A stretch of 64,000 bases of DNA, taken from Fuerstiella sp. (GTDB taxonomy: Bacteria > Planctomycetota > Planctomycetia > Planctomycetales > Planctomycetaceae). The position numbers and the translations under genes were made by a program. Each line of letters opens with the position of its first letter. The stretch's first letter is position 1. Below, in pieces: positions 1 through 64,000 of the stretch. The stretch covers positions 261,365 through 325,364 of the forward strand of contig JAQWOH010000043.1 of assembly GCA_029245955.1 (NCBI GenBank), written 5' to 3'. The notes beneath the pieces were generated by a model. The model made no database searches, was not told the DNA's origin, and was given only the letters and a program-made list of their open reading frames with translations.

Positions 1-1
1 G

Positions 2-1849
2 GCACAGTTCAACCTTCCGTTGACGCGTCCCGTGGCCAGGAGCGTCGTGCCGAGTGCTGGTCTGATCGCGCAACAGCCAGGGTTGTCAGGGCGAGTCGGA
101 GCAGAGCACAGCCCCAACGTCAGACAGTTGCTTAAGCCCGAATTCAAACTGGAAGTTGAGCGACGTCACAGTCAATTGATCATTACCGGACGCAACGTAC
201 GTCGACTTGCGGTCACAGACTCAGGCATCTGCAACTACGTCCAATACAGTCCAACGGAACTGGCAATCGTCGGGCTGGAGCTCGGCGCCACCGATCTCAT
301 GATGTGGTTCGAGGGTGAAACAACGCCAGCCATCTACGAAATTACGGTCGTGCGAGATGAAAACCTCGAGAACCAGCGTCGCTCTGAATTTGCACGACTG
401 GAACGACGGCTTGCAGAATTATTTCCAAACTCCAACGTCTATCTGGTCCCGATCGGCGACCAGGTATTGTTGAAGGGGCAGGCATACGACTCAGAAGAGG
501 CCGATCAGATCATGCAGATCGCTCGGTCTGAGGTGTTGCGATCACTGAATCGCTACGCCGGTGACGATCAGACCAACGCATTAAACGGGGGCGGTGGCGG
601 CGGCAATGTTGACCAGATACAGAACCAGTTTCTGAATAACGGATTAAGCTTCAACGACGTAGTTGTCAACATGCTGGAAGTTCCGGGCGATTTCAATATC
701 AAGATGCGGGTCATTATCGCAGAACTCAGTCGCAATGAGCTGCGAGATATGGCTGTTGACATTCCGAATCTGGATCTTGACGGCGGTCGTCATGTGCTGA
801 GCAGTGCTCTTGGCGCAGCCACTGGTGGCACCACGATGAGCGGCATTTTTGAAAATGGTGAAATAAGCGTCCTGGTTCGATGGCTGACAACGAACGGTAC
901 GGCAACTCTGCTTGCCGAACCGACAATCGTGTGCATGAGCGGCCATTCTGCGAGCTTGCTGGCTGGAGGTGAATTCGCAGTGCCAACAATTATTGGGCTG
1001 GGCGGCGGACAAAACACATCATTCCGCGGCGTTGGCACAAGTATGGTGGTCACGCCGACGGTCATTGACCGAGATCTGATACGCCTCCAGATTGTCCCGG
1101 AGTTCAGTTCCATTGACGGTGACAATGCCGTCAACGGCATTCCCGGCGTGACAGTGAAGCGAGTACAGACAACAGTTGAACTTCGTGAGGGACAGACGCT
1201 TGCTCTTGGCGGCCTGATTACACGACAAGCCGCGACAACGGTCAGCCGGATTCCGCTGCTTGGCGACATTCCATACATTGGCAGTCGACTGTTTCACGGC
1301 AAAAACGCTGCGGAAGCGGAAGCAGAACTGCTGGTCCTTGTGACACCGGAAATTGTGCGACCAATGGAATCTGATGAGGTGCCTCCTCTGCCTAATTTCT
1401 ATGTCACCCACCCAAATGATCATGATCTTTACAAGTATGGTCGTACCGAAGGCAATCCGGATCAGAATGTCTATCAGGTTCAGCCGTACGGTACGGGAGC
1501 GACTCACGGAGTTCCGTCCGGATATCACATGCAAAGTGCGCAAGCGGTGCCACAGTACGCGACTCCGAACATGAATGTGCCCGGGGCAGCGGGGCAGGAC
1601 GGTGGAATGCAGACACTGCCCCCGCAGCCCAAAGTGACCCGGCCACCGCCTGGCACGAACAACATCCAGCAGTACCAGCAACAGCCGTCAAACCAGCAAT
1701 TGGCACCTCCCCTCCCGGGTAACGCACAGGGAGCATTCACGCCTCCCGCTTCCACGCAAAGTCTGAGTTCCCGATTTACGACGTTTCTGAGAAAGCCCGT
1801 ATTTCCTTCAAAACAGAACCCCGTCACGAGTACCACCTGGCAGAAATAA
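2..1849 (+). CDS. Secretin (type II/III secretion system family, CpaC/RcpA-like Flp/Tad pilus secretin); 5' end probably lies outside the window
   Basis: The frame is open from the window edge (GCA CAG TTC AAC CTT CCG precede the TTG at 20) and the listed product has no signal peptide. It has a pilus-secretin N-domain-like segment (FKLEVERRHSQLIITGRNVRRLAVTDSGICNYVQYSPTELAIVGLELGATDLMMWF). The secretin core is present (LLAEPTIVCMSGHSASLLAGGEFAVP, IPLLGDIPYIGSRLF, ELLVLVTPEIV). A ~150-aa P/Q/N-rich tail follows. Confidence 0.8.
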   Translation, partial: AQFNLPLTRPVARSVVPSAGLIAQQPGLSGRVGAEHSPNVRQLLKPEFKLEVERRHSQLIITGRNVRRLAVTDSGICNYVQYSPTELAIVGLELGATDLMMWFEGETTPAIYEITVVRDENLENQRRSEFARLERRLAELFPNSNVYLVPIGDQVLLKGQAYDSEEADQIMQIARSEVLRSLNRYAGDDQTNALNGGGGGGNVDQIQNQFLNNGLSFNDVVVNMLEVPGDFNIKMRVIIAELSRNELRDMAVDIPNLDLDGGRHVLSSALGAATGGTTMSGIFENGEISVLVRWLTTNGTATLLAEPTIVCMSGHSASLLAGGEFAVPTIIGLGGGQNTSFRGVGTSMVVTPTVIDRDLIRLQIVPEFSSIDGDNAVNGIPGVTVKRVQTTVELREGQTLALGGLITRQAATTVSRIPLLGDIPYIGSRLFHGKNAAEAEAELLVLVTPEIVRPMESDEVPPLPNFYVTHPNDHDLYKYGRTEGNPDQNVYQVQPYGTGATHGVPSGYHMQSAQAVPQYATPNMNVPGAAGQDGGMQTLPPQPKVTRPPPGTNNIQQYQQQPSNQQLAPPLPGNAQGAFTPPASTQSLSSRFTTFLRKPVFPSKQNPVTSTTWQK

Positions 1850-1924
1850 TACTTGTGCGGCCACGCTGCTCCGGTCCGTCACACCGAAATTCGAAGCAGC
1901 TCTCAAACGCTCTTATGCGGCGAC

Positions 1925-2461
1925 ATGAGGAATAACATGAAATCTCTGAAGATCTGGCAACTGTTCGTCATCGCTGCATTAAGTGGAGCCTTCTCCGGCT
2001 GCTTATCCGGACATCGCTCGATGGCGGTTCCGGACATGATTCCACTGGGAGCCGTCAGTCGCGCTCACTGGCACACCATGGAAACGAACGGTGAGGCCAG
2101 TGACTTTGTGATCCATCGCAATGAGTTCGTGGACAACTCATCAGAGCTATCGCCTTATGGGCGGGATCACATTATGGAAATCGCCGCCAGGATGCCGTCA
2201 ACGCCGTTCCCGGTTCTGGTTCAGCGAAGCGACAATAACTCCGACCCGGAACTTGATGCCGTGAGACGTAATCTCGTCGTAAGAGTACTGACCGATCTGG
2301 GCGCTGCGGACGCAGAACGGCGAACCGTAGTCTCGCAACCCTACAGCAACGGAATCAACGCTGTCGAAGCTGAACAGGACTATGGCCGTTTCCGATTATC
2401 GCGCAGCAATGGATCCGGCAACGGAGTTGGTAACGGAAATAATGGTGGTGGTTCATTCTGA
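1925..2461 (+). CDS. Putative lipoprotein next to the secretin (possible pilus-biogenesis accessory, CpaD-like?)
   Basis: ATG 1925 gives MRNNMKSLKIWQLFVIAALSGAFSGC, a signal peptide with a lipobox Cys. The track ORF starts at the upstream TTG 1853. It sits 4 nt after the secretin stop. I recognise no diagnostic catalytic motif. The C-terminus is G/N-rich (GSGNGVGNGNNGGG). Confidence 0.5.
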   Translation: MRNNMKSLKIWQLFVIAALSGAFSGCLSGHRSMAVPDMIPLGAVSRAHWHTMETNGEASDFVIHRNEFVDNSSELSPYGRDHIMEIAARMPSTPFPVLVQRSDNNSDPELDAVRRNLVVRVLTDLGAADAERRTVVSQPYSNGINAVEAEQDYGRFRLSRSNGSGNGVGNGNNGGGSF

Positions 2462-2730
2462 CGGCAGGCTGTTCAACATTTCCGACGAATTCAACGCGGC
2501 AGGTTTTCCTGCCGCGATTACTGCGCTTAGTGGCCACGACACATGCAGAAGTTGTCATTAGAACGGCAACATCTGCCGATAGTCGTTGAAGGTGGGTAGA
2601 TTCAGAATCTGAACGTGTCGGACGATCTCGACATGGTCTGAGACCAGTCGTATAACGACGGGCTCCTGTGGTCAGCTCTCGTTTCTCTCACGGCTGACCA
2701 TTTCCATCTTTTCAAGACGGATGGCTTGCC

Positions 2731-4761
2731 ATGACACGAAGCCCCCATTGTATCGGGCTTATATGCCTTGCTGTGTTCTCAGGATGTCAGTCGATCGACT
2801 CATCTTTGTTTCCATGGCAAACAGCGAATCAGACAAAATACAAGACGGCCGAAGAACTCGCGGCCATGAACAATCCTCAACCCGTCGCTGCGCGCACTGA
2901 GGGCGAGCAGGATATTCAACAGACGGTCATGGCGACGGCCAGTTCGCAACCGGTGTCGACGGGACGAGTTCAACAGCTGGTTCAGTCGGGACAAGCAGCC
3001 CTCCGCGATGGTCAGTCTCCCGCACACCTTGAAAGAGCGCGACAGGATTTTCAGCAGGCACTCAGTCTCGACGCGGGTAACACCGACGCCCACCATGGCA
3101 TCGCGATCGTAGCCGACCTGGAGGATGAGTGGTCAGTTGCAGAATACCACTACAAACAGGCACTGCGACAGCAACCGCAGGACCCAGGTATTTTGAATGA
3201 CCTTGGATACAGTTACCTGCTGCAGAATCGATACGATGAATCTTCACAGTACCTGAGGCAGGCTCTTCACGTTGCTCCTCAGCATGAACATGCTCACATT
3301 AACCTGGCACTGCTGGCACTGAAACGCGGCGACCGCCGAGCTGCCGAATCGCAACTGGCTGAGATCTATACGGCGGATGACGTGAATACAACCATTGCTC
3401 GTCTGGAGCAGGACCTTCAGCCGAAGGACGCCAACGCTATACAGGTTGACGTATCTCAGCCACTGAATGTGTCGTTTGAGGAAACAAAACGGCTAATGGC
3501 CGAAGAACGCGTGCGTTCCCAGAGGGCTCGGCAGGAAAGAGCAAATCAAGAGCAGCAAAGACTGGCAGCTGGCGGGCTGCAAAGACCGACTGGTCGATTC
3601 ACGCCGCAGCCGCAGCAAACCACGATGTTTCAACCAAATACAACTTCAGCCTACCCGGTGGCCTTGAACGCGGGGAGAACATCGACCGCAAACGTGGTTA
3701 CTTCGTACGGCTACCCAACGTCCCCCCGCCCAGACATTCAGCACCACGGTGCCGGTGCTGCCCCCCGTGAGACGTTCGTGAATGCTCCCGCAAACAGCTA
3801 CCCGACCGGGGTCGCCGCAGCTCAGATGGCAAATGTCGCCACGCACAACACAGTTCCTCAATTCTCCGGCGGTCAGTCAGCACCGTTTCCTCAGCAGGGC
3901 ATAGCGCCACATCAGTCTGCGCATGCTGCCGCGCCCGCACAATACGAACGGCCGTTGCAGCAAGATCACCCAGCCCATTACGGAGTTCAGACACAATTTG
4001 CCACCCGGGGATCGCCGACCCAGGGATTGATACAGCAGGTCACGCAACCGCGGATTTCGAATCGTTACGGAGTTCCACAACCCGCGGCGCCCGTACAACA
4101 GTTTCAAAACGCGGTACCGCAGAATTACCAGGCTCCGGTTGCCGGACTTAACACCGGTCCGGGAGCATTATTCCCGATCACCACAGGGAATGGCTCAGTC
4201 AGCCCGGCAGGAATGAACCAGATCCGGTCGTCCTTCTCTCAAACTTCGACTCAGCCTCGATTTCCGGGGCAGAATGTCGGTGGTGTACCCAAAATGATGC
4301 CGGGCACAAACTCGATGATCAATGGAGGAATGTACCAACAGCCGCCACGAATCCTTCCGGCCGAACAGCATCTGCAACAGATGCGATACAGCCAGCAGGA
4401 ACCGGTACCAACCGTGCAGCCGCCTGTTGCGGCCATTCCGTCAGTGGGACCTCCGACGTTTGCTGCAGGAGGTGTTCTGACGCCAGCCGAATCGTCACCG
4501 CAAAGCTACGGAACACATCGGAGTCAGCAAATGGCGGAAGGTCCTGCAATAACTCAAACCACTTCTACGGGAACCCAGCCGTCCAGCAATCGACAGGGCG
4601 TCGGCCACAATCCCGACGTGCAGCTCAGGGCGGCCGTCCCGGCAAGTCCGTTGGCGGCTTATGAACAGCAGCTGCGTGGTCTGAACAGCCAGTACAACCA
4701 GGCGATACAACAGGTGCAGGACAACCGTGGCGGGTTGAATCCTGTGCAGGCCCGGTATTGA
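2731..4761 (+). CDS. TPR-repeat lipoprotein (TadD-like) with a ~420-aa Q/P/N-rich low-complexity C-terminal region
   Basis: The N-terminus MTRSPHCIGLICLAVFSGCQS is a lipoprotein signal. TPR-like repeats are present (ARQDFQQALSLDAGNTDAHHGIAIV, EYHYKQALRQQPQDPGILNDLGYSYLLQNRYDESSQYLRQALHVAPQHEHAHINLA). The rest is low-complexity Q/P/A/T/N sequence. Confidence 0.7.
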   Translation: MTRSPHCIGLICLAVFSGCQSIDSSLFPWQTANQTKYKTAEELAAMNNPQPVAARTEGEQDIQQTVMATASSQPVSTGRVQQLVQSGQAALRDGQSPAHLERARQDFQQALSLDAGNTDAHHGIAIVADLEDEWSVAEYHYKQALRQQPQDPGILNDLGYSYLLQNRYDESSQYLRQALHVAPQHEHAHINLALLALKRGDRRAAESQLAEIYTADDVNTTIARLEQDLQPKDANAIQVDVSQPLNVSFEETKRLMAEERVRSQRARQERANQEQQRLAAGGLQRPTGRFTPQPQQTTMFQPNTTSAYPVALNAGRTSTANVVTSYGYPTSPRPDIQHHGAGAAPRETFVNAPANSYPTGVAAAQMANVATHNTVPQFSGGQSAPFPQQGIAPHQSAHAAAPAQYERPLQQDHPAHYGVQTQFATRGSPTQGLIQQVTQPRISNRYGVPQPAAPVQQFQNAVPQNYQAPVAGLNTGPGALFPITTGNGSVSPAGMNQIRSSFSQTSTQPRFPGQNVGGVPKMMPGTNSMINGGMYQQPPRILPAEQHLQQMRYSQQEPVPTVQPPVAAIPSVGPPTFAAGGVLTPAESSPQSYGTHRSQQMAEGPAITQTTSTGTQPSSNRQGVGHNPDVQLRAAVPASPLAAYEQQLRGLNSQYNQAIQQVQDNRGGLNPVQARY

Positions 4762-4797
4762 ACCGTATGAAGTCCCGCAGGGTCTCCTGTATGTGCG

Positions 4798-6300
4798 TTA
4801 CAAAGCCAGGCTCAGCAGCCGTTCTTCGATTTCGTGGATCACATCAGCAACGGTGCGACCGCGACACGATGTCGGCAGGCTGATCGGCGAGTCGCTGTCA
4901 ATCCATAACTGCACGCGTTTTTCCGCAGCCACAACAGTACTGTGATCGCGTCCCCCGAAGTACATCCCGATTTCGCGGTAGGCCGACTTCGTCAGTTTCC
5001 GAGCGATGTACATAGCCACTGCCCGTGGGCAGCTCACCGCTTTGCGACGTGATTTTGAACGCAGATCGGCAGTCGTCAGACCAAACGCGTCGCAGATCAC
5101 CTTTTCAACATCACTGATGCGTACCAGTCGGCGGCACTCACGCTCCATATCTCCGAGAATTTCACGAGCACGAGAGACAGTGATTCTTTTTCCGCCGAGC
5201 TTGTAATGGCCGTGCAGGCAGTTCAGAGCCCCCTGTATTTCCCGAACATTGTTACGACACTTTATGGCGACGTAATCCAGAGCTTCCTGGGTAAAGCTCT
5301 CTCGAATCGGAAGCGCCAGCGATGCCGCGATACGACGTCGGGTTTCTTCGGAAGGACTTTCGATCCGGCATACCAGCCCGCTCATGAAACGTGTCGTCAG
5401 TTCTTCACGGTGCTTGCTCAGCAGACGGGGATGACGATCGCCGGTAATCACAAGCTGCCCGCCATGCTCGACAACCTGCACCACCGTGTGCAGGAATTCC
5501 TCCTGGGTTGCTCGCTTGTTATCAAGGAATTCAATGTTATCGACAAGCAGAACGTCCACATTTCGAAACCGCTGTCGAAACGAGGGAACAGTCCTGGAAG
5601 CCAGCGCCTGCGTAAAGTAATTCGTAAACGATTCGCTGGTCAAATACATCACATTCAGGCTGGTATGTGTTGTCTTGACTTCGCTGTATATTGCTTCCAG
5701 CAAATGGGTTTTACCGACACCTGTTGGGCCGTGGATATACAGAGGATTGAAACGTTCACCCGGAAATTCAGCAACCTGTTGCGCGGCCATCAGCGCAAGG
5801 TCATTGCACTCGCCCGACATCAGACCCGCAAATTGTCGAAATCGCCGACGATTTGCCGGTCGTACGGCCAGGGACTGAACACCTGTAACCGAGGCTGCCA
5901 CCTTCGCAGCAGACCGAACCGCCCCGGCCACAACCGGCTGGTCCTGCACTGGAGGCATAGCGACAGCACGTTCTTCAACAACTGACACCTTATCTGTGGA
6001 AACAACCGCGGTCTGCAGCGACTCATCGACGGAAAGCTCAAACCTTCCGGCAGGCCCCAGCAGGGCGGCCGCAGCCATGCTGAACTGTGACCGAAACCGC
6101 TTCAGCAACCAGTTCGAAATGAACGGATTTGGCACATAGATGTGCAGCGTATCGCCGGTTACGGAAAACCTGCTGCGTTCGCGGAACCAGTGTTGAAAAT
6201 GTTGATCGCCAACGGCCTTTCGAATGACCGCCACGACAGGCTCAGACTCTGCGGCATGGTACGATCCCGTCGTCTTTCCCTGATCAGCGGGCTGCGTCAT
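4798..6300 (-). CDS. dnaA: Chromosomal replication initiator protein DnaA
   Basis: Walker A is GPTGVGKTHLL and Walker B is LLVDNIEFL. The box VII region is GGQLVITGDRHP. The C-terminal DNA-binding signature is AREIGMYFGGRDHSTVVAAEKRV. Length is 500 aa. Confidence 0.95.
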   Translation of the reverse strand: MTQPADQGKTTGSYHAAESEPVVAVIRKAVGDQHFQHWFRERSRFSVTGDTLHIYVPNPFISNWLLKRFRSQFSMAAAALLGPAGRFELSVDESLQTAVVSTDKVSVVEERAVAMPPVQDQPVVAGAVRSAAKVAASVTGVQSLAVRPANRRRFRQFAGLMSGECNDLALMAAQQVAEFPGERFNPLYIHGPTGVGKTHLLEAIYSEVKTTHTSLNVMYLTSESFTNYFTQALASRTVPSFRQRFRNVDVLLVDNIEFLDNKRATQEEFLHTVVQVVEHGGQLVITGDRHPRLLSKHREELTTRFMSGLVCRIESPSEETRRRIAASLALPIRESFTQEALDYVAIKCRNNVREIQGALNCLHGHYKLGGKRITVSRAREILGDMERECRRLVRISDVEKVICDAFGLTTADLRSKSRRKAVSCPRAVAMYIARKLTKSAYREIGMYFGGRDHSTVVAAEKRVQLWIDSDSPISLPTSCRGRTVADVIHEIEERLLSLAL

Positions 6301-6494
6301 GCGACCCCTCCATCGAAACTCCGCGCAGCATCACACCGGGGAGGAAAAGTGCAGAAAAACCGGCACTCCGTCGCCTACGGCAGACACATTGGGAGATGAC
6401 TCATGTGTGGATGCGTGCAACAGAGGTGCAGAATTCTGCCGCATGCCTTACTCAACTCAACGGCGACGATCTTAACTCGCAATAACCAACTGTC

Positions 6495-6513
6495 AAATGA
6501 CGCAGCGTCATTT
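6495..6513. promoter_or_regulatory. Perfect 9-bp-arm palindrome in the dnaA / glycosyltransferase divergent intergenic region
   Basis: The sequence AAATGACGC-A-GCGTCATTT was read directly. It lies ~195 nt upstream of dnaA and ~130 nt upstream of the GT4 gene. Function is unknown (operator or hairpin). Confidence 0.3.
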
Positions 6514-6640
6514 ATCATGCTCAAAAACAGACACGGAACGTAAGTCCGTCTTAGAACACCACTTCGATATTTGGTGCTAAGAAACCGACCTTGCTGATTG
6601 CCGAATCAGAAAAATCTGCTCTCACTGAAACTCCGGATTT

Positions 6641-7825
6641 ATGTCACGAATCAAAGTTGTCTTTTCCATCGGATCGATGCATGGCGGTGGCGCAGAGCGG
6701 CAGCTGGTCGGCCTGTTAAGACATATTGACCGAAGCCGATTTGAGCCTTTTCTGTATCTGGTCTATGGCTCCGGCCCTCTTCTGGCTGAGATTCCGGAAG
6801 ACATTCCGATCGACACATTCGAATCACGCGACACGAATCGTCCGACCCGATTTCCAGGAACCATGCACCGTCGGCGAGTCGACGACATGAGTCGTTTTCT
6901 GCGCCAGGTGCGGGCAGACGTCAGCTACGACCGAACCTTTCTTATGACGCTGATTGCTGCTGATGCGGCACAGCGCGTCAACGTGCCCAACATTTCAACA
7001 ATTGTAACGGACCCGAAGTATGGATTCCGGCCCGTCGCTGGACGGTTTCAGTCAGTCAAACGACGACGATTGCGAAGACTCTATACTTATTCCGCATGTG
7101 TCGTCGCCAATTCCAGCGGCGCCGCGCGATCAGCGGAATCATTCTACGGTCTGACACCGGAATCGGTGACGACGCTGTACAACGGAGTCGACATCGACAG
7201 TGTGATACGGCAGGCCACAGTAAAAATAGACGACGACTGGTGGAACGCTACTGCAACTGCCCGGCAGAGCTTTCGCATCGCCACAGCGGGCCGACTGAAT
7301 AGAGAAAAGGGGTTCCATCTGCTGATCGACGCAGTGGCGCAACTGCGAAACCTGAATCCCGATGTAAACTTACGCTTAGCGATTCTGGGAGAGGGACAAG
7401 GCCGACAGGATCTCGAAACACAGATTTCAGAACTTCAGTTGCAGAACAGGGTCAGACTGCTCGGCTTTCGCACTGACGCTCCCGCATGGTACAGAACAGC
7501 GGATCTGTTCGTGCTGCCTTCATTTTTTGAAGGTATGCCAAACGTGCTGCTTGAATCTATGGCCTGTGATACGGCTGTGCTGTCTACCGACTGCCCGTCC
7601 GGACCCGCAGAAATTCTACAGAACGGTCAATTCGGAGCTTTGTGCCCGATCGGAAACGTAAACGCTCTGACGACAGAGATTGCGAAATTCGTGGCGGATC
7701 GAAGCCTCGCAAAACGTTATACTCCAGCAGCATCTGAACATGTCCGTCAGAATTTTTCGATTTCAGCAACGGTCGGACATCTGGAAAACCTGCTCGAAGA
7801 CGCGTCAAATACACACAGGGCCTGA
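6641..7825 (+). CDS. Glycosyltransferase, family 4 (GT-B, 'glycosyl transferases group 1')
   Basis: The N-terminus is GSMHGGGAERQLVGL. The C-terminal GT1 signature is ADLFVLPSFFEGMPNVLLESMACDTAVLSTDCPSGPAEIL. Length is 394 aa. Confidence 0.85.
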   Translation: MSRIKVVFSIGSMHGGGAERQLVGLLRHIDRSRFEPFLYLVYGSGPLLAEIPEDIPIDTFESRDTNRPTRFPGTMHRRRVDDMSRFLRQVRADVSYDRTFLMTLIAADAAQRVNVPNISTIVTDPKYGFRPVAGRFQSVKRRRLRRLYTYSACVVANSSGAARSAESFYGLTPESVTTLYNGVDIDSVIRQATVKIDDDWWNATATARQSFRIATAGRLNREKGFHLLIDAVAQLRNLNPDVNLRLAILGEGQGRQDLETQISELQLQNRVRLLGFRTDAPAWYRTADLFVLPSFFEGMPNVLLESMACDTAVLSTDCPSGPAEILQNGQFGALCPIGNVNALTTEIAKFVADRSLAKRYTPAASEHVRQNFSISATVGHLENLLEDASNTHRA

Positions 7826-8070
7826 CATCGCTGTATGAGACGATTTGTGCGCGTCGCGATTACGCTCAAGGGGCTGTCCCGACACCGCCGGGGTGCACTC
7901 CGTGAACGAAAACACAAAGCAAAACAATGATGCAGCATATAACACCAACTTCCACCAACGGACTAGCTCCCGTCAATGATTTCGCGCGACGTTCGTGTTC
8001 CGGACGACCACCACGAATCGAAGCTCGCAACGCAATCACAGCGGAAGGGCTGGATGGCTTCCAACTGGTG

Positions 8071-9303
8071 ATGTCTTCCCTGCGAAACAGATTCATTGGA
8101 AGCAGTCTTGTGGCACTGATCATTCTGACACATGCCGCGGGCTGCCCCGGGCAGGCTCGCGATCGGTTTTCGGAGATTCGCCGGCGGATGGTTGCCGAAG
8201 TCATCGAAGCCGAAGGAATCACAAACCCCCTGGTGCTGGACGCCATTCGCAACGTACGAAGGCACGAGTTTGTCACTGGCACGCTTCGAGGTCGCGCCTA
8301 CCAGGACACAGCGTTGCCGATTGGTTCACAACAAACGATTTCTCCACCGTACATCGTGGCGTACATGACCGACACCATCGATCCTCAACCGGAAGACCGC
8401 GTTCTGGAGGTGGGTACAGGAAGCGGCTATCAGGCCGCGGTACTTGCAGAAATCGTCAAGGAAGTCTACTCCGTGGAAATCGTTTCCGCGCTGGCAAAGT
8501 CCGCGACCCGGCGGCTGTCGAAACTTGGTTATGACAATATCAAGGTGCGTGACGGTGACGGATACGAAGGCTGGGCAGAACACGCCCCGTTCGACAAGGT
8601 GATCGTCACCTGCTCACCGGAGAGTGTGCCGCAGCCACTCATTGATCAACTTCGCGATGGCGGCATGATGATTATCCCCAAGGGGCAGCGATACCAGCAG
8701 TCGTTCTATCTGCTGCGAAAGGAGGGTGGTGAACTGAAGGAACAGAAGCTTGTGCCAACACTGTTTGTGCCAATGACGGGTGCATCAGAACAGCAGCGAC
8801 GAGTGCAGCCGGATCCCCGCCACCCTTCCATCGTAAACGGCGATTTCGAAATCGATGGCAACGAAGATGGCCGCGTGGATGGCTGGCATTATCAGCGACA
8901 GGCGGAGATGTGTTCAGAAAAACCGATGCGTGGTCCAGTCTGCCTGCGTTTTTCGAACCAGGACCCCGGTCAGCTGTCGCAGGCATTGCAGGGCTGTGCG
9001 GTGAGCGGACGCAATGTTGCGGCTCTTGACCTCGCTGTCTGGGCTCGAGTCGATTCCGTCGTTCCCGGTCCGAGGACGACAGACTTCGCGGCCGTCGTGA
9101 TTCACTTCTACGATTCCGTTCGCCGCGAACTCGGAGTACAGATTGTGGGTAAGTGGCGAGGCACCGCAAACTGGCAGCAGTCACGCCGTCGAATTCCGGT
9201 GCCTACCAACGCACGAGAGATCGTGATCCGAATCGGTCTGAACGGCGCAACCGGTACACTGGATCTGGACGATTTCCGTATGGCTCCCGTGCTCCGGCGC
9301 TGA
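8071..9303 (+). CDS. pcm: Exported protein-L-isoaspartate O-methyltransferase fused to a C-terminal jelly-roll/CBM-like domain
   Basis: PIMT motifs are present: RRHEFV, IGSQQTISPPYIVAYMTD, VLEVGTGSGYQAAVLAEIV, VYSVEIV. ATG 8071 gives MSSLRNRFIGSSLVALIILTHAAGC, a lipoprotein-type signal. The track ORF starts at 7927. The last ~170 aa begin IVNGDFEIDGNEDGRVDGWHY, which resembles a CBM4_9/galactose-binding-like fold. Confidence 0.8.
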   Translation: MSSLRNRFIGSSLVALIILTHAAGCPGQARDRFSEIRRRMVAEVIEAEGITNPLVLDAIRNVRRHEFVTGTLRGRAYQDTALPIGSQQTISPPYIVAYMTDTIDPQPEDRVLEVGTGSGYQAAVLAEIVKEVYSVEIVSALAKSATRRLSKLGYDNIKVRDGDGYEGWAEHAPFDKVIVTCSPESVPQPLIDQLRDGGMMIIPKGQRYQQSFYLLRKEGGELKEQKLVPTLFVPMTGASEQQRRVQPDPRHPSIVNGDFEIDGNEDGRVDGWHYQRQAEMCSEKPMRGPVCLRFSNQDPGQLSQALQGCAVSGRNVAALDLAVWARVDSVVPGPRTTDFAAVVIHFYDSVRRELGVQIVGKWRGTANWQQSRRRIPVPTNAREIVIRIGLNGATGTLDLDDFRMAPVLRR

Positions 9304-9532
9304 CACCGCTTCATCATCGCCGGTCCACATGGTATGGTGCCTGTTGTCGGAACCGACCATGAAGTCAGAGAAGGGCAGTCGAGGCACGATTCCGCAAATC
9401 TCCAGGACTGGCCCCGGTCTGTTCGACAGCGAAATGCTGACCGGTTTTTCATGAAGCAGTCAACGTCAGACTGTGGGATTGTCGGTACACCGTCGCGCGA
9501 CTGATGCCGCCGGGCGGGCGAGTAAGAAATCG

Positions 9533-11539
9533 ATGGGGACGTTCATGTGCTTTTATCCGGCTTCCTGTGGCAGGACATTTCGATACAGCCAATCGCTGCG
9601 GTGTTTTTTTTTGGTGCTCCTGACACTACTGTCTGCGACCGTGAGTGCCCAGGACGAGTTCGGCGCCGCCGTGCGAAAAGCCATATCAGCGGTCGCTCCA
9701 GGAGTTGTACGCATTCGAATCGTCGGCGCGGCAACCGGCGACGATCTGACCGTTAATTCAAAGGTAACGACGGGGATTGTCATCAGCAAAAGTGGTGACG
9801 TGCTTACGAGCGTCCTGGGTTTCAGCGGTAGTTCAGCCGGCATTCTTGTGGAAGATGCCGCTGGAAATCGCAGTGCAGCAAAAGTCGTGGCAACAGACCA
9901 TGTCCACAAGCTGGTGCTGCTGAAGTGTGAAACTCTGGCTGCCGGCTTGCCGCAGTTCGCATCCGACCGCTGGCCGGCTGTAGGGGCATGGTCCATCGCT
10001 GTCGGAAAGCTCTATCCCGGCGCACAGCCGTCTTCGTCGGCGGGTATCATCAGCGCCACTCAGCGAGTTCACGGACTCGCAATTCAGACCGACGCGAAAA
10101 TCTCTCCGGTCAACTACGGGGGACCACTGGTTTCGCTCAATGGTGAGGTACTTGGAATCCTGGTTCCACTGTCTCCCGGTGATTCGGGGACCGAAATCAG
10201 TGCTGGCGTTGAGTGGTATGATTCAGGTATCGGCTTTGCAATTCCTGGCGTCGACGCGCTCGCGATTGCAGAACGACTGCGGTCAGGAAACGATCTTTTT
10301 CATGGCGTCATGGGAGTGGGCTTTGCCACACGCAATCCGCTGGCAACGAACTTTCCTGTTCGTGCCGTTCACCCGGGATCACCGGCAGACATCTCAGGTC
10401 TGCAGAAAGGCGACCAGATCGTTGCGGCAGACGGCGTGCGGATGGATCGATTGGGAATTTTTGAGTCCGTTGTGAAGAAGTCCTATGCCGGCACGACACT
10501 CAGCCTGTCGTTAAAACGTGGCGACACGTTGCTTGAAAGGAATGTGGTCCTGACAGACAAACTAAAACGATTGCCGCGTGGCTTTCTGGGAATTATCGCG
10601 GGCGGGGCAGACAACAATACAGGGGAAGACAATGATCAGGGTGTACCGGTTCACGCTCTGCCAAGTTCGCCCGCCGCTCAAGCCGGATTGCCTGACGAAG
10701 CAATCGTCAAAGAGATCGACGGAACAGAAATATCGTCGGTCGCTGAATTACGAAAGGCCTTGACTGACGTCAAAGAAGATCAACAGGTGGAGTTAACATT
10801 TGCTTTGGCCCGGGATACGGAAGAACGCTCGATCAGCATCACAGCGAAAGGCAGGCCAGACCAGGTACCGTCTTTGTCAACGGAATTTGCTGGCAGAATC
10901 TATGGGACTCCGGCCGCGTCAGCGTGGCACCGCCAGGAAGAGAAGCTCGGTGCAGACGGTGCAGGCGTCTGGTCATACGTCCCGAAGGAAGAATCAGCCA
11001 GGACGACGGGCGTCGTCGTACTGCTGAATGAAAGTACAACACCGGCGGAAGTGGTGCTCAACAGCTGGCGCAGCGTTGCTGAAGAGCACCATCTATTGCT
11101 GGTCGTGCCGGAAAATTCGGAGAACAGTGACCTGGGACGAGAAGATCGAGCCGTTGTGACGGACGCGATTGCTGCAGTTGCGAAGGGCCGGAAGCTGGAT
11201 ATGCGTCGCATTCTTCTGGTGGCCGAGACACAACAAGCTCTGCTGTGTACACAACTACTACTCGATCAAAAACTGCCGTTGCTCCGAGCAGCCGTGTACA
11301 TCAGGTCCTGGCCTCAGGTCTCTGGCCTTCCGCCAGAACAACTGGCTCGAAAAAACACCTCCGTTTTAATATTTCGCCAGGCTGGCCGGTCCCGTCAGTC
11401 ACAGGCGCTGACCGAGCAGGCCGCGCTGGATATGAGGGGGGCAGGGGTATGGACACTGACTCCGGCATTTCCAACCCAGTCAGAACCATCAGTTGCCGAA
11501 CGGGTCGCTGCATGGGCGCTCCTACTGAAGGCTGAATGA
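9533..11539 (+). CDS. Secreted HtrA/S1C-like protein with PDZ domain(s), catalytic triad not conserved (probable pseudoprotease)
   Basis: ATG 9533 is followed by the signal peptide FFLVLLTLLSATVSAQDE. The trypsin-fold blocks are recognisable but differ from the triad motifs. The His block reads LTSVLGF (expected LTNxHV). The Asp block reads DHVHKLVLLK (expected D..DLALLK). The Ser block reads ISPVNYGGPL (expected GNSGGPL). PDZ-like segments are present (PADISGLQKGDQIVAADGVRM; AAQAGLPDEAIVKEIDG). Confidence 0.7.
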   Translation: MGTFMCFYPASCGRTFRYSQSLRCFFLVLLTLLSATVSAQDEFGAAVRKAISAVAPGVVRIRIVGAATGDDLTVNSKVTTGIVISKSGDVLTSVLGFSGSSAGILVEDAAGNRSAAKVVATDHVHKLVLLKCETLAAGLPQFASDRWPAVGAWSIAVGKLYPGAQPSSSAGIISATQRVHGLAIQTDAKISPVNYGGPLVSLNGEVLGILVPLSPGDSGTEISAGVEWYDSGIGFAIPGVDALAIAERLRSGNDLFHGVMGVGFATRNPLATNFPVRAVHPGSPADISGLQKGDQIVAADGVRMDRLGIFESVVKKSYAGTTLSLSLKRGDTLLERNVVLTDKLKRLPRGFLGIIAGGADNNTGEDNDQGVPVHALPSSPAAQAGLPDEAIVKEIDGTEISSVAELRKALTDVKEDQQVELTFALARDTEERSISITAKGRPDQVPSLSTEFAGRIYGTPAASAWHRQEEKLGADGAGVWSYVPKEESARTTGVVVLLNESTTPAEVVLNSWRSVAEEHHLLLVVPENSENSDLGREDRAVVTDAIAAVAKGRKLDMRRILLVAETQQALLCTQLLLDQKLPLLRAAVYIRSWPQVSGLPPEQLARKNTSVLIFRQAGRSRQSQALTEQAALDMRGAGVWTLTPAFPTQSEPSVAERVAAWALLLKAE

Positions 11540-11758
11540 ACGCTGCGGTTCAACCCGGGGCAGAAGACGGAGCTGCGAGCCGACGAACGATCAATCTGTG
11601 ATTGCAGTTGCGGCGATCCTTCGCTGGCGAACATGGTTGCGATTTCCCGAAGCCCGCGACCGAGCACATGAATCCTGTGCGGTCAGTTGCTAACTGGGGT
11701 GAGGTCACCGTACAATCGTGGCCACCAGAGATCTGCCCTGCATTTTGAGGAATTGGCG

Positions 11759-12757
11759 ATGACAGATGTTGAATTTATACCCCGACTGACTCAACTGGCA
11801 CAGGTTGGTGGGGGCGGCAATGAATTCGTCACACTTCTGTTGGGCGGTTTTTTCCTGATCGTGGGGGTTATTGTCCTGATTTTTGTCGGAATGTTCGCGT
11901 CAGTGGCCGCGCTCTGGTTTCGAGGATTCATGTCTGGAGCCAACGTCGGGCCACTGCAGTTGGTGGTCATGAAACTAAAGAAAGTGAATCCGCACGTGAT
12001 CGTGGAGTCACGCATCATGACTCGTCAGGCCGGACTCGCCAACATCACAACGAACCAAATGGAGTCGCACTATCTGGCGGGAGGTAACGTACCGATCATC
12101 ATTCGTTCCCTGGTCGCAGCGAATCGAGCCAACATTGATCTGGAATGGAATACTGCTGCGGCTATTGACCTTGCCGGACGTAACGTTCTTGAGGCAGTCC
12201 AGACAAGTGTCAAAACGAAGGTCATCGACTGTCCTGATCCTTCGCGGCATGGACGTTCAACGCTGGACGGAGTTGCTCGCGATGGAATTCAGCTGAAAGC
12301 TCGCGCTCGCGTGACGGTCCGTACCAACCTGAAGCAGTTGGTAGGTGGGGCCACGGAAGAGACGATCATTGCCCGAGTCGGCGAAGGTATCGTCTCAGCC
12401 ATTGGGTCCTGCATGACGCATAAAGAAGTACTCGCTAATCCCATGCTGATTGCCAAGGCGGTTCTGGACAAGGGGCTGGACTCGCACACGGCTTACGAAA
12501 TTGTATCGATCGACATCGCCGACATTGACGTCGGTGACAATGTCGGCGCCCGATTACAGGCTGATCAGGCCGAAGCCGATGTCCGAATCGCGCGAGCCAA
12601 AGCTGAAGAACGTCGAGCGCAAGCGGTAGCCAGCGAGCAGGAAATGAAAGCTCTGACACAGGAAAATCAGGCAGAAGTCGTTCTGGCGGAAGCTGAGATT
12701 CCAACCTCAATGGCTGCGGCTTATCGCAGCGGCGGCCTGCGCGCCAGCGGAACGTGA
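11759..12757 (+). CDS. floA: Flotillin-like protein FloA (UPF0365/YqfA family, SPFH superfamily)
   Basis: ATG 11759 is preceded by GAGG 8 nt upstream. An N-terminal TM is present ([21 protein letters not shown]). Then come [60 protein letters not shown], an EA-rich coiled coil and a C-terminal tail. Confidence 0.85.
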
Positions 12758-12983
12758 CCTGTTCGCAGGAAATGCTGAAAGCAAAATTGCACGATGACTG
12801 CCACAGGGGTCGCGCAGTGTGCGTAGCTCATTATGCTGCAAACGCCGGACGGGCGGGGTAAGACGGCCTGCGTTCTAACCGTCTTCCGGATGAGATTCAC
12901 CTGGTGTCTCATGGGTTAACGACCCCGGATCAAGCGTCCGACGCCGGGATACAGGACCAGGCTCAAGCGTTGAGTGTTGATTC

Positions 12984-14042
12984 ATGCGTTACAAGAATGT
13001 CTGTGTTGAAGCGGTAGTCCATCGACTGCCGCCTGATGTGGTCACATCGGATGACATTGAACGTCAGTTGGCGCCGGTTTACGAACGCCTGAATCTACCT
13101 TTCGGCCGCCTGCAGCTGATGACGGGGATTCAGGAACGCCGTTTCTTTGACCGTGGCACACTTCCAGGGCAAGTCAGCGTGCAGGCGGCAAATGATGCCG
13201 TGGAGGCGTCAGGAGTGCCTCGTGAGAAATTTGGTGCGCTCATCCATGGTTCCGTTTGTCGAGATCAAATGGAACCTGCCACAGCCGCCGGGGTTCATGC
13301 TGGAGCAGGACTGCCGGACGATTCGTTGGTTATGGACGTCAGCAACGCCTGCCTTGGACTTCTGAACGGCATGCTGGTGGTCGCGGATCTTATTGAGCTG
13401 GGTCGTATCAGTGCTGGTGTCATCGTGGGTACGGAAACCGGACGAGGTCTTGTTGAGGGCACGATCGACAGCCTGTTGAAAGACAAGACCCTGACGCGAA
13501 AATCAATCAAGTCCGCATTTGCGTCCCTTACGATCGGGTCGGGCAGCGCCGCGATTGTGCTTTGCCACAGTAGCCTGAGCCAGACCGCACACAACCTGGT
13601 TGGCGGAGCATTTCTATCAGACACCTCCCGGCACGATCTTTGCGCAGGCGGCGTCGCAGCAGACATTCACGGAGACAGCCGTCCTCGCATGGAAACCGAC
13701 TCTGAAGGTCTGCTGCGGGCAGGTATCGCTCTGGCAGAGCGTACCTGGAAGAAAATGAAGCATGAAGTCAGCTGGACTAATGACGATGTCGATCGCGTTT
13801 TTACTCATCAAGTTGGCAAACAACACCGCGCTTTGCTGCTGGAAAAGCTTCAACTGGCTCCGCATCTGGACTTTCCGACGGTCGAACGCTTCGGAAACAC
13901 CGGGGCGGCTGCTCTGCCGATGGCGCTGGCAATGGGCCTGGAACAGAATCCTCCCGCCGCTGGCACAAAACTGGCGATGCTGGGTATTGGAAGTGGATTG
14001 AATTCCGTCATGCTGGGTATCGAATGCGGCACCGGTCGCTGA
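12984..14042 (+). CDS. 3-oxoacyl-ACP synthase III family protein (FabH-like KAS III)
   Basis: The active-site Cys context is DVSNACLGLLNGM. The C-terminal blocks are FTHQVGKQH and FGNTGAAALPMAL. Length is 352 aa. No other fab genes are adjacent. Confidence 0.8.
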   Translation: MRYKNVCVEAVVHRLPPDVVTSDDIERQLAPVYERLNLPFGRLQLMTGIQERRFFDRGTLPGQVSVQAANDAVEASGVPREKFGALIHGSVCRDQMEPATAAGVHAGAGLPDDSLVMDVSNACLGLLNGMLVVADLIELGRISAGVIVGTETGRGLVEGTIDSLLKDKTLTRKSIKSAFASLTIGSGSAAIVLCHSSLSQTAHNLVGGAFLSDTSRHDLCAGGVAADIHGDSRPRMETDSEGLLRAGIALAERTWKKMKHEVSWTNDDVDRVFTHQVGKQHRALLLEKLQLAPHLDFPTVERFGNTGAAALPMALAMGLEQNPPAAGTKLAMLGIGSGLNSVMLGIECGTGR

Positions 14043-14165
14043 TGTTCTGCTGCAGAATGTGCCGGTGCGGAGTGCTGATTCAGGCAAACCGGAGGTTTGT
14101 TCGCCACTTTTCCGTCTTTGTCTCGGATTGAGCTTCAGATTATGTTTTTTTATAAGAAAACCGTG

Positions 14166-14195
14166 TTGACACAAAAAGTCGATTAGGGCTATCAC
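14166..14195 (+). promoter_or_regulatory. Candidate sigma70-type promoter upstream of the EBP-like regulator
   Basis: TTGACA (14166..14171), an 18-nt spacer, then TATCAC (14190..14195). An A/T-rich stretch (tatgtttttttataagaaaa) precedes it. This is a pattern match only. Confidence 0.25.
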
Positions 14196-14411
14196 TCGGC
14201 CTCTCAAACCGAACTCACTCCTGAGTTCACAAATCCCTTCTCTCTCATCCCTTCTTCCCGTCCGGGAAATCTGAGAACACAACGACCTCCTCACAGGTCA
14301 CCGCACATGCCTTGTTCAGGTCCTGAACAGGAATGTGAAACTGTGTTCGCACTTCATTCAATCCTCTCTCTCTCTCTCACCCTTTCGACTTGGTCAATAG
14401 TTGAGGAAATC

Positions 14412-15911
14412 ATGAACGAGTACGCATCCGGCGCTCATCATGAGCCGCAGATCCTTCAGTTTCCCGGTGGCGCAATGCCTACCGTGCAGGGTTCGGCTGA
14501 TAGCACTCCAGAACCTCCGACAGATTCCACTCCTGCTCCCCAATCGGTGTTGGTATTCTCGCCACGCCCCGGAGCTCGCCAGTTGCTCGCTGACGATGTG
14601 CGGAAGCGAGGAATGACTGTCTGTGAAACAGACAGTCCGGACGCAATGTTGTTTCACCTCAGCCGTCAGGAGTTTCAAATCTGCATCATCGACGATGCAG
14701 ATAATGTTTCCAGACTGCAGGAAGTCAACGCGGCCATTCGCAATCATTCCCGATCTGCGCAGGTGCTGTGCATCGTTTCTGAAGATTCACGATGGGGGCG
14801 TGAAACGGTCCCTACGTTCGAATGCGAAATCATCGAACGTCCGTTTTCTGCAACTCGTTTTGGTGCGTCACTGCTGACCGCCATACAAAAATGCGAGCTC
14901 ATCCGAGAAAACGAAAATCTGAAACGGCAACTGCTGAATCGCAACCTGATGGATCTTGTCGGCAGTACGGCAGCCATGCAGGCCCTGCGGGAAAGTATCC
15001 GCATCGCTGCAGACGACGACCGGACGGTCCTTGTTCGCGGTGAATCAGGCAGCGGCACAACACTGATTGCGGAAGGACTTCACCGCTGCAGTCGCCGTGC
15101 TGAGAAGCCGTTCCTTCGTATCGACTGCAGTCTGCACTCGGTTGAAACGCTGGAACATCAGCTGTTTGGCGACGGAACAGAAGACGGTTTCCCCGGCTAC
15201 CTGAATATGGCTGACGGAGGATCTGTACTGCTGGACAACGTGGAAACCGTTGCTCTGCCATTCCAGAAAAGACTGGCTCAGCTGTTGGAACAGCGAGCCA
15301 CTTCAATCCTGAACGGCACGGTGGATTCCCCGAACATCCGCTTCATCGCAGCCACGCATTCGGACCTGAATCGCCTGGCGATGGAAGGCCGTTTTCGGGA
15401 CGACCTGCTTCAGCACCTCAGCGGAATTACGCTGCAGTCTCCTCCGTTGCGAGTTCGACACAACGATATCCCGCTGCTGGTCGAACATTTCATTGGAGAA
15501 ATCTCACTGAAAGAGGGTCGGCCACCTCGCAGCATCAGCACGGATGCTCTGCAGCTTCTGGAAGGTCACTCGTGGCCCGGTAATGTTCGCGAACTACAGA
15601 ATATTGTCGAACGTTCCTGCACGACGGATGTTGGTGGCGTAATCACTGCAGAATCGCTGCGACCATGGTTGCAGAATGAAGTAGTCGAAGACATCAGCGT
15701 AGATGGTGTTGGAATGACCCTTCGTGAAATGGAACGCAAACTGATCGAATCCACATTTGCCCGCTGTAACGGAAATCGCGAACGGACTGCTCAGATCCTG
15801 AAGATCGGGCTCAGAACACTCTCCGGAAAACTCAGAGAATACGGCTACCCGCCTCGCGGAGGTCCAGGTTCAAATCTGAAAATTCATGCACCGGAACGAC
15901 AGGCCGCATAG
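14412..15911 (+). CDS. Sigma-54 enhancer-binding-protein-like regulator (receiver-like domain + AAA+ domain + Fis-type HTH) with degenerate ATPase and GAFTGA motifs
   Basis: ATG 14412 is preceded by GAGGAA. AAA+ blocks are GESGSGTTLIAEGLH, GGSVLLDNVE, RFIAATHSDL, GRFRDDLLQHL, PPLRVRHNDIPLLVEHF and WPGNVRELQNIVER. The C-terminal HTH is NGNRERTAQILKIGLRTLSGKLREYG. Confidence 0.8.
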   Translation: MNEYASGAHHEPQILQFPGGAMPTVQGSADSTPEPPTDSTPAPQSVLVFSPRPGARQLLADDVRKRGMTVCETDSPDAMLFHLSRQEFQICIIDDADNVSRLQEVNAAIRNHSRSAQVLCIVSEDSRWGRETVPTFECEIIERPFSATRFGASLLTAIQKCELIRENENLKRQLLNRNLMDLVGSTAAMQALRESIRIAADDDRTVLVRGESGSGTTLIAEGLHRCSRRAEKPFLRIDCSLHSVETLEHQLFGDGTEDGFPGYLNMADGGSVLLDNVETVALPFQKRLAQLLEQRATSILNGTVDSPNIRFIAATHSDLNRLAMEGRFRDDLLQHLSGITLQSPPLRVRHNDIPLLVEHFIGEISLKEGRPPRSISTDALQLLEGHSWPGNVRELQNIVERSCTTDVGGVITAESLRPWLQNEVVEDISVDGVGMTLREMERKLIESTFARCNGNRERTAQILKIGLRTLSGKLREYGYPPRGGPGSNLKIHAPERQAA

Positions 15912-15938
15912 GCATCGTTTCGCTGCAGTCAGGGCCAA

Positions 15939-15970
15939 AAGGGCGAGTCTTCCACCAAAGACTCGCCCTT
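15939..15970 (+). terminator. Terminator-like hairpin after the regulator gene
   Basis: A 13-bp perfect stem AAGGGCGAGTCTT / AAGACTCGCCCTT with a 6-nt loop sits 28 nt after the stop at 15911. The downstream T-run is weak (cctgcgttt). Confidence 0.45.
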
Positions 15971-16253
15971 CCTGCGTTTGGGGTTCCGGATTCACATCAG
16001 CAGATGTGCACACCACGGCCCTGAAGATCGCCTGCCACTGCCACGACCGCACACCATCAGACTCAGTCGTCACGTACCCTGACGTGCCAGCAAAGTCCAC
16101 TCGCAATCCCAAAACCGAACCAACGGCTCGTCTTGTCGCAGAATTCGGCCAGACGTAGACTGTCAGCTTCATTCCTTCCAGCTCTGGTCGCCTGCGGTCT
16201 AAATCGCCAGACGATAATGTCAGTCAGGTACCAAACCTCCGTTTGCACAAAAA

Positions 16254-17450
16254 ATGTATCGCGCCGTCGCCAGTAACCTCAGGCAACTGTTCACAGCGAC
16301 CGCGCTGTTAGCGCTGTTGCTTTTGGCCACAGAGACCTGGCTGCAGACCAGCTCTGCCGTGCCGGCGTCTCGCATTGTTTCTCCGCAATCGTCGATGGAA
16401 CTGCAAGACATCCTGGTGCCGTCCGACACGACACACCATGAGTTGCTGAGGCTGAATCACTCTGCAGCCATTACCGGGACTGTCGGTTTTTCCACCAACA
16501 GTCTGGGCATGCGGGGACAGGAACCGGAGAATCCAAAACCAGCGGGGCTCTTTAGAGTTCTGATCCTGGGCGACGAAGCCGTACTGGGACCTGGCCTGCC
16601 GGAAAAACATACGCTGACCTCCAGACTACAGGGTTTTCTTGCAGGGGCAACCTCGCGCAACATCGAAGTCTTGAACGGCGGAGTGCCGGGCTACAGCCCG
16701 CTGCTTTCGCTGCTTCAGTACCAAAACGAACTTATCAGGCTGCAACCGGACTTGATTGTGCTGCACTTCGACATGACCGATGTCGCAGATGATGTGGTTC
16801 ATCGCCGATATCTGAAGCAGTCGGAGGGACAACAGATCTGCAGCAACCCGTTGCTCAAGGACCAGCGCAACAGTCAGGTCAGTGCGTTGAAAATGTTAAG
16901 AAATACGGCCATCTGCCGAACACTGGCGGCACGTATCCTGAACGCTGACAATGCGGAAAGCAGCAACTCAGGCTCAACAATCAGTCGAAACTACGAATGG
17001 ACAACGAAATCAGGCCTGGATCTGCGGCTGCAGGTGCGGCACGCCATGGATCCGGTGATTCGACTGGCAGATCTGGCCGAACAACATCACGTTCACCTTG
17101 TCATCACGACATCTCCGGTACCCTGGCAAGTGGTTTCGGCTGATGATTTTCCGAAGCTGTCTAAGCAGGTTCGATTGCGCGACCGCTGGCCGGTTTCCGG
17201 AGATGTGCCGCAACTGGTGCTTAGGACGTTGTGCAGCAACTTGTCCATTTCTTTTTGCGACGCGACCGCGGCCTTTCGCGGCGCTAAATCATCGTCAAAG
17301 CTGTTTCGGTCCGATGCCACACAGCTGTCAGAATTCGGTACGGCTTTGTACGCTCGGGAAATAGCCGCCACTCTGCTCAAATCTCCGGAGGTTGCGAAGA
17401 CGATCCTTCGGTCAACAACGGCATCAGTACCAACAACAGATAAATCATGA
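16254..17450 (+). CDS. Membrane-anchored SGNH/GDSL-like protein with non-canonical catalytic positions
   Basis: An N-terminal hydrophobic anchor is present ([18 protein letters not shown]). The block I-like segment [13 protein letters not shown] has GDE instead of GDS. The block II-like segment is NGGVPGYSP. The block V-like segment [19 protein letters not shown] has DxxQ instead of DxxH. Confidence 0.55.
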
Positions 17451-18676
17451 ACGCATACGAATCTGCCTGCCACTACTTCTCAAATGCTGCATCGGTGATG
17501 GATCTGTCACCAAATATGAAGAAGCTGTTGCTGACGCCGGAACGTGAAGTCAAAGTCCAGGTCGCGATGAAAATGGACAATGGTGAAATCGCAACGTTCG
17601 TGGGATACCGCATCCAGCACAATAGTGCTCGAGGTCCGATGAAAGGGGGACTGCGATTTCACCATGACGTTGATGCAGACGAAGTCCTGGCTCTGGCCTC
17701 GCTGATGACGTGGAAGACAGCTGTTGTCGACATTCCGTACGGAGGTGCCAAGGGTGGGATAGCAGTCTCTCCTAAATCACTCAGCAATGTAGAGCTGGAG
17801 CTCATGACACGAAAATTTGTGGACGAGCTGCAGGACGTCATCGGACCGGACAAGGATATTCCCGCACCTGACATGGGCACGAATGCTCAGGTGATGGCGT
17901 GGATCGTTAATCAGTACGAAAAGTACCACGGCTTCAATCCGGCGTGTGTCACCGGAAAACCTCTGGAACTGCACGGTGCCGACGGACGGGAAGAGGCCAC
18001 CGGGCGTGGTGTCGGGCTGTTGACGGAGGCGATGCTGCAGAAATTTGATAGGCCACTGGACGGCGTCACTATCGCCATTCAGGGCTTCGGGAATGTGGGT
18101 TCGTTTGCCGCTGCATATCTGCACGACCACGGCGCTCACGTTGTCGCGATATCGGACATCAGCGGTGCCAGATACGCCCCTGCCGGAATCGACGTCCCGG
18201 CCGCACTGTTGCATGTTGCCCGGAACCATTCTTTGAACGACTTTGAGACAGAACAGCAGATTTCCAATGAGGATCTGCTGATGCTGGACGTCGATGTTCT
18301 GATCCCTGCGGCGCTTGGCGGAGTTCTGACAAAGGAAAATGCTGCAAATGTTCGCGCCCGGTATGTAGTTGAAGCGGCAAACGGGCCGGTCACGCCCGAT
18401 GCAGATGAAATCCTGCACCAACGTGATATTGTTGTCCTGCCCGATATTCTTGCGAACGCCGGCGGAGTCACGGTCAGCTATTTTGAATGGGTTCAGAACC
18501 AGCAGTACTTTCGCTGGGATCTGGATCGCACACGAGCAGAATTAGCAAAAACACTAACGGTCAGCTTCGAAAAAATGTGGGCGATCGCCAAAGAGAAACA
18601 TATCCCGCTGCGTGCAGCCGCGTACCTGATGGGCATCGGTCGCGTTGGCCGAGCCACTGTCCTGGCCGGAATCTGA
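17447..18676 (+). CDS. gdh: Glutamate dehydrogenase (Glu/Leu/Phe/Val dehydrogenase family)
   Basis: The catalytic Lys region is [15 protein letters not shown]. The NAD(P) Rossmann motif is [12 protein letters not shown]. Further matches are PDMGTN and [12 protein letters not shown] 17447 overlaps the upstream stop by 4 nt (ATGA). Confidence 0.9.
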
Positions 18677-18690
18677 ATCTGAGACAATTC

Positions 18691-19215
18691 ATGAATACAC
18701 TCGAACGGGAACTTCGGTCGCTGCAACTCTTCCACGGACTGGATGACGAAGGCGCTGCGAAAATTTGCGGTGCTCTGGGGCTGTCCGAGTTTGCAGCGAA
18801 TCAGGCAATTCTTAAAGAAGGGGAATGCATTCAGGCCCTGTGGATAATCCTCTCGGGCGAGTGCATTGTGAGCCGGTCCGCAGAATCCGGACCGGAACAT
18901 CCGTTGGCGATCCTGAACGAAGGAGATGTCTTCGGCGAAATGTCGTTCGTGCGAACAGCCCCCCATTCCGCTTCCATCCGAGCACTCACGGACGTAACGG
19001 CGTGCTGTTACCGACGCGATGACTTTCTGAAACTGTCACAGCAACACCCCGATATCGCACTGCAAGTCACCTCGAATATCGCCGACGTTCTGGCAGAACG
19101 ACTCCGCCGAATGGACACATGGGTATGCGAAATCATGGCACGTCCGGACGGCCGTAAACACCGCAGCGAATGGGAAACGTTTCGGTCAGCGGTCTATACC
19201 AACTGGGATTTCTGA
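18691..19215 (+). CDS. Stand-alone cyclic-nucleotide-binding domain protein
   Basis: ATG 18691 lies 14 nt after the gdh stop. The cNMP-binding fold motifs are LQLFHGLDDEGAAKI, ILKEGE and GDVFGEMSFVRTAPHSASIRAL. No HTH or other output domain is evident in the ~174 aa. Confidence 0.75.
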   Translation: MNTLERELRSLQLFHGLDDEGAAKICGALGLSEFAANQAILKEGECIQALWIILSGECIVSRSAESGPEHPLAILNEGDVFGEMSFVRTAPHSASIRALTDVTACCYRRDDFLKLSQQHPDIALQVTSNIADVLAERLRRMDTWVCEIMARPDGRKHRSEWETFRSAVYTNWDF

Positions 19216-19437
19216 CACAACGCAGCCGTCGGCAGATCATGGACCGCATATGGCAACGACGACCGCGACGCCACAGAGTGCTGCAATAATAAGATAATCT
19301 GATGCGTCAAAGTCGACAGAAAGAATCGACTCCGATCGCCTCGATTGTGTCAGAGTATTGCGATCCAGTCAGCCCCGCTCGGTTTCCTGTGGTATGATAA
19401 CGGCTGCTTTTCATCACAAACATTCACTCGACTCGCC

Positions 19438-20694
19438 ATGCATGACCTGCCTGCCTACGTAAACACAATTTCCCAAAACGCCCGCCAGGCGGCAACGGAT
19501 CTGTCAACTGTCAATGGGGAACAGAAGCTGCGCTGGCTGAACAGCTGCGCAGAAAGCCTCGTCGCTCGCGCCGAAGAAATTATTGCTGCGAACGCGAAGG
19601 ATCTGGCGGCAGGCGAAGCAAAGGGATTAAGCAGTGCCATGCTCGATCGCCTGCGTCTTTCGCCGGAACGCCTGCAGGGCGTGGCTGAGGCTGTGACTGA
19701 GATTGGCCAGTTACCCGACCCGGTCGGTGAAATCATGGACAGCTGTAAACGGCCCAATGGACTGTTGGTGACCAAGGTGCGAGTACCGCTGGGTGTGGTC
19801 TTCTTCATTTATGAATCCCGGCCAAATGTCACCGTCGATGCCGCGGCATTATGTGTGAAGAGCGGTAACGCCGTAATTCTGCGAGGCGGCAGCGAAGCGT
19901 TTCACAGTAACACGGCGTTGTACTCAATCCTGCGAGCAAGCCTGATAGCAGAAGGCTTGCCAGAGAATGCGGTACAACTTGTGGAAACGACCGATCGCGC
20001 AGCCGTCGGCGAGTTTCTTGGCAAGGGTGAACTGATCGACGTAACGATTCCTCGCGGTGGCAGGTCACTGATTGAACGAGTGTCCAGAGAAGCAACGATG
20101 CCCGTGATCAAGCACTTCGACGGCATCTGTCACGTCTATCTCGACAGTACCGCCGATCAGCAAATGGCCACTAACATTGTGATCAACAGCAAGTGCCAGC
20201 GACCTGGCGTCTGCAATGCCGCTGAAACACTGCTGGTGCACAGGGGCGCCGCAGAACGATTCTGGCCGGCCCTGGCCGCCGAGTTGCAGTCTAACGGCGT
20301 TGCACTGCGCTGCTGTTCACGGAGCGCCACAGGAGTCGCGGGCGCAGCAGTCGCGACGGACCAAGATTATGCAACGGAATACCTGGACCTGATACTGTCA
20401 GTTCGCGTAGTTGATTCAGTGGAAGATGCGGCGGCTCACATTCGAAAGTTCGGTTCCGGCCATACCGAGTCAATTGTCACACAGAGTCTTGTGGCCGCAG
20501 AGTACTTCCAGAATCATGTTGATTCGGCAGCCGTCATGATCAATGCCAGTACTCGTTTTAACGACGGGGGAGTGTTCGGCCTGGGAGCAGAGATCGGCAT
20601 CAGCACGGATCGCTTCCACGCTCGCGGTCCTTGCGGACTTCGTGAAATCATGAGCTACAAATACGTTGTCCACGGTTCCGGACAGATTCGGTAA
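19438..20694 (+). CDS. proA: Gamma-glutamyl phosphate reductase
   Basis: ATG 19438 gives [19 protein letters not shown]. Matches include [39 protein letters not shown], the catalytic-Cys region [10 protein letters not shown] and [10 protein letters not shown]. proB is not adjacent. Confidence 0.9.
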
Positions 20695-20729
20695 CCGGGA
20701 ACAGCGATTTCTTCACCTGCGTCCCTGAG

Positions 20730-23165
20730 ATGCCAGCAATGACCGCAATGCGCAGATTTTGTTTTTTCCCGATTGTTGTGCTGTCCTGTCTGCCGATCAG
20801 CCGTGCAGACAACAGTTCCCCCCCACAGGTGCGGTCAATACTGCAGGCGAAGTGCTTTCGCTGCCATGGCCCGAAAAAGCAGAATGCCGAGGTGCGACTG
20901 GACTCTTTGTCGACAGATCTGGTTGAAAACTCGCTGGGAGCAGACACTTGGCACGACGCGTTAAATGTTATCAATATGGGGGAAATGCCGCCGGATGATG
21001 AAGTCCCGCTAACCCCTGAAGAACGCCGGGCCGTCACCGGCTGGATTGCAGGACAACTCAACCGACTTGCGAAGTCCCGCAAATCCACCAACGGTCGCGT
21101 CGTTCTGCGGCGTCTGAACCGGATCGAGTATCAAAACACGATGGCAGATCTGTTAGGGCTTGAAATCGACTATGTGAAAAACCTTCCGCCGGATCCACTC
21201 AGTGAAGATGGTTTTCGGAACAACGGTACTGCACTAAGAATGTCGGCGCTGCAACTGGAGTATTACCTGAAAGCCGCCCGCGACGGTCTGCAGCGGGCCA
21301 TTGTCGAGGGCCCGGCTCCGGCGATCTTCGAACACAGCGCAGACGAAACCGTGGCAGATAAAGGGAAGGGCAACTGGACGAATCGTCTGGGACGTTCCGG
21401 ACAGTTTGTGGCTCGCATTCCTGAGTTCCCTGACGAAGGTGAATTCACTCTGCAAGTAAGAACAAGGGCCGAAATCCCCGCCGGCAGTGCGTGGCCCGTC
21501 ATGCAGATCAAACTGGGATTTCGAGCCGATGTAAGCAGTCCGGCTCGCGTGGTGGGAACCATCGACGTTGCCAACACCACAACGAAAGAATTTAGTTTCC
21601 ATGGCAGGTTCGAAGAGTTCCCGATTCAGAGTCGTACTCAGAGTAAGTATCCTGGAATGCTGATCTGGATCGAAAACATCTACTCGGACGGGAAGACTGC
21701 TCCGAAACCGGAACAGGTCGTTGAGCAGCTTCCAAACGGCAAGAAACGAAAAACGACGGTCTGGAAGGAAGATCCACAGTTTCCGAAGATCATCGTGGAG
21801 TCGATTGCTTTCAAAGCTCCCGTCTTTGCCACGTGGCCGCCGCAGCATCACACACGAATCATTCCGCGCCTGCCGGCCTCCGTGGATGACGAACGTTCAG
21901 CAGCAGAGCGATCGCTGCGAACGTTTCTGCCGCAGGCGTTTCGTCGGTCTGTAGATGACGGTGATGTTCAGACGTTTATGAAATTCTTTGACGCGGTGCG
22001 TCTCACACTGGACAGCTTTGAGGCAGCGATGCGAGAAGTAATCGCAATGGCACTCGTCTCACCCGACTTCCTCTACATCGCAGAACCGAACAGCGACGGC
22101 CAACCGCTGAACGACTTTGAGCTGGCAAATCGACTTTCATATTTCCTCTGGAGCACGATGCCTGACCAGCAGCTCTTTGAATTGGCGAAATCCGGAAGCC
22201 TGAACCAGCCACAGCAGCTTGGCACGGAAGTTGGACGAATGCTGAGAGATCCTCGCTCAAACGCATTCGTGGAACAGTTTGCAGATCAGTGGCTGGACCT
22301 GAGCGGCATTGATCGAGTGGCCGTCAATCCTGAGTTCTATCCGGACTTTGATAACGCTCTCAAACCGCAATTTCGACAGGAGACGCAGAAATTCTTCGGT
22401 GAAGTTCTGCACAGCAATGAAAGCGCACTGGCGTTCCTGGACTCAGACTTCGTAATGCTCAACCAGTCTCTGGCAGATCACTATGGTATTGCCGGCCCAA
22501 GGGGCTCCGCTTTTGAAAGAGTTGATCTGCCGGCAGAGAGTCATCGCGGCGGTCTGTTGGGGCATGGTTCGGTGCTGCTGGCCAATTCCACTGGTGACGA
22601 CTCGCACCCAATTAAGCGAGCCGTCTGGATTCGCGAGCGACTGCTTGATGATCCCCCGGCTCCGCCTCCGCCGAACGTCCCCGACCTGAACCAGGAATTA
22701 CCCGAACTGGCACAATTACCGCTGAAGAAACAGCTGGAACTTCATCTGGAAAACGATGCCTGTGCAGGCTGCCACCTTAGTATTGATCCGTGGGGGGTGG
22801 CTCTTGAGCGATTTGATGCAATCGGTCTGCAGAGGAAGTACATTCGTCGCCGCAGTTCAGACAAAAAGGGGCAGTTTGTTAAACACGCGGTCGACACCGC
22901 CACACGATTGCCGGACGGTTACAGAATTGACGGACTGGCCGACTTGAAAGCTTATCTGGTCACTTACAAGAGTCAGGATTTTGCGAGAACCCTGGTCGTC
23001 AAACTGTTAACCTATGCACTTGGTCGCACGCTGGAGTTCAGTGATGACGATACTGTTGATAACCTGACGCTTCGGTTTGTGAAATCCGGCTACCAGCTCA
23101 GGACGCTGATTCGTGATATCGCATGCAGCGAAGTGTTTCGTGGTGTAACCACCAGGAAACAGTGA
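20730..23165 (+). CDS. PSCyt (planctomycete cytochrome c) / DUF1587-DUF1592-DUF1595-DUF1588-DUF1585 family protein
   Basis: A signal peptide is followed by the heme-binding motif CFRCHGPKKQNAEVRLD. Further matches are RRLNRIEYQNTMADLLG, LANRLSYFLWSTMPD, HPIKRAVWIRERLL and the second-Cys-pair region DACAGCH. Length is 811 aa. Confidence 0.85.
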   Translation: MPAMTAMRRFCFFPIVVLSCLPISRADNSSPPQVRSILQAKCFRCHGPKKQNAEVRLDSLSTDLVENSLGADTWHDALNVINMGEMPPDDEVPLTPEERRAVTGWIAGQLNRLAKSRKSTNGRVVLRRLNRIEYQNTMADLLGLEIDYVKNLPPDPLSEDGFRNNGTALRMSALQLEYYLKAARDGLQRAIVEGPAPAIFEHSADETVADKGKGNWTNRLGRSGQFVARIPEFPDEGEFTLQVRTRAEIPAGSAWPVMQIKLGFRADVSSPARVVGTIDVANTTTKEFSFHGRFEEFPIQSRTQSKYPGMLIWIENIYSDGKTAPKPEQVVEQLPNGKKRKTTVWKEDPQFPKIIVESIAFKAPVFATWPPQHHTRIIPRLPASVDDERSAAERSLRTFLPQAFRRSVDDGDVQTFMKFFDAVRLTLDSFEAAMREVIAMALVSPDFLYIAEPNSDGQPLNDFELANRLSYFLWSTMPDQQLFELAKSGSLNQPQQLGTEVGRMLRDPRSNAFVEQFADQWLDLSGIDRVAVNPEFYPDFDNALKPQFRQETQKFFGEVLHSNESALAFLDSDFVMLNQSLADHYGIAGPRGSAFERVDLPAESHRGGLLGHGSVLLANSTGDDSHPIKRAVWIRERLLDDPPAPPPPNVPDLNQELPELAQLPLKKQLELHLENDACAGCHLSIDPWGVALERFDAIGLQRKYIRRRSSDKKGQFVKHAVDTATRLPDGYRIDGLADLKAYLVTYKSQDFARTLVVKLLTYALGRTLEFSDDDTVDNLTLRFVKSGYQLRTLIRDIACSEVFRGVTTRKQ

Positions 23166-23231
23166 AGTGGCAGTCTCGCAGCGTCGGAATACCGATAGTC
23201 TGAATCAAAAGCCATACGAAAAGGACAACGC

Positions 23232-24575
23232 GTGTCTGACAAATCATGGCACATGCCGCGACGTACGATGCTGCAAGGCTGCGGTGTAACGATCGGGCTT
23301 CCATACTTCGAGTGTATGGCGGACCACGCATCTGCTACGTCACGTCCCCGCAGATTCTGTGCCGTCTACTTCCCCTACGGCATCGTACTGCGCGACGAAG
23401 ATTCCGATGCCGGCAGATGGAACTGGTTTCCTAAAGGCAGCGGGACGGACTTCCGGTTCGGAGACAGTCACCGGGCGCTGGAACCGCTGAGAAATGATCT
23501 GACGATTTTCAGCGGACTGTCACACCCCAACGGTCGCAGAATGAATGGACATGACACATCGGACGTCTGGCTGACAGCTGCGGAGCTGAAGGGAGGACAG
23601 CTGAAGAATTCAGTGTCGATCGATCAATTGATCGCACTGCGGCACGCTGACAGCACTCGATTTGCGTCGCTGATTATGTCCACAGACGGAGGCGTTGGCG
23701 AACCAACCCGGTCGAGCACACTGTCCTTCAGCCGCACAGGACAGCCGATTCCGGCCATGAACAGACCGCGTATGGTCTTTAACCGCTTCTTCGGCGCAGA
23801 CACGGAGTCACTGAAAAAGCAGACGCAGCAGCTTAAAAACTCCGCCAGCATGCTCGACCTTGTACTGGAACATTCGAGGTCATTGCATCGTCGTCTCGGC
23901 CGACTGGATCAGATGAAACTTGATGAGTATCTGGCGTCCGTGCGTCAGATCGAAAAGCGCGTGGAACAGTCACAACGCTGGCTGCACGTTCCCAAACCTC
24001 AGGTTTCGGCCACAGACCTTCATCTTGACGCCGACGACACAACACCTGGCGAATTGATCAGGACCATGTACGACCTGATTTTTCTGGCCTTCCAGACAGA
24101 TTCCACGCGAGCGGCCACGTACCAGCTCGGCAATATGAACGGAGCGACTTCCATTGCCGGCAAGTTTCCTCAATTACTCGGCTTCGCCAACAAGATGCAT
24201 GCGCTGGCACATGGCGCCAGAAAAGGTGATGCCGGTGCAGAAAACCTCGGTCAATGGGACCGTTTTCTGACCGAACAGCTGGCTTATTTCATACATCGCC
24301 TGAAGGACACCCCGGAAGGCGATGGCAATCTGCTGGACCACACAATGATCTTTTATGGCAGCAGCAACAGCCACACTCACGTCAATCAGAACTATCCCCT
24401 GCTGCTGGCAGGCGGCGACAAGCTGGGCCTGAAGCACGGTCAGTACCTGCCGATGACTGAAGACGTACCACTGTCCAACCTGTTTGTCACCCTGCTGAAC
24501 CGTCTGGATACGCCCGTCAATCATTTCGTGGACAGCACGGGCGAAGTCGCTGAAGTCGTGACAATGCTGAATTGA
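23232..24575 (+). CDS. DUF1552 family protein (Tat-signal, sulfatase/alkaline-phosphatase-like partner of DUF1592 proteins)
   Basis: The N-terminus MPRRTMLQGCGVTIGLPYFE is twin-arginine-like. It lies immediately downstream of the DUF1592 gene, which is the classic planctomycete pair. Length is 447 aa. Confidence 0.8.
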   Translation: MSDKSWHMPRRTMLQGCGVTIGLPYFECMADHASATSRPRRFCAVYFPYGIVLRDEDSDAGRWNWFPKGSGTDFRFGDSHRALEPLRNDLTIFSGLSHPNGRRMNGHDTSDVWLTAAELKGGQLKNSVSIDQLIALRHADSTRFASLIMSTDGGVGEPTRSSTLSFSRTGQPIPAMNRPRMVFNRFFGADTESLKKQTQQLKNSASMLDLVLEHSRSLHRRLGRLDQMKLDEYLASVRQIEKRVEQSQRWLHVPKPQVSATDLHLDADDTTPGELIRTMYDLIFLAFQTDSTRAATYQLGNMNGATSIAGKFPQLLGFANKMHALAHGARKGDAGAENLGQWDRFLTEQLAYFIHRLKDTPEGDGNLLDHTMIFYGSSNSHTHVNQNYPLLLAGGDKLGLKHGQYLPMTEDVPLSNLFVTLLNRLDTPVNHFVDSTGEVAEVVTMLN

Positions 24576-24650
24576 TCTACACTTCGCAGTTCAGATGCTG
24601 ACCAACACTCCTTTGCGCCGCATCTTCTCACGAACGTATGTCTGCAGCCC

Positions 24651-25241
24651 TTACAACGCCATTTGCCATTGCTTAATGGCATCAATGGGACGCACCAACA
24701 TCACAACATTCAGCGTCAAACAGTCACGAATGGCCAGCACCAGAAGAAGCTCGGTTACCAGGAAAAACATGACAGAATGCGATGGCTTTAAACGAGCGGC
24801 CAAAAGGAATCCCGCTGCACAGGCTACGATGTCAAACATTGAGTTTGCGATCGAGTCACCGTAATAGTCCAGAGAAATGGTGGCCTCGCGGTAGCGGTCG
24901 ATGATCAACGTAGAGTTCTCCAGAACCTCCCAGCCGGCCTCAAGCAGGACTGCAGCGAGAAACCGATGAGACAACGGTCCAGACTTCCCTAGCCCGTACA
25001 ACAGAACGTACAGGACGATTCCATGAAGTACGTGGGTGAAGAAGTACGGGTCGATGAGGTGCTGAGAGTTGTGCTGCGACCAGATATCCCATGACCAGGG
25101 CGTCCAATTGCCACACTCACACCAGTGAACTCGTCCCATCAGATGCAGCACGGCCGCCGTGACCAGCATTACGCCGGCTGTCACGACAAGACACTTTATG
25201 ACGCGAAACTCCGGCCGCGGAAAACTGACGTCGTCATTCAT
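24651..25241 (-). CDS. DUF2585 (UPF0314) family integral membrane protein
   Basis: Matches my memory of the family consensus: MGR..C.CG, NSQHLIDPYFFTHVLHG, ENSTLIIDRYREATISLDYYGDSIANS, AIRDCLTLNVVMLV and PIDAIKQWQ. Confidence 0.75.
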   Translation of the reverse strand: MNDDVSFPRPEFRVIKCLVVTAGVMLVTAAVLHLMGRVHWCECGNWTPWSWDIWSQHNSQHLIDPYFFTHVLHGIVLYVLLYGLGKSGPLSHRFLAAVLLEAGWEVLENSTLIIDRYREATISLDYYGDSIANSMFDIVACAAGFLLAARLKPSHSVMFFLVTELLLVLAIRDCLTLNVVMLVRPIDAIKQWQMAL

Positions 25242-25601
25242 TGAAAATTAGGCTGATATCCATAATTTCAGCAATCTGACTGAGCGAATTCAGACCACCG
25301 AACGGCCTGCGTGTTGCTCAGGCGATCAAATGAGTAACGCCCGCTTTACCATCATCATAAGAATAAACGACGACAGAGAGCCACACGAATTGGTGCAGCA
25401 GGAGGAAATTCGCGGTCTCCATATCGCTTTTGAATCTATTCGATGACAATCCGCGGTCACTCCACTTCACGTATGCTCGATTCTTCCTAGAATCCCCGTT
25501 CATATCTGATCCGGTGCCGTCTGCCACCGAAAAAACCGCCCGTATTCTTGATCCGTCCTGAGCAACCAGAAGCCGCCTGAGAGCGGAACCCTGAATATTC
25601 C

Positions 25602-28598
25602 ATGGCCAAACGTGTTCGTATTGATGATCGGGTTGAACAGCGAACACGAGAAATCGGGGAAGAGTTGTTTGGGCGACTGAATCATCGCACTCCCTCCATA
25701 TTCCACGGCCGCTGGTGGGAAGATCGCCTGATGAACTGGGCGATGGAAGACGAAGCGGTCAAAGTTCAGATGTTTCGCTTTGTGGATGTGCTGCCCATGC
25801 TGAGGGACCACACATCCATTGCCAGGCATCTGGAAGAGTATTTCGAAGACGTCAAACAGCATCTGCCGTGGGCCGCACGAATTGGACTGGATCTGTCAAC
25901 CAATAACAGCATTCTTAGTCGGGCACTCGCGTTCAACGCCCGAACCAATGCGTCGCGGATGGCGCGACGCTTTATCGCTGGCGAGAACGTACCGGAAGTG
26001 CTCAGATCCGTGCGGCAACTGCGGCAAAGCGGCTTCGCCTTTACACTGGACCTGCTGGGCGAATCAATCATCAGCGATACTGAAGCGAATCAATATCAGC
26101 AGGCTTATATCAACCTGATCACAGGCATGTCGGAAAAGGTCGACAGCTGGTCTGAAGTCAGAGTACTGGACAATGATCACATCCGACCGATTCCTCGATT
26201 GAATGTGTCCATCAAGCTGTCGGCGCTGGACAGTCAGTTCTGCTCGATTGATCCGGTGGGAAGTCGAGATCGGGTGCTTCAGCGCCTCCGGCCGATTCTA
26301 AGAGCTGCCCAGGAACACCATGCCTACGTTCACTTCGACGTGGAACAGTACGACTACAGAAACCTGACGTTCGACATCTTCGAACACGTGTTGATGGAAG
26401 ACGAATTTCGATCATTTTCCGACGCAGGCATCGTGGTGCAGGCTTATCTTCACAACGCGGAAAATGACCTGAAGCGACTGCTTAAGTGGACAAAAAAACG
26501 GGGCACTCCGATCACCGTAAGGCTGGTCAAGGGAGCGTACTGGGACTACGAAACTATTCGTTCCGAATACCGTAACTGGCCGTCGCCGGTGTTCCGTCGC
26601 AAATGGCAGTCGGACGACAGCTTTGAAAAACTGTGCCGGTTCCTGATGAAGAACCACGAATGGCTGAGGCCTGCGTTAGCCAGCCACAACCTGCGAAGCC
26701 TGTCTCACGGGCTGGCGTGGGCCGAAGAATACAAGGTTCCCAGGCGGGCCTATGAAATACAGATGCTGTACGGCATGGGCGACAACCAGGCTCAGTTGTT
26801 TTCTGAGCGTGGCTATCGCGTCCGTATTTACACGCCGTTTGGCGAGCTGATTCCCGGCATGGCCTACCTTGTGCGGCGACTGCTGGAAAACACATCCAAC
26901 GATTCCTTCATTCGGCAGAGCTTCACAGAACATGTTGCCGTGGAGAAACTTCTCATGAAACCATCCGATCACGCTGTCGCAGAACCTCCAATTGAAGATG
27001 AGGTTGCCGAGGGCTTCACCAACGAACCGTTGACCGATTTCAGCATCGAAGACAACCGCGTTGCCATGCAACAGGCTCTGGACGATGCTCGCAGCGAATT
27101 CGGGCAGACGTATCCGTTGGTGATCGACGGTAAGTCCAGTGAAAGCCGTAGTACTCTGAGCTCGCGGAATCCGTCGGACACCGCAGAAGTTGTCGGACAC
27201 GTGGCATCGGCGACCGCAGATCAGGCCGCAGATGCGGTTGACGCAGCTCAACGCGCCTTCCCGCAGTGGGCGGCCATGGAAACGAATAACCGCTGTGAGT
27301 ACCTGGAATTGATCGCCGCAGAGATGCGCGAACGACGCTTCGAGATGTCGGCGTGGATCTGCTTCGAAGTCGGCAAGCCGTGGCCCGAAGCGGACGCGGA
27401 CGTGGCGGAGGCAATCGACTTCTGCATGTATTACGCTCATGAAATGCGGCGTCTGGATGCTCCTCAGCAATGTGACTTCAAGGGCGAAGAAAACAGCTAC
27501 AGCTACCGGCCACGAGGAGTCGCAGCCGTGATTACTCCGTGGAATTTCCCGTTGGCCATTCTTACAGGTATGACGACTGCCGCCATCGTGGCCGGCAACA
27601 CCGTTGTGATGAAACCCGCTGAGCAGTCTTCCGTCGTTGCGGCAAAGTTTATGGAGATCATTCGTAATGCCGGAGTTCCGGACGGTGTCGTTAACTTTCT
27701 ACCGGGAATCGGTGAAGACGTTGGCCCGGAACTTGTCGGCAGTCCCGACGTTGATCTTGTCTGTTTCACCGGCTCGCAGGAGGTCGGACTGGAGATCAAT
27801 CGTGTCGCATCTGACACCGATCAACGCCAAACCAGCGTTCGTCACGTCGTCGCTGAAATGGGCGGCAAGAATGCCATCATCATTGACGACGACGCAGACC
27901 TCGACGAAGCGGTTCTGGGCGTCATCCACAGTGCCTTCGGGTATGCGGGACAGAAGTGTTCAGCATGTTCCCGAGTCATCGTCCTCGAGGCAGCATACGA
28001 CGCGTTTGTTAAGCGACTGATTGAAGCCACAAAGAGCCTGAATGTGGGAGCAGCCGATGATCCCGCAACCACCGTAGGCCCCGTTATTGACGATGACGCT
28101 CGAAAGCGTGTCTTGAAAGCCGCGAAAGCAGTTGATCCGGACTACGGGGAAGAACTGGCTTTGGCGGTGGACGTGAAGCAACTTGCCAAACAGGGTACGT
28201 TCGTCGGCCCTCATATCATCACAGGCGTCGACCCGGAGTCGAAAGTGGCTCAGAATGAGTTCTTCGGGCCGCTGTTGGCCGTCATGAAAGTAAAGAACCT
28301 GGACGAAGCGTTCAACATCGCCAACAACACACGTTTTGCACTGACCGGTGGCGTCTACAGTCGCAGCCCCGCCACTCTGAAACGAGCTCGCTCTGAATTC
28401 CAGGTGGGCAACCTGTACCTGAATCGTGAAATCACCGGAGCGATGGTTCAGCGTCACCCGTTCGGCGGTTTCCGCATGAGCGGGATTGGTACAAAAGCCG
28501 GAGGGCCCGACTATCTGCTGCAGTTCATGGTGCCGGTGAACGTGACAGAGAATACAATGAGACGCGGCTTTGCTCCTCCGTCTGATGAGAATGCATAG
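25602..28598 (+). CDS. putA: Bifunctional proline dehydrogenase / L-glutamate-gamma-semialdehyde (P5C) dehydrogenase PutA
   Basis: The N-terminal PRODH barrel motifs are VRLVKGAYWDYE and YEIQMLYGMG. The C-terminal ALDH motifs are FTGSQEVG, VAEMGGKNAIIIDDDADLDEA, GQKCSACSR and EFFGPLLAV. Length is 998 aa. There is no N-terminal RHH DNA-binding domain. Confidence 0.92.
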   Translation: MAKRVRIDDRVEQRTREIGEELFGRLNHRTPSIFHGRWWEDRLMNWAMEDEAVKVQMFRFVDVLPMLRDHTSIARHLEEYFEDVKQHLPWAARIGLDLSTNNSILSRALAFNARTNASRMARRFIAGENVPEVLRSVRQLRQSGFAFTLDLLGESIISDTEANQYQQAYINLITGMSEKVDSWSEVRVLDNDHIRPIPRLNVSIKLSALDSQFCSIDPVGSRDRVLQRLRPILRAAQEHHAYVHFDVEQYDYRNLTFDIFEHVLMEDEFRSFSDAGIVVQAYLHNAENDLKRLLKWTKKRGTPITVRLVKGAYWDYETIRSEYRNWPSPVFRRKWQSDDSFEKLCRFLMKNHEWLRPALASHNLRSLSHGLAWAEEYKVPRRAYEIQMLYGMGDNQAQLFSERGYRVRIYTPFGELIPGMAYLVRRLLENTSNDSFIRQSFTEHVAVEKLLMKPSDHAVAEPPIEDEVAEGFTNEPLTDFSIEDNRVAMQQALDDARSEFGQTYPLVIDGKSSESRSTLSSRNPSDTAEVVGHVASATADQAADAVDAAQRAFPQWAAMETNNRCEYLELIAAEMRERRFEMSAWICFEVGKPWPEADADVAEAIDFCMYYAHEMRRLDAPQQCDFKGEENSYSYRPRGVAAVITPWNFPLAILTGMTTAAIVAGNTVVMKPAEQSSVVAAKFMEIIRNAGVPDGVVNFLPGIGEDVGPELVGSPDVDLVCFTGSQEVGLEINRVASDTDQRQTSVRHVVAEMGGKNAIIIDDDADLDEAVLGVIHSAFGYAGQKCSACSRVIVLEAAYDAFVKRLIEATKSLNVGAADDPATTVGPVIDDDARKRVLKAAKAVDPDYGEELALAVDVKQLAKQGTFVGPHIITGVDPESKVAQNEFFGPLLAVMKVKNLDEAFNIANNTRFALTGGVYSRSPATLKRARSEFQVGNLYLNREITGAMVQRHPFGGFRMSGIGTKAGGPDYLLQFMVPVNVTENTMRRGFAPPSDENA

Positions 28599-28651
28599 CG
28601 GCTGGTCAGTTCGAACAGTCACGGAGTTTCAGGAATACTGGAAGTCATGCG

Positions 28652-28884
28652 ATGACCGGGTTGCCGATCATTGGTGCTTTCGCCGGTTGGCTGGCAGATA
28701 GATACACGAAGGAATCCGGCTTTGGACTTTTCGGGAATGTTATTGCCGACATCTTCGGCGCATTCGTAGGATGGGTCCGGTTTGGATTTCAGGCCTGCGG
28801 GCCACCGGATTCGTCGGGGTGATTGTGACATCCACTGCGGGTGCGGTGGCGTTCCTCACGGTGCTGGCACGCATCAGACAGCAG
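28652..28884 (+). pseudogene. GlsB/YeaQ/YmgE-family (transglycosylase-associated) small membrane protein, apparently frameshifted
   Basis: Frame +2 from ATG 28652 encodes helices 1-2 (MTGLPIIGAFAGWLADRYTKESGFGLFGNVIADIFGAFVGWVRFGFQ) and then stops at 28822. The expected third helix (TGFVGVIVTSTAGAVAFLTVLARIRQ) is encoded in frame +1 over 28804..28884. At 56 aa this product is below the ORF-track size cut-off. Confidence 0.4.
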
Positions 28885-29078
28885 CTCAATGTCGGCAACA
28901 TCGCCCCGCACGCAGAGCGTCGCGGGCTTGCCCTGCAGCCTCTGTCGGCTGAACACGTGTCGTCCGGCCAGTCCAGAATAACCTGTGCCTCCAGTGCCTT
29001 CAGGTCGGCCAGTACCTGTATCGAATTCGGTGCGTACATCTCGAAACACCGGGAGACGGTCGTCCTCAGCTTTATGCA

Positions 29079-29142
29079 AACTTGTTCTTCGTGGCTGTGT
29101 CGAAGAACAAGTTCTGCGGCATCGCCGATCGAAAGGATCGGC
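29079..29142. other. Two adjacent strong hairpins in a region without a confident CDS
   Basis: The first is a 13-bp perfect inverted repeat AACTTGTTCTTCG-(9 nt)-CGAAGAACAAGTT at 29079..29113. The second is a 7-bp hairpin GCCGATC-gaaag-GATCGGC at 29124..29142. Neither has an adjacent U-run on either strand. Confidence 0.6.
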
Positions 29143-29484
29143 AGTATACTGCTGCGACTGCACTAACAAATCCTGCCCCTGTGCCGAATGCAATTTTGTG
29201 CAACACAGTACACACAGAAATATTGCAACGACAAGTTCTACTTTCAGCCCGAACGACATCGGAATGTCCTTCGCGAAAAAGCAGACGAATGCCTGGAGTC
29301 GGACTGGCCAGTAGTCCCGGCATGCAGCCAGGCAAAACCGGTTCAGCTGATCAAAGACGATATCCACATTCAGATGAACATGGCAGAACAGCACTCTGCG
29401 CAAGAGACGCAAATGAAGTGTCATCCGACCGATTGATCGCGAGGGGCCAAGCCTCTGCCTCATCGGCGAACTAAGTATGCTGCT

Positions 29485-31038
29485 CTACTGCGGGTTAACT
29501 CCCGGCACAAGTGGCCGGACTTTTCTTCCGACAATCGCCTGGAATGCCACTCTTCGACTGACCTTGTGAGCATCGACTGTTGATGCCTTCAACGCATTCA
29601 ACACAGTATCCGGACTCGACGCCTTTCTGGCGGCGGGTACCGCAACAACGCCACCGATGCAGGGCGCATCCGCTTCGTCAGACGAAACGTCGAAATACTC
29701 CGACAGATCGTCCTGAATTCGTACAGCAATGCGGTGTAGCAGATCGACATTCAAACTGGGCAGGATGACCAGAAATGTTGAATCGTCATATCGCACGACA
29801 TGGTCTGTTGGTCGTACAGCAGCTTTGACCAGGTCAGCTGATCTTTCCGGGGCAGAGCGGACATCCTCCGTGACTGTCGGCAGTTCGATCATCAACAGCC
29901 CCACAGTCTGATTCTGCGTATGCGCCTTGCTCAGCTCAATCGGCAAGGCGCTTTCAAGATATTTTGCGTTGTACACATCCGACTGCTCGTCAAGCCATGC
30001 CTGCCATTCGTTGCGGTCCAGAAACTCGTCTTCGCCAGTGTGTGAACTGTCAGAACCAAGGTTTGCAGGCGGCACCGTTCGCCCAGCGACTGTCTCCAGG
30101 TTTCCGTTCATGGAAATCTGACAAAGCACAGACTGAGCTCTGGCCAGAATCCGCTCCCGAGGCGGTAGCTTTCCGACATCCAGGGAAAAACAACCGGCGA
30201 GTTCCAGCGTTCGAACATCAATTTCTGCCAACACCTGATAGATGTCACACGGAAGAATATTGAATGCCTCGATCAGAAAACGCTCAACATCCGTTCTGGC
30301 AACAGAGAGCCGATCGGTGACAGCATCCATGTATTCTGAGCAACAGGCTGCTGCGGTCAGACCAACCCGAAGGTCAGAGCCATCCATTTCGGAATCAGGA
30401 ACCAGCAAATGATGCGAGGCAATGGCGTCGGCAAGCGAATCCTCAAGGTTCCAGCGACGGCACAATGCAGCACTGACATCAGCATGTGAAAACCCAAAAT
30501 GATCGACCTCGCGCCCGACTCGAGACGAAGAAGAATCGACGTCCAGCACATTGGTGACGTACTGGTCTTCGTATACGCTCAGCATGGCCAGCTGGCCAAT
30601 GTCCTGCAGCAGTCCCCCCAGAAACCAGGTTGGCGCATCTGAAGCCGTATTCTGTTCTCCCATATATTCTGCCGCCGAAGCCTGGAAAAGCGTTTCCTTC
30701 CATAACCGACGATACCACGGTTTCAGTGAAGCAGAAGGGTTCGACTGTTCGGCCAGGGAAAAACCCAGAACCAATGTGCGTACCAACGTCATGCCCAGCA
30801 TCGGAACAGCTGCATCGATCGACGAAGCACGGGTCCGCAGACCAAAAAGTGCGGAATTTGCAAATTTCAGAACTCGCCCAGCAATCGCTGGGTCGGTGCG
30901 GATGGCCGCGATCAGCTCCTGAGTGTCTGGATCCTCCTCCTGAGCGATTTGTATGATACGGACAGCCACTTCCGGCAGACTGGGCACCTGGTCGGAGGCG
31001 AGCAGTTTTTCCAGTGATAATGTCGTTGCGGCGGACAT
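29485..31038 (-). CDS. HDOD domain protein with C-terminal degenerate GGDEF-like domain
   Basis: The N-terminal HDOD segment is LPSLPEVAVRIIQIAQEEDPDTQELIAAIRTDPAIAGRVLKFANSALFG. The C-terminal GGDEF-fold blocks have RYDDSTF (29773..29793) in place of R-x-GGDEF. They also have LLMIELPTV in place of the metal-binding DiDhFK block. Confidence 0.8.
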   Translation of the reverse strand: MSAATTLSLEKLLASDQVPSLPEVAVRIIQIAQEEDPDTQELIAAIRTDPAIAGRVLKFANSALFGLRTRASSIDAAVPMLGMTLVRTLVLGFSLAEQSNPSASLKPWYRRLWKETLFQASAAEYMGEQNTASDAPTWFLGGLLQDIGQLAMLSVYEDQYVTNVLDVDSSSSRVGREVDHFGFSHADVSAALCRRWNLEDSLADAIASHHLLVPDSEMDGSDLRVGLTAAACCSEYMDAVTDRLSVARTDVERFLIEAFNILPCDIYQVLAEIDVRTLELAGCFSLDVGKLPPRERILARAQSVLCQISMNGNLETVAGRTVPPANLGSDSSHTGEDEFLDRNEWQAWLDEQSDVYNAKYLESALPIELSKAHTQNQTVGLLMIELPTVTEDVRSAPERSADLVKAAVRPTDHVVRYDDSTFLVILPSLNVDLLHRIAVRIQDDLSEYFDVSSDEADAPCIGGVVAVPAARKASSPDTVLNALKASTVDAHKVSRRVAFQAIVGRKVRPLVPGVNPQ

Positions 31039-31215
31039 GGCAAGGGCCTTCAGCAGACAGATGAATGGGAAAGAGACGGCAGGAACTACTTCTCTAATCG
31101 CTTTCCCGGCCCCGAAGTTGCCTAGAAATCCAGCTCAACCCGGCCGGGCCGACCAATCCATCTGAACAAACCCATCTGACAGGTGTTTTCGTCACAGTCA
31201 GACCTTCTGAAACGC

Positions 31216-32394
31216 CTAGAAAAACACTTTGGGTGCCCGTAATGTGACGGACAGAGTGATAGAAACCACGCCGGTACGATTGGGCCGCAGAATCGCCAGT
31301 TCGATTACGTCACCTGGTTCGTGAGACTGAACGGCATCATGAAGCTGACTAACACTTGTCAGCCGACCCCCGTTAATGTCCGTAATCAGGTCACCACGTT
31401 GCAGCCCCGCGTCGGCTGCCGCTGAATTTGGGATCACGCCACTGACGATCCGCCCTCGATCCAATAGCTCAGAGGCATAGCCCTGTGCGAGCATTCCCTC
31501 GCGACTGAACACGGAGGCCCCAAGCTTGTCAGGGGTCTGCTTTCCGCTGGCTTCATCCAGCACGCGATTAACCGAGACAACCACCGTGTCCACGGGAACA
31601 GAAAAGCCGATTCCGGCATAACTGCCGGTTGGACTGATAATAGCCGTATTCACACCAATCAGGCGACCGGAACTGTCCAGCAGTGGCCCGCCCGAATTCC
31701 CGGGATTGATGGCGGCATCTGTTTGAATTAACCCGGTCAGATACTGTCCGGAATCGGCACTGTTGACAGTTCGATTCAGCCCTCCAATCACACCAGTCGA
31801 CAGGGTCTGGCTTAAGCCAAACGGATTTCCAATCGCCAGCGCCTTCTGCCCCACCTCCAGGTCGCTTGACGTACCCACAAGAATCGGATGCAGTTCCACA
31901 TCTGATGGAACGACCTTCAGTACAGCAAGATCGTGTTCGAAGACGCCCCCGACCACCTCAGCCTCGACCACGATGTCGTCTGGAAACTGAACTTCCAGTG
32001 TCGTATTTGTCCCGGCCTGCAAAGAGCGTTGAACCACGTGAAAATTAGTGACGATGTAACCGGACGCATCCCACACAATGCCTGATCCGGAGGCAATTTC
32101 GCGTTCCGTGCCGCCCCCGTAAAAGTTGCGTTGAACCCCTTTCGTCTTTACGGATACGACAGACCGCGAAGCTCGGCGAAAGACGTCAATGTCAGCCCCT
32201 TCGTCTGCGCCCAGCTCACCACGAGGAGTCACCGTACGAGGCTTGTAGTTTCCGGACGGAACAGCAGCAGTACGGGAAGTAACTGCCTGATAGACCAGTA
32301 ACGTGGACAACACGACCAGCGCCCCAACGAGCAGCAGATTCGTCGATACCGGTTCGGTAGATTGCGGGCGACTGTGATCTTCCGGGTCCCTCAT
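31216..32394 (-). CDS. htrA: HtrA/DegP-family S1C serine protease with PDZ domain, membrane-anchored
   Basis: An N-terminal TM is present (LLLVGALVVLSTLLVY). The triad blocks are intact: IVTNFHVV, HDLAVLKV and TDAAINPGNSGGPLL. The PDZ segment is AAADAGLQRGDLITDINGGRL. Confidence 0.9.
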   Translation of the reverse strand: MRDPEDHSRPQSTEPVSTNLLLVGALVVLSTLLVYQAVTSRTAAVPSGNYKPRTVTPRGELGADEGADIDVFRRASRSVVSVKTKGVQRNFYGGGTEREIASGSGIVWDASGYIVTNFHVVQRSLQAGTNTTLEVQFPDDIVVEAEVVGGVFEHDLAVLKVVPSDVELHPILVGTSSDLEVGQKALAIGNPFGLSQTLSTGVIGGLNRTVNSADSGQYLTGLIQTDAAINPGNSGGPLLDSSGRLIGVNTAIISPTGSYAGIGFSVPVDTVVVSVNRVLDEASGKQTPDKLGASVFSREGMLAQGYASELLDRGRIVSGVIPNSAAADAGLQRGDLITDINGGRLTSVSQLHDAVQSHEPGDVIELAILRPNRTGVVSITLSVTLRAPKVFF

Positions 32395-32501
32395 GTGTCA
32401 GCTGAGCTTACTTTACGGCCTATGTTGAGTGGAGACAGGATTCGTGACCAACGGTGAATAGCACCGGTTGCCAGCCCGTATGGTGATGAACTTCGCCCTC
32501 A

Positions 32502-33341
32502 TTACACAAGTTCAGAAAGTTTGTCCTGCAGTTCGCCAAATGCAGCTACCACTCGCTTCTTGATTTTCTCTGGCTGCTTGTCGAGTTCTTTCATGACTTT
32601 CGACGTCAGACTCTTGTTCATACGTTCCAGCATCGACACTGTTCGCTTCCAGACTTGGTCCGGAGTCGGGTCGGGGCGTTCCAGCAAAGCAACTTCAGCC
32701 GCCTGCTCACCGGGTGCCGCTGCACCGGCACCACTGCGAAACGGGGTATATTCGCCGGATTCACGAGCCGCTGCAGCCATTGTCTCTGCGTCACCGCCGG
32801 CGTACGCCATCCCTGCACGATCACCTTCTCCCGCAGGAACGAACTCCGCCGGGTCCTGAACGGTACTCAGTGGCATTCCGCTGGTGTCCATCACCAGCGG
32901 TGCGGCCCATTCTGAATATGCCTCTTCAGGTTCTGCAAAAAGATCTTCTCCGTTCTGCGAACGACGCCAGGCTCGCATTTCCGCAACGGTGGCTTCATTT
33001 TCGTCGGCCCAGTTCAGACATTTTGTCGCATCTTCCCAGTTCAGGGCGACATAGAAGAACGACCATTTAAGATTGGCGCACTTTTCGTACGACTTCCCAA
33101 AAGCTTCCCAGACACGACGTCGCTGATAGATCTGATCACCGCTGAGACCAACCATCTGGCCAAAATCACCGTCAGTACGCCCGCGTGCATACTTCTTTGT
33201 CCATTGCGATGCACATTCGCCGACAACCCAATTGCACTGACTCACTGCCTCGCGAGCGACGGTGATCAGATGTTCCTCTGTTTCAGATACCACTTTGGAC
33301 TCCGCGGAATTGTTGTTAATTGATCCAACCATGCTATACAC
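32502..33341 (-). CDS. Hypothetical protein (279 aa): helical N-terminal domain, acidic/Ala-rich linker, helical C-terminus
   Basis: A long ORF with no competing ORF. The N-terminal ~130 aa (CASQWTKKYARGRTDGDFGQMVGLSGDQIYQRRRVWEAFG ... WSFFYVALNWEDA ... ATVAEMRAWRR) loosely resemble HTH-containing phage/plasmid-type domains. I recognise no diagnostic motif. Confidence 0.6.
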   Translation of the reverse strand: MYSMVGSINNNSAESKVVSETEEHLITVAREAVSQCNWVVGECASQWTKKYARGRTDGDFGQMVGLSGDQIYQRRRVWEAFGKSYEKCANLKWSFFYVALNWEDATKCLNWADENEATVAEMRAWRRSQNGEDLFAEPEEAYSEWAAPLVMDTSGMPLSTVQDPAEFVPAGEGDRAGMAYAGGDAETMAAAARESGEYTPFRSGAGAAAPGEQAAEVALLERPDPTPDQVWKRTVSMLERMNKSLTSKVMKELDKQPEKIKKRVVAAFGELQDKLSELV

Positions 33342-33647
33342 AGCAAATCAGGTGATCTACCAAAGTTGGGTTGAACCTCAAAAAACGGCAGGTGTCTGTA
33401 GACACAAAATTCAACAGGCACAGTGATCGACCTCAGAAACGCGAAACACCAGCAACCGCCATCAAGTCTTACGACCGTCGCCTGCAATGTTGATCCGGAG
33501 GCTTTCGCAGTCGAATTCCCTTGTTTTTGACTCCAGCAGGGTAGATGAACTGCCGATATCTGACCTATAATCGATTGTCGCACCCTGATCGGCAATCTTT
33601 GCCACGCTTACCTGAAGTTCGGGTGTCAAATTAAAACAACTACGTAT

Positions 33648-33720
33648 GGCGCGGTAGCCAAGTGGCTAAGGCAATGGATTGCAAATCCATGTACCGCGGG
33701 TTCGAATCCCGCCCGCGCCT
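33648..33720 (+). tRNA. tRNA-Cys (anticodon GCA)
   Basis: The cloverleaf was read directly. The acceptor stem is GGCGCGG/CCGCGCC. The D arm is GCCAAGTGGCTAAGGC. The anticodon stem-loop is TGGAT-TGCAAAT-CCA. The T arm is GCGGG-TTCGAAT-CCCGC. The discriminator is U. CCA is not encoded. Confidence 0.95.
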
Positions 33721-33723
33721 CTT

Positions 33724-33756
33724 AAAACGACCAGTGTTTTTACTGGTCGTTTTTTG
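33724..33756 (+). terminator. Rho-independent terminator after tRNA-Cys
   Basis: AAAACGACCAGT-gttttt-ACTGGTCGTTTT (12 bp including A-U pairs) is followed by a T-run (tttttgtg). Confidence 0.8.
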
Positions 33757-33810
33757 TGCGCGGTGGTCCCACGATGAATCCACCTGAGGCCCTGTCTCAG
33801 CAACAGCCTG

Positions 33811-34287
33811 TCACAGCTTGCGATCGATTTCTCTGAGCACAGTCTTTGTGGGTTCCAGTTGCCGGATCTTTTCCACCGAATCCTTCAATGCCTCCACGTT
33901 GCGTTCAACAAGCGCAAGGTTGGAATCGTTGGGATGCTGCTTAAGCAGCAACTTTGCGACATCGACAGACTTCGTCTGAGTAAAAATAAAACGCAAATCG
34001 TCCTCGCTAAGACTGTCTGCTCCGTTCTTCAGAGCCAGCTTCGCGGCTGCTTCCTGCGCTTTGGGGACGTGCTGAATCAGCTCCTTCAATTCCTCGATGT
34101 TCAGCGACCGTGTCAGCAGCGTCTTGGCAGCAACGGTCGACAACATAGGCACAAATCGAGCCAGATAGATTAATTCCTTGTTGTCAGGCCCTGGTCGACT
34201 TTTTCTTAAACGATCCCACAGATCTCTTGCGACGTCCTTCTTCGGATCGCTTTTCGGGGGAGTGGCTGCTGAGCCGTCTTCAGACAT
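33811..34287 (-). CDS. Hypothetical protein (158 aa), predicted all-helical
   Basis: A clean ORF 170 nt downstream of, and co-directional with, the 1322-aa gene. The composition is lysine/leucine-rich and helical (LIQHVPKAQEAAAKLALKNGADSLSEDDLRFIFTQTKSVDVAKLLLKQHP). No motif recognised. Confidence 0.6.
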   Translation of the reverse strand: MSEDGSAATPPKSDPKKDVARDLWDRLRKSRPGPDNKELIYLARFVPMLSTVAAKTLLTRSLNIEELKELIQHVPKAQEAAAKLALKNGADSLSEDDLRFIFTQTKSVDVAKLLLKQHPNDSNLALVERNVEALKDSVEKIRQLEPTKTVLREIDRKL

Positions 34288-34457
34288 CAGAACACCTTTC
34301 TGGTTTCACAAGCAACCCCGTCCAGATGAGGGCAGGACCGACAGGCCGGATTCGAGTTGCTGCGCGGAAACGACTGCCGTCGCTCGGCTGATCGCAACGC
34401 ACATACGAACACGACAAATCGTTGTTTTCTGGTTAACGTTGTTTTCTCTGCAAGACT

Positions 34458-37400
34458 CTAATCATCGTCGCCGACAAGACGTGACAGTTGTCGATCGATC
34501 TCTTTTTGCGTCACGCGTTGAAATTCCGCGTTGGTCAGTGATTCGGCAATTGTACCGGCTTGTTCTTCGTGGGCGCGGTCAAATTCACGAGCCAGTTCCT
34601 GCATCCAGTCAGGGGGTTCGATGCCCGAACCCAGACGGGATTCCATGAACTCGCCAATCTCCTGACGCAGAATGTTGAAATTTTCAGCAGCCTCTTGTTC
34701 AGAAGCTTCGTTAAGACCGGGGCTGCAACGACCGACTCGAGCCGTCATTCGATTGACCGCCAAAGTCGCCACGATGCGTTCCCGGATATGATCGTGCAGC
34801 GTGGGCAACTGCACTCCGTACTCGGATTCCAGAGAATCCAGTTCTTCAACCAGCGATTCGGCGACCTCACACGTTTTTTCCGCAAGTTCCGTTTCGATAT
34901 CCGCACCAAGATCGGTCGCTCCAAATCGCACGATGGCTTCGTGGGCAATCTGATATGGCACGTTGTTCCAGTTAAAACGCTCGTACAGTGATTCAAGTCG
35001 CAGGAAATCCAGTAGGCAGTACAGGCGATTGCCGTAGTCTGAATGAGTTGTCGTGGTGTTGTATTCGAGGAACCGGTCAAAATTGTCTACGACGGATTCA
35101 TAAACGAATTCCATCATGTCGGTCGCCTCATCCCGATCGATCAGCTCGGCATTGATGTCATCAATGATCTTTACGGACTGGACAATACCCAGATTCTGTT
35201 CCAGTTCGTCCAGCAGAGATTCTGCACCGTGGTGCACGATCGCCCTGGCATTCCCAAGGGTCAGCATCCGCGTGTGGAATAAATCATCGCCGTAGGATTC
35301 GATGAATTCGCGAATCTCCGTGGCTCGGTCTTCATCGTGCAGCTCCTCAACCACGGACAATCTCATGGAACTGCTGTGGGTGGACCACAACTCTCTATAC
35401 GCATCCAGCAGTCGCTGGATGCGTCGATAGACATTGCGACGCTGGCGTGAGGTTTCTGTCTTCCAGCGAGTAGAGGCATGCAGAATAGCTTCAACAGATC
35501 GGGCCAGGCCAATGCGAAACAGTCGGTCAAACTCGGTCACCGCCTGGCCCAGGGGCCTTGAACTGCGTTCCATACGGAAGGCCGTCTGCAGCAGACGAAA
35601 CGTCTCTTCCAGAAGTCCAAGTCTAGGCAACTGACTGAGCAGCAGACGAATCACGGCCTGTAACATTCGCGCCTTCAGTATGCCGGTCGGTTGTCCGCCA
35701 TGCTCAAACGGAACGTACAGCAAAGGGCGGCGTTCCAGTGCCTTGATAAAACGACCGAAGTTCTTGTGGACTGTGGCGGAGTCATGGCTGAGAACCGCGC
35801 GAAGCATTGCCACGAGTTCTTTGTCGAACGCTCGCCCCTGACCCGGCAGGTTTTCGCCGTCCAACAGAACACAGCACAGCATCCGTTCGGCCATCAGGAA
35901 TTCAACGGTCGTTGAGATGGCGTTCTGCATCAGCAGAAAGCGGGACTGCAGCTGAATGTCATACTCGATGTTGGCATCAAGATCCGCCGAATACGTCTGG
36001 ATGTCGTGATCACGTACCTCGCCGACAAGATGGCCCAGTTCCTTCAGAAAATGACGTATCGACACCAGCCAGCCTCGAATGTGCTCCTGCTGCTCGGCAT
36101 CCTGAGGCCCGGCCGTGGCCCGCTGAGACAGGGCCACAGCAGTACTGCCCCACAAAGACCCCAGCGTGTGGAGGAACTTCAGTCGCGGTTCAATCTCACG
36201 GTAGATAATTTCAAACTCGGTCGTCCCGGGCCCATAGCCTTCATCAACCGTATCCCCTTCAACTCCGTCATCCGCACTGTCACGGAAAACCACGTTATCG
36301 TAAGCCGCCTGAAACAGATCAGACTGCTCATCTTCTTCATCAAACAGGTGGTCAAGGTCCAGCCCTGAATCTGCCTGATCCGACTCGTTTCCTGCAGTTG
36401 ACGAATTACGGTGACGGTCGACAAATTCTTTGAGTGACGGGACAACCCAGAAGGTGTCGGCGTTGGCCTCCAGAAAGGCGAACAGTCGCCGAAGCATTTG
36501 CCATTGCTGACTTCGATCAGGATTCGTGTTGACCATGCGCAGCAGGCTGTGCAGCAGGCTGTGCATCGAGTGCTTGCCGGATTCCAGCCCCATCCTGTCG
36601 GCTTCACTGAGCCACTGCATCAGCAGTCCCAGCGCCGCCACTTCGTCATTACGATCAATCAGCGCGTGCACAACCTGAGCAAAGCTGCGAGGAGACTCAA
36701 AGTTGCCAACGTGTTCACGCCAGAACGAAATGTCGCCGGCGGATTCACCTGCCGTTCTCCATTCCGCCAGTGCTCGAGCAACATGCTGCGCGGCCGTCAG
36801 TGATTCGTCACCTCGCACTTCCGGAAGGTCCGAGACTGTGGTGGTGGCGTAAGTATCCCACTCTTCAGCCAGTATCCGGAACTCCTTTTCGACCGCCAGA
36901 TGGATTTCACTCTGACCTGCCGCAGCGGCCTCTGCCATGATCGCTGCGGACGCATCAAACAGCTGCTCAACGACTTCGATCAGCACTTCCACGCGGTTAT
37001 CCGGAATTGCATCCTCACGTGCAATGAACAGTGGAAACATGCCCTGAAAGCCCAGCACATTCCACGGATCGACAATGGCGCCACACTGAATGCCGCGATG
37101 CAGCAGGTCGATGCATTCGGTGAGCAAACCATGCGCCATCGTCAGTGCACCGCCTCTCACCGACCGGTGAATGAGCATCAGACGCGACTGTAATTCCGAT
37201 TCAAACCTGGCAGACACGCATGGTATGACGGCCGCTTCTTCACAGGCCGCCTGTTCAAACCCCAGCGATGCGTAAAATGCCGCCAGATGGCGATGCTGCA
37301 CCTGATTGGCACCGTACTGTGACAGGTACATATTTAACTGATGACGAACATGTCCAAACGGCTGCCTTGATTCCTCAGCGCTCGCAATCAAACGCTGACG

Positions 37401-38426
37401 GCGGCTGCCCGAACTCGTTTCAAGCAACGTCTGATAGAAATGGTCACGCTGACGGGCAACCATCGGCAACAGCGATGTCAATGAGACTGAGGAATCGTAC
37501 GTTTCAGGACCGGAGCCGCTGATCGCCGAAGCCATCAGAATCGTCCCGGCCAGCACGGCCGACGCATCAAACAGGCGTTCCTCTTCCGGAATCTCCGTCG
37601 AAACATCAATCCAGCGCTGAAGAGAATCAAGAATAATGCGGCGAATGACAAATCGTCGATAGAAGCCCTTTGTGTCGATGACTTCAGGATCCCATTCCCC
37701 GAACATGTAGTTCGTGCGTTTATTTACAGGGTGCAGGTGGTCATGAGCTCTAATGTCAAGACTCAGCTCATCCAGTTGCTCCAGACTGAAATGTGCGGGC
37801 GCTGTCATATCTTCCGGCAGTTGCCTGAGGAATTCCAGAGTCGCATCGATCAACTGCTGATACGGACCAGTTGCCGTTCCCACGTCCTGCCAGTACAGCG
37901 GTGTAGGACAAAAACGCTCGTGGTCAAAGACCTGCATCCGCCGGTCATTTTCAAGAACCGCAACAGGGCGATATCCCACATAGCTGTTAAGTTGCCTCAG
38001 GGCGTCCGCCGTGAGCGCAGCCGTATCGTCCCAGCCCACGGTCGTACCGGCTCTGAGCGTCACTTCAAAAACACGAGCAACAAACAGCGGCTGGCAGACA
38101 TCCACCGCTTCCAGATGAAACAACAAGTCCGCGTGATGTTTTCTGTAGGCCGGAAACAACACATCGAAGGTGGTTTCGATCACGCGTGTGGCCTGATCTG
38201 TCTGCTGAAACGCAGATTCTCCGGACTCTGCCAGGTTTTGCAGTTCGCCCAGCAGGTGATCTCGAACCTCGGACAACTGGACGCCAAAATCACAGACCTG
38301 AAACAGCTCATTCAGGCACACGCGAAACCGAGCCCCGGGGGTACCGTCTGAGAAGTTCAGGTATCCCAGCAGATCGCGATAGCATTGTCTCCGAGATTCG
38401 GCTGCAGCTGCATCAGGAACGGACAT
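34458..38426 (-). CDS. Large hypothetical protein (1322 aa), soluble, acidic, apparently alpha-helical; no recognisable domain
   Basis: An uninterrupted 3.97-kb ORF. All overlapping ORFs are short and low-complexity. I saw no hydrophobic TM stretch, no P-loop, no HExxH and no signal peptide when reading the translation. Confidence 0.8.
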   Translation of the reverse strand: MSVPDAAAAESRRQCYRDLLGYLNFSDGTPGARFRVCLNELFQVCDFGVQLSEVRDHLLGELQNLAESGESAFQQTDQATRVIETTFDVLFPAYRKHHADLLFHLEAVDVCQPLFVARVFEVTLRAGTTVGWDDTAALTADALRQLNSYVGYRPVAVLENDRRMQVFDHERFCPTPLYWQDVGTATGPYQQLIDATLEFLRQLPEDMTAPAHFSLEQLDELSLDIRAHDHLHPVNKRTNYMFGEWDPEVIDTKGFYRRFVIRRIILDSLQRWIDVSTEIPEEERLFDASAVLAGTILMASAISGSGPETYDSSVSLTSLLPMVARQRDHFYQTLLETSSGSRRQRLIASAEESRQPFGHVRHQLNMYLSQYGANQVQHRHLAAFYASLGFEQAACEEAAVIPCVSARFESELQSRLMLIHRSVRGGALTMAHGLLTECIDLLHRGIQCGAIVDPWNVLGFQGMFPLFIAREDAIPDNRVEVLIEVVEQLFDASAAIMAEAAAAGQSEIHLAVEKEFRILAEEWDTYATTTVSDLPEVRGDESLTAAQHVARALAEWRTAGESAGDISFWREHVGNFESPRSFAQVVHALIDRNDEVAALGLLMQWLSEADRMGLESGKHSMHSLLHSLLRMVNTNPDRSQQWQMLRRLFAFLEANADTFWVVPSLKEFVDRHRNSSTAGNESDQADSGLDLDHLFDEEDEQSDLFQAAYDNVVFRDSADDGVEGDTVDEGYGPGTTEFEIIYREIEPRLKFLHTLGSLWGSTAVALSQRATAGPQDAEQQEHIRGWLVSIRHFLKELGHLVGEVRDHDIQTYSADLDANIEYDIQLQSRFLLMQNAISTTVEFLMAERMLCCVLLDGENLPGQGRAFDKELVAMLRAVLSHDSATVHKNFGRFIKALERRPLLYVPFEHGGQPTGILKARMLQAVIRLLLSQLPRLGLLEETFRLLQTAFRMERSSRPLGQAVTEFDRLFRIGLARSVEAILHASTRWKTETSRQRRNVYRRIQRLLDAYRELWSTHSSSMRLSVVEELHDEDRATEIREFIESYGDDLFHTRMLTLGNARAIVHHGAESLLDELEQNLGIVQSVKIIDDINAELIDRDEATDMMEFVYESVVDNFDRFLEYNTTTTHSDYGNRLYCLLDFLRLESLYERFNWNNVPYQIAHEAIVRFGATDLGADIETELAEKTCEVAESLVEELDSLESEYGVQLPTLHDHIRERIVATLAVNRMTARVGRCSPGLNEASEQEAAENFNILRQEIGEFMESRLGSGIEPPDWMQELAREFDRAHEEQAGTIAESLTNAEFQRVTQKEIDRQLSRLVGDDD

Positions 38427-38556
38427 TCGTGGAACTCGCGGTATCTGAAAACGGGGTGCCTTATGGCAACACGATCGTTGGTTGAATTGTCGCTGGAAAC
38501 AGAGTCAGGGGAAGCTTTGATTCATCAGGACGTCGATTCCACTCCGGAATCACACA

Positions 38557-40152
38557 TCAGGTAACGCTTGCCAGGGGCATGGCGTAGGACAATAGAATTG
38601 TCATCAACAGACTGACACAGCCGAGGACCAATAACAGCGGTGTCCATGTCTTCAACGCTTCGGTTTCACTCAGACCGCTCATCTTTGCAACAATCCAGAA
38701 ACCGCTGTCATTCATCCATGAGCCGATCAGTGAACCGGCCCCTATCGCCGTGCAGATGTAAACAAGATTGAAACCAAGCTGCTCCGGAGTGAGGTTCATT
38801 GCAGCTACCATCGCAGAAACAGTGATCATGGCCGTGGTGCTGGATCCCTGCGCCACCTTAAGTAGCGCGGCCATACCGAAGGCCAGAAATATCGAAACCA
38901 GTCCAACCGCCTGGCCGCCCTCAAACATCGTCTGAATGTCGCCGGCAATTCCGGTCAGTTTCAGCATAGATCCGAATGCCCCGCCTGCTGCGGTGATCAG
39001 AATCACCAGCCCGCCACTCAGCAGGGCCGTTTCCAGAGCCTGCGAAAACTCCCTGCCTTCCGGTCTCCGAAGCCGCACCCACGTGATCAGCGACAATGTC
39101 ATGGAAATCGCCAGGGCCAGGGCAGCATTTCCCAAAACGGTCGTAATGCGTTTCAACCGGTTAAAGAGATTTGGCACAACAGCAGCAGCGTTTTTGACTT
39201 CTGTCTTCTGGCCGACCTCCTCTGTCTCAAGGACCAGTTCCGCGGTGTCCCCGATTTTCGGCCCTTTTTCGAAAACGTTCGGCGAAACGGTGAACTGTCC
39301 GAATTTCTTGTGCCGAACGTGAACGATGTCACCCTCAACCCATTCCACACTGACAACCTCACCTTTTTCCCGGAGTGTGTCCACGACGGTGTCTCCTGAG
39401 ATCAGAATCACCGGAAGAATCACGGGCAGCAGTGCTTCCCACAGCGGAACAGTTGGGCCCGCTGCTGCAGCAGATTCCGGCGGGGAGGCTGCCTCAGCTT
39501 CCGGCTGCTGCAGCGATTCAATGGTCACGCGTTTGTCCAGAAATCTGGAAAAGAAAATCCCCGCGACGGCGGCCGGCAACGCGACAATCCCGCCCACGAC
39601 AATCATCAGGCCGACCGGAACATCGAGGGTCAGGGCCATAGCCAGCGGTCCTGGGGTTGGCGGCACCAGCGTGTGCGTGATCGCGCCACCAGCAGAAATG
39701 GCAAGCACATATAACAGAAAATTCTTGTTTGTTTTTGCGTACAGCGAACGTGCCAGAGGCACCAGCAGGTAAAAGACGGTGTCAAAAAACACCGGCACCG
39801 ACAGCACAAACCCACTTCCCATCAACGCCCATGGCGCGCGTTTGACTCCCAGCACAGCAAGAAATGCCTGCACAATTCTGTCCGCTGCGCCACTCCGCAT
39901 CATCGCCTCACCGATGACTGCGGCGAAGCCGATCACCAGTCCTATTTTTCCGGCGGCGATCCCGAATTCGGCAGCCACACGAGGAACCTTGGACGACATA
40001 TCACCGGGCGCAAGGAAACTGACGGCAAGCGCAGCAGCTATCAAGGCGATGAACGCATTGATTCGCAGCTTAATGATCAGCACGAGGACAACCAGAATTC
40101 CAATCGCGACAATGATGTAAGATGGCATAAACGTCGTTTCCCCTAACTGCAT
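38557..40152 (-). CDS. GntP-family-like permease with an enlarged central soluble loop
   Basis: The N-terminus is IIVAIGILVVLVLIIKLRINAFIALIAAALAV. There are multiple TM helices in two halves. The C-terminal half contains GSSTTAMITVSAMVAAM and IGAGSLIGSWMNDSGFWIV. Candidate starts are TTG 40182 (track), ATG 40152 and ATG 40128; the last is preceded by GGGGA. Confidence 0.75.
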   Translation of the reverse strand: MQLGETTFMPSYIIVAIGILVVLVLIIKLRINAFIALIAAALAVSFLAPGDMSSKVPRVAAEFGIAAGKIGLVIGFAAVIGEAMMRSGAADRIVQAFLAVLGVKRAPWALMGSGFVLSVPVFFDTVFYLLVPLARSLYAKTNKNFLLYVLAISAGGAITHTLVPPTPGPLAMALTLDVPVGLMIVVGGIVALPAAVAGIFFSRFLDKRVTIESLQQPEAEAASPPESAAAAGPTVPLWEALLPVILPVILISGDTVVDTLREKGEVVSVEWVEGDIVHVRHKKFGQFTVSPNVFEKGPKIGDTAELVLETEEVGQKTEVKNAAAVVPNLFNRLKRITTVLGNAALALAISMTLSLITWVRLRRPEGREFSQALETALLSGGLVILITAAGGAFGSMLKLTGIAGDIQTMFEGGQAVGLVSIFLAFGMAALLKVAQGSSTTAMITVSAMVAAMNLTPEQLGFNLVYICTAIGAGSLIGSWMNDSGFWIVAKMSGLSETEALKTWTPLLLVLGCVSLLMTILLSYAMPLASVT

Positions 40153-40212
40153 AACCGATGGTGATGAAGGTTGCCCGACCAATCCACAGGCCGCCCCTGC
40201 TGGAACATGTTG

Positions 40213-41751
40213 TTACCGTGCGTACTCGATCGTACGAGTCTCTCGCAGGACGGACACCTTGATTTCCCCGGGATAGGTCAGTGATTCTTCAATCGCGTTG
40301 GCAATGTCACGTGACATTTTTTTGGCCTGACGATCATTGATCTGCTGTGAATTCACGATAATCCGAATCTCCCGACCGGCCTGCACGGCGAATGCCTGTT
40401 CGACGCCTGGAAATCCACAAGCGAGACCTTCCAGTTCTTCCAGACGCCGCACATACTTCTCAAGTGTTTCGCGGCGAGCCCCCGGTCGGGCTGCAGAGAT
40501 GGCGTCGGCCGCTGCTACCAGGACTGTGTAAATATGCTCCGGTCGGATATCATCGTGGTGCCCGGCCGCGGCATGAATGACCTCTTCGCACTCACCGTAC
40601 CGCTTCAGCAGCTCCGCGCCCACAGCGGGATGTCCCCCCTCCATTTCGTGGTCAGCGGCCTTTCCGACGTCATGCAGAAACCCGCAGCGTCGCCCCAGCG
40701 TGGCATCCAGACCAAGCTGTTCGGCAAGTAACCCTGTCAGATGTGCGACCTCAACCGAGTGCTGCCGAACGTTCTGGCTGTAGCTGACTCGAAAATGCAG
40801 CCGCCCCATCAGGTGAATAACCTTTTCGTGCAGTCCGCGAACTCCCGCCTCTTCACAAGCCTCGATTCCGAGCTTGCGAATGTGTTCATCCATTTCCTTC
40901 TGAGTTTCGGCGACGACCTCTTCGATGCGAGTAGGATGGATGCGTCCGTCCTGAATCAACTTAGCCAGTGACAGCTTACCGATCTCCCGACGCACACTGT
41001 CAAAGGCAGAGATAATGACCACGCCTGGTGTGTCGTCCACGATAACATCAACACCCGTTTCCTTCTCAAATGCACGGATATTGCGTCCTTCGCGACCGAT
41101 GATCCGCCCCTTCATTTCGTCGCTGGGAATCCCGACGGTGGACACCGCGATCTCTGACGTATGGGCAGAAGCATAGCGTTGTACGGCCATGCCAATGATT
41201 TCCCGGGCCTGCCGATCGCATTCGGTCTTCACGTCGGATTCATGCTTCATGATCAGCGCGCCGACTTCGTCGCTGAGTTCGGTTTCCAGACGTTTCAGAA
41301 GCAGGTCCTTGGCAGCGTCGCGGTTAAGTTCACTAATCTTGTACAGCTGCTCCTGTTCGTCTTTCAGCAGCCGATTCAGCTCGTTCTGCCTGGCTTCCAT
41401 GGCCTTGGAACGATCGCTGAGTTTCTGCTGCGTCACCTGCAGCATCTTCTCTTTCTTCGCAAAATCGTTGGTCAACTCCTTAAGCTGACCGTCACGTTTG
41501 TCGATTTTCCGCTCACGTTCCCGCAACCCTTCACGAGATTCCTCAAGCTTCTGCTCAAGCTTTTCGCGCCGCTTGAGCATCTCTTCTTTAAGTGCAATTT
41601 CCTGGTCGCGAACCTGATTTTCAGCTTCGCGCTGAGCCTGCTTAATGATTTCGTCGCCTGTTCGGTAAGCGCGTCCCTTGATGATTCGGTCTGCAAAAAA
41701 ACCGATCACCAGACACACGCCGCCCGCGACCGCAGGAATGGCATAATCCAT
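40213..41751 (-). CDS. rny: Ribonuclease Y
   Basis: An N-terminal TM is followed by an E/K-rich coiled coil. The KH domain is [28 protein letters not shown]. The HD domain is [17 protein letters not shown]...GFLHDVGKA. Length is 512 aa. Confidence 0.92.
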
Positions 41752-42250
41752 GGAATCGTCCTATTTCAAATGGACGGTTCCTGCCGGCAATCACTGAATG
41801 ATTGCAAGTCTCAGAAGGACTGTCGCTGCCCTGAAGGGGACCAGGGTACGATGCGAAATGCGTCAGCTACAACACATCGAGTAAAACCATTCATCAGCAG
41901 CTGGTTGTCGTCGCTCGGTCCTCTGACGGCATGCGTGACGCAGGCAGTAAACAAGCCTGGGCACCAATTCGCGATTCCTGTGTCTGGTACGTGCTGTATC
42001 CGAAGTGTGTTAGTCACAGAACGGAAGCTATGGACGACAGGCTGTAACACCATCGACCATAAATTCAGAACCGGACAGACACTCGACAGCAAAAGACTAA
42101 GGAAAAGCAATGTGAGAAGTGAGAGTGACATTTAACAAAGAGAGGCAGAATGAAACAGGTTGCAAACTCAAGGTGACTGCTGAAAGAGCGAGTCTGTCTT
42201 TCTGAGGTTCGCGGCAGAATCCGAAGACCTTGATTCAATGTCCAGCCATT

Positions 42251-42278
42251 TTGACAGTAAAATATTGACTGTTAAGAT
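42251..42278 (+). promoter_or_regulatory. Candidate sigma70-type promoter facing tilS
   Basis: TTGACA (42251..42256), a 16-nt spacer, then TAAGAT (42273..42278). It would give a ~280-nt leader to tilS. This is a pattern match only. Confidence 0.25.
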
Positions 42279-42561
42279 GGCAACCGTGTCATGCTATCAA
42301 AGCAGCCGGACTGGTCAACCGGCATGGAGCATTCCGATGGTTCCCACTCACAACAATTGCGATTGATACAGATTCCATTGAAATCAAGCCAATTTCCGGT
42401 CCATTTCTTAACGGGATTCAATGGTAGATTGCGAGATGTGGCGTGCCATGGGAAAAGGACAGCGTTCCGACCTTTGACTGGGACCGGGGCGCTGTCGTTA
42501 GGGTCTCCGTCGTTGACTGATCGTCCGGAGTTGCACGCAACGTCTTCCGAAAAGCATCGCA

Positions 42562-43587
42562 GTGACAGAATCGAGATCACTTCCTGAGCAGATAAAGGAC
42601 GGCTACTGCGACGCGAACTGCCGTCCGGAAAACGGGTTGCTGCTGGCAGTATCGGGAGGTGCAGACAGCATCGCGCTGCTGCACGCGACCGTCGACATTT
42701 GGGCACAGTACAGCGATCGAATTGTTGTTGCTCATGTCAATCATGGGCTGAGACCTGAAAACAGCCATGATGACGCGGCGTTTGTAGGCGCAGTTGCCGA
42801 CGAAGCCGGGCTACCATTTGAACTGTTGACTATTCCAGGCGGCAGCCTGGAACAGGCAAGCGACGGATCACTGGAAGAGGTTGCTCGGGACAGACGCTAC
42901 GAATTCCTTGCCGAAACTGCCGCCAGGCGTGAGATGGCCGCAGTTGTGACAGCACACCACATGGACGATCAGGCGGAAACCGTTCTGCACAATATCATTC
43001 GCGGCACGGGACTGCGTGGATTGCGGGGCATGCAGCGAAGTCGACCTCTGGCAGTCGGTGCTCAGCTGGTGCGGCCAATGCTGAATTTGCGACGCTGTGA
43101 CATCGTTGAATATCTATCGGCGGCAGGTCTTGCGTTTCGCACAGACCACTCGAATCAGGACACCGACTTCACAAGAAATCGCATTCGGCAGCAATTGCTG
43201 CCGACACTGAAAAACGACTTTAACACCTCGGTGGATCGAAATCTTCTTTCACTGGCACAACAGGCCCAACAGACAATTCGCCTGATGGACTCGCTGGCCA
43301 AGAAGATTCTGTCTGAAGTTATTTGGGAACGGCAATCAGACGTCTGCCGCCTGGACCGAACGAAGCTGGCCACGTGGCCAGCCGACGTGGTGCGTCACGT
43401 CATGTCGGTGCTATGGATTCAACAGGGTTGGCCGCGGCAGAAGATGACGTTCCGACATTACGCAAGACTGGCGGAATTGACGTGCTCGCACGACGAAATC
43501 CGAGAAGCCTTTCCCGGAAACATCAGTGCCTGGTGTTCCGACGACATGGTACGACTGACGCGGAATGATGTCGCCGACAGAGCCTGA
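42562..43587 (+). CDS. tilS: tRNA(Ile)-lysidine synthetase
   Basis: The PP-loop is LLLAVSGGADSIALLH. Further matches are VAHVNHGLR, TAHHMDDQAETVLHNIIRGTG and TDHSNQD. Length is 341 aa. Confidence 0.88.
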   Translation: MTESRSLPEQIKDGYCDANCRPENGLLLAVSGGADSIALLHATVDIWAQYSDRIVVAHVNHGLRPENSHDDAAFVGAVADEAGLPFELLTIPGGSLEQASDGSLEEVARDRRYEFLAETAARREMAAVVTAHHMDDQAETVLHNIIRGTGLRGLRGMQRSRPLAVGAQLVRPMLNLRRCDIVEYLSAAGLAFRTDHSNQDTDFTRNRIRQQLLPTLKNDFNTSVDRNLLSLAQQAQQTIRLMDSLAKKILSEVIWERQSDVCRLDRTKLATWPADVVRHVMSVLWIQQGWPRQKMTFRHYARLAELTCSHDEIREAFPGNISAWCSDDMVRLTRNDVADRA

Positions 43588-43728
43588 CCGGTAAGAATGG
43601 TCGGCGGTTCGGCAGATCAGTTTTCGAGTCGTATGACAGCAGGAAATGCCAGACGAAAAAACGGGAGTGGCGACTGGGGCACCGCCCCCGTTATTTTGCC
43701 AGAGCATCACAACATCTGTGTCGCTCAC

Positions 43729-45360
43729 CTATCCTTCAGAAAACTCACCCGCTGCGACATCGGCAGCGACTGCATCATCGTCACTAATCGTAAGTACGCG
43801 ATATCCACCGGTGGCCTTGAAGTACAGCAGCAACAACAGGTAAATGCCGGCCATAGCCGCAGGAATCAGTGAGTCCGTTTTCAGTACGTGGCGATCGCCA
43901 CGAATATCAGCTGCAGCAACTGTCACCTGTGCGGGTGTCCGCAGATCCTTTTCAACTTCTTTCAGGTCGCCAAGTTTCGTCCCATCAAGGCCGGTCACTT
44001 CGTCGAATCCAAGAAACTTACTGGGCTTATCGGACTTGTATTCTTCGTATAGTGCCTCATCGACTTTTGTGAGTTCTTCACCCGCATAACGGTCCTTGAA
44101 ATACCCCAGGCCAGGTGAGCCAATCAGACCGGCGGACATCATGCCGATGCCGCCCATGATGCTGATGGCGACAGCACCAGTCCGGGGAAATCGGTCCGAG
44201 GCGACGGCCAGCATCGTGGGCCAGAAGAACGTCTTTCCGATCGCGTAAACGGACAACGCTGCCATCGCACCACCAAATGCGGTAATACCACTGGTCAGAT
44301 TCAGTCCAATGCACCCCAGAATAGCACAGATGAACAAAATGCCCATTGGCGATAGCTTCAGCGTCTTTTCAATCCAGTGTGCGCAAAAGCGGAGTGCAAA
44401 CATCACAGCCGACGTCCAGACAAACAGAATTTTTCCTTCGTTCGGACTGAGAATATTGCCAGTAATATTCTGTGCCCATTGGTCAGTGCCAAGTTCGACA
44501 GCTCCAACCAGAGCATGGACACCGAACAGAACAAACAACAACCAGTGGCCAACCGCACATTTAGTTATCACTCCAATTCCAATCAGCAGGGCCAGCCCAG
44601 CGCCGTATGCCCACAGGTCCGCGAACCCAAGTGTTTCCTGGCAGAACAAGGTCACGAAATAGCTGATAACGGCACCGCCAAGGATACCAACGTCCTGTAG
44701 CATTTCGCCCAGCGAAAGACCTTTTTCCGAGGCTTCCGACCGCGGAAACTTCTGGCCCATGAACATGACGCCGTATGCAACCGTGGGAATCAGATAAAGT
44801 GCCAGCTGAGGTTTCCATCCCCAGTTTTCCCCAAGCAGCCAGCCGGCAATACCGCCGGCGACGAGGCCGGCCGGCCAGCTCGCGTGAAGAATATTCAGAT
44901 AGTGTGTTCGATTGTTCGGAAACAGAGTCGCAACAAGTGGATTCGCCACGGCCTCAAGAAGTCCGTTTGCGAGTGCGAAAACAAACATGCCCCAGAACAG
45001 GAAGTCATAAGCATTTTCAGGATTCGTGGCTCCGAACGTAACCAAGGCAGAAAGAACGTGACAGAGGAAGGCTGCCACAACCAGTTTACCATATCCGATT
45101 TTGTCGACGATCACGCCGCCAATAATGATACCAAAGCAAAACCCCGTGAACCCCGCCCCGCCAATCGCGCCAAGTTGCGCTGACGTGAATCCATAGTCAG
45201 CCTGCCAGTTTGCGAAAATCCCGCCGCGAATGGCAAAACCGACGCCAGCCGCAAAGATCGCCCAGAAGCCTGCCCACAGTAATCGCATCGCATTCGGTGC
45301 CACACCGGGGGTCCCTGAACTGTCCTCTGGCGTCGGGTCCGTAGTCTGGTCATCACTCAT
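43729..45360 (-). CDS. MFS transporter (FHS/sugar-permease-like) with C-terminal extension
   Basis: AGGAGG lies 8 nt upstream of ATG 45360. About 12 hydrophobic helices are present. The MFS loop-like motif is [12 protein letters not shown]. An extra ~110-aa tail carries a terminal TM ([14 protein letters not shown]). Confidence 0.85.
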
Positions 45361-45800
45361 TCAAAATGCCTCCTGTGTTGGTCACCTGATCGTTCAGGGA
45401 GATTCGAAACAGTATAAACGAAGAACGCCTGAACTGTTTGGAGGTCCAGTAGCGAGTCATTCGAGTGGCAAGTCTAGTCAGGGCATTGCCCTGTTTCCAC
45501 TTGGCTGGTACCTGGACGTGAACAATTCGAAACGATGGCGTCGAGACACCGCCGCTTTTCTGAAAACAGCCCTGAATTGGCGATTTTTCTGGGAATATCC
45601 ACCAATGCGGCGACCTGCTACAAGGGAAACCCCGTCGCCCTGAGCTCGCCATGCGATCAGTGCGCAATCAATAAAGTGAGCCACCGGGCGTTATCGAGCA
45701 CTACCTGCAGCCGAGCATCTGAACAGCCAGAATCCCCTTCAGCGGCGAAAATTCGCTGGTGCAGGGCCTGTGTACAGACGGCCGATTCGTGCGCTCTGCC

Positions 45801-46328
45801 TCAACCTTCCAGTTTACGCAGCACCTTCAGCAGCTCGTCGGCCGTGGCTCGATCTCTGAGCGTGCCATCGATGATCGCCTGCACGTTGCCCTTGCGGTCA
45901 ATGACAAAGTTGTCGAATGTCATTCTCTTTGTGCTGTACGCTTTGGTCGATTTCTTATCCAGATCAAAGGTCAGCGTGAATCCGGTCTTTGTCCTGTCCT
46001 TGATCTTCCTCAATCCATCCACGCCGGACTTCTCTTCACGAAACACGAATATCATTTCGGTGTGCAATGTCTTGAAATCGTCGGCCTGTTTTTGCAGCTG
46101 AACCAGCTGCCTCATGCAGTGAGGTCACCAGTTCGCCCGACTGAACATCAAGGCGATGTTCCTGTCGCCGGCCTTCAACTTGTCAGACAGTTTGAACGTC
46201 TTGCCATCGATCCCGGTCACAGTGAAGTCCGGTGCAGGCTGTCCGATCTTTACGATCGCAGGCTCGTCCGCAAGTACGGTTGTGGCAAATCCAATCGCGG
46301 TGAATGCGAGTACGCTTCTGGCGAACAT
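45801..46328 (-). CDS. Secreted thioredoxin-fold (TlpA/ResA/AhpC-TSA-like) protein with in-frame TGA at the first redox Cys: probable selenoprotein (U-P-H-C)
   Basis: Track ORFs 46125..46328 and 45801..46115 are in the same frame. They are separated only by TGA-CCT-CAC-TGC. Joined, they read ...GQPAPDFTVTGIDGKTFKLSDKLKAGDRNIALMFSRANW-[TGA]-PHC-MRQLVQLQKQADDF...FVIDRKGNV..., a complete redoxin fold. The signal peptide is MFARSVLAFTAIGFATTVLA. Confidence 0.75.
46094..46110 (-). promoter_or_regulatory. Candidate bacterial SECIS hairpin
   Basis: The mRNA forms GCAGCUG-GUU-CAGCUGC, a perfect 7-bp stem starting 14 nt after the UGA at 46125..46127. The apical loop contains G/U about 21 nt from the UGA. 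Confidence 0.5.
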
Positions 46329-46390
46329 CTGTCAGAGCCTTCCTGTGAACACGGAGAGTTGAAATATCCCGAGACATTCTATGAATGTAT

Positions 46391-46420
46391 TTGGGCTGCA
46401 GACAGTTGGGCTGCAGACAG
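46391..46420. repeat. Perfect 15-bp tandem direct repeat (x2)
   Basis: TTGGGCTGCAGACAG TTGGGCTGCAGACAG, read directly. It is intergenic, 63 nt upstream of the redoxin start codon. Each unit contains the palindrome CTGCAG. Confidence 0.9.
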
Positions 46421-46540
46421 TCAGCGAAACCACAAAACCCGTGGGAAACATGCCGGAATCGCTGCAAGGTCCCTCGCATTCACGACGTCGATCGACCTGG
46501 ACGAAGGCGAATGTCCGGCACGGCCAGGCATTGCTGCTGC

Positions 46541-47230
46541 TTACGCCGCCTTGCGTTCATTTTTTCCGGCCACGTTTCTCAGACGGTATTCGATAGCATT
46601 ACCCTGCTTGCCGCACGCCTCAATGAATTCCATCTTTCTGAAACAGTAGGCCGCTTTCTGCGCCAGCCAGCGTGGCATGTGGCCCTGTTCCGCGATCTGC
46701 GCTGTTGTGAACGTATCCGGCACTGCCATCTGCAGGGTCGTCCAGAGCTCGTCAGGTGTTCTGAACGAATGTGATTCGTTAACGCTGACGAGCGTGCGAT
46801 CCTGAACGCTGAACTTTCTTCGCCACGTGCGTTTCCGGGGTGGAACGCGAATCTCTTCCTGTTCAGTCAGCAGGACGTCCAGCTGCAGATTGGGGTGTGG
46901 AAATGCCTGCGTAAAATGCACCAACTCCAGAAAGACATCCGCCAGCGTCTGGTGAGCCGGACTGTATCGACGGCTCTGAACTTTGCCATTTCGGCGAACT
47001 TTCTTCAGCAGCTTTTTCTTTGCCGCCAGCGGTTTAACAACGACAACCTGATGGTGCTTCGTCAGTTTGCGGATCTTGTCACGAATCGCCAGCAGTGAGG
47101 CACATTGGATCTCAATCAACCGCTCCCGCTCGTCAATGGCATCAATACGAAAACCATCGACTTCGACTTCGTGTCGGTGTACGTCTGCCACATAGTGCAG
47201 TTTCAGTTGTTGGTGAAGCGACGTGGCCAT
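46541..47230 (-). CDS. Putative PD-(D/E)XK nuclease-fold protein (CoiA-like H...D...E-x-Q motif)
   Basis: The N-terminus HQQLKLHYVADVHRHEVEVDGFRIDAIDERERLIEIQCASL resembles the CoiA-type nuclease core (H, D, EIQcS). The rest is basic (KKKLLKKVRRNGK). The family call is by eye only. Confidence 0.45.
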   Translation of the reverse strand: MATSLHQQLKLHYVADVHRHEVEVDGFRIDAIDERERLIEIQCASLLAIRDKIRKLTKHHQVVVVKPLAAKKKLLKKVRRNGKVQSRRYSPAHQTLADVFLELVHFTQAFPHPNLQLDVLLTEQEEIRVPPRKRTWRRKFSVQDRTLVSVNESHSFRTPDELWTTLQMAVPDTFTTAQIAEQGHMPRWLAQKAAYCFRKMEFIEACGKQGNAIEYRLRNVAGKNERKAA

Positions 47231-47412
47231 GTGTCGGCGGCAATGCAGGTATTTAAAGAGTCCGGGAAGAATGCGTCAGACCGTACTCGAAACAACGATC
47301 GGACGGACAGCCCAGATTCGATTTCAAGGCCCCGTCGCTTCGGTCAACAGTCGCCTCGCGCCGACAGTGCGGCGGATTGCCCCGCCGACTGCTGATGCAC
47401 GGCCGAACTGCA

Positions 47413-48846
47413 CTATCGGTCAATGGCTTCGGAGGCCACCTGAGCAGCCTCCTCCAGTCTTCCTCTGGCATGATCGGCCCACGGCCCTCGGGAATCGTGT
47501 CGCAGATATTTCTCCCAGTAGACGACAGCGTCGTCGTTCCGCTTCACCTGATCCAGCAGTTGTGCGTAATGCAGCAACGCATCAGGATTGCCTTCGTGTA
47601 TGGAGATTGCCGTAATGAGCGCCTCTTCAGCCAGCTGCCAGTTCTGCCTTGCCGTCTGCAGGCAGCCAAGCTGCGTCCACGCTTCGATGAAATCCGGCGC
47701 GAATTCTGTGGCGCAGTGATAACGTTCAATGGCGGCTTCTGTCTTTCCAGCGCGGTACAGAGCATCAGCCATGTGAAAGTTCACGTCGGCCGGATCGGGA
47801 AAGACCGGCCCCGCTTGTCCGGAGAACGACGTCTGGGATTCCCGCAGCAGGGCGTGCTCGGACGCCAGCAGACTCAAACAGTTGCGAAACGCATTGACTG
47901 CCGAATCAAAGGCGGCTTCTTCGGAAAGTCGACAACCTTCGTTGAACCACTCGTCGGCTGTCCACTCACTCATGCTGCGGTCATCCAGCTGCAGCCGGGC
48001 TTCAATGAAAGAAATTGTCGTCAGCTGCTCGTCTTCAGGTGTGAGGTTCGGTGTTTCCTCCCTCTCCTGGTCTGCCGCTGCTGGCTCTGCCGGATCGTCA
48101 CTGCAGTGAAGTGACAGATCTGCCGCCGTATCGAAATCCAGCAACCGTTGTCCCGATCCGGGAATCAGAACACCATGAGCATCACGCATCAGAACATTTT
48201 TGTCCTGAACCAGCAGGTTCAGTTGTGCCAGCGAGCGATCCGTTCCGGCCAGCGTACGGCTCAGCTCTGACAGGCTTTTCTCAAGACATTCCGGAGTCAC
48301 ACCCTCGTCCAGCAAACGTGCCAGCCGCTGCGCACTGGCCACCTCACGATAGTCGAAGTAGGGACAGCGTCCGACGATACTGACCGGACGAATCAACTGA
48401 ATTCGAGCCCATCGACGGATCACATTTCCAGGAACACCCAACAATGTCTGCAGCATTGCCGGTGTATAAGATCTGTGAATCTCTTCACGCCGTTCAATCA
48501 GGTTGATCAGGTGCAGCCAGTCAGACTCCGCAACAATGCGTATTTCAGCACCATCGGCCATCAACTGAGTCGCATGAGTCAGTTTCTGCGAAGCGGCCCC
48601 GTCTTCTTCCAACGGCCAGCCCTCTTCACCCACGACCAGCATCGACACACTTCCGGACATCGACTGAACAGCTCGCCCGCCATTCAATTCCACCAGCTCA
48701 GCGGCTTCTCGGTGAATCATAGACGCCAGCGTCCCCGTAAATGCAACGCACTCGCCGGCTAGCGGTAACGAACTGGCGAGCGGTAACGAACTGGCGAGCG
48801 AAGGCTGGCTGCATTCAGAAGATCCTTCAACAGACATCGTCCTCAT
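47413..48846 (-). CDS. BRCT domain + MerR-type HTH + TPR-repeat protein
   Basis: The BRCT segment is GECVAFTGTLASMIHREAAELVELNGGRAVQSMSGSVSMLVVGEEG...AEIRIVAESDWLHLI. The MerR-like HTH is YTPAMLQTLLGVPGNVIRRWARIQLIRPV...YFDYREVASAQRLARLLDEG. C-terminal TPRs are present (NFHMADALYRAGKTEAAIERYHCATEFAPDFIEAWTQLGCL...). Confidence 0.7.
   Translation of the reverse strand: MRTMSVEGSSECSQPSLASSLPLASSLPLAGECVAFTGTLASMIHREAAELVELNGGRAVQSMSGSVSMLVVGEEGWPLEEDGAASQKLTHATQLMADGAEIRIVAESDWLHLINLIERREEIHRSYTPAMLQTLLGVPGNVIRRWARIQLIRPVSIVGRCPYFDYREVASAQRLARLLDEGVTPECLEKSLSELSRTLAGTDRSLAQLNLLVQDKNVLMRDAHGVLIPGSGQRLLDFDTAADLSLHCSDDPAEPAAADQEREETPNLTPEDEQLTTISFIEARLQLDDRSMSEWTADEWFNEGCRLSEEAAFDSAVNAFRNCLSLLASEHALLRESQTSFSGQAGPVFPDPADVNFHMADALYRAGKTEAAIERYHCATEFAPDFIEAWTQLGCLQTARQNWQLAEEALITAISIHEGNPDALLHYAQLLDQVKRNDDAVVYWEKYLRHDSRGPWADHARGRLEEAAQVASEAIDR
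48763..48798. repeat. Perfect 18-bp in-frame tandem duplication inside the 5' end of the BRCT-MerR-TPR gene
   Basis: CGGTAACGAACTGGCGAG x2, read directly. It encodes the duplicated hexapeptide in ...LASSLPLASSLPLAG... Confidence 0.9.
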
Positions 48847-49220
48847 TGATTCCTTTTGACAGGGGACGGCTCACAGGCCGGATCGAACTGACACTCAAAA
48901 GATGCTGCACCACGTTCCTTGGTCGCTGGATCGCCACCACCAAAATCCGATGATCCTTTGTCTCCGGAATGGCAGACCATCAATCCGATTTAGGCGAACA
49001 TACCGTCGAATTCGGGCGATGGGTAGCAATCGACGCGTCTACTGATATAAGTCTGGAAATTGGCTCGAATCGGGCCTTTTGTGCCGCTGACAGTTGAAAA
49101 CCGCTGGCCACAGGTGCCGCGATGTTGATGTGATTCGCACACTGTTTCAGCTCTCTCACGATGAGAAGTCAACGTCACCGTTATAACCTCAACCACAGCT
49201 CGATTTTGACAGACGCCCAA

Positions 49221-50480
49221 ATGTCCACGATAGAAGCCACTGATTCAGCTGTCTGGAATGCAATCTGCGAAGAACGAACTCGCCAGGTTGATGGTCTGGA
49301 ACTGATTGCTTCCGAAAACTACACCAGCGCATCCGTCATGGAAGCAGCTGGCACAGTGCTGACGAACAAGTATGCCGAAGGTTATCCGGGCCGACGCTAT
49401 TACGGTGGCTGTGAGCACGTCGACAGTGTTGAAGAAATTGCCAGGAACCGCGCGTGTGAATTATTTGGGGCGGAGCACGCCAACGTGCAGCCGCATGCCG
49501 GATCTCAGGCAAACATGGCTGTCTACCTGACGGTCATGAAGCCCGGCGATACTGTACTGGCGATGGATCTCGCCCATGGAGGCCATTTGACGCACGGAAT
49601 GCGACTGAACTTCAGTGGAAAGTTATATAACACGGCTCACTATGGAGTCCGGGAGGACGACAACCGGATCGACTTCGACCAGGTGGCCGCTCTGGCAAAG
49701 GAGCATAAGCCGAAGATGATCATCGCGGGAGCCAGCGCCTATCCTCGCGAAATTGATCACGCAAAGTTCGCCGACATCGCCAGAGAAAATGGCGCCGTGC
49801 TGATGGTGGACATGGCTCACTATGCCGGACTCGTCGCGGGCGGTATTCATAACAGTCCCGTGCCGGTCGCCGATTTTGTCACGACAACAACTCACAAGAC
49901 ACTGCGGGGGCCACGTTCAGGGCTGGTGCTGTGTCGCAAAGACTCAGCAAAGGACATCGATCGCAGCGTCTTTCCGGGCATGCAGGGCGGACCGCTGATG
50001 CACATTGTTGCTGCGAAAGCCGTGTGTTTCGGAGAAGCTCTGCGACCGGAATTCAAGCGTTATGCCCAGCAAGTCGTCGACAACGCGAAAACGCTGGCCG
50101 ATGTACTTGTAGCGGGTGGTCTGCGTCTGGCGTCCGGCGGCACTGATAACCATCTGATGCTGTGTGATGTCACTGCCATCGACCTGTCCGGCAGCATCGC
50201 GGAAGTGGCGCTGGACAAGGCAGGTATCACCGTCAACAAGAACATGATTCCATTCGACAAACGTAAGCCGATGGATCCCAGTGGTATTCGCATCGGCACG
50301 GCCGCTCTGACAACGCGCGGCATGAAGACTGACGAAATGAAACGTGTCGGTGCGTGGATTCTGGAAGTGCTGAAACACACAAACGACGAATCCGAGCTGA
50401 ATCGAATTCGAGGTGCGATTGCGGAATTCGCGCAAGGATTTTCCGTACCGGGAATCGGGCAGGCAGCATCTACAGAATGA
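49221..50480 (+). CDS. glyA: Serine hydroxymethyltransferase
   Basis: ATG 49221 gives [15 protein letters not shown]. Matches include [25 protein letters not shown], the PLP-Lys region [13 protein letters not shown] and FPGMQGGP. Confidence 0.95.
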
Positions 50481-50579
50481 TGGTGCCCCTGCCGCGAGAC
50501 ATTCAACGAATGACAAACCTGAATCCGCTCTGATTCAGTTGCACCAGCAACCCACAGATCCTGTTTCTAATGCTTTGCG

Positions 50580-51344
50580 TCAGGCTGCGGCAGCCCAACG
50601 TGAACTGCGTGCGGTGTGGTGTGTTCCCGGAAGAACAAACTGCAAACCGTGTTTTTCAAGTTCACAGATCACCCGATCAATCGCCTCAGGAACCCAACTG
50701 CGATTTTCTGTCGACCGGTCCCAGTTCTCTTCCTGAATCTTCGGCGGGCACAGACTGCCATCGTGAAAGACGAACATGCCACCCCGGTGCCTTTTCGCGT
50801 TGGTAATCAGCAGATCCACAACGCCTGCAAAATTGTGCGGACCGACTCGAGTGTCCCAGCCGTAATGTGAAAGCAGGACGTGCTTCAGCCCAAGTTGGCG
50901 AACAGCTCGACGAACAGCGACCGTGACGATTCCAAATGGCGCACGAAAATAGTCTGATCGATAATTCTCAACTCCGAGTGCCGCACCGATTTCCTGATCG
51001 CACGCTGCAATCTCCTCAAGCAGTGTGGCGACATTTTGACGAATGGGGTGATCGTGACTCTGCGTGTGATTGATCAGCAAGTGGCCGGAATAGCTCATTC
51101 GCCGCACGACATCCGGATGCCGAAGAACCTGCTGACCCACGACGCAGAATCCGGCTCGGACAGAGTGCTGGTGCAAGACGTCCAGCAGATCGGAAGTGAC
51201 GTTGTCTTTGAGGTTGGGACCGTCGTCAAAGGTGACAGCCACCTGTCCTGGTAGCAGCCCTGTCAGGCGGGGGTTGCGCCGCATGATGGTGAACAACGAT
51301 AACACCAGAGTCCCTCGACAGCCTTCGATATTGCAGAAACCCAT
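50580..51344 (-). CDS. Polysaccharide deacetylase family protein (CE4/NodB)
   Basis: NodB motif 1 is VAVTFDDGPN. Motif 2 is LINHTQSHDH. A further match is RAPFG. The start is uncertain (ATG 51344 or ATG 51284). Confidence 0.8.
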   Translation of the reverse strand: MGFCNIEGCRGTLVLSLFTIMRRNPRLTGLLPGQVAVTFDDGPNLKDNVTSDLLDVLHQHSVRAGFCVVGQQVLRHPDVVRRMSYSGHLLINHTQSHDHPIRQNVATLLEEIAACDQEIGAALGVENYRSDYFRAPFGIVTVAVRRAVRQLGLKHVLLSHYGWDTRVGPHNFAGVVDLLITNAKRHRGGMFVFHDGSLCPPKIQEENWDRSTENRSWVPEAIDRVICELEKHGLQFVLPGTHHTARSSRWAAAA

Positions 51345-51571
51345 AAGGTAACTTCGGCGTTAAGCGGGTACCCGCTGTTCTGGAAGTCCGAAAAAACAGT
51401 GCTGTCGGACAAAAAACTTCAGTATCGCACCGTGTCGACAAACTTGCGGCGAAACCAGCCATCAGGCTCAAAACGATGAATAGGGGAAGTGTTGACCTAT
51501 TCCGTCCCCCGTTGCAGCCAGTCAAACGATTTTCCCCATCACGGCGACCTTTCTCGTATGCGTCCTCGAAG

Positions 51572-52444
51572 CTATTCGGCCGCGTCCCCAAGCTGCACCA
51601 TCGGCAGCACATCGTTCAGACTGCCGGACCGAAATCCCTCCAGATCCAGGGTTACGCGACGAAAGCCAAGTTCCTTCAATCGTACGGTGACGGCCATTCG
51701 CACCGCGTCTGTTGTCAAATGCGAAACGGATTCCAGAGGCACTTCGATTCTCGCCATTTCATCAGCTTCGTAACGAACACGCAGCTGATTAAGACCGGTC
51801 AGTGCGTGCAGGAAAGCCTCCGCCCGTTCGACACGATGAACTCGCTCTCGGGTGACTTCCACATGATATGCAATCCGACTACTCAGACATGGCGACGCCG
51901 GTTTTTCGGCAACCGACAGACTCCAGAATCGAGCCAGCTGTCGCACCTGTGATTTGTTGATTCCAACTTCGATCAGGGGGCTGCGAACGTGGTGTTCCTG
52001 AGCGGCCTTCATGCCAGGGCGGTGGTCTCCAAGGTCGTCCGTATTGGCTCCATTCACCATCACAGAGACTCCCAGGTCCGACAGCTTCGAGGCGGTGATT
52101 CGGTAAAGGGTATCCTTGCAGAAAAAACAGCGGTTTCCCGTGTTCGCTCTGTATTCCGGTCGCTCGAACTCGTTCGTCGCCACTTCAACATGCCGAATGC
52201 CAATCGACACTGCTTCGCTACGAGCAATCTGTAATTCCGAAGTCGCCAGGCTGTGACTGACAGCTGTGACGGCCACAGCTTTGTCACCGAATGCCTCAAC
52301 CGCGGCCCGGGCGACAACAGCGCTGTCAACGCCGCCGGAAAATGCGACCGCAACAGGACCGTACGCGTAGACATGCTTCACCAGATTCCCAGCCAGCGTC
52401 TCCGTCGCAGCAAACGTGTTCGAATTGGCTGAAGTAATCGTCAT
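51572..52444 (-). CDS. PP-loop ATP-utilising enzyme, LarE-like (ATP-dependent sacrificial sulfur transferase family, TIGR00268-like)
   Basis: The PP-loop is VAVAFSGGVDSAVVA. Further matches are NRCFFCK and the LarE-type Cys context ASPCLSSRI. Length is 290 aa. No larB/larC genes are in the window. Confidence 0.75.
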   Translation of the reverse strand: MTITSANSNTFAATETLAGNLVKHVYAYGPVAVAFSGGVDSAVVARAAVEAFGDKAVAVTAVSHSLATSELQIARSEAVSIGIRHVEVATNEFERPEYRANTGNRCFFCKDTLYRITASKLSDLGVSVMVNGANTDDLGDHRPGMKAAQEHHVRSPLIEVGINKSQVRQLARFWSLSVAEKPASPCLSSRIAYHVEVTRERVHRVERAEAFLHALTGLNQLRVRYEADEMARIEVPLESVSHLTTDAVRMAVTVRLKELGFRRVTLDLEGFRSGSLNDVLPMVQLGDAAE

Positions 52445-53105
52445 GTTGGATTATCCCGGGACGGTTCTGCACACAAACCATCCGGCTGATTCACTCCAAA
52501 GCACCGGACCTACAATGGTGGGAGAGTATCGGACCAACAAACAAAGGTCAGCCCTCCGGCCTGTCAATCCAGCGAAAGGAATGCCCAGAGTTTGCCGCAT
52601 TGTCGCCTGAAAAATCGGACCGCAGGCGAAACGACAGCTCGTAATGTCTAGTGAAGAGGAGATTTGTTGAACGAATTCAGATCACTGACTGCTGACACTA
52701 CTGGCTCTTTCGCTTTGAAGACATATCCACCGGAACGGGCGAGACCGGAAGATTCCGGGAAATTGTAAAATCGGCGCAAATGGTAGGGTTTGGGGGGCAG
52801 ATTAACATAGGCATATTACCCAAAATACAGCATTAATTCGCCGCAGCGACGTAAGCTAGCAGAGTGCAGCTCAGGTTCGAAATTGTTGAGACTACCTGAC
52901 TGATGGGCTCGTTTGCCCTATAGCCGCATGTGCGGCTGGTGTGCATAACACCCCCCTGAATCGTATCAGCTCCCTTTGCGGCACAGATCCAATGGTCGTC
53001 CCTACCATTCACTCACAACAATTTCATCCTGTAAGAAGGGCCAGCGGTATGCCGACAGCAGCCCGTTTATTTTGTCAATTTTCGATTCCACGCTTGGTAT
53101 TCCCC

Positions 53106-56100
53106 ATGGCTCTGCAACTTCGACGACTTCTGTTTTCAGTAGTCGTCACCGTGATCGTTCTAAACAGCGGGGACAGGGCGGCAGGACAGGATGAGGACGC
53201 CGTTCCTGAGTCTGCACAGGAAGACACCGACGACATCAAGAGCTGGGACCGCCTGATTTACGTGCCCTTCAAGGAACTCCGGAAAGTCTTTGACAACCAT
53301 GATGCGTCCGCCGTGATTCCGTATTCGGAATACATGCAGCTGTTGCGTCATTATCTGCAACAAACGGACACCCCTGCTGCGACACCTGACGCAGTCATCA
53401 CGGAATCCGCATTCAAAGGGAACGTGGAGAAGGACGTGGTCCGTATTCAGGCTGAATTCAAGGTGATGGTGTTGCAGGAACAGGGATGGGCGACTCTGCC
53501 GCTGAATTTAGGAGATGCGGCCGTCGGAAAAGTAACGAGCGCCGATGGCAGCGATGTTCTGCTTCAGGGCGTCTCGAATGGACACTACAGACTGTTGCTG
53601 AACGGCGCGGGCCTGCACTCTGTGACTCTGGAGCTGTTGGCCACGGTCAGGACGTCGCCGGAGAACCGATCCTTCCATTTGAATTGCCCGGCTGTCGGCA
53701 TCAGTGAACTGACCCTCACGATACCGGAACCGGATCAGTCAATTGCAGTCAGTCCACTGCAGGTTCTGTTACCAGTTGATGGCAGCAACGACAAACAGAC
53801 TGTCGTAAAGGCGAGTCTGGGAGCGACGGACAGCTTTCAGGTCAGCTGGAATCCTGAGGCGGGCGCCCGGCCCATTATGGATCTGCTGTCGAGTGTCTCC
53901 AATCAGACAGACGTTCGCGTAGAAGCGGGCCTCATTCAGACAACCACGACGCTGAACTATGAAATTCTGCGCGGAGAACTGACCGAAGTTTCAGTGAAAG
54001 CTCCACTGGATGCCCGCATAATCGACGTCGTTTCGGGGAATGGTCGAATTCGCGCCTGGAAGGCGGAGCCAGGCGAGAAGCATCAGGTGATTCGCATCGA
54101 GTTATTAGCACCGGTGTCCGACCGATTTCAGGTTGAGATTCAGACCGAGCGAGTCCCGGACGGAGATACATTCCAACTGATCGGGTACGACGATGTTGAG
54201 AAACTGCAGGGTATCCATGCGGATGGGGTCGTTCGCGAATCCGGACGCGTTGTCGTCACTTCAGACGCGTCCCTGACGACCATCGTAACATCACACTCCG
54301 GAATAAAACGGATTGATGTCACATCGCCGGGGAAGGGCGGTGACATTCAGGGGCGGCAGGCATGGGAGTTCAGCGGTACGACCGGACGTCTTGTTCTGCA
54401 AACACGTCCGGTAGAACCGCGTCTACTGGTTGATCAAAACAGCCGAATTGTATTCGGTGATGACGAAATTCGTTTATCGACTCGACTGACTTACACCGTG
54501 GAGCGGGCCGGGGTCTTTCAGCTTGAGCTGACGTTTCCGGAGACGCTGACCATCGACAGCGTGCGAGCGGACGGCATGAGCGAGTTTAACGCTGATAAAA
54601 CATCAGGCAAACTGTTGTTGTCTCTCGTGCAGAAACGAATCGGCAGAATCAACGTCGACGTTACAGCCCACCAGAGTTTTGATGCTGCTGCAGAGAATAC
54701 CGAAACGAACATTCCCACAGTTGTCCCCGGCGGAGTCGAACGTGAAACGGGCCGAGTTACGCTGTTCGCGCCGCAATTTCTGGACGTAGCAACAGTCAAC
54801 GAAAAGCTGAACGGCGTTTTCCCGGCGGAAGTTGCCGAGCCGCGTGCCGTCGGTCGAGCGGTGCGAGTTTCTGCGTGGAGATATACTCAACGTCCGTTCA
54901 GCCTCACCGTCCGGACTTCGCCGCGTCCTGCTCAACTGGCTGCGAGTATCGCCACGACGGCGAGCGTGGACCCGGACGTGATCAAGATCGAGAGCGTGCT
55001 GCAGTTCGACATCAGAAATGCCGGCATTGATACCTTTCGAATAGCGGTCCCGGTGTCGATCGTTGAGGAGATTCGATTTCGGTCACTGAATTCTCAGCAC
55101 GTCATTCAGCAGCGTGATAAGTCAACGGAAGTTATCGACGGCTGGGTCACATGGACTCTGGTTCTGCAGAACGAAGTGACCGGCACAGTCAAGCTGGGGG
55201 CAGACTGGGACGTTCCGATTAAGGAACTGGACAACATCACTCAAACTGAGTCGCTCACACTGGAACCGGTCCGTATCCTGCCCCCGTTTTCTGAAAAGCA
55301 GGGGGATAAACGTAAAGTGTCTCTGACCCAGACACGCGGCGAAATCCGATTACTCCGTCACGAGTCGCTGTCGATTACAGCGGACGGTGAGGGAGCGACG
55401 ATGGAACAGGTCGATGTTCGTGAACTGGAATTGTTGCCTCCGGACGGATATCTGGCGTTCCGGTACTTCTCTCAGCCAACGGCGACGACAATCACCATTC
55501 GAAAACATGAGATCCACGAAGTTGTCGGCACCGTCGTCTCGCGGTCCGCCGTCGAAATCGTGACTGACAAGCAGCGCCTCGCCAACTACCGCTGCCGTCT
55601 GAGAATCACGACCAGTGAACGACAGCGACTGCGAATCGACGTACCGGCGGGAGCGGATCTGCAGGCACCGTTGCTTAACTCCAGCCGCACAGCGTTTGAG
55701 GCCGCGACAGGCGTGAAAGCGATGCTCGGGTGGGACCCCTATTTCGTCAACATCAGCCGTACTGGAACCTCGGACGAGGAATTCCTGCTGTCATTCCAAT
55801 TCCGCTGCCCGATTTCTCTGCCCGACAGCTACCCGTACGAAGGACGCGGAAGTAGACAGACATTCCGGGTGCCGTCGGTGGGCGACGCTGGTGGCGGGAC
55901 AGTAACGCAACAGTCGCGCGTCGCCATCTGGACGCCCGAAGACGTATCTCTGGTTGGTGAACCGGAAAAATGGAATATTGCCGGCCGGCAGACGTGGTCG
56001 TTCTGGAACCCGCTGAATTCTCCCGCAACGGCACACGAAGCAGCAGCTCTGAATAATTGGGTCGGTGAAAGCAGCGGAGCTCCGGAATTCGCTCGTCAGG

Positions 56101-56600
56101 GCAATGTAACCGTCTACCGTTCACTTGGCCGACAGACCACGATCTCCGTTGTCTGGTGGAATCGTCCGTTCCTTGTCGCCGTGATCAGTGGCGCACTGGT
56201 GTTCGTCGGTTTCATTCTGCGGCACACAACATGGGAAAACCGTATCACATTAACGGTGCTTGTATGTCTTGGTGTATCCGTTTGGTCACTGAATGACAGT
56301 TCCGAAACACTGCAGTTCGTGTCGGCAGGTTCGCTGGGGCTTGTAGCCGTGGCGGGCATCTGGTTGACCGGACTGTTCCTGGGGCATAGCTCAGGAGCAG
56401 GACCGAACTCAGAATCTAATCGCCACGATCCGCCGACAGACGCTCATCCTGTGGACGATCACCCGTCAACACCACCTACGGATCCACCTCCCGCCGTTAA
56501 TCCCGTTGTTCCAGACAATGTTCCGTCAACGCCGGCTGCGGCAGTGAGTCCGTCTCCCGACGTGGCGAACTGGATGAATGACCTGATGGGAGGCAAGTAA
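53106..56600 (+). CDS. Giant envelope protein, module A: signal peptide + ~1000-aa ectodomain + 3 C-terminal TM helices + Pro-rich tail; no recognisable family
   Basis: ATG 53106 gives MALQLRRLLFSVVVTVIVLNSGDRAAGQ (signal). The track ORF starts at GTG 52941. The C-terminal helices are FLVAVISGALVFVGFIL, ITLTVLVCLGVSVWSL and AGSLGLVAVAGIWLTGLFLG. The tail is PPTDAHPVDDHPSTPPTDPPPAVNPVVPDNVPSTP. Confidence 0.8.
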   Translation: MALQLRRLLFSVVVTVIVLNSGDRAAGQDEDAVPESAQEDTDDIKSWDRLIYVPFKELRKVFDNHDASAVIPYSEYMQLLRHYLQQTDTPAATPDAVITESAFKGNVEKDVVRIQAEFKVMVLQEQGWATLPLNLGDAAVGKVTSADGSDVLLQGVSNGHYRLLLNGAGLHSVTLELLATVRTSPENRSFHLNCPAVGISELTLTIPEPDQSIAVSPLQVLLPVDGSNDKQTVVKASLGATDSFQVSWNPEAGARPIMDLLSSVSNQTDVRVEAGLIQTTTTLNYEILRGELTEVSVKAPLDARIIDVVSGNGRIRAWKAEPGEKHQVIRIELLAPVSDRFQVEIQTERVPDGDTFQLIGYDDVEKLQGIHADGVVRESGRVVVTSDASLTTIVTSHSGIKRIDVTSPGKGGDIQGRQAWEFSGTTGRLVLQTRPVEPRLLVDQNSRIVFGDDEIRLSTRLTYTVERAGVFQLELTFPETLTIDSVRADGMSEFNADKTSGKLLLSLVQKRIGRINVDVTAHQSFDAAAENTETNIPTVVPGGVERETGRVTLFAPQFLDVATVNEKLNGVFPAEVAEPRAVGRAVRVSAWRYTQRPFSLTVRTSPRPAQLAASIATTASVDPDVIKIESVLQFDIRNAGIDTFRIAVPVSIVEEIRFRSLNSQHVIQQRDKSTEVIDGWVTWTLVLQNEVTGTVKLGADWDVPIKELDNITQTESLTLEPVRILPPFSEKQGDKRKVSLTQTRGEIRLLRHESLSITADGEGATMEQVDVRELELLPPDGYLAFRYFSQPTATTITIRKHEIHEVVGTVVSRSAVEIVTDKQRLANYRCRLRITTSERQRLRIDVPAGADLQAPLLNSSRTAFEAATGVKAMLGWDPYFVNISRTGTSDEEFLLSFQFRCPISLPDSYPYEGRGSRQTFRVPSVGDAGGGTVTQQSRVAIWTPEDVSLVGEPEKWNIAGRQTWSFWNPLNSPATAHEAAALNNWVGESSGAPEFARQGNVTVYRSLGRQTTISVVWWNRPFLVAVISGALVFVGFILRHTTWENRITLTVLVCLGVSVWSLNDSSETLQFVSAGSLGLVAVAGIWLTGLFLGHSSGAGPNSESNRHDPPTDAHPVDDHPSTPPTDPPPAVNPVVPDNVPSTPAAAVSPSPDVANWMNDLMGGK

Positions 56601-59600
56601 TGTTCGGATTGAACACGGCGCAGACCGCAGCACACAATGCTGTCTCCAGACCCTGGGGTACGTTCAGTGCAGCATTGACCGTTATGGTTCTGCTTGCCAC
56701 CACAACAACCGCCCACGCACAGGACAAACATTCTGAACAGAAACTCGGACGCCAGAGTTTTATCCCCGCCGATCAGCTCGACACCATATTTGAACGATCT
56801 CCGCACGGAGTCATGTTGCCGCGTGCAGAGTTTCAGGATCTGCTGCGAAAAGCTCAGAATGCTCAGGCGCACGCTGCAGATATCCCGGCGCAGACAATCA
56901 TGCGTTCCGTTTCGTATGACGTCACACAGCAGGCAGAACACGCGATCGTCCGACTGACAATTGACGTAGAACAGTTTGCGAACGACTGGCAGGCCCTCGA
57001 AATCCCCGTCGGAAATCTACTCGTGGAAGAGGCGACAATTGCAGGCAATCCAGCTGCACTCGGTCGCGATCAAAAACACGCCGACATCGTTACCGTATTC
57101 AACCACAAACCAGGTCGCTTCACACTGCAGATAACTTTGTCCACTGCACTGGGCAACGTTGGAAGTGATCGACTTGCCGCCTTTCAGGTGCTCAGCGGTG
57201 CACCGGCAGAGTTAAATGTTGTCTGTCCGGCCGAACAACATCTGGAAGTCAATGACCTTCAGCTGCGCCGTCCGACCGCCCTGGATCAGCTCGCCAATTA
57301 CCAAATCCCGCTTAATTCTCAGAATGCCGTCCGCCTGAAGTGGACGTCGCGACAGAAAAAGACCGACACACAAACTCTTGTATTTGCCCGGACAGATGCA
57401 CAGGTTCAGATCAGCAGCGACACATTAAGATGGACGTCAGAAACCAGACTGTCTGTATTCGGAAGTTCTGTTAATCAAGTGGTGGCGGTCGTTCCCGCGA
57501 CGCTGGAAATCACGTCCGTGGATTCCATGGGACTGGAATCATGGAAGTTGGAAGACGATCCGGAACGAAAGAACTTCACACGGCTGCTGCTGGCATATCG
57601 TCAGCCGTTTTCAGATGACCGCATCGTAAAGTTAGCGGCGGTCGCCCCGAACCAGCCCGAACGTTCGTCTCAGATTCCGTCCGTCGAATTTGTTGATATC
57701 ACGTCTCACACCGGGCGACTGTTCGTCGCCCATGAAGACCAGCTGCGACTGATGTCGACTGTTGGCGGGGGCATTCGACAACTAAGCACAGCGGAAGCCA
57801 CTGAAGCGCGCCCGCAGGACGAAGTGTTCGACTTCTGGCTGCAGGATTTCCTGTTGTCTGTAGCCGTTCGGCCTCGTGACCGCGAACTCTTTGGCGAAGT
57901 CAACTCCGTGCTATCCGTTGCGGACACTACGGCCTCGTTTGAGTGTGAGATTACAATTGAGACACTGAATACGCCATTATTTGAAACCGCGTTGACGCTG
58001 CCGGACGGGTGGCAGATGGGCGCCATAACCACACCAGACGGCGTACCGCTCGCGTGGCGATCCGGCACAACGACCAGTCAGATTGTCGTCGAACCGGAAA
58101 CTCCGATTGAGCCAGGCGCATTATTCAGTTTCTCTATTCCGTTTGTGCGCACGATTTCGGATCCCAATGAGACGCAGACAGTCACTCTGCCAGTCGTGAC
58201 TGTGGCCGACACGCTGATCGTCGGCGGCACGTATCAGATTTCGGCAGCGTCAGATATCACCATCGCGCCAATTGATGTGGCCGGGCTGTCGCCGATTGGC
58301 GATGAAGACGGCACGCTCTTGTTTCGCACACAGGGAACCACCTATTCCGGAAAGCTGGCAGTCACAAGGAAACCAGTCCGAATCTCCAGTCGTTCGGTGC
58401 TGCGTTCGTGGATGGACACTCACCAGAGTACCGTTGAGGCGGTCGTCACCTTAGACATCACGAACGGCACCGCTCGAACGTTACAGCTGACACTGCCGGA
58501 GACGCTGGGCGAACAGGTACAGTTTGATGTCGTATCTATCGCACAGGTTCCCGGTTTCCACGATCAGCAGGTCCCGGCGTCTGTGACGATTTCAGAACAG
58601 ACGGTCGCAGATGCGGAAAACAATGAGCGAACATTCTCACTGACCTTCGACAAACGGATTGCCGGGGCTCTTACTCTCAAGACCCGGATTCAACGGGCAC
58701 GCAATGGCGGACAAAAACTGACGGTTCCCTTTGTCAGGGTCACTGGAGCCGTCAGACAGCACGGTCTCATTGTTTTTGAAGCGTTGCCGGAACAGCAACT
58801 TACCTCGGTTAAAGGAAATGATTCCGTTTCCGGCCTGACGATCGCTGACGCGGGATTGGTGGATCCCCCGCCGGCGGCTTCCGGTCGTCGCATTGCACTG
58901 GTCTACCGATATATTCAGCCGCAATACTCACTGAACCTGGAAGAGACTCGGTTCATGACACAAACAGTTCCCTCAGCGGTTTGCGAACAAATGACGAATG
59001 TGAGTCTGCTCAGTGAAACAGGCATGATTCAGCGTTCCTGCACTGCAAGGTTTCGCTGCGTTGGTGTGCAGACACTTCGTTTCACACTGCCGCAGTCCGA
59101 ACAGTCGTTTCTGTGGTCGACGATCCTAAATAGCGAAGCCGTCGAGGTCCGGCGTGACGACAACGATTATCTGGTGGCGATCCCCACGAACAGCGAGCAA
59201 ACGGAACATACGCTCGAGATTATGTTTGAATCCACAATAACCGACGCCGCGGTTTTTGGTACGACCACTCAACAGTCGCTGCAACTGTCAATCGACACGA
59301 AAAGCGGCACCGCATCGCCTATTGACGTGCTGGAACAGAAGTGGGATGTCCGGTATCCGGACAACATGATGATGCTGGCCTATGACGGCGGATTTCACCC
59401 GCTGCATCCACTGGAGCAACCCGGCTGGCTGCAGCATTTGGCAGGCAAATTCCGTCTACCGACTGTTTACGACACGACAAATCGACTGATGACCGTCGGC
59501 ATAATTCTTCTGACGCTGTTCATCGGAACAGCGCTCGTGTGTCGACGGCGATGGAAAAGTCTGGGCGGCGTTTGCCTGCTGGGAGTGTTGGTTGTGTCGA

Positions 59601-62600
59601 TATCGCTGACTGGCTCCAGCGATCAGGCATTTCAACAGACAACCCACAGGTCCGATCCCTACGACGCCGCGATAACACTGGGGATGAGTGAGGAATTTGA
59701 GGCTGTTGTCCCGACAGAAAACTTCACGGCACCTGCCGCGCAACCGACTCCGGACACACTCACTCGAAATGACACACCGTCGAGTACAATGAAACGGGAA
59801 CGTATCGCCGAGGATGGTGCGACTCAGAAGACGGAACAAGAGCCGCAACTGAACGGTGGGGCGTTCGGCGGAATCGGTGGCATGGGCAGGGGTGGGGACC
59901 GGGAGACTGTCTCGGCCGCGTCTGAACAAGCCGATACGCCAGACTTTGATTTGGCACTCGAAGGGATCATTTCAACGCAGAACGATGATTCAGACTTCAA
60001 CAGCGCAGCTCCTCCACTGCCGGGGATTCCGGGGACACGCGGCAGCATTCCGTTCTCCAGACGATCGGGTTCATCACGTCTTTCGATTCGTGCAGCAATT
60101 GCTCAGCCCGCCGACTACCGTTCACTGCAGTTTCGATCAATTGGCACGGGACCCGATGCCGGAACGCTGCAGGTCGTCGTCCAGGGCAGACACCACTTGA
60201 ACTCCCTGCGACTGATCGCGGCGTCCATCGTCGTGCTCATTTGCCTGACGTGCCTGGGCAGGTCGCCAATGGCCAGAACATGCATCGGCGTGCTTCTGTT
60301 TCTGGGGGCTGCAGCTGTTGTCCCTCTGCTGCCAAATCAATGGCAAAGCGCAGTCGACGGCGTGGCCATCGGCACGGCCGCGGGTATCGGGATTTGGATC
60401 ATTATAGGACTGGCGGCCTGCGGCCGTACCTGTCTGTCATCGTGTTGTCGCGTTATGTTTAAGTCTCGCAGCGCCGCTGTATCCACCAGCATGTTGGTGC
60501 TGATGGTGACAGGCCAGCCGGCCACAGCGGCTCCTCCAGCAGTGTCGGCTCCGTCGCCCGCTGCGGTCCTGTCCGGTGAAGACACGACGGTATCACGTCC
60601 GAACGTTGTGCTGCCATACACGTCGGGCCGACCGGAACTGCTGGCCGACCGGGTTTTTCTGCCGCGAGACGAGTTTCTGAAACTGTATCGCTCGGCCTTC
60701 CCGGATGAAATCGGTGGACGGCAGACAGTTCCGAAGACAGGAGTTTCCGCCGCATTTTACAAGAGTGATGATCTGAGACAGGTAAAGGACTCAGCCTGGT
60801 CGCAGACATTTTCTGCGCGGTACATCGTTCGCAGCTTTTCTGACAGGCCGGTCAGTGTTCCACTGCCGCTCGGGAAGGTCGCTGTCCGGTCCGCTTCTCT
60901 GAACGGCTCTGCCGCCATTCTGCTGGGAAGATCAATGGCGACACCGGTCCCGCCATCTGCAAAGCAGGCAGCTCAGGAGGCCGACAACGCCCGGCAGCAA
61001 GTTCAGCAACGGGCCCCGGAAAAGATCAGTCCTCCGGCCGATGATACGACCGTCTATTCCATCCATATTCCTTCCGCAGGTCTGCACGTGGTGGATATTG
61101 TGTTTGAGGTCACCGCCACTGTTGAAAACTCAATCGGCCGCCTGACGCTCCCGTTGCGCCCTGTCCCCGCGGGAAGCCTGCTGTTCAATCTTCCGGACGA
61201 CGGACTGGAAGTTCGAATCAACGGTCGCAGGAATGCGTTTCGCACGAATGGGCGGCAGGTCACTGTCCCGACATCAACCGCCACAGATACACGAATTGAC
61301 TGGCGGCCGGCCAGCACTCAAAACACTACTGATACAATTTTCCACGCAACCGCCAATACAGCGTTAACAATCAATGACTCCGGACTGACACTGCAGTCGT
61401 CCATTATGATCAACTGCCGACAGGGACAGTTGTCGGAAGTCGACATCGCTGTGCCGGACAATTATCTGGTGCAGCAGGTTGAAGGTGCTGACGTGGCTGG
61501 CTGGAGTTTAGAGTCTGCTGCAGCGTCAACCGCAGACATCGATCAGCCACCAGTGGAAGCCGACCAGCGTCTTGCAGGCAGCAGTGCGTCTCGGCCGGCG
61601 AACCGAGACGCTTCGGACATCTTGCGGATTATATTCAAACGCCCCGTCGAAGAGCAGACATCGGTCAGCCTGAAACTTTTTCAGCGACAGGTCACGACTG
61701 CTGACAAGTCCGATCTGTCGGTGCCCGTACCTGCGGTCAAAGCAGCGTCACGAGACTCGGGAAACGTCACCATACTCGCAGGTCGTGAACTGGAGGTGCG
61801 AGTCAACTCATTGTCCGGGGTCAGTCAGCTCAATGCAGCGGATTCTCAGCTTCCCGCAGGTGCAGACAAGACGTTACGACGCGTTCTTGCGTGGCGCTAT
61901 ACGCGGCACCCGGTTGCCATTACCACCAACATCTACCGACGGGCGGATCGTCTCGTGGTCAATGCGCTGCACGGGGCCCAACTGGAATCACAGCGACAGC
62001 TGTGGACCAGTTTGATGACTGCCCATATCACCGGCGCTCCGCGTCGCCGACTGGAGATTGAGGTGCCTGCCAGCTTCATTGCTCTGGATGTGAGTGCGAA
62101 CGGCCTGGACGACTGGTCATTCACTCAGTCTCAGAAAGCCGCTGACTCCAGAATTCTGAACATCCGGCTCGCCACCGCAACAACCGGTGCAGTCAGCGTT
62201 GTCATTCAGGGGCAGGCCGATCGCAGCAACGGACAGTCAGAGGCCAATCTGGTGCCACCGCGCCTAATGGGCGCCGACGAATCGAGAACAACGCTAAGCG
62301 TGTGGCTGGACGCCTCTTCGGAGATCGCCGAAGCGACCGCCAGCGAATGGAAGCGAGTCGGAAGCGGTACTACCATCGATTCCAGGATTCTCAAGCTGCA
62401 GGCTGACACCCCCGACATTTCATTTACCAATGCTACCGCCGCACCAGATCCGGTCACATTGTCATTGCGACAGGCGCCTGCATCCCTGATTGCGGAATCT
62501 GTATCTGTGACCAACGTCACCGATACGTCCATCGAACTCACTCTGGGCCTGAACTGGACGATCGCTCGAGCAGCAACTCAGGAACTTTCGTTCTCACTGC

Positions 62601-64000
62601 CGCAGGCACTCTCCGATGTTTTTGACTTTCAGATTCCGGGACTGCGTCAGCTCCGAAAGCAACCGGTCGACAACGACCGGGTTGAATTCACTATCCACCT
62701 GCAGCAACCCGCCAGTGAACGCTTTTTTGTACTGGGCACGGGAACGCTGCCGCTGCCCGATTCACGGCAGATTCTGGCGGACCCTCCCCGGTTTCTGGTA
62801 AAACAGGATACCAGGGCGTCCATCGCCAGCCAGTCACACTTCTGGGTCGTTGTCAATCAGTCTGCGGGACTGCTGGAAGCCGTCAACGTGAACACAGACG
62901 GCGACGAAGTGTCTGCCGATCAGATCAAGACCAACATTCCCGCCGGTTTCCTGCAGCAGTCTGTCGCCATCCGTCGGCTCCGCAGCAACCGCCCTAACTC
63001 TCCGTGGCAACTGAAATTCCCGGAACGTCAACAGGTTTCTCCTGCCGTCATCGCACTGGCCGCCCATACAACGGTCATCGCGGAGGATGGAACCTGGCGT
63101 TCACAGCACGTGCTGCAGGTGCGCAACGAATCGCGTCAGTTTTTACCGATTCTGCTGCCTCAACGCAGCCGGTTCCTGTCTTGCCTGGTCAAAGGAAAAC
63201 CCACGCGCATTGTTTCTCGCCCGGAAGGTGGTGAAACACTGTTCCTGATACCTGTCCCTCAATCAGGCGAAGTCTCTACCCCCTTTGAAGTTCGCATCGC
63301 CCTGGCCGGCGCATTCGCACCGGTCGGAAAGCAACTGGGCGGGATCAACGTCGACATTCCTGTTCCCGTATTTCCTGAATATCGGGACTTCCCGGGCTAC
63401 GGAATAACCGTGATGCGGAATACGTGGAGTATCCATGTGCCGGACACGTGGCACAGCACACCGCACAAAGACCCGCGCCACACTAACGTCGTGATCGCAG
63501 ATGCAGCCGACTTCGAGGATGCCTCGCTGCTGTCAGTGGTAGACAACGTCAAGTCGATCATCAATTCCGTACAGTCTTCGAAAGGCAGAGGAGAATACGG
63601 GCGGGCTTATGAGACATTGCAGAGCCAGCAGAATATCCTTTTTTCACAACACGGCAATACAGCGGCTGCAGAGCAACAGCGAGAGCAGGCGCTTCAGGAT
63701 CTGCAAGGACTGTTCGGCGAGCAGTCGCAGCCTCCCGACTTCGCAAAAAACAAATGGCTGTCCGGCTCGACCGTGCCCGACAGTGTTACGAATACGTATT
63801 TGTCCAGTGAAGCCCTCGGTCTGAACAAATTTAACAACGACAATAATGCTCTGTTTATTGCCGGCAATGACCCCCGGAGTGTGGCAACTCAGCAGACACA
63901 GCAGGAATTCAGATTCGCGTTGCCCGCTCAGGTTGAGGCCGACGTCAGCAAACGATCGAAACTGGATGCGATTAAGAAGCTGGCGCCGCAACTGAAATCG
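56600..64000 (+). CDS. Giant envelope protein, modules B1+B2 (>2466 aa, 3' end beyond window); NOT present in the supplied ORF track
   Basis: ATG 56600 overlaps the upstream TAA (TAATG). Frame +2 was hand-translated over 56600-57840, 59456-59640, 60422-60480, 61862-61912 and 63962-64000 without a stop. The track lists no frame +2 ORF anywhere in 56600-64000, as expected for an ORF with no stop in the window. The N-terminus is MFGLNTAQTAAHNAVSRPWGTFSAALTVMVLLATTTTAHAQD (signal peptide). Confidence 0.8.
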   Translation, partial: MFGLNTAQTAAHNAVSRPWGTFSAALTVMVLLATTTTAHAQDKHSEQKLGRQSFIPADQLDTIFERSPHGVMLPRAEFQDLLRKAQNAQAHAADIPAQTIMRSVSYDVTQQAEHAIVRLTIDVEQFANDWQALEIPVGNLLVEEATIAGNPAALGRDQKHADIVTVFNHKPGRFTLQITLSTALGNVGSDRLAAFQVLSGAPAELNVVCPAEQHLEVNDLQLRRPTALDQLANYQIPLNSQNAVRLKWTSRQKKTDTQTLVFARTDAQVQISSDTLRWTSETRLSVFGSSVNQVVAVVPATLEITSVDSMGLESWKLEDDPERKNFTRLLLAYRQPFSDDRIVKLAAVAPNQPERSSQIPSVEFVDITSHTGRLFVAHEDQLRLMSTVGGGIRQLSTAEATEARPQDEVFDFWLQDFLLSVAVRPRDRELFGEVNSVLSVADTTASFECEITIETLNTPLFETALTLPDGWQMGAITTPDGVPLAWRSGTTTSQIVVEPETPIEPGALFSFSIPFVRTISDPNETQTVTLPVVTVADTLIVGGTYQISAASDITIAPIDVAGLSPIGDEDGTLLFRTQGTTYSGKLAVTRKPVRISSRSVLRSWMDTHQSTVEAVVTLDITNGTARTLQLTLPETLGEQVQFDVVSIAQVPGFHDQQVPASVTISEQTVADAENNERTFSLTFDKRIAGALTLKTRIQRARNGGQKLTVPFVRVTGAVRQHGLIVFEALPEQQLTSVKGNDSVSGLTIADAGLVDPPPAASGRRIALVYRYIQPQYSLNLEETRFMTQTVPSAVCEQMTNVSLLSETGMIQRSCTARFRCVGVQTLRFTLPQSEQSFLWSTILNSEAVEVRRDDNDYLVAIPTNSEQTEHTLEIMFESTITDAAVFGTTTQQSLQLSIDTKSGTASPIDVLEQKWDVRYPDNMMMLAYDGGFHPLHPLEQPGWLQHLAGKFRLPTVYDTTNRLMTVGIILLTLFIGTALVCRRRWKSLGGVCLLGVLVVSISLTGSSDQAFQQTTHRSDPYDAAITLGMSEEFEAVVPTENFTAPAAQPTPDTLTRNDTPSSTMKRERIAEDGATQKTEQEPQLNGGAFGGIGGMGRGGDRETVSAASEQADTPDFDLALEGIISTQNDDSDFNSAAPPLPGIPGTRGSIPFSRRSGSSRLSIRAAIAQPADYRSLQFRSIGTGPDAGTLQVVVQGRHHLNSLRLIAASIVVLICLTCLGRSPMARTCIGVLLFLGAAAVVPLLPNQWQSAVDGVAIGTAAGIGIWIIIGLAACGRTCLSSCCRVMFKSRSAAVSTSMLVLMVTGQPATAAPPAVSAPSPAAVLSGEDTTVSRPNVVLPYTSGRPELLADRVFLPRDEFLKLYRSAFPDEIGGRQTVPKTGVSAAFYKSDDLRQVKDSAWSQTFSARYIVRSFSDRPVSVPLPLGKVAVRSASLNGSAAILLGRSMATPVPPSAKQAAQEADNARQQVQQRAPEKISPPADDTTVYSIHIPSAGLHVVDIVFEVTATVENSIGRLTLPLRPVPAGSLLFNLPDDGLEVRINGRRNAFRTNGRQVTVPTSTATDTRIDWRPASTQNTTDTIFHATANTALTINDSGLTLQSSIMINCRQGQLSEVDIAVPDNYLVQQVEGADVAGWSLESAAASTADIDQPPVEADQRLAGSSASRPANRDASDILRIIFKRPVEEQTSVSLKLFQRQVTTADKSDLSVPVPAVKAASRDSGNVTILAGRELEVRVNSLSGVSQLNAADSQLPAGADKTLRRVLAWRYTRHPVAITTNIYRRADRLVVNALHGAQLESQRQLWTSLMTAHITGAPRRRLEIEVPASFIALDVSANGLDDWSFTQSQKAADSRILNIRLATATTGAVSVVIQGQADRSNGQSEANLVPPRLMGADESRTTLSVWLDASSEIAEATASEWKRVGSGTTIDSRILKLQADTPDISFTNATAAPDPVTLSLRQAPASLIAESVSVTNVTDTSIELTLGLNWTIARAATQELSFSLPQALSDVFDFQIPGLRQLRKQPVDNDRVEFTIHLQQPASERFFVLGTGTLPLPDSRQILADPPRFLVKQDTRASIASQSHFWVVVNQSAGLLEAVNVNTDGDEVSADQIKTNIPAGFLQQSVAIRRLRSNRPNSPWQLKFPERQQVSPAVIALAAHTTVIAEDGTWRSQHVLQVRNESRQFLPILLPQRSRFLSCLVKGKPTRIVSRPEGGETLFLIPVPQSGEVSTPFEVRIALAGAFAPVGKQLGGINVDIPVPVFPEYRDFPGYGITVMRNTWSIHVPDTWHSTPHKDPRHTNVVIADAADFEDASLLSVVDNVKSIINSVQSSKGRGEYGRAYETLQSQQNILFSQHGNTAAAEQQREQALQDLQGLFGEQSQPPDFAKNKWLSGSTVPDSVTNTYLSSEALGLNKFNNDNNALFIAGNDPRSVATQQTQQEFRFALPAQVEADVSKRSKLDAIKKLAPQLKS

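What the first reader, a model, noticed from the sequence alone, without database searches (positions are those of the whole stretch)
45801..46328. In-frame TGA at the first Cys of a W-C-x-x-C redoxin motif: probable selenocysteine (U-P-H-C) protein split into two ORFs by the track
The minus-strand ORFs 46125..46328 (67 aa) and 45801..46115 (104 aa) share a frame (46328-46115 = 213 = 71 x 3). They are separated only by TGA CCT CAC TGC. Neither half is a complete fold.

The upstream half has a signal peptide, the substrate-side strand GQPAPDFTVTGIDGKTFKLSD and ...IALMFSRANW. The downstream half starts with the helix after the active site and carries the rest of a TlpA/ResA/AhpC-TSA-type thioredoxin fold (...NFVIDRKGNVQAII...). 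Read through, the junction is W-[UGA]-P-H-C, so the stop replaces the nucleophilic Cys exactly. This is the standard signature of bacterial selenoproteins of this fold.

Fourteen nt after the UGA the mRNA forms a perfect 7-bp hairpin GCAGCUG-GUU-CAGCUGC (46094..46110). Its G/U-containing apical loop is ~21 nt from the UGA, compatible with a bacterial SECIS element.
Basis: partly seen in the sequence, partly recalled or inferred. Interest (0 to 1): 0.75.

Follow-up and report, generated by a model that had tools for sequence, protein, structure and literature searches.

The report
Selenocysteine redoxin gene split by annotation
The two short minus-strand ORFs are one gene for an exported thioredoxin-fold redox protein whose active-site cysteine is replaced by selenocysteine, encoded by UGA and served by a conserved RNA hairpin; this is a well-supported but ordinary new member of a known kind of bacterial selenoprotein that databases routinely mis-annotate as two fragments.

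Summary
On the minus strand, ORFs 46125..46328 and 45801..46115 share a frame and are joined by TGA-CCT-CAC-TGC, reading W-[UGA]-P-H-C.

- **One domain.** Read through, the 175-aa product covers the whole AhpC/TSA Pfam profile as a single domain.
- **Conserved TGA.** The TGA sits at the same column in 23 distinct planctomycete relatives (42-96 % identity). Older Cys-type homologues carry TGT or TGC there.
- **Selection.** Both halves are under equal purifying selection (dN/dS 0.17 and 0.14).
- **Hairpin.** The 7-bp hairpin at 46094..46110 is conserved. Pair 21-31 is A-U in 11, G-C in 10 and G-U in 2 sequences, never A·C. Synonymous variation is lowest there, the loop is an invariant GGUY like E. 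coli fdhF's GGUC, and long-standing Cys-type homologues have lost the hairpin.
- **tRNA-Sec.** In nine related lineages a tRNA-Sec gene lies just upstream of the orthologous gene.
- **Gap.** The window holds no sel genes, so the machinery in this genome is inferred.
- **Decay.** Two relatives carry decayed copies.

It belongs to the known "Prx-like, UxxC" selenoprotein kind, so it is a new member and not a new mechanism.

The parts
45801..46328 (-). Complete selenoprotein coding sequence: 175 codons plus the terminal TGA at 45801..45803. It reads ATG...W-U-P-H-C-M...LEG.
   Evidence: Searches give the frame. One search shows AhpC-TSA positions 1-123 of 124 (E 2.4e-19) for the read-through product. 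One search gives dN/dS of 0.17 upstream and 0.14 downstream of the TGA.
46125..46127 (-). In-frame UGA, read as the Sec codon. It replaces the N-terminal Cys of W-C-x-x-C and is always followed by C (UGA-C).
   Evidence: Searches show TGA at this column in 23 distinct relatives, and TGT/TGC in the Cys-type L025, L036, L037 and L004. One search shows UGAC in 23 of 23. One search aligns it with the first Cys of the CxxC in ResA.
46116..46118 (-). Resolving Cys codon (UGC) of the U-P-H-C motif. In the two-ORF annotation it lies in the 9-nt 'spacer'.
   Evidence: TGC in 19 of 19 sequences, never TGT, and always in frame. That is unexplained if these 9 nt were untranslated.
46094..46110 (-). Apical SECIS hairpin GCAGCUG-GUU-CAGCUGC, nt +18..+34 from the U of UGA. 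The loop G25-U26 is at 46103..46102.
   Evidence: 91.9 % of cells pair, against 0.6-40 % with slid partners. Pair 21-31 is AU 11, GC 10, GU 2, AC 0. Pair 22-30 is CG 22, UA 1. RNAalifold predicts the same stem; at least 6 state changes on the tree; rank 1 of 119 control column pairs. GGUY loop in all sequences, and the hairpin is lost in old Cys-type loci.
46083..46118 (-). Possible interrupted lower stem of the SECIS, nt +10..+16 pairing with +39..+45. In the window only 4 of 7 pairs form.
   Evidence: pairs 11-44, 12-43, 14-41 and 15-40 form in 18-23 of 23 sequences, but there is no two-sided covariation. Inconclusive.
46269..46328 (-). Signal-peptide-like N-terminus (MFARSVLAFTAIGFATTVLA|DE). 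The protein is predicted to be exported.
   Evidence: Read directly from the sequence. A similar hydrophobic N-terminus ending ..A-D/E-E/D is present in most homologues. The nearest solved relatives are periplasmic/extracytoplasmic ResA/TlpA/DsbE proteins. No signal-peptide predictor was available.
46338..46343 (-). Shine-Dalgarno-like GGAAGG, 9 nt before the ATG at 46328. There is no such element before the internal ATG at 46115.
   Evidence: One search gives the sequence. One search shows ACAGGAAGG conserved in all 7 Fuerstiella-clade loci.
46376..46381 (-). Conserved TAGAAT, a candidate -10 element of the gene's own promoter. This is inferred.
   Evidence: invariant in 7 Fuerstiella-clade upstream regions that otherwise diverge. 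The consensus promoter scan found nothing.

Best explanation
Window 45801..46328 (minus strand) is a single gene. It encodes a 175-residue exported thioredoxin-fold redox protein of the Prx-like / TlpA-ResA-like type, with the active site W-U-P-H-C.

**How the UGA is decoded.** The UGA at 46127..46125 is decoded as selenocysteine. As the ribosome reaches it, SelB·GTP·Sec-tRNA(Sec) is tethered by the mRNA hairpin at +18..+34. The hairpin's apical G-G-U-Y loop presents the G-U that SelB recognises. The weak UGA-C termination context lets Sec insertion outcompete RF2.

**How the protein works.** After export, the selenolate at the N-cap of the active-site helix is the attacking nucleophile. It forms a selenenylsulfide with Cys+3 during thiol-disulfide exchange or hydroperoxide reduction.

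**What is shown.**
- One reading frame and one protein domain.
- UGA at the Cys column.
- Conservation and purifying selection on both sides of the UGA.
- A conserved, covarying hairpin.
- tRNA-Sec next to orthologous genes in relatives.

**What is inferred.**
- SelA, SelB, SelC and SelD in this particular genome.
- Actual selenium incorporation.
- Export of the protein.
- The substrate.
For: 1. **One domain.** The read-through product matches Pfam AhpC-TSA positions 1-123 of 124 (E 2.4e-19) and Redoxin. In the AlphaFold model of the Cys homologue P0001 (pLDDT 89.7), Cys67 sits at the N-cap of helix 68-78, just after strand 56-62. The best structural matches are Bcp1 (TM 0.75/0.89) and ResA.
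2. **Same split in the databases.** Sixty-three close relatives in the database are C-terminal halves of 99-125 aa, and only two are full-length, both with Cys. In the 23 distinct intact loci whose DNA was read, TGA is at the same column, with x-x = PH, PF, QF or RF.
3. **Cys in homologues.** F. marisgermanici (L036), L037 and L025 have TGT or TGC at that column. In ResA the column is the first Cys of CxxC.
4. **Selection.** Median dN/dS is 0.17 upstream and 0.14 downstream of the TGA.
5. **Not two genes.** L008 has ATT where the 'downstream ORF' needs its ATG. That Met is also conserved in the Cys forms. The 9-nt 'spacer' always encodes x-x-Cys in frame.
6. **Hairpin pairing.** 91.9 % of cells pair, against at most 40 % with slid partners. 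There are compensatory changes at two pairs, and 0 of 500 shuffles reach the covariation score. RNAalifold predicts the same stem. The tree implies at least 6 independent state changes and no A·C.
7. **Hairpin constraint.** The pair ranks 1st of 119 synonymous control column pairs, so GC3 bias does not explain it. Synonymous divergence is the lowest in the gene at codons +3..+9, at 0.29 against a median of 0.54.
8. **Loop and context.** The GGUY loop and the UGA-C context are present in 23 of 23 sequences. Old Cys-type loci have lost the hairpin (0 to -1.2 kcal/mol, against a Sec-type mean of -7.5). The E. coli fdhF SECIS loop is GGUC at +22..+25.
9. **tRNA-Sec.** A tRNA-Sec gene (Rfam RF01852, 70-75 bits, gathering score 47) lies 317-555 nt upstream of the UGA in L002, L016, L018, L019, L020/21, L022, L024, L027-29 and L041.
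10. **UGA is a normal stop here.** Eighteen of the 33 complete large ORFs in the window end in TGA.
11. **Literature.** Prx-like UXXC selenoproteins are a known family (PMC1088965, PMC1794560). Sec machinery and an AhpC/TSA selenoprotein candidate are reported in Planctomycetes (PMC4807772).
Against: - **No machinery seen.** No selA, selB, selD or tRNA-Sec is visible in the 64-kb window. The machinery in this genome is therefore unshown. In the Fuerstiella clade, selC is not adjacent to the gene.
- **Hairpin energy.** The hairpin's folding energy alone is no better than that of shuffled sequences.
- **No Rfam match.** No Rfam family matches the element.
- **Decayed copies.** L004 has TGC plus an in-frame TAG. 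L027-29 have two frameshifts. The gene is therefore dispensable or lost in some lineages.
- **Phylogenetic inertia.** It can generate large column associations: 3 of the 119 control pairs reach |phi| of at least 0.8, all in the negative direction.
- **No experiment.** There is no evidence of selenium incorporation.
Confidence: 0.9

Rival explanations
1. Non-Sec read-through. The UGA is conserved and translated, but a near-cognate tRNA (Trp, Cys or Arg) fills it at a leaky UGA-C. The hairpin acts only as a generic read-through or pausing stimulator. Alternatively, this particular genome has lost the Sec machinery, so the gene is now poorly expressed.
For: No sel genes or tRNA-Sec are seen in the window. 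UGA-C is known to be a leaky context (own knowledge). The close relative L004 has converted to TGC.
Against: The loop motif G-G-U-Y matches the SelB-binding loop of fdhF. tRNA-Sec is physically linked to the orthologous gene in nine lineages. The column is the redox-active Cys, where only Cys or Sec would give an active enzyme. The hairpin is lost as soon as Cys is fixed for a long time.
Confidence: 0.05
2. Pseudogene. The TGA is a nonsense mutation in a former Cys codon (TGC or TGT to TGA), and the gene is dead.
For: A single base change from a Cys codon gives TGA. Two related loci do show decay.
Against: TGA is at the same column in 23 distinct lineages down to 42 % identity. Purifying selection is strong and equal on both sides, with dN/dS 0.17 and 0.14. 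Synonymous sites are constrained just downstream.
Confidence: 0.02
3. Split protein. Two separate polypeptides, a 67-aa exported N-fragment and a 104-aa C-fragment, are translated independently and assemble.
For: An ATG follows 9 nt after the TGA in 22 of 23 loci, and gene callers predict two ORFs everywhere.
Against: L008 has ATT at that position. The Met is also conserved inside full-length Cys homologues. No SD-like element precedes it, whereas GGAAGG precedes the first ATG. The 9-nt 'spacer' always encodes x-x-Cys in frame with an invariant UGC. The C-fragment would lack a signal peptide and both active-site residues. The split falls inside the active site.
Confidence: 0.02
4. UGA is reassigned to a standard amino acid in this organism, as in Mycoplasma or Gracilibacteria.
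For: None beyond the in-frame UGA itself.
Against: Eighteen of the 33 complete large ORFs in the window terminate at TGA with normal protein lengths and full Pfam coverage. No other credible in-frame TGA gene is present in the window.
Confidence: 0.01

Closest known systems
'Prx-like protein' / 'Prx-like thiol:disulfide oxidoreductase' selenoprotein family (Zhang, Fomenko and Gladyshev 2005, PMC1088965; Zhang et al. 2006, PMC1794560)
   Same: It has distant homology to peroxiredoxins (AhpC/TSA). It carries a thioredoxin-like U-x-x-C motif instead of the T-x-x-U of Sec-peroxiredoxins. It has a bacterial SECIS directly after the UGA, Cys homologues in other species, and a mostly marine or environmental distribution.
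   Different: Orthology to the published members was not tested, because no reference sequences were at hand. This clade is planctomycete and carries a signal peptide. The W-U-P-H/F-C motif and the tRNA-Sec linkage are features I did not find described.
Planctomycete selenoprotein candidates of Kim et al. 2016 (PMC4807772, Table S9): 'alkyl hydroperoxide reductase/TSA/Mal allergen', 'peroxiredoxin' and 'thiol-disulfide isomerase-like thioredoxin' in strain P1
   Same: Same phylum, same superfamily, a SECIS was predicted, and each candidate is annotated as two adjacent genes in IMG. The same study documents selA, selB, selC and selD in Planctomycetes.
   Different: It is a different genus (here a Fuerstiella-like genome). 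Identity to those genes is unknown, because only IMG identifiers are given.
B. subtilis ResA / TlpA / CcmG(DsbE) extracytoplasmic thiol-disulfide oxidoreductases
   Same: These are the best sequence matches among solved structures (ResA, E 1e-9). They share the W-C-x-x-C register, extracytoplasmic location and fold.
   Different: Here Sec replaces the attacking Cys. The score is far below NCBIfam's ResA cut-off (55.9 against 170 bits). The position of ResA's cis-Pro aligns to Thr of a conserved T-F-D-N. The overall fold superposes slightly better on BCP-type peroxiredoxins.
E. coli fdhF bacterial SECIS
   Same: The hairpin lies inside the coding region immediately 3' of UGA. The apical loop is G-G-U-C, with a conserved G-U about 20 nt from the UGA.
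   Different: The loop is 2 nt further from the UGA (G25-U26 against G23-U24). No bulged U is evident in the upper stem. The lower stem is weak and unproven.

Membership tests
Bacterial selenoprotein gene (Sec-UGA plus bSECIS) | In-frame UGA aligned with a redox-active Cys in homologues | tested here: met
   Searches show TGT or TGC in L036, L037, L025 and L004 at the same column. One search shows it is the first Cys of CxxC in ResA.
Bacterial selenoprotein gene (Sec-UGA plus bSECIS) | UGA conserved among orthologues, with coding constraint on both sides | tested here: met
   Twenty-three distinct loci carry it. dN/dS is 0.17 upstream and 0.14 downstream.
Bacterial selenoprotein gene (Sec-UGA plus bSECIS) | Stem-loop immediately downstream of UGA with a small apical loop containing G (PMC1088965) | tested here: met
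   Searches show a 6-7 bp stem at +18..+34, a loop G(G)UY, compensatory changes and synonymous constraint. Single-sequence energy alone is not significant.
Bacterial selenoprotein gene (Sec-UGA plus bSECIS) | selA, selB, selC (tRNA-Sec) and selD present in the same genome | tested here: inconclusive
   None is in the 64-kb window. tRNA-Sec is adjacent to the orthologous gene in nine related lineages.
Bacterial selenoprotein gene (Sec-UGA plus bSECIS) | Selenium actually incorporated (75Se labelling or MS) | not testable with these tools
   This is an experimental test.
Prx-like UxxC selenoprotein family (Zhang and Gladyshev) | Homology to Prx/AhpC-TSA combined with a thioredoxin-like U-x-x-C motif, not T-x-x-U | tested here: met
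   One search gives AhpC-TSA at E 2.4e-19. The junction reads W-U-P-H-C. In the alignment to Bcp 3drn, U falls on the Thr of T-x-x-Cp.
Prx-like UxxC selenoprotein family (Zhang and Gladyshev) | Orthology to the published members (Geobacter, Desulfotalea, Sargasso sequences) | not tested
Peroxiredoxin proper (AhpC/BCP/Tpx) | P-x-x-x-T/S-x-x-Cp active-site motif | tested here: not met
   The sequence is S-R-A-N-W-U-P-H-C. Arg replaces the Pro, and Sec replaces the Thr.
Peroxiredoxin proper (AhpC/BCP/Tpx) | Conserved catalytic Arg before the T-F-V-I-D strand | tested here: inconclusive
   In the HMMER alignment to 3drn, the Arg position falls in a gap or at Phe. The family has a variable K/R-x-M-T-F-D-N stretch there.
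ResA/TlpA/CcmG thiol-disulfide oxidoreductases | W-C-x-x-C at the N-terminus of helix alpha-1 in an extracytoplasmic thioredoxin-fold domain | tested here: met
   Searches support it. The export signal was judged by inspection only.
ResA/TlpA/CcmG thiol-disulfide oxidoreductases | Score above the curated family cut-off (NCBIfam NF002854 ResA) | tested here: not met
   55.9 bits against a cut-off of 170.
ResA/TlpA/CcmG thiol-disulfide oxidoreductases | cis-Pro loop opposite the active site | tested here: inconclusive
   In the sequence alignment, ResA's Pro aligns with Thr of the conserved M-T-F-D-N. It was not examined in 3D.

The most novel reading that the evidence does not exclude
The divergent pair of tRNA-Sec (selC) and this UxxC redoxin gene, seen in three separate branches of the family tree, is an ancestral planctomycete 'Sec module'. 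In this reading, the exported redoxin is the anchor selenoprotein that maintains the Sec-decoding trait in marine Planctomycetes. This is the role attributed to FdhA near the sel operon in Proteobacteria. The two genes may also share a regulatory intergenic region. The Fuerstiella clade, which includes this window, would have lost the linkage secondarily.
Probability: 0.25. Interest if true: 0.45.

Novelty: new member of a known kind. Interest (0 to 1): 0.3.

Why it matters
**Annotation.** Every database entry found for this clade is a fragment. There are about 63 C-terminal halves named 'peroxiredoxin' or 'redoxin domain-containing protein', while the N-terminal halves are mostly uncalled. 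The true protein, its active site and its export signal are therefore invisible to annotation-based studies.

**Biology.** Recognising it adds a conserved exported selenoprotein to marine Planctomycetes (Fuerstiella, Rubripirellula and relatives). It implies that these organisms need selenium. It also gives a clean natural series (Sec forms, recent Cys forms and old Cys forms) for studying Sec/Cys exchange and SECIS decay.

**Limits.** It does not reveal a new mechanism.

Tried and rejected
- **Single-sequence folding.** The 68-nt stretch gave z = 0.02, which is uninformative for a short coding-region hairpin.
- **Rfam.** The gathering scan of the window and a permissive scan of 45950..46250 gave no SECIS-type match. 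The only hit was a chance lncRNA match at E 0.35.
- **Linking Sec machinery to the lineage.** I searched the protein database with E. coli SelA. Only the top 120 of 8000 hits are listed, and all are enterobacterial, so this was a dead end.
- **tblastn against held DNA.** E. coli SelA and SelB against all held DNA gave no hits.
- **Extended lower stem** (+10..+16 with +39..+45). It can often pair, but there is no two-sided covariation, so I left it as inconclusive.
- **GC3 bias as an explanation for the G-C/A-U covariation.** Rejected. The hairpin pair ranks 1st of 119 control pairs, and the GC3 ranges of the two classes overlap.
- **Other in-frame TGA genes in the window.** None is credible. 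All candidates are antisense or out-of-frame ORFs, or ordinary gene ends.
- **Literature on selenocysteine in Fuerstiella.** None found.
- **NCBIfam.** No model reaches its cut-off.

Full report
**1. The observation**

On the minus strand, the 67-aa ORF 46125..46328 and the 104-aa ORF 45801..46115 are in the same frame. They are joined by TGA (46127..46125), CCT, CAC and TGC, followed by ATG. The translation reads ...MFSRANW-*-PHC-MRQLVQLQ....

The hairpin is not remarkable on its own:
- The 68-nt region folds no better than shuffles (z = 0.02).
- The window holds 60 perfect 7-bp hairpins with 3-5 nt loops.
- Only 15 of 2504 TGA triplets (0.6 %) are followed by one at 8-20 nt.

The case therefore rests on comparative evidence.

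**2. One protein domain**

With Cys substituted for the stop, the 175-aa product matches Pfam AhpC-TSA over positions 1-123 of 124 as a single stretch (E 2.4e-19). It also matches Redoxin.

Among solved structures, the best sequence matches are B. subtilis ResA, other extracytoplasmic thioredoxin-family proteins and BCP-type peroxiredoxins. The stop column aligns with the first Cys of ResA's W-C-x-x-C, and with the Thr of the peroxiredoxin T-x-x-Cp motif.

An AlphaFold model of the full-length Cys homologue P0001 (63 % identical; pLDDT 89.7) is a Prx/TlpA-type thioredoxin fold. Cys67 sits at the N-cap of helix 68-78, directly after strand 56-62. The top structural matches are Bcp1 (TM 0.75/0.89) and ResA (0.64/0.81). 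The two-ORF annotation therefore cuts the active site in half.

No NCBIfam model reaches its cut-off. ResA scores 55.9 bits against 170, and there are weak hits to SelL-related redox protein and PrxU.

**3. The TGA is conserved, and homologues have Cys there**

A database search found 63 close relatives (53-96 % identity) that are all C-terminal halves of 99-125 aa. It also found two N-terminal halves ending ...RANW or ...RAHW, and only two full-length proteins, both with W-C-P-F-C.

I fetched DNA for these and for further relatives from genomes and metagenomes.
- In 23 distinct intact loci (42-96 % identity to the window) the codon is TGA at exactly this column, with x-x = PH, PF, QF or RF.
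- Cys-type loci carry TGT or TGC: Fuerstiella marisgermanici CP017641 (L036), L037 and L025/26 (37 % identity).
- The organisms are Planctomycetota: Fuerstiella MAGs at 85-95 %, a Planctomycetaceae MAG, and Rubripirellula MAGs.
- The window's other genes fit this phylum. They include PSD/PSCyt 'planctomycete' domains, DnaA, PutA, RNase Y and SHMT.

**4. It is translated through**

- Pairwise dN/dS (NG86) has a median of 0.17 for the 42 codons upstream of the TGA and 0.14 downstream. Both halves are under equal purifying selection.
- L008 has ATT where the 'downstream ORF' would need its ATG.
- That Met is also conserved inside the full-length Cys proteins.
- The 9-nt 'spacer' always encodes x-x-Cys in frame, and the Cys codon is UGC in 19 of 19.
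- An SD-like GGAAGG precedes the first ATG and is conserved in the Fuerstiella clade. Nothing similar precedes the internal ATG.
- UGA is an ordinary stop in this genome: 18 of the 33 complete large ORFs in the window end in TGA.

**5. The hairpin is a selected RNA element**

I made a gap-free alignment of UGA..+60 from the 23 Sec-type loci (A4).

Pairing and covariation:
- The named stem pairs in 91.9 % of cells, against 0.6-40 % when partners are slid by 1-3 columns.
- Pair 21-31 is A-U in 11, G-C in 10 and G-U in 2 sequences, and never A·C.
- Pair 22-30 is C-G in 22 and U-A in 1.
- No shuffle out of 500 reaches the observed covariation score.
- RNAalifold independently predicts the same stem.

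Independence and confounds:
- All changing positions are synonymous: CAG/CAA, CUG/UUG, GAG/GAA.
- On a neighbour-joining tree built without the hairpin codons, the pair state changes at least 6 times. G·U appears as an intermediate.
- Because G-C to A-U could mimic GC3 drift, I compared all 119 column pairs of the same type (R-ending two-fold codon against Leu first position). The hairpin pair ranks first (phi 0.80), and the controls centre near zero.
- Three controls reach |phi| of at least 0.8 in the opposite direction, so phylogenetic inertia is not negligible.

Constraint, loop and decay:
- Synonymous divergence is the lowest in the whole gene at codons +3..+9, at 0.29 against a median of 0.54.
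- All 23 sequences have a loop G-G-U-Y (or A-G-G-U-C) and the context UGA-C.
- The E. coli fdhF SECIS, read from the K-12 genome, has loop G-G-U-C at +22..+25. Here the motif is at +24..+27.
- The long-standing Cys-type loci have lost the hairpin. L037 and L025 fold at 0.0 kcal/mol, and L036 at -1.2 with loop GCC. The Sec-type mean is -7.5.
- A possible lower stem (+10..+16 with +39..+45) can often form but shows no covariation.
- Rfam has no matching family.

**6. Sec machinery**

The window contains only a tRNA-Cys and no recognisable selA, selB or selD. An attempt to reach planctomycete SelA through the protein database failed.

Scanning the fetched loci, however, revealed a 95-nt tRNA-Sec (anticodon UCA). 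It lies on the opposite strand, 317-555 nt upstream of the UGA. It is present in L002, L016, L018, L019, L020/21, L022, L024, L027-29 and L041. Rfam RF01852 confirmed 8 of these loci at 70-75 bits against a gathering score of 47. L019, L021, L028 and L029 rest on ARAGORN alone.

These loci fall in three separate branches of the family tree. None of the Cys-type loci has it.

The literature supports the setting. Complete selA/B/C/D sets, and AhpC/TSA-type selenoprotein candidates annotated as two genes, are documented in other Planctomycetes (PMC4807772). Prx-like selenoproteins with a thioredoxin-like UXXC motif are an established family (PMC1088965, PMC1794560).

**7. Complications**

- **L004.** This 91 % identical Fuerstiella MAG has TGC at the column and also an in-frame TAG 29 codons downstream, where AAG has become TAG. 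Its nearest relative L044 is fully syntenic with the window. L044 has TGA and AAG. L004 is therefore an isolated decayed or mis-assembled copy.
- **L027-29.** These three assemblies of one population carry two frameshifts, the first inside the hairpin, although selC is still adjacent.

The gene can therefore be lost, which is typical of selenoproteins.

**8. Mechanism and verdict**

The best-supported reading is a single gene for an exported Prx-like / TlpA-like thiol-disulfide oxidoreductase with active site W-U-P-H-C. The UGA is decoded by SelB·Sec-tRNA(Sec), recruited by the +18..+34 hairpin, in a weak UGA-C termination context. The selenolate attacks the substrate and is resolved by Cys+3.

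- **Shown:** the frame, the domain, the column, the conservation, the selection, the RNA element, and tRNA-Sec in relatives.
- **Inferred:** the machinery in this genome, selenium incorporation, export, and the substrate. Peroxidase and disulfide-reductase activity cannot be told apart from sequence. The canonical Prx motif P-x-x-x-T-x-x-C is not met, and the ResA family cut-off is not met either.

This is a new, well-supported member of a known kind of selenoprotein.

Noticed in passing
L002:2578-2672, L016:434-528, L018:666-760, L019:213-307, L020:765-859, L022:788-882, L024:788-882, L027:767-861, L041:508-602 (all minus strand in locus coordinates): A tRNA-Sec (selC) gene lies divergently, 317-555 nt upstream of the UGA of the orthologous redoxin gene, in nine lineages from three branches of the family tree. 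It is absent from the flanks of the Fuerstiella clade, which includes the window, and from all Cys-type loci.
   Followed up: partly
L004:1501-2028: A Fuerstiella MAG 91 % identical to the window has TGC (Cys) at the Sec column and also an in-frame TAG (AAG to TAG) 29 codons downstream. The SECIS hairpin is still intact. Its closest relative L044 has TGA and AAG. This is either a decaying copy or a MAG consensus error.
   Followed up: partly
L027, L028, L029 (gene around 1165-1700): Three assemblies of one population carry the TGA gene with two frameshifts: a 1-nt insertion in the 3' arm of the hairpin, and a second shift about 50 codons later that restores the frame. tRNA-Sec is still adjacent, so this looks like a recently decayed copy.
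   Followed up: partly
window 46391-46421: There is a perfect tandem duplication of a 15-nt unit (TTGGGCTGCAGACAG on the plus strand), about 65-95 nt upstream of the gene's ATG. It is present only in the window and its 95 % relative L003. The other Fuerstiella-clade loci have one copy.
   Followed up: partly
L002:3335-4273 and L041:1323-2255: In two relatives a UbiA-family prenyltransferase gene overlaps or abuts the stop of the redoxin gene. In L002 it is followed by a radical-SAM CofH-like gene, which suggests a quinone-biosynthesis operon context. This arrangement is not conserved in the window.
   Followed up: no
window 46541-47230 (minus strand): A 229-aa ORF lies directly upstream of the selenoprotein gene. 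Its orthologues in L044 and in the Cys-type locus L037 carry a precomputed PF26351 (DUF8091) hit. My Pfam scan at E of at most 1e-5 found nothing for the window copy. The gene pair is syntenic across Sec- and Cys-type loci.
   Followed up: no
window 45759-46649 (plus strand): A 296-aa antisense ORF spans the whole selenoprotein gene. It is most likely spurious, but it is longer than either sense fragment and could mislead gene callers.
   Followed up: no
window 33648-33721 (plus strand): The only tRNA in the window is tRNA-Cys (GCA) (ARAGORN, and Rfam at 71.7 bits).
   Followed up: yes
window 4798-6300 (minus strand): A DnaA gene (Bac_DnaA, DnaA_N and DnaA_C domains) is present, so the window may lie near the chromosomal replication origin.
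   Followed up: no

Follow-up and report, generated by a model that had tools for sequence, protein, structure and literature searches.

Two coupled genes of a Fuerstiella genome encode three related modules of an uncharacterised family of predicted membrane-anchored β-sandwich proteins

Results

Two adjacent genes, here called A and B, lie at the downstream end of a 64,000-nucleotide stretch of Fuerstiella sp. DNA (the window); all features described below are on its + strand. Gene A (53049..56600) encodes module 1, a protein of 1183 residues when translated from the ATG at 53049. Gene B (56600..64000) encodes modules 2 and 3, termed B1 and B2, in a single open reading frame (ORF) that is still open at the window end. 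The ORF of A is intact from the ATG at 53106, the start chosen in a first-pass annotation and by some gene callers (1164 residues), to the stop codon at 56598-56600. The true start is probably 57 nucleotides further upstream, at 53049, since this ATG and its AAGGGG Shine-Dalgarno sequence are conserved and the A orthologues begin MPxAARxF. The stop codon of A and the start codon of B overlap in the sequence TAATG (56598-56602) and a GGGAGG Shine-Dalgarno sequence for B is located within the last codons of A (56588-56593), in agreement with an earlier proposal that the two genes are translationally coupled. The B frame remains open from 56600 to the window end, giving 2466 visible codons; full-length B orthologues have 2687 and 2718 residues, and B in the window is short of ~220 C-terminal residues, including the hairpin and three-helix anchor of B2.

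Upstream of A lies a divergent larE gene, whose initial identification is supported by a TIGR00268 match (1.8e-86). The intergenic region of 661 bp contains a block (52760..52832) that is conserved in an alignment of six Fuerstiella-clade genomes, including F. marisgermanici, and within it a promoter-like sequence, TTGTAA-15 nt-TAGGGT (52763-52789). A simple sigma-70 scan of the intergenic region detected nothing, and a search against Rfam returned no family match.

The A protein begins with a signal peptide (53049..53186; h-region LLFSVVVTVIVL, c-region RAAG/QDE), assigned from sequence and hydropathy; the c-region consensus among A orthologues is ...AQE. An N-terminal motif follows, WDRLIYVPFKELRKVF...VIPYSEYMQLLRHY (residues 47-86; 53244..53363), which is marked by invariant residues in 35 orthologues and consists of two copies of an 'hhhP(Y)xxhxxhh' element. 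This motif has low pLDDT in the AlphaFold2 (AF2) monomer model despite its conservation, as would fit a segment engaged in an intermolecular contact. The ectodomain (residues 96-960; 53391..55985) is predicted from the AF2 model and Foldseek to be all-β, with approximately six β-sandwich domains at pLDDT 80-90, and contains an internal repeat (residues 404-481 resemble residues 575-652). The membrane anchor (residues 1000-1091; 56103..56378), delineated by AF2 secondary structure and hydropathy, is a β-hairpin leading straight into three small-residue-rich transmembrane (TM) helices; its RHTTWENR loop is positively charged and therefore assigned to the cytoplasm. The Pro-rich tail (56379..56600), predicted to be cytoplasmic from the sequence, its orthologues and the AF2 model, ends in a conserved NWMNDLMGGK.

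Module B1 starts with a signal peptide (...LLATTTTAHA/QDK; 56600..56719), also assigned from sequence and hydropathy. Its N-terminal motif (SFIPADQLDTIF...VMLPRAEFQDLLRKA; 56744..56854) matches that of A in hhalign (E = 1.8e-9), and its ectodomain (B residues 41-960; 56720..59479), collinear with the A ectodomain by hhalign, has column conservation of 0.57-0.72. A first TM pair (residues 963-1005; 59486..59614), connected by the cytoplasmic loop RRRWKS, is present by hydropathy in the window, in locus L002 and in F. marisgermanici, and aligns with TM1-TM2 of A. The first-pass annotation had missed this pair. An acidic, Gly-rich linker of ~150 residues, predicted to be periplasmic and little conserved (59615..60064; conservation 0.19-0.28), separates it from the second anchor (60071..60418), a β-hairpin (...LQFRSIGTGPDAGTLQVVVQ) plus three TM helices recognised by sequence and hydropathy. 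This second anchor is homologous to the C-terminal anchor of B2 from L002 (hhalign probability 78%, E = 1.7e-5). The module closes with a Cys-rich segment predicted to be cytoplasmic, CGRTCLSSCCRV (60419..60454). Its richness in Cys is shared by most of the other 30 genomes aligned, and in lineages with separate B1 and B2 genes the B1 protein ends with it.

Module B2 is entered through a predicted internal signal peptide (MFKSRSAAVSTSMLVLMVTGQPATA/APP; 60455..60529), whose n-, h- and c-regions, the last with A-x-A or AQ(D/E), are retained in most of the other 30 aligned B sequences. In separate B2 genes (L035, L012) the homologous segment is a true N-terminal signal peptide with its own Met. 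B is split precisely at the predicted junction (60455 in the window) in five lineages, such that the B1 gene ends after the Cys-rich loop and a new Met followed by a signal peptide begins B2. Elsewhere, a single B ORF of 2600-2870 residues follows A in ~30 independent assemblies, among them the complete Fuerstiella marisgermanici genome, so an assembly error cannot explain the B1-B2 fusion. A stop codon at ~60450, which would have contradicted the original claim that two modules share one polypeptide, is absent from this lineage.

The N-terminal motif of B2 (NVVLPYTSGRPELLADRVFLPRDEFLKLYRSAF; 60602..60700) matches that of B1 (hhalign E = 1.2e-5) and is only weakly similar to that of A (0.0023). 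The ectodomain (B residues 1381-2280; 60740..63439) is all-β in the AF2 model m718d15a1804e, with approximately seven β-sandwich domains. It is followed by a membrane-proximal helical region (63503..63868), in which AF2 secondary structure shows three long helices (pLDDT ~77-87) and a fourth helix, and then by a low-complexity Q/G-rich linker running past the window end. The L002 B protein continues past the equivalent point and finishes with a hairpin and three TM helices.

Topology was read from hydropathy and the positive-inside rule. A single consistent arrangement puts the loops RHTTWENR, RRRWKS, RSPMAR and GRTCLSSCCRVMFKSR in the cytoplasm, and the fusion is topologically coherent, as had been argued before the extra B1 TM pair was recognised: the pair adds an even number of helices, leaving parity unchanged and B2 still on the periplasmic side. 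The membrane helices of the modules are rich in small residues and devoid of charges.

All three modules share one plan, namely a Sec-type signal peptide, the N-terminal motif with its doubled 'hhhP-helix' element, a β-sandwich ectodomain of ~900 residues and C-terminal TM helices. The features by which we delimit the family (signal peptide, N-terminal motif, repeated β-sandwiches, TM helices, and two to three tandem or fused modules) are all present in the window and recur in relatives. BLASTP relates the modules only weakly (5e-6, 2e-5 and 7e-4). We therefore built module profiles from orthologues and compared them by hhalign, which aligned A with B1 at E = 3.5e-32 over 935 columns (A 25-1076 with B 38-1018), A with B2 at E = 6.6e-26 over 818 columns and B1 with B2 at E = 9.4e-28 over 832 columns, the latter two alignments also being collinear. 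The B1 and B2 HMMs match A at 1.2e-37 and 1.9e-29, respectively, and no further match was found among the remaining ORFs of the window. These collinear alignments over more than 800 columns, together with the HMM cross-matches, establish the proposed three tandem paralogous modules, and on sequence grounds we regard A, B1 and B2 as anciently diverged members of a single uncharacterised PVC-group family.

Several landmarks in the first-pass annotation can be judged against these alignments. The signal-like segments and the N-terminal motifs are located where it placed them. The WRY-type internal motifs are likewise present at the positions assigned to them; however, they are not one conserved landmark, as each of the three copies occupies a different repeat when the modules are aligned collinearly, and the motif is a repeat signature recurring at repeat boundaries. 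The suggested homology of the three-helix anchors of A and B1 was not borne out: comparison of the A anchor with the second anchor of B1 gave a non-significant E of 0.025, and homology between the A anchor and the B1 and B2 anchors is not demonstrable by hhalign.

Searches with A and B returned no family match in Pfam or NCBIfam at E<=1, and 36 diverse relatives gave none in Pfam at E<=0.1. PADLOC models matched 0 families for A and 0 for B, PDB sequence searches with the window proteins found no match, including no oligosaccharyltransferase subunit, and we found no literature on the family; the initial statement that the proteins belong to no nameable family thus stands. The best 120 of 334 A homologues are 50-83% identical and carry no Pfam domain. 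A motif scan of A and the visible part of B found no thioester (regular expression C[GLS]EQ), HExxH, Walker A, MIDAS, LPXTG or signal-peptide lipobox, and no C-terminal PEP-CTERM, T9SS or autotransporter signal. Pfam repeat families (Big, cadherin, RHS) are absent from A and B, so the scan and Pfam concur with the earlier failure to recognise a catalytic or adhesin motif.

In the AF2 models, A and B2 form all-β arrays terminating at membrane helices. Both are monomer models with a pTM of 0.36, which does not fix the relative arrangement of their domains. Their Foldseek lists largely overlap and consist of membrane-anchored β-sandwich legs. Integrin α chains match both models at E-values of 1e-9 to 3e-9 over ~800-900 columns with 8-10% identity. 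Ribophorin I/Ost1 is matched by A (8b6l_O, 4.2e-10; also 6ezn_A) and B2 (8b6l_O, 6.1e-9); these matches have a probability of 1.0, but TM-scores of 0.24-0.32 (target) and 0.13 (query), and unrelated β-sandwich arrays score equally. CD109 and C3 are matched by the A model (E-values 1.7e-7 to 2.5e-5, TM-scores 0.06-0.08, probability 0.25-0.89), CD109 by this model only, and PIG-T is matched by the B2 model only (8imx_T, 1.9e-5). The predicted structures thus resemble only generic β-sandwich arrays, such as integrin α legs, ribophorin I/Ost1, PIG-T and CD109. The thigh, calf-1 and calf-2 domains of an integrin α leg form a long membrane-anchored β-sandwich stalk akin to those predicted here. Integrin α chains have a single TM helix and work in a hetero-oligomer. 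Unlike them, the modules have no β-propeller head, MIDAS or metal sites, and the likeness is one of generic domain arrays.

At 50% identity the family falls into 3901 clusters, of which 744 have E<=1e-30, and it is found in Planctomycetaceae, Pirellulaceae, Verrucomicrobiota and Lentisphaeria. The A+B pair is kept in Fuerstiella, other Planctomycetaceae and Rosistilla (Pirellulaceae), including the cultivated Fuerstiella marisgermanici and Rosistilla oblonga. Verrucomicrobiota carry fusions of two modules that show the same arrangement of TM helices, in three loci without an adjacent A (L072, L073, L076), and a single-module gene occurs in Lentisphaeria (L071). No flanking gene is common to the Planctomycetaceae, Rosistilla and Verrucomicrobiota loci compared; a gene for a VIT-VWA secreted protein lies 3' of the two-module homologue in L072 and L076 and is absent in L073. 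Purifying selection acts strongly on the ectodomains, N-terminal motif and anchors but not on the linkers: dN/dS is 0.10 for A (0.045 for its N-terminal motif, 0.043 for its anchor), 0.13 and 0.17 for the B1 and B2 ectodomains and 0.49 for the B1 linker, with LarE (0.15) and SHMT (0.036) as controls.

Discussion

A and B represent a widespread, uncharacterised family of the Planctomycetes-Verrucomicrobia group that may mark a hitherto undescribed part of this group's unusual cell envelope. We give roughly even chances to the explanation that A, B1 and B2 form an inner-membrane-anchored periplasmic hetero-complex of fixed stoichiometry, acting as a structural scaffold, with B as its polytopic precursor. 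The three modules would assemble 1:1:1 and face the periplasm, and coupling and fusion of the genes would serve to enforce stoichiometry and permit co-insertion. Insertion of B would proceed from the exported ectodomain through two TM helices, the periplasmic linker, and the hairpin and three further TM helices to the Cys-rich cytoplasmic loop, whereupon the internal signal peptide would restart export for B2. Signal peptidase I would probably cut there, freeing B1 and B2 as separate chains; conservation of the A-x-A or AQ(D/E) c-region makes this cleavage probable. Within the PVC envelope the complex would serve structurally, as a scaffold or spacer, rather than as an enzyme, transporter or adhesin, and it may offer a platform to partners whose genes lie elsewhere. 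We favour a structural role because the sequences lack recognisable catalytic features; generic β-sandwich arrays also occur in protease traps, chaperone-like subunits and secretion machinery. That A and B constitute an envelope system, as first labelled, is likewise something we infer. A fixed A:B1:B2 trimer would not be universal, given the single-module genes and the two-module genes that have no adjacent A.

The modules might instead belong to a membrane enzyme complex as scaffold subunits without catalytic activity, which would keep substrates or other subunits in place at the periplasmic face for a catalytic partner encoded elsewhere. Two such subunits lie on the ER-luminal side, ribophorin I/Ost1 in oligosaccharyltransferase and PIG-T in GPI transamidase; they share with the modules a plan of tandem β-sandwiches followed by C-terminal TM helices. 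Ribophorin I/Ost1 heads the Foldseek list of A and is among the top matches of B2, with PIG-T also listed. However, the TM-scores to these proteins are only 0.1-0.3, there is no sequence similarity to PF04597 or another family at E<=1, and since integrin legs and CD109 obtain similar scores, the ribophorin match reflects a generic fold. The window proteins also differ in being bacterial and two to four times larger, with more repeats, three TM helices per anchor and three paralogues. Glycosylation genes are absent nearby: in the loci examined there is no STT3/PglB-type oligosaccharyltransferase gene, and no glycosyltransferase or transamidase gene as a conserved neighbour. We consider this explanation unlikely, and a genuine kinship of this bacterial family with ribophorin I and PIG-T, scaffold subunits of the eukaryotic ER, is very improbable. 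The long periplasmic arrays, the many TM helices per A+B unit and the self-contained, conserved locus could also suggest a trans-periplasmic conduit or bridge, for instance for lipid or polymer traffic between the inner and outer membranes, with ~12 TM helices as its membrane part. This seems improbable to us, as the helices contain no charged or polar residues and abound in Gly/Ala/Ser packing motifs, no locus examined encodes an ATPase or energising partner, and Lpt, AsmA/TamB and MCE folds are missing from the 50 Foldseek matches listed.

Bacterial α2-macroglobulins (A2M) and BatD ('aerotolerance') proteins are membrane-anchored, β-rich and periplasmic, and the modules could be protective proteins of this kind that trap proteases or buffer envelope stress. 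E. coli YfhM/ECAM resembles the modules as a very large, inner-membrane-tethered multi-β-sandwich protein of the periplasm, BatD (PF13584) shares their general plan of signal peptide, β-rich periplasmic region and C-terminal TM helix, the MG-domain arrays of CD109 and C3 appear in the Foldseek list of A, and the VIT-VWA neighbours in two Verrucomicrobiota loci (L072, L076) recall Bat operons. Against this, the CxEQ thioester is absent from A and visible B, the CD109/C3 matches have low probability and very low TM-scores, and the modules are anchored by C-terminal TM bundles, as opposed to the N-terminal lipobox of A2M. The first-pass annotation had named A2M and BatD as examples of families to which a confident match would overturn its claim of novelty; among 38 family members there is no A2M, MG or BatD match in Pfam, even at E<=0.1-1, and PF13584 in particular matches neither A, B nor the 36 relatives. 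The window proteins are, moreover, two to five times larger than BatD and have two to three paralogous modules, neither the window nor L001-L003, L074 and L075 contain genes for MoxR ATPase, DUF58 or BatA/BatB, none of the planctomycete loci examined has a VWA gene, and L073 lacks the VWA neighbour. A protective role is in our view quite unlikely. As large Ig-like β-sandwich arrays with signal peptides, the modules could also be cell-surface adhesins or S-layer-type proteins, but C-terminal multi-TM anchors with positive-inside loops point to the inner membrane and not the surface, LPXTG, PEP-CTERM, T9SS and autotransporter signals are absent, and a dN/dS of ~0.1 with 50-60% identity across genera is unlike fast-evolving adhesins, which makes this reading extremely unlikely.

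The unusual cell plan of PVC bacteria, in which the periplasm is enlarged, membranes invaginate and budding proceeds without FtsZ, is much debated, and we know of almost none of the proteins behind it. In an extension of the scaffold model that we put forward tentatively and think somewhat unlikely, A, B1 and B2 would be an unrecognised PVC-specific envelope machine: a pseudo-trimeric inner-membrane complex whose ~900-residue legs fill the periplasm and help set its enlarged, invaginated form, a distinctive trait of Planctomycetes and Verrucomicrobia, with B as a rare bacterial polyprotein processed by signal peptidase. The locus defines a large, strongly constrained and self-contained family that has no representative in Pfam, NCBIfam or the PDB, and leads to concrete predictions of complex formation, topology and internal signal-peptidase processing. 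As the A+B pair is present in cultivated planctomycetes, it offers a defined target for work on PVC envelope architecture. Even if the proteins were only a passive scaffold, the family would close a sizeable gap in protein-family annotation.

The locus is also a clear natural case of gene fusion and fission at a signal-peptide boundary. In FbcH, the cytochrome b/c1 precursor of Bradyrhizobium japonicum, export is restarted by an internal signal peptide whose cleavage yields two proteins at 1:1, and we propose B1-B2 as a similar polytopic precursor with a cleaved internal signal peptide. The B2 segment has the corresponding features, namely n-, h- and c-regions, small residues at -1/-3 and a position after an odd cytoplasmic loop. 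The proteins are unrelated to FbcH, and cleavage of B is predicted from the conserved n/h/c features and the lineages in which the gene is split.

Gene structure of the A/B locus

All features of the A/B locus described here lie on the forward strand. ORF A, which encodes the first module, runs from ATG 53106 to the TAA stop codon at 56598-56600. ORF B, which encodes modules B1 and B2, starts at ATG 56600, and its frame is still open where the window ends, after 2466 visible codons. The stop codon of A overlaps the start codon of B (TAATG), and the Shine-Dalgarno sequence of B (GGGAGG, 56588-56593) is located within the conserved final codons of A (…MGGK), in agreement with the translational coupling proposed in the first-pass annotation. 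Because the invariant C-terminus of A (…NDLMGGK, 56576-56600) coincides with this ribosome-binding site, part of its conservation may reflect a constraint at the nucleotide level. The GC content is even over the A/B region (0.52-0.61).

The start of A is probably ATG 53049 rather than ATG 53106. A orthologues start with MPxAARxF, and ATG 53049 is conserved together with its Shine-Dalgarno sequence (AAGGGG) out to F. marisgermanici, whose annotated start is that ATG. The divergent larE gene noted earlier is indeed present upstream on the opposite strand (TIGR00268, E 1.8e-86), adjoined by genes for a NodB-type polysaccharide deacetylase and SHMT. Two blocks are conserved in the larE/A intergenic region. 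Block 1 (52760-52832) contains a promoter-like TTGTAA-15-TAGGGT, ~260 nt upstream of ATG 53049 (~320 nt from 53106); the other block (53025-53065), around ATG 53049, contains the palindrome CGGCATGCCG, of which the 5' arm is imperfect in the window (CGGTATGCCG). The intergenic region matched no Rfam family, and a simple sigma-70 scan of it was also empty.

Domain organisation and membrane topology

A begins with a signal peptide, as judged by sequence and hydropathy, followed by a very conserved N-terminal motif (N-motif, residues 47-86) consisting of a double 'hhhP + helix' element. The ectodomain (residues 96-960) is all-beta, with about six beta-sandwich domains predicted at pLDDT 80-90. 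In the model and hydropathy profile, the anchor comprises a short helix, a beta-hairpin (1000-1019) and, directly after it, three Gly/Ala/Ser-rich, uncharged helices (1020-1091). The tail after residue 1091 is Pro-rich and ends in a conserved helix.

B1 follows the same plan up to residue 960 of B. It continues with a pair of transmembrane (TM) helices (963-1005) joined by the loop RRRWKS, an acidic, Gly-rich and poorly conserved linker of ~150 residues, and a second anchor (1158-1273) made of a beta-hairpin and three TM helices. The three-helix anchor of the first-pass annotation is therefore present, but the extra TM pair and the variable linker before it had been missed. A Cys-rich stretch (residues 1274-1285, window 60419-60454) separates this anchor from B2, whose first residue is 1286 (window 60455). 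B2 opens with MFKSRSAAVSTSMLVLMVTGQPATA, a segment resembling a classical signal peptide, which is followed by APP. The N-motif, about seven beta-sandwich domains and a membrane-proximal helical region come next, up to the window end. In L002, a relative with a full-length B (83% identical), B2 extends further, by a Q/G-rich linker and then a hairpin and three TM helices of its own.

The loops RHTTWENR, RRRWKS, RSPMAR and GRTCLSSCCRVMFKSR are positively charged and all cytoplasmic in a topology that places the ectodomains outside, and the periplasmic loops are acidic or neutral. This charge distribution argues that the B1-B2 fusion is topologically coherent, as had been deduced from counting helices: every short cytoplasmic loop is positive, and the extra TM pair of B1 leaves the parity unchanged.

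The Cys-rich stretch (CGRTCLSSCC in the window) is juxtamembrane and cytoplasmic, and it immediately precedes the internal signal peptide. At the equivalent site, CGCCSCCSCPLTW or similar sequences with 3-7 Cys occur in most of the 30 other B orthologues aligned, and the stretch forms the C-terminus of B1 where B is split. A metal-binding or acylation function is possible. Two 'lipobox' matches were rejected as lipoprotein signals, as both fall within this cytoplasmic loop and not in a signal peptide.

Homology of the three modules

Single-sequence BLASTP is suggestive of a relationship between the modules, with E-values of 5e-6 for A/B1 (collinear over 674 residues at 19% identity), 2e-5 for A/B2 and 7e-4 for B1/B2. 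We then compared profiles built from 35 A orthologues and from 30 full-length B orthologues of related loci. The A/B1 alignment pairs A 25-1076 and B 38-1018 over 935 columns (E 3.5e-32); A 50-927 is aligned with B2 50-971 (E 6.6e-26) and B1 48-922 with B2 46-994 (E 9.4e-28). Other settings gave the same result. The A HMM matches B1 at 2.4e-18 and B2 at 2.1e-9, and A is matched by the B1 HMM at 1.2e-37 and by the B2 HMM at 1.9e-29. Besides A, no ORF of the window is matched by the B1 and B2 HMMs. By profile comparison, A, B1 and B2 are unambiguously homologous, and the description of three tandem paralogous modules stands.

Secondary, off-register profile alignments between modules (E 1e-8 to 1e-11) and the alignment of A with itself (residues 404-481 with 575-652) show every ectodomain to be internally repeat-built. 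The WRY-type motif, previously described as a shared internal motif, does occur in all three modules, but it is not one landmark and recurs at the start of successive repeats: LVYRYIQPQ of B1 is aligned with LAFRYFSQP of A (residue 783), and LAWRYTRHP of B2 with QAWEFSG of A (residue 418). The proposed homology of the A anchor (YRSLGRQ…) to the second anchor of B1 (FRSIGTG…) is not significant (E 0.025). The TM helices of A pair with the first TM pair of B1 in the collinear alignment, and the second anchor of B1 resembles the C-terminal anchor of B2 (E 1.7e-5).

Gene order, distribution and selection

Among 68 genome loci, a single B ORF of 2600-2870 residues directly follows A wherever the flank suffices, and its occurrence in ~30 independent assemblies confirms that two modules are encoded in one polypeptide. 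The A and B genes are also paired in F. marisgermanici (1-nt overlap), in L074 and in Rosistilla (4-nt overlap). In five lineages (L012, L035, L047, L049, L051) B is divided into two genes; B1 stops just past the Cys-rich stretch, which places the split at the module boundary already assigned to window 60455. The separate B2 of L035 and L012 has its own Met and signal peptide, and the signal peptide of B2 is thus a real N-terminus in split lineages. Most fused B orthologues retain its n-, h- and c-regions (A-x-A or AQ(D/E)), and distant two-module proteins keep the order ectodomain, two TM helices, linker, ~3 TM helices, ectodomain, C-terminal TM helices. The family thereby supplies a natural fusion/fission point located at a signal peptide. 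The ~420-bp spacer between the split genes of L012 (14713-15129) holds repeated GC-rich palindromic units (GGCCCGTTGGGCC, CCTGGGGC…GCCCCAGG) that resemble REP-type elements.

Among named proteins, those of Fuerstiella MAGs are closest to A (81-83% identity); the F. marisgermanici protein is 64% identical, and the window accordingly derives from a Fuerstiella-like planctomycete of the family Planctomycetaceae. A word-indexed search returned 334 homologues of A, the best 120 of which are 50-83% identical and carry no Pfam domain; those with names are 'hypothetical protein' of Planctomycetaceae. The same type of search gave only 9 homologues of B2, which left the AF2 input alignment of this module shallow (24 rows, distant two-module proteins included). 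When 1.84 billion cluster representatives were searched exhaustively by HMM, 3901 proteins passed E<=1e-3, of which 2369 reached <=1e-10 and 744 reached <=1e-30; two-module proteins of 2100-2400 residues are numerous among them. Named members beyond Planctomycetaceae come from Rosistilla oblonga (Pirellulaceae), Verrucomicrobiota and Verrucomicrobiae MAGs, and one Lentisphaeria MAG. A/B is a large, constrained and unannotated protein family of the Planctomycetes-Verrucomicrobia (PVC) group, and its build of two or three modules is distinctive.

Comparison of the window with L002 gave dN/dS values of 0.10 for A overall, 0.045 for its N-motif, 0.043 for its anchor, 0.13 and 0.17 for the B1 and B2 ectodomains, and 0.49 for the B1 linker; the controls LarE and SHMT gave 0.15 and 0.036. 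The ectodomains, N-motif and anchors are under strong constraint.

No flanking gene is common to all lineages compared (Fuerstiella-like, L074, Rosistilla, Verrucomicrobiota). larE is syntenic in 20 loci and the polysaccharide deacetylase in 14, all within the Fuerstiella-like clade and absent from farther loci, and we read this confined linkage as synteny by descent and not as functional partnership. A gene for a 793-residue secreted VIT-VWA protein lies directly downstream of the two-module homologue in two Verrucomicrobiota loci (L072, 17322-19703; L076, 14319-16700); it is absent from the third such locus, L073, and from all planctomycete loci.

Searches against known families and folds

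Pfam, NCBIfam and PADLOC returned only sub-threshold noise for A and B (Chp1-like_PIN 0.021, Wzy_C 0.62, FlgE 0.026). Pfam gave only single-member noise for 36 diverse relatives (e.g. BatA_N 0.085) and no match for the family members of the distant loci L070 and L071. Against PDB sequences, the A profile matched PsaE at E 0.75, the B2 profile matched only poly-Q proteins (huntingtin, TBP) through its low-complexity linker, and the B1 profile had no match. The first-pass annotation could name no family, and these searches bear it out. The findings it had listed as counter-evidence did not arise: there is no A2M or BatD profile match, the modules are homologous, and no stop codon interrupts the junction in this lineage. 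No description of the family emerged from literature searches covering crateriform structures, cryo-ET, ribophorin and fbcH. The A/B finding is real and not an artefact, and no described family or system fits it.

Foldseek searches with the AF2 models of A and B2 (pLDDT 74.5 and 73.6, respectively) gave largely overlapping matches. Integrin alpha chains match at 1e-9 to 3e-9 and ribophorin I/Ost1, an oligosaccharyltransferase subunit, at 4e-10 to 6e-9; CD109/C3 and mastigoneme proteins also appear, as does PIG-T for B2 only. With TM-scores of 0.1-0.3 and sequence identities of 7-12%, such matches reflect shared building blocks (chains of beta-sandwiches with a C-terminal helix anchor) and are no proof of family membership; the domains themselves are ordinary beta-sandwiches.

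Proposed organisation and function

The analysis shows three paralogous, exported, membrane-anchored beta-sandwich modules with coupled or fused expression. We propose that A, B1 and B2 assemble at a 1:1:1 ratio into an inner-membrane hetero-complex whose legs extend into the periplasm, the gene overlap and fusion securing stoichiometry and co-insertion. An intermolecular contact may well be made by the N-motif, since the monomer AF2 model leaves it unplaced though its dN/dS is among the lowest in A. B would be inserted as a polytopic precursor in which the internal signal peptide restarts translocation at B2 and would probably be cleaved by signal peptidase I. The cytochrome b/c1 precursor FbcH of B. 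japonicum follows the same insertion and cleavage logic, with an internal signal peptide in a polytopic precursor. The complex may play a structural role, serving the envelope as scaffold, spacer or platform, because its TM helices are of the packing type without polar residues, the loci examined encode no energising or enzymatic partner, and the motif scan of A and the visible part of B found no thioester, HExxH, Walker A, MIDAS, LPXTG, RGD or signal-peptide lipobox. We give this overall picture an even chance of being correct, the generic part (a periplasmic hetero-complex) being likelier than the specific structural role.

The fold matches could also mean that A and B are accessory subunits in the manner of Ost1 or PIG-T, belonging to an enzyme complex encoded elsewhere; these matches are generic and the only basis for this reading, which we consider unlikely. 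We see a slimmer chance that the proteins form a trans-periplasmic conduit, given that their TM helices are apolar, no Lpt, AsmA or MCE fold is among the Foldseek matches listed, and the loci examined encode no ATPase. An A2M- or BatD-like protective protein is equally doubtful: its sole hint is the VIT-VWA gene next to the homologue in two Verrucomicrobiota loci, against which stand the lack of a thioester, of profile matches and of a Bat operon. That A and B are surface adhesins or S-layer proteins is very improbable, as both topology and slow evolution contradict it.

Additional observations

Locus L070 was considered as a three-gene family locus and rejected; one ORF of 1591 residues is a member and the others are spurious, high-GC ORFs. 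Some MAG contigs are labelled Candidatus Kuenenia (L022, L032, L047, L049, L056, L062) or Chitinophaga (L033, L039). Their A orthologues are 51-55% identical to that of the window and their gene order is of Planctomycetaceae type; the labels probably stem from errors in binning or classification. A precomputed Pfam domain is recorded for a single family member, P0303, a distant B-like protein of 2792 residues; the domain, PF07596, which we take to be the planctomycete DUF1559 pseudopilin-type domain, may be there through a fusion or gene-call artefact. Two further ORFs lie on the reverse strand of the window. One (34458-38426, 1322 residues) has no Pfam or NCBIfam match and is missed by the A/B-family HMMs, and is thus a non-member. 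The other (46541-47230, 229 residues) has no Pfam match at E<=0.001; its L002 counterpart is recorded with PF26351 (DUF8091).
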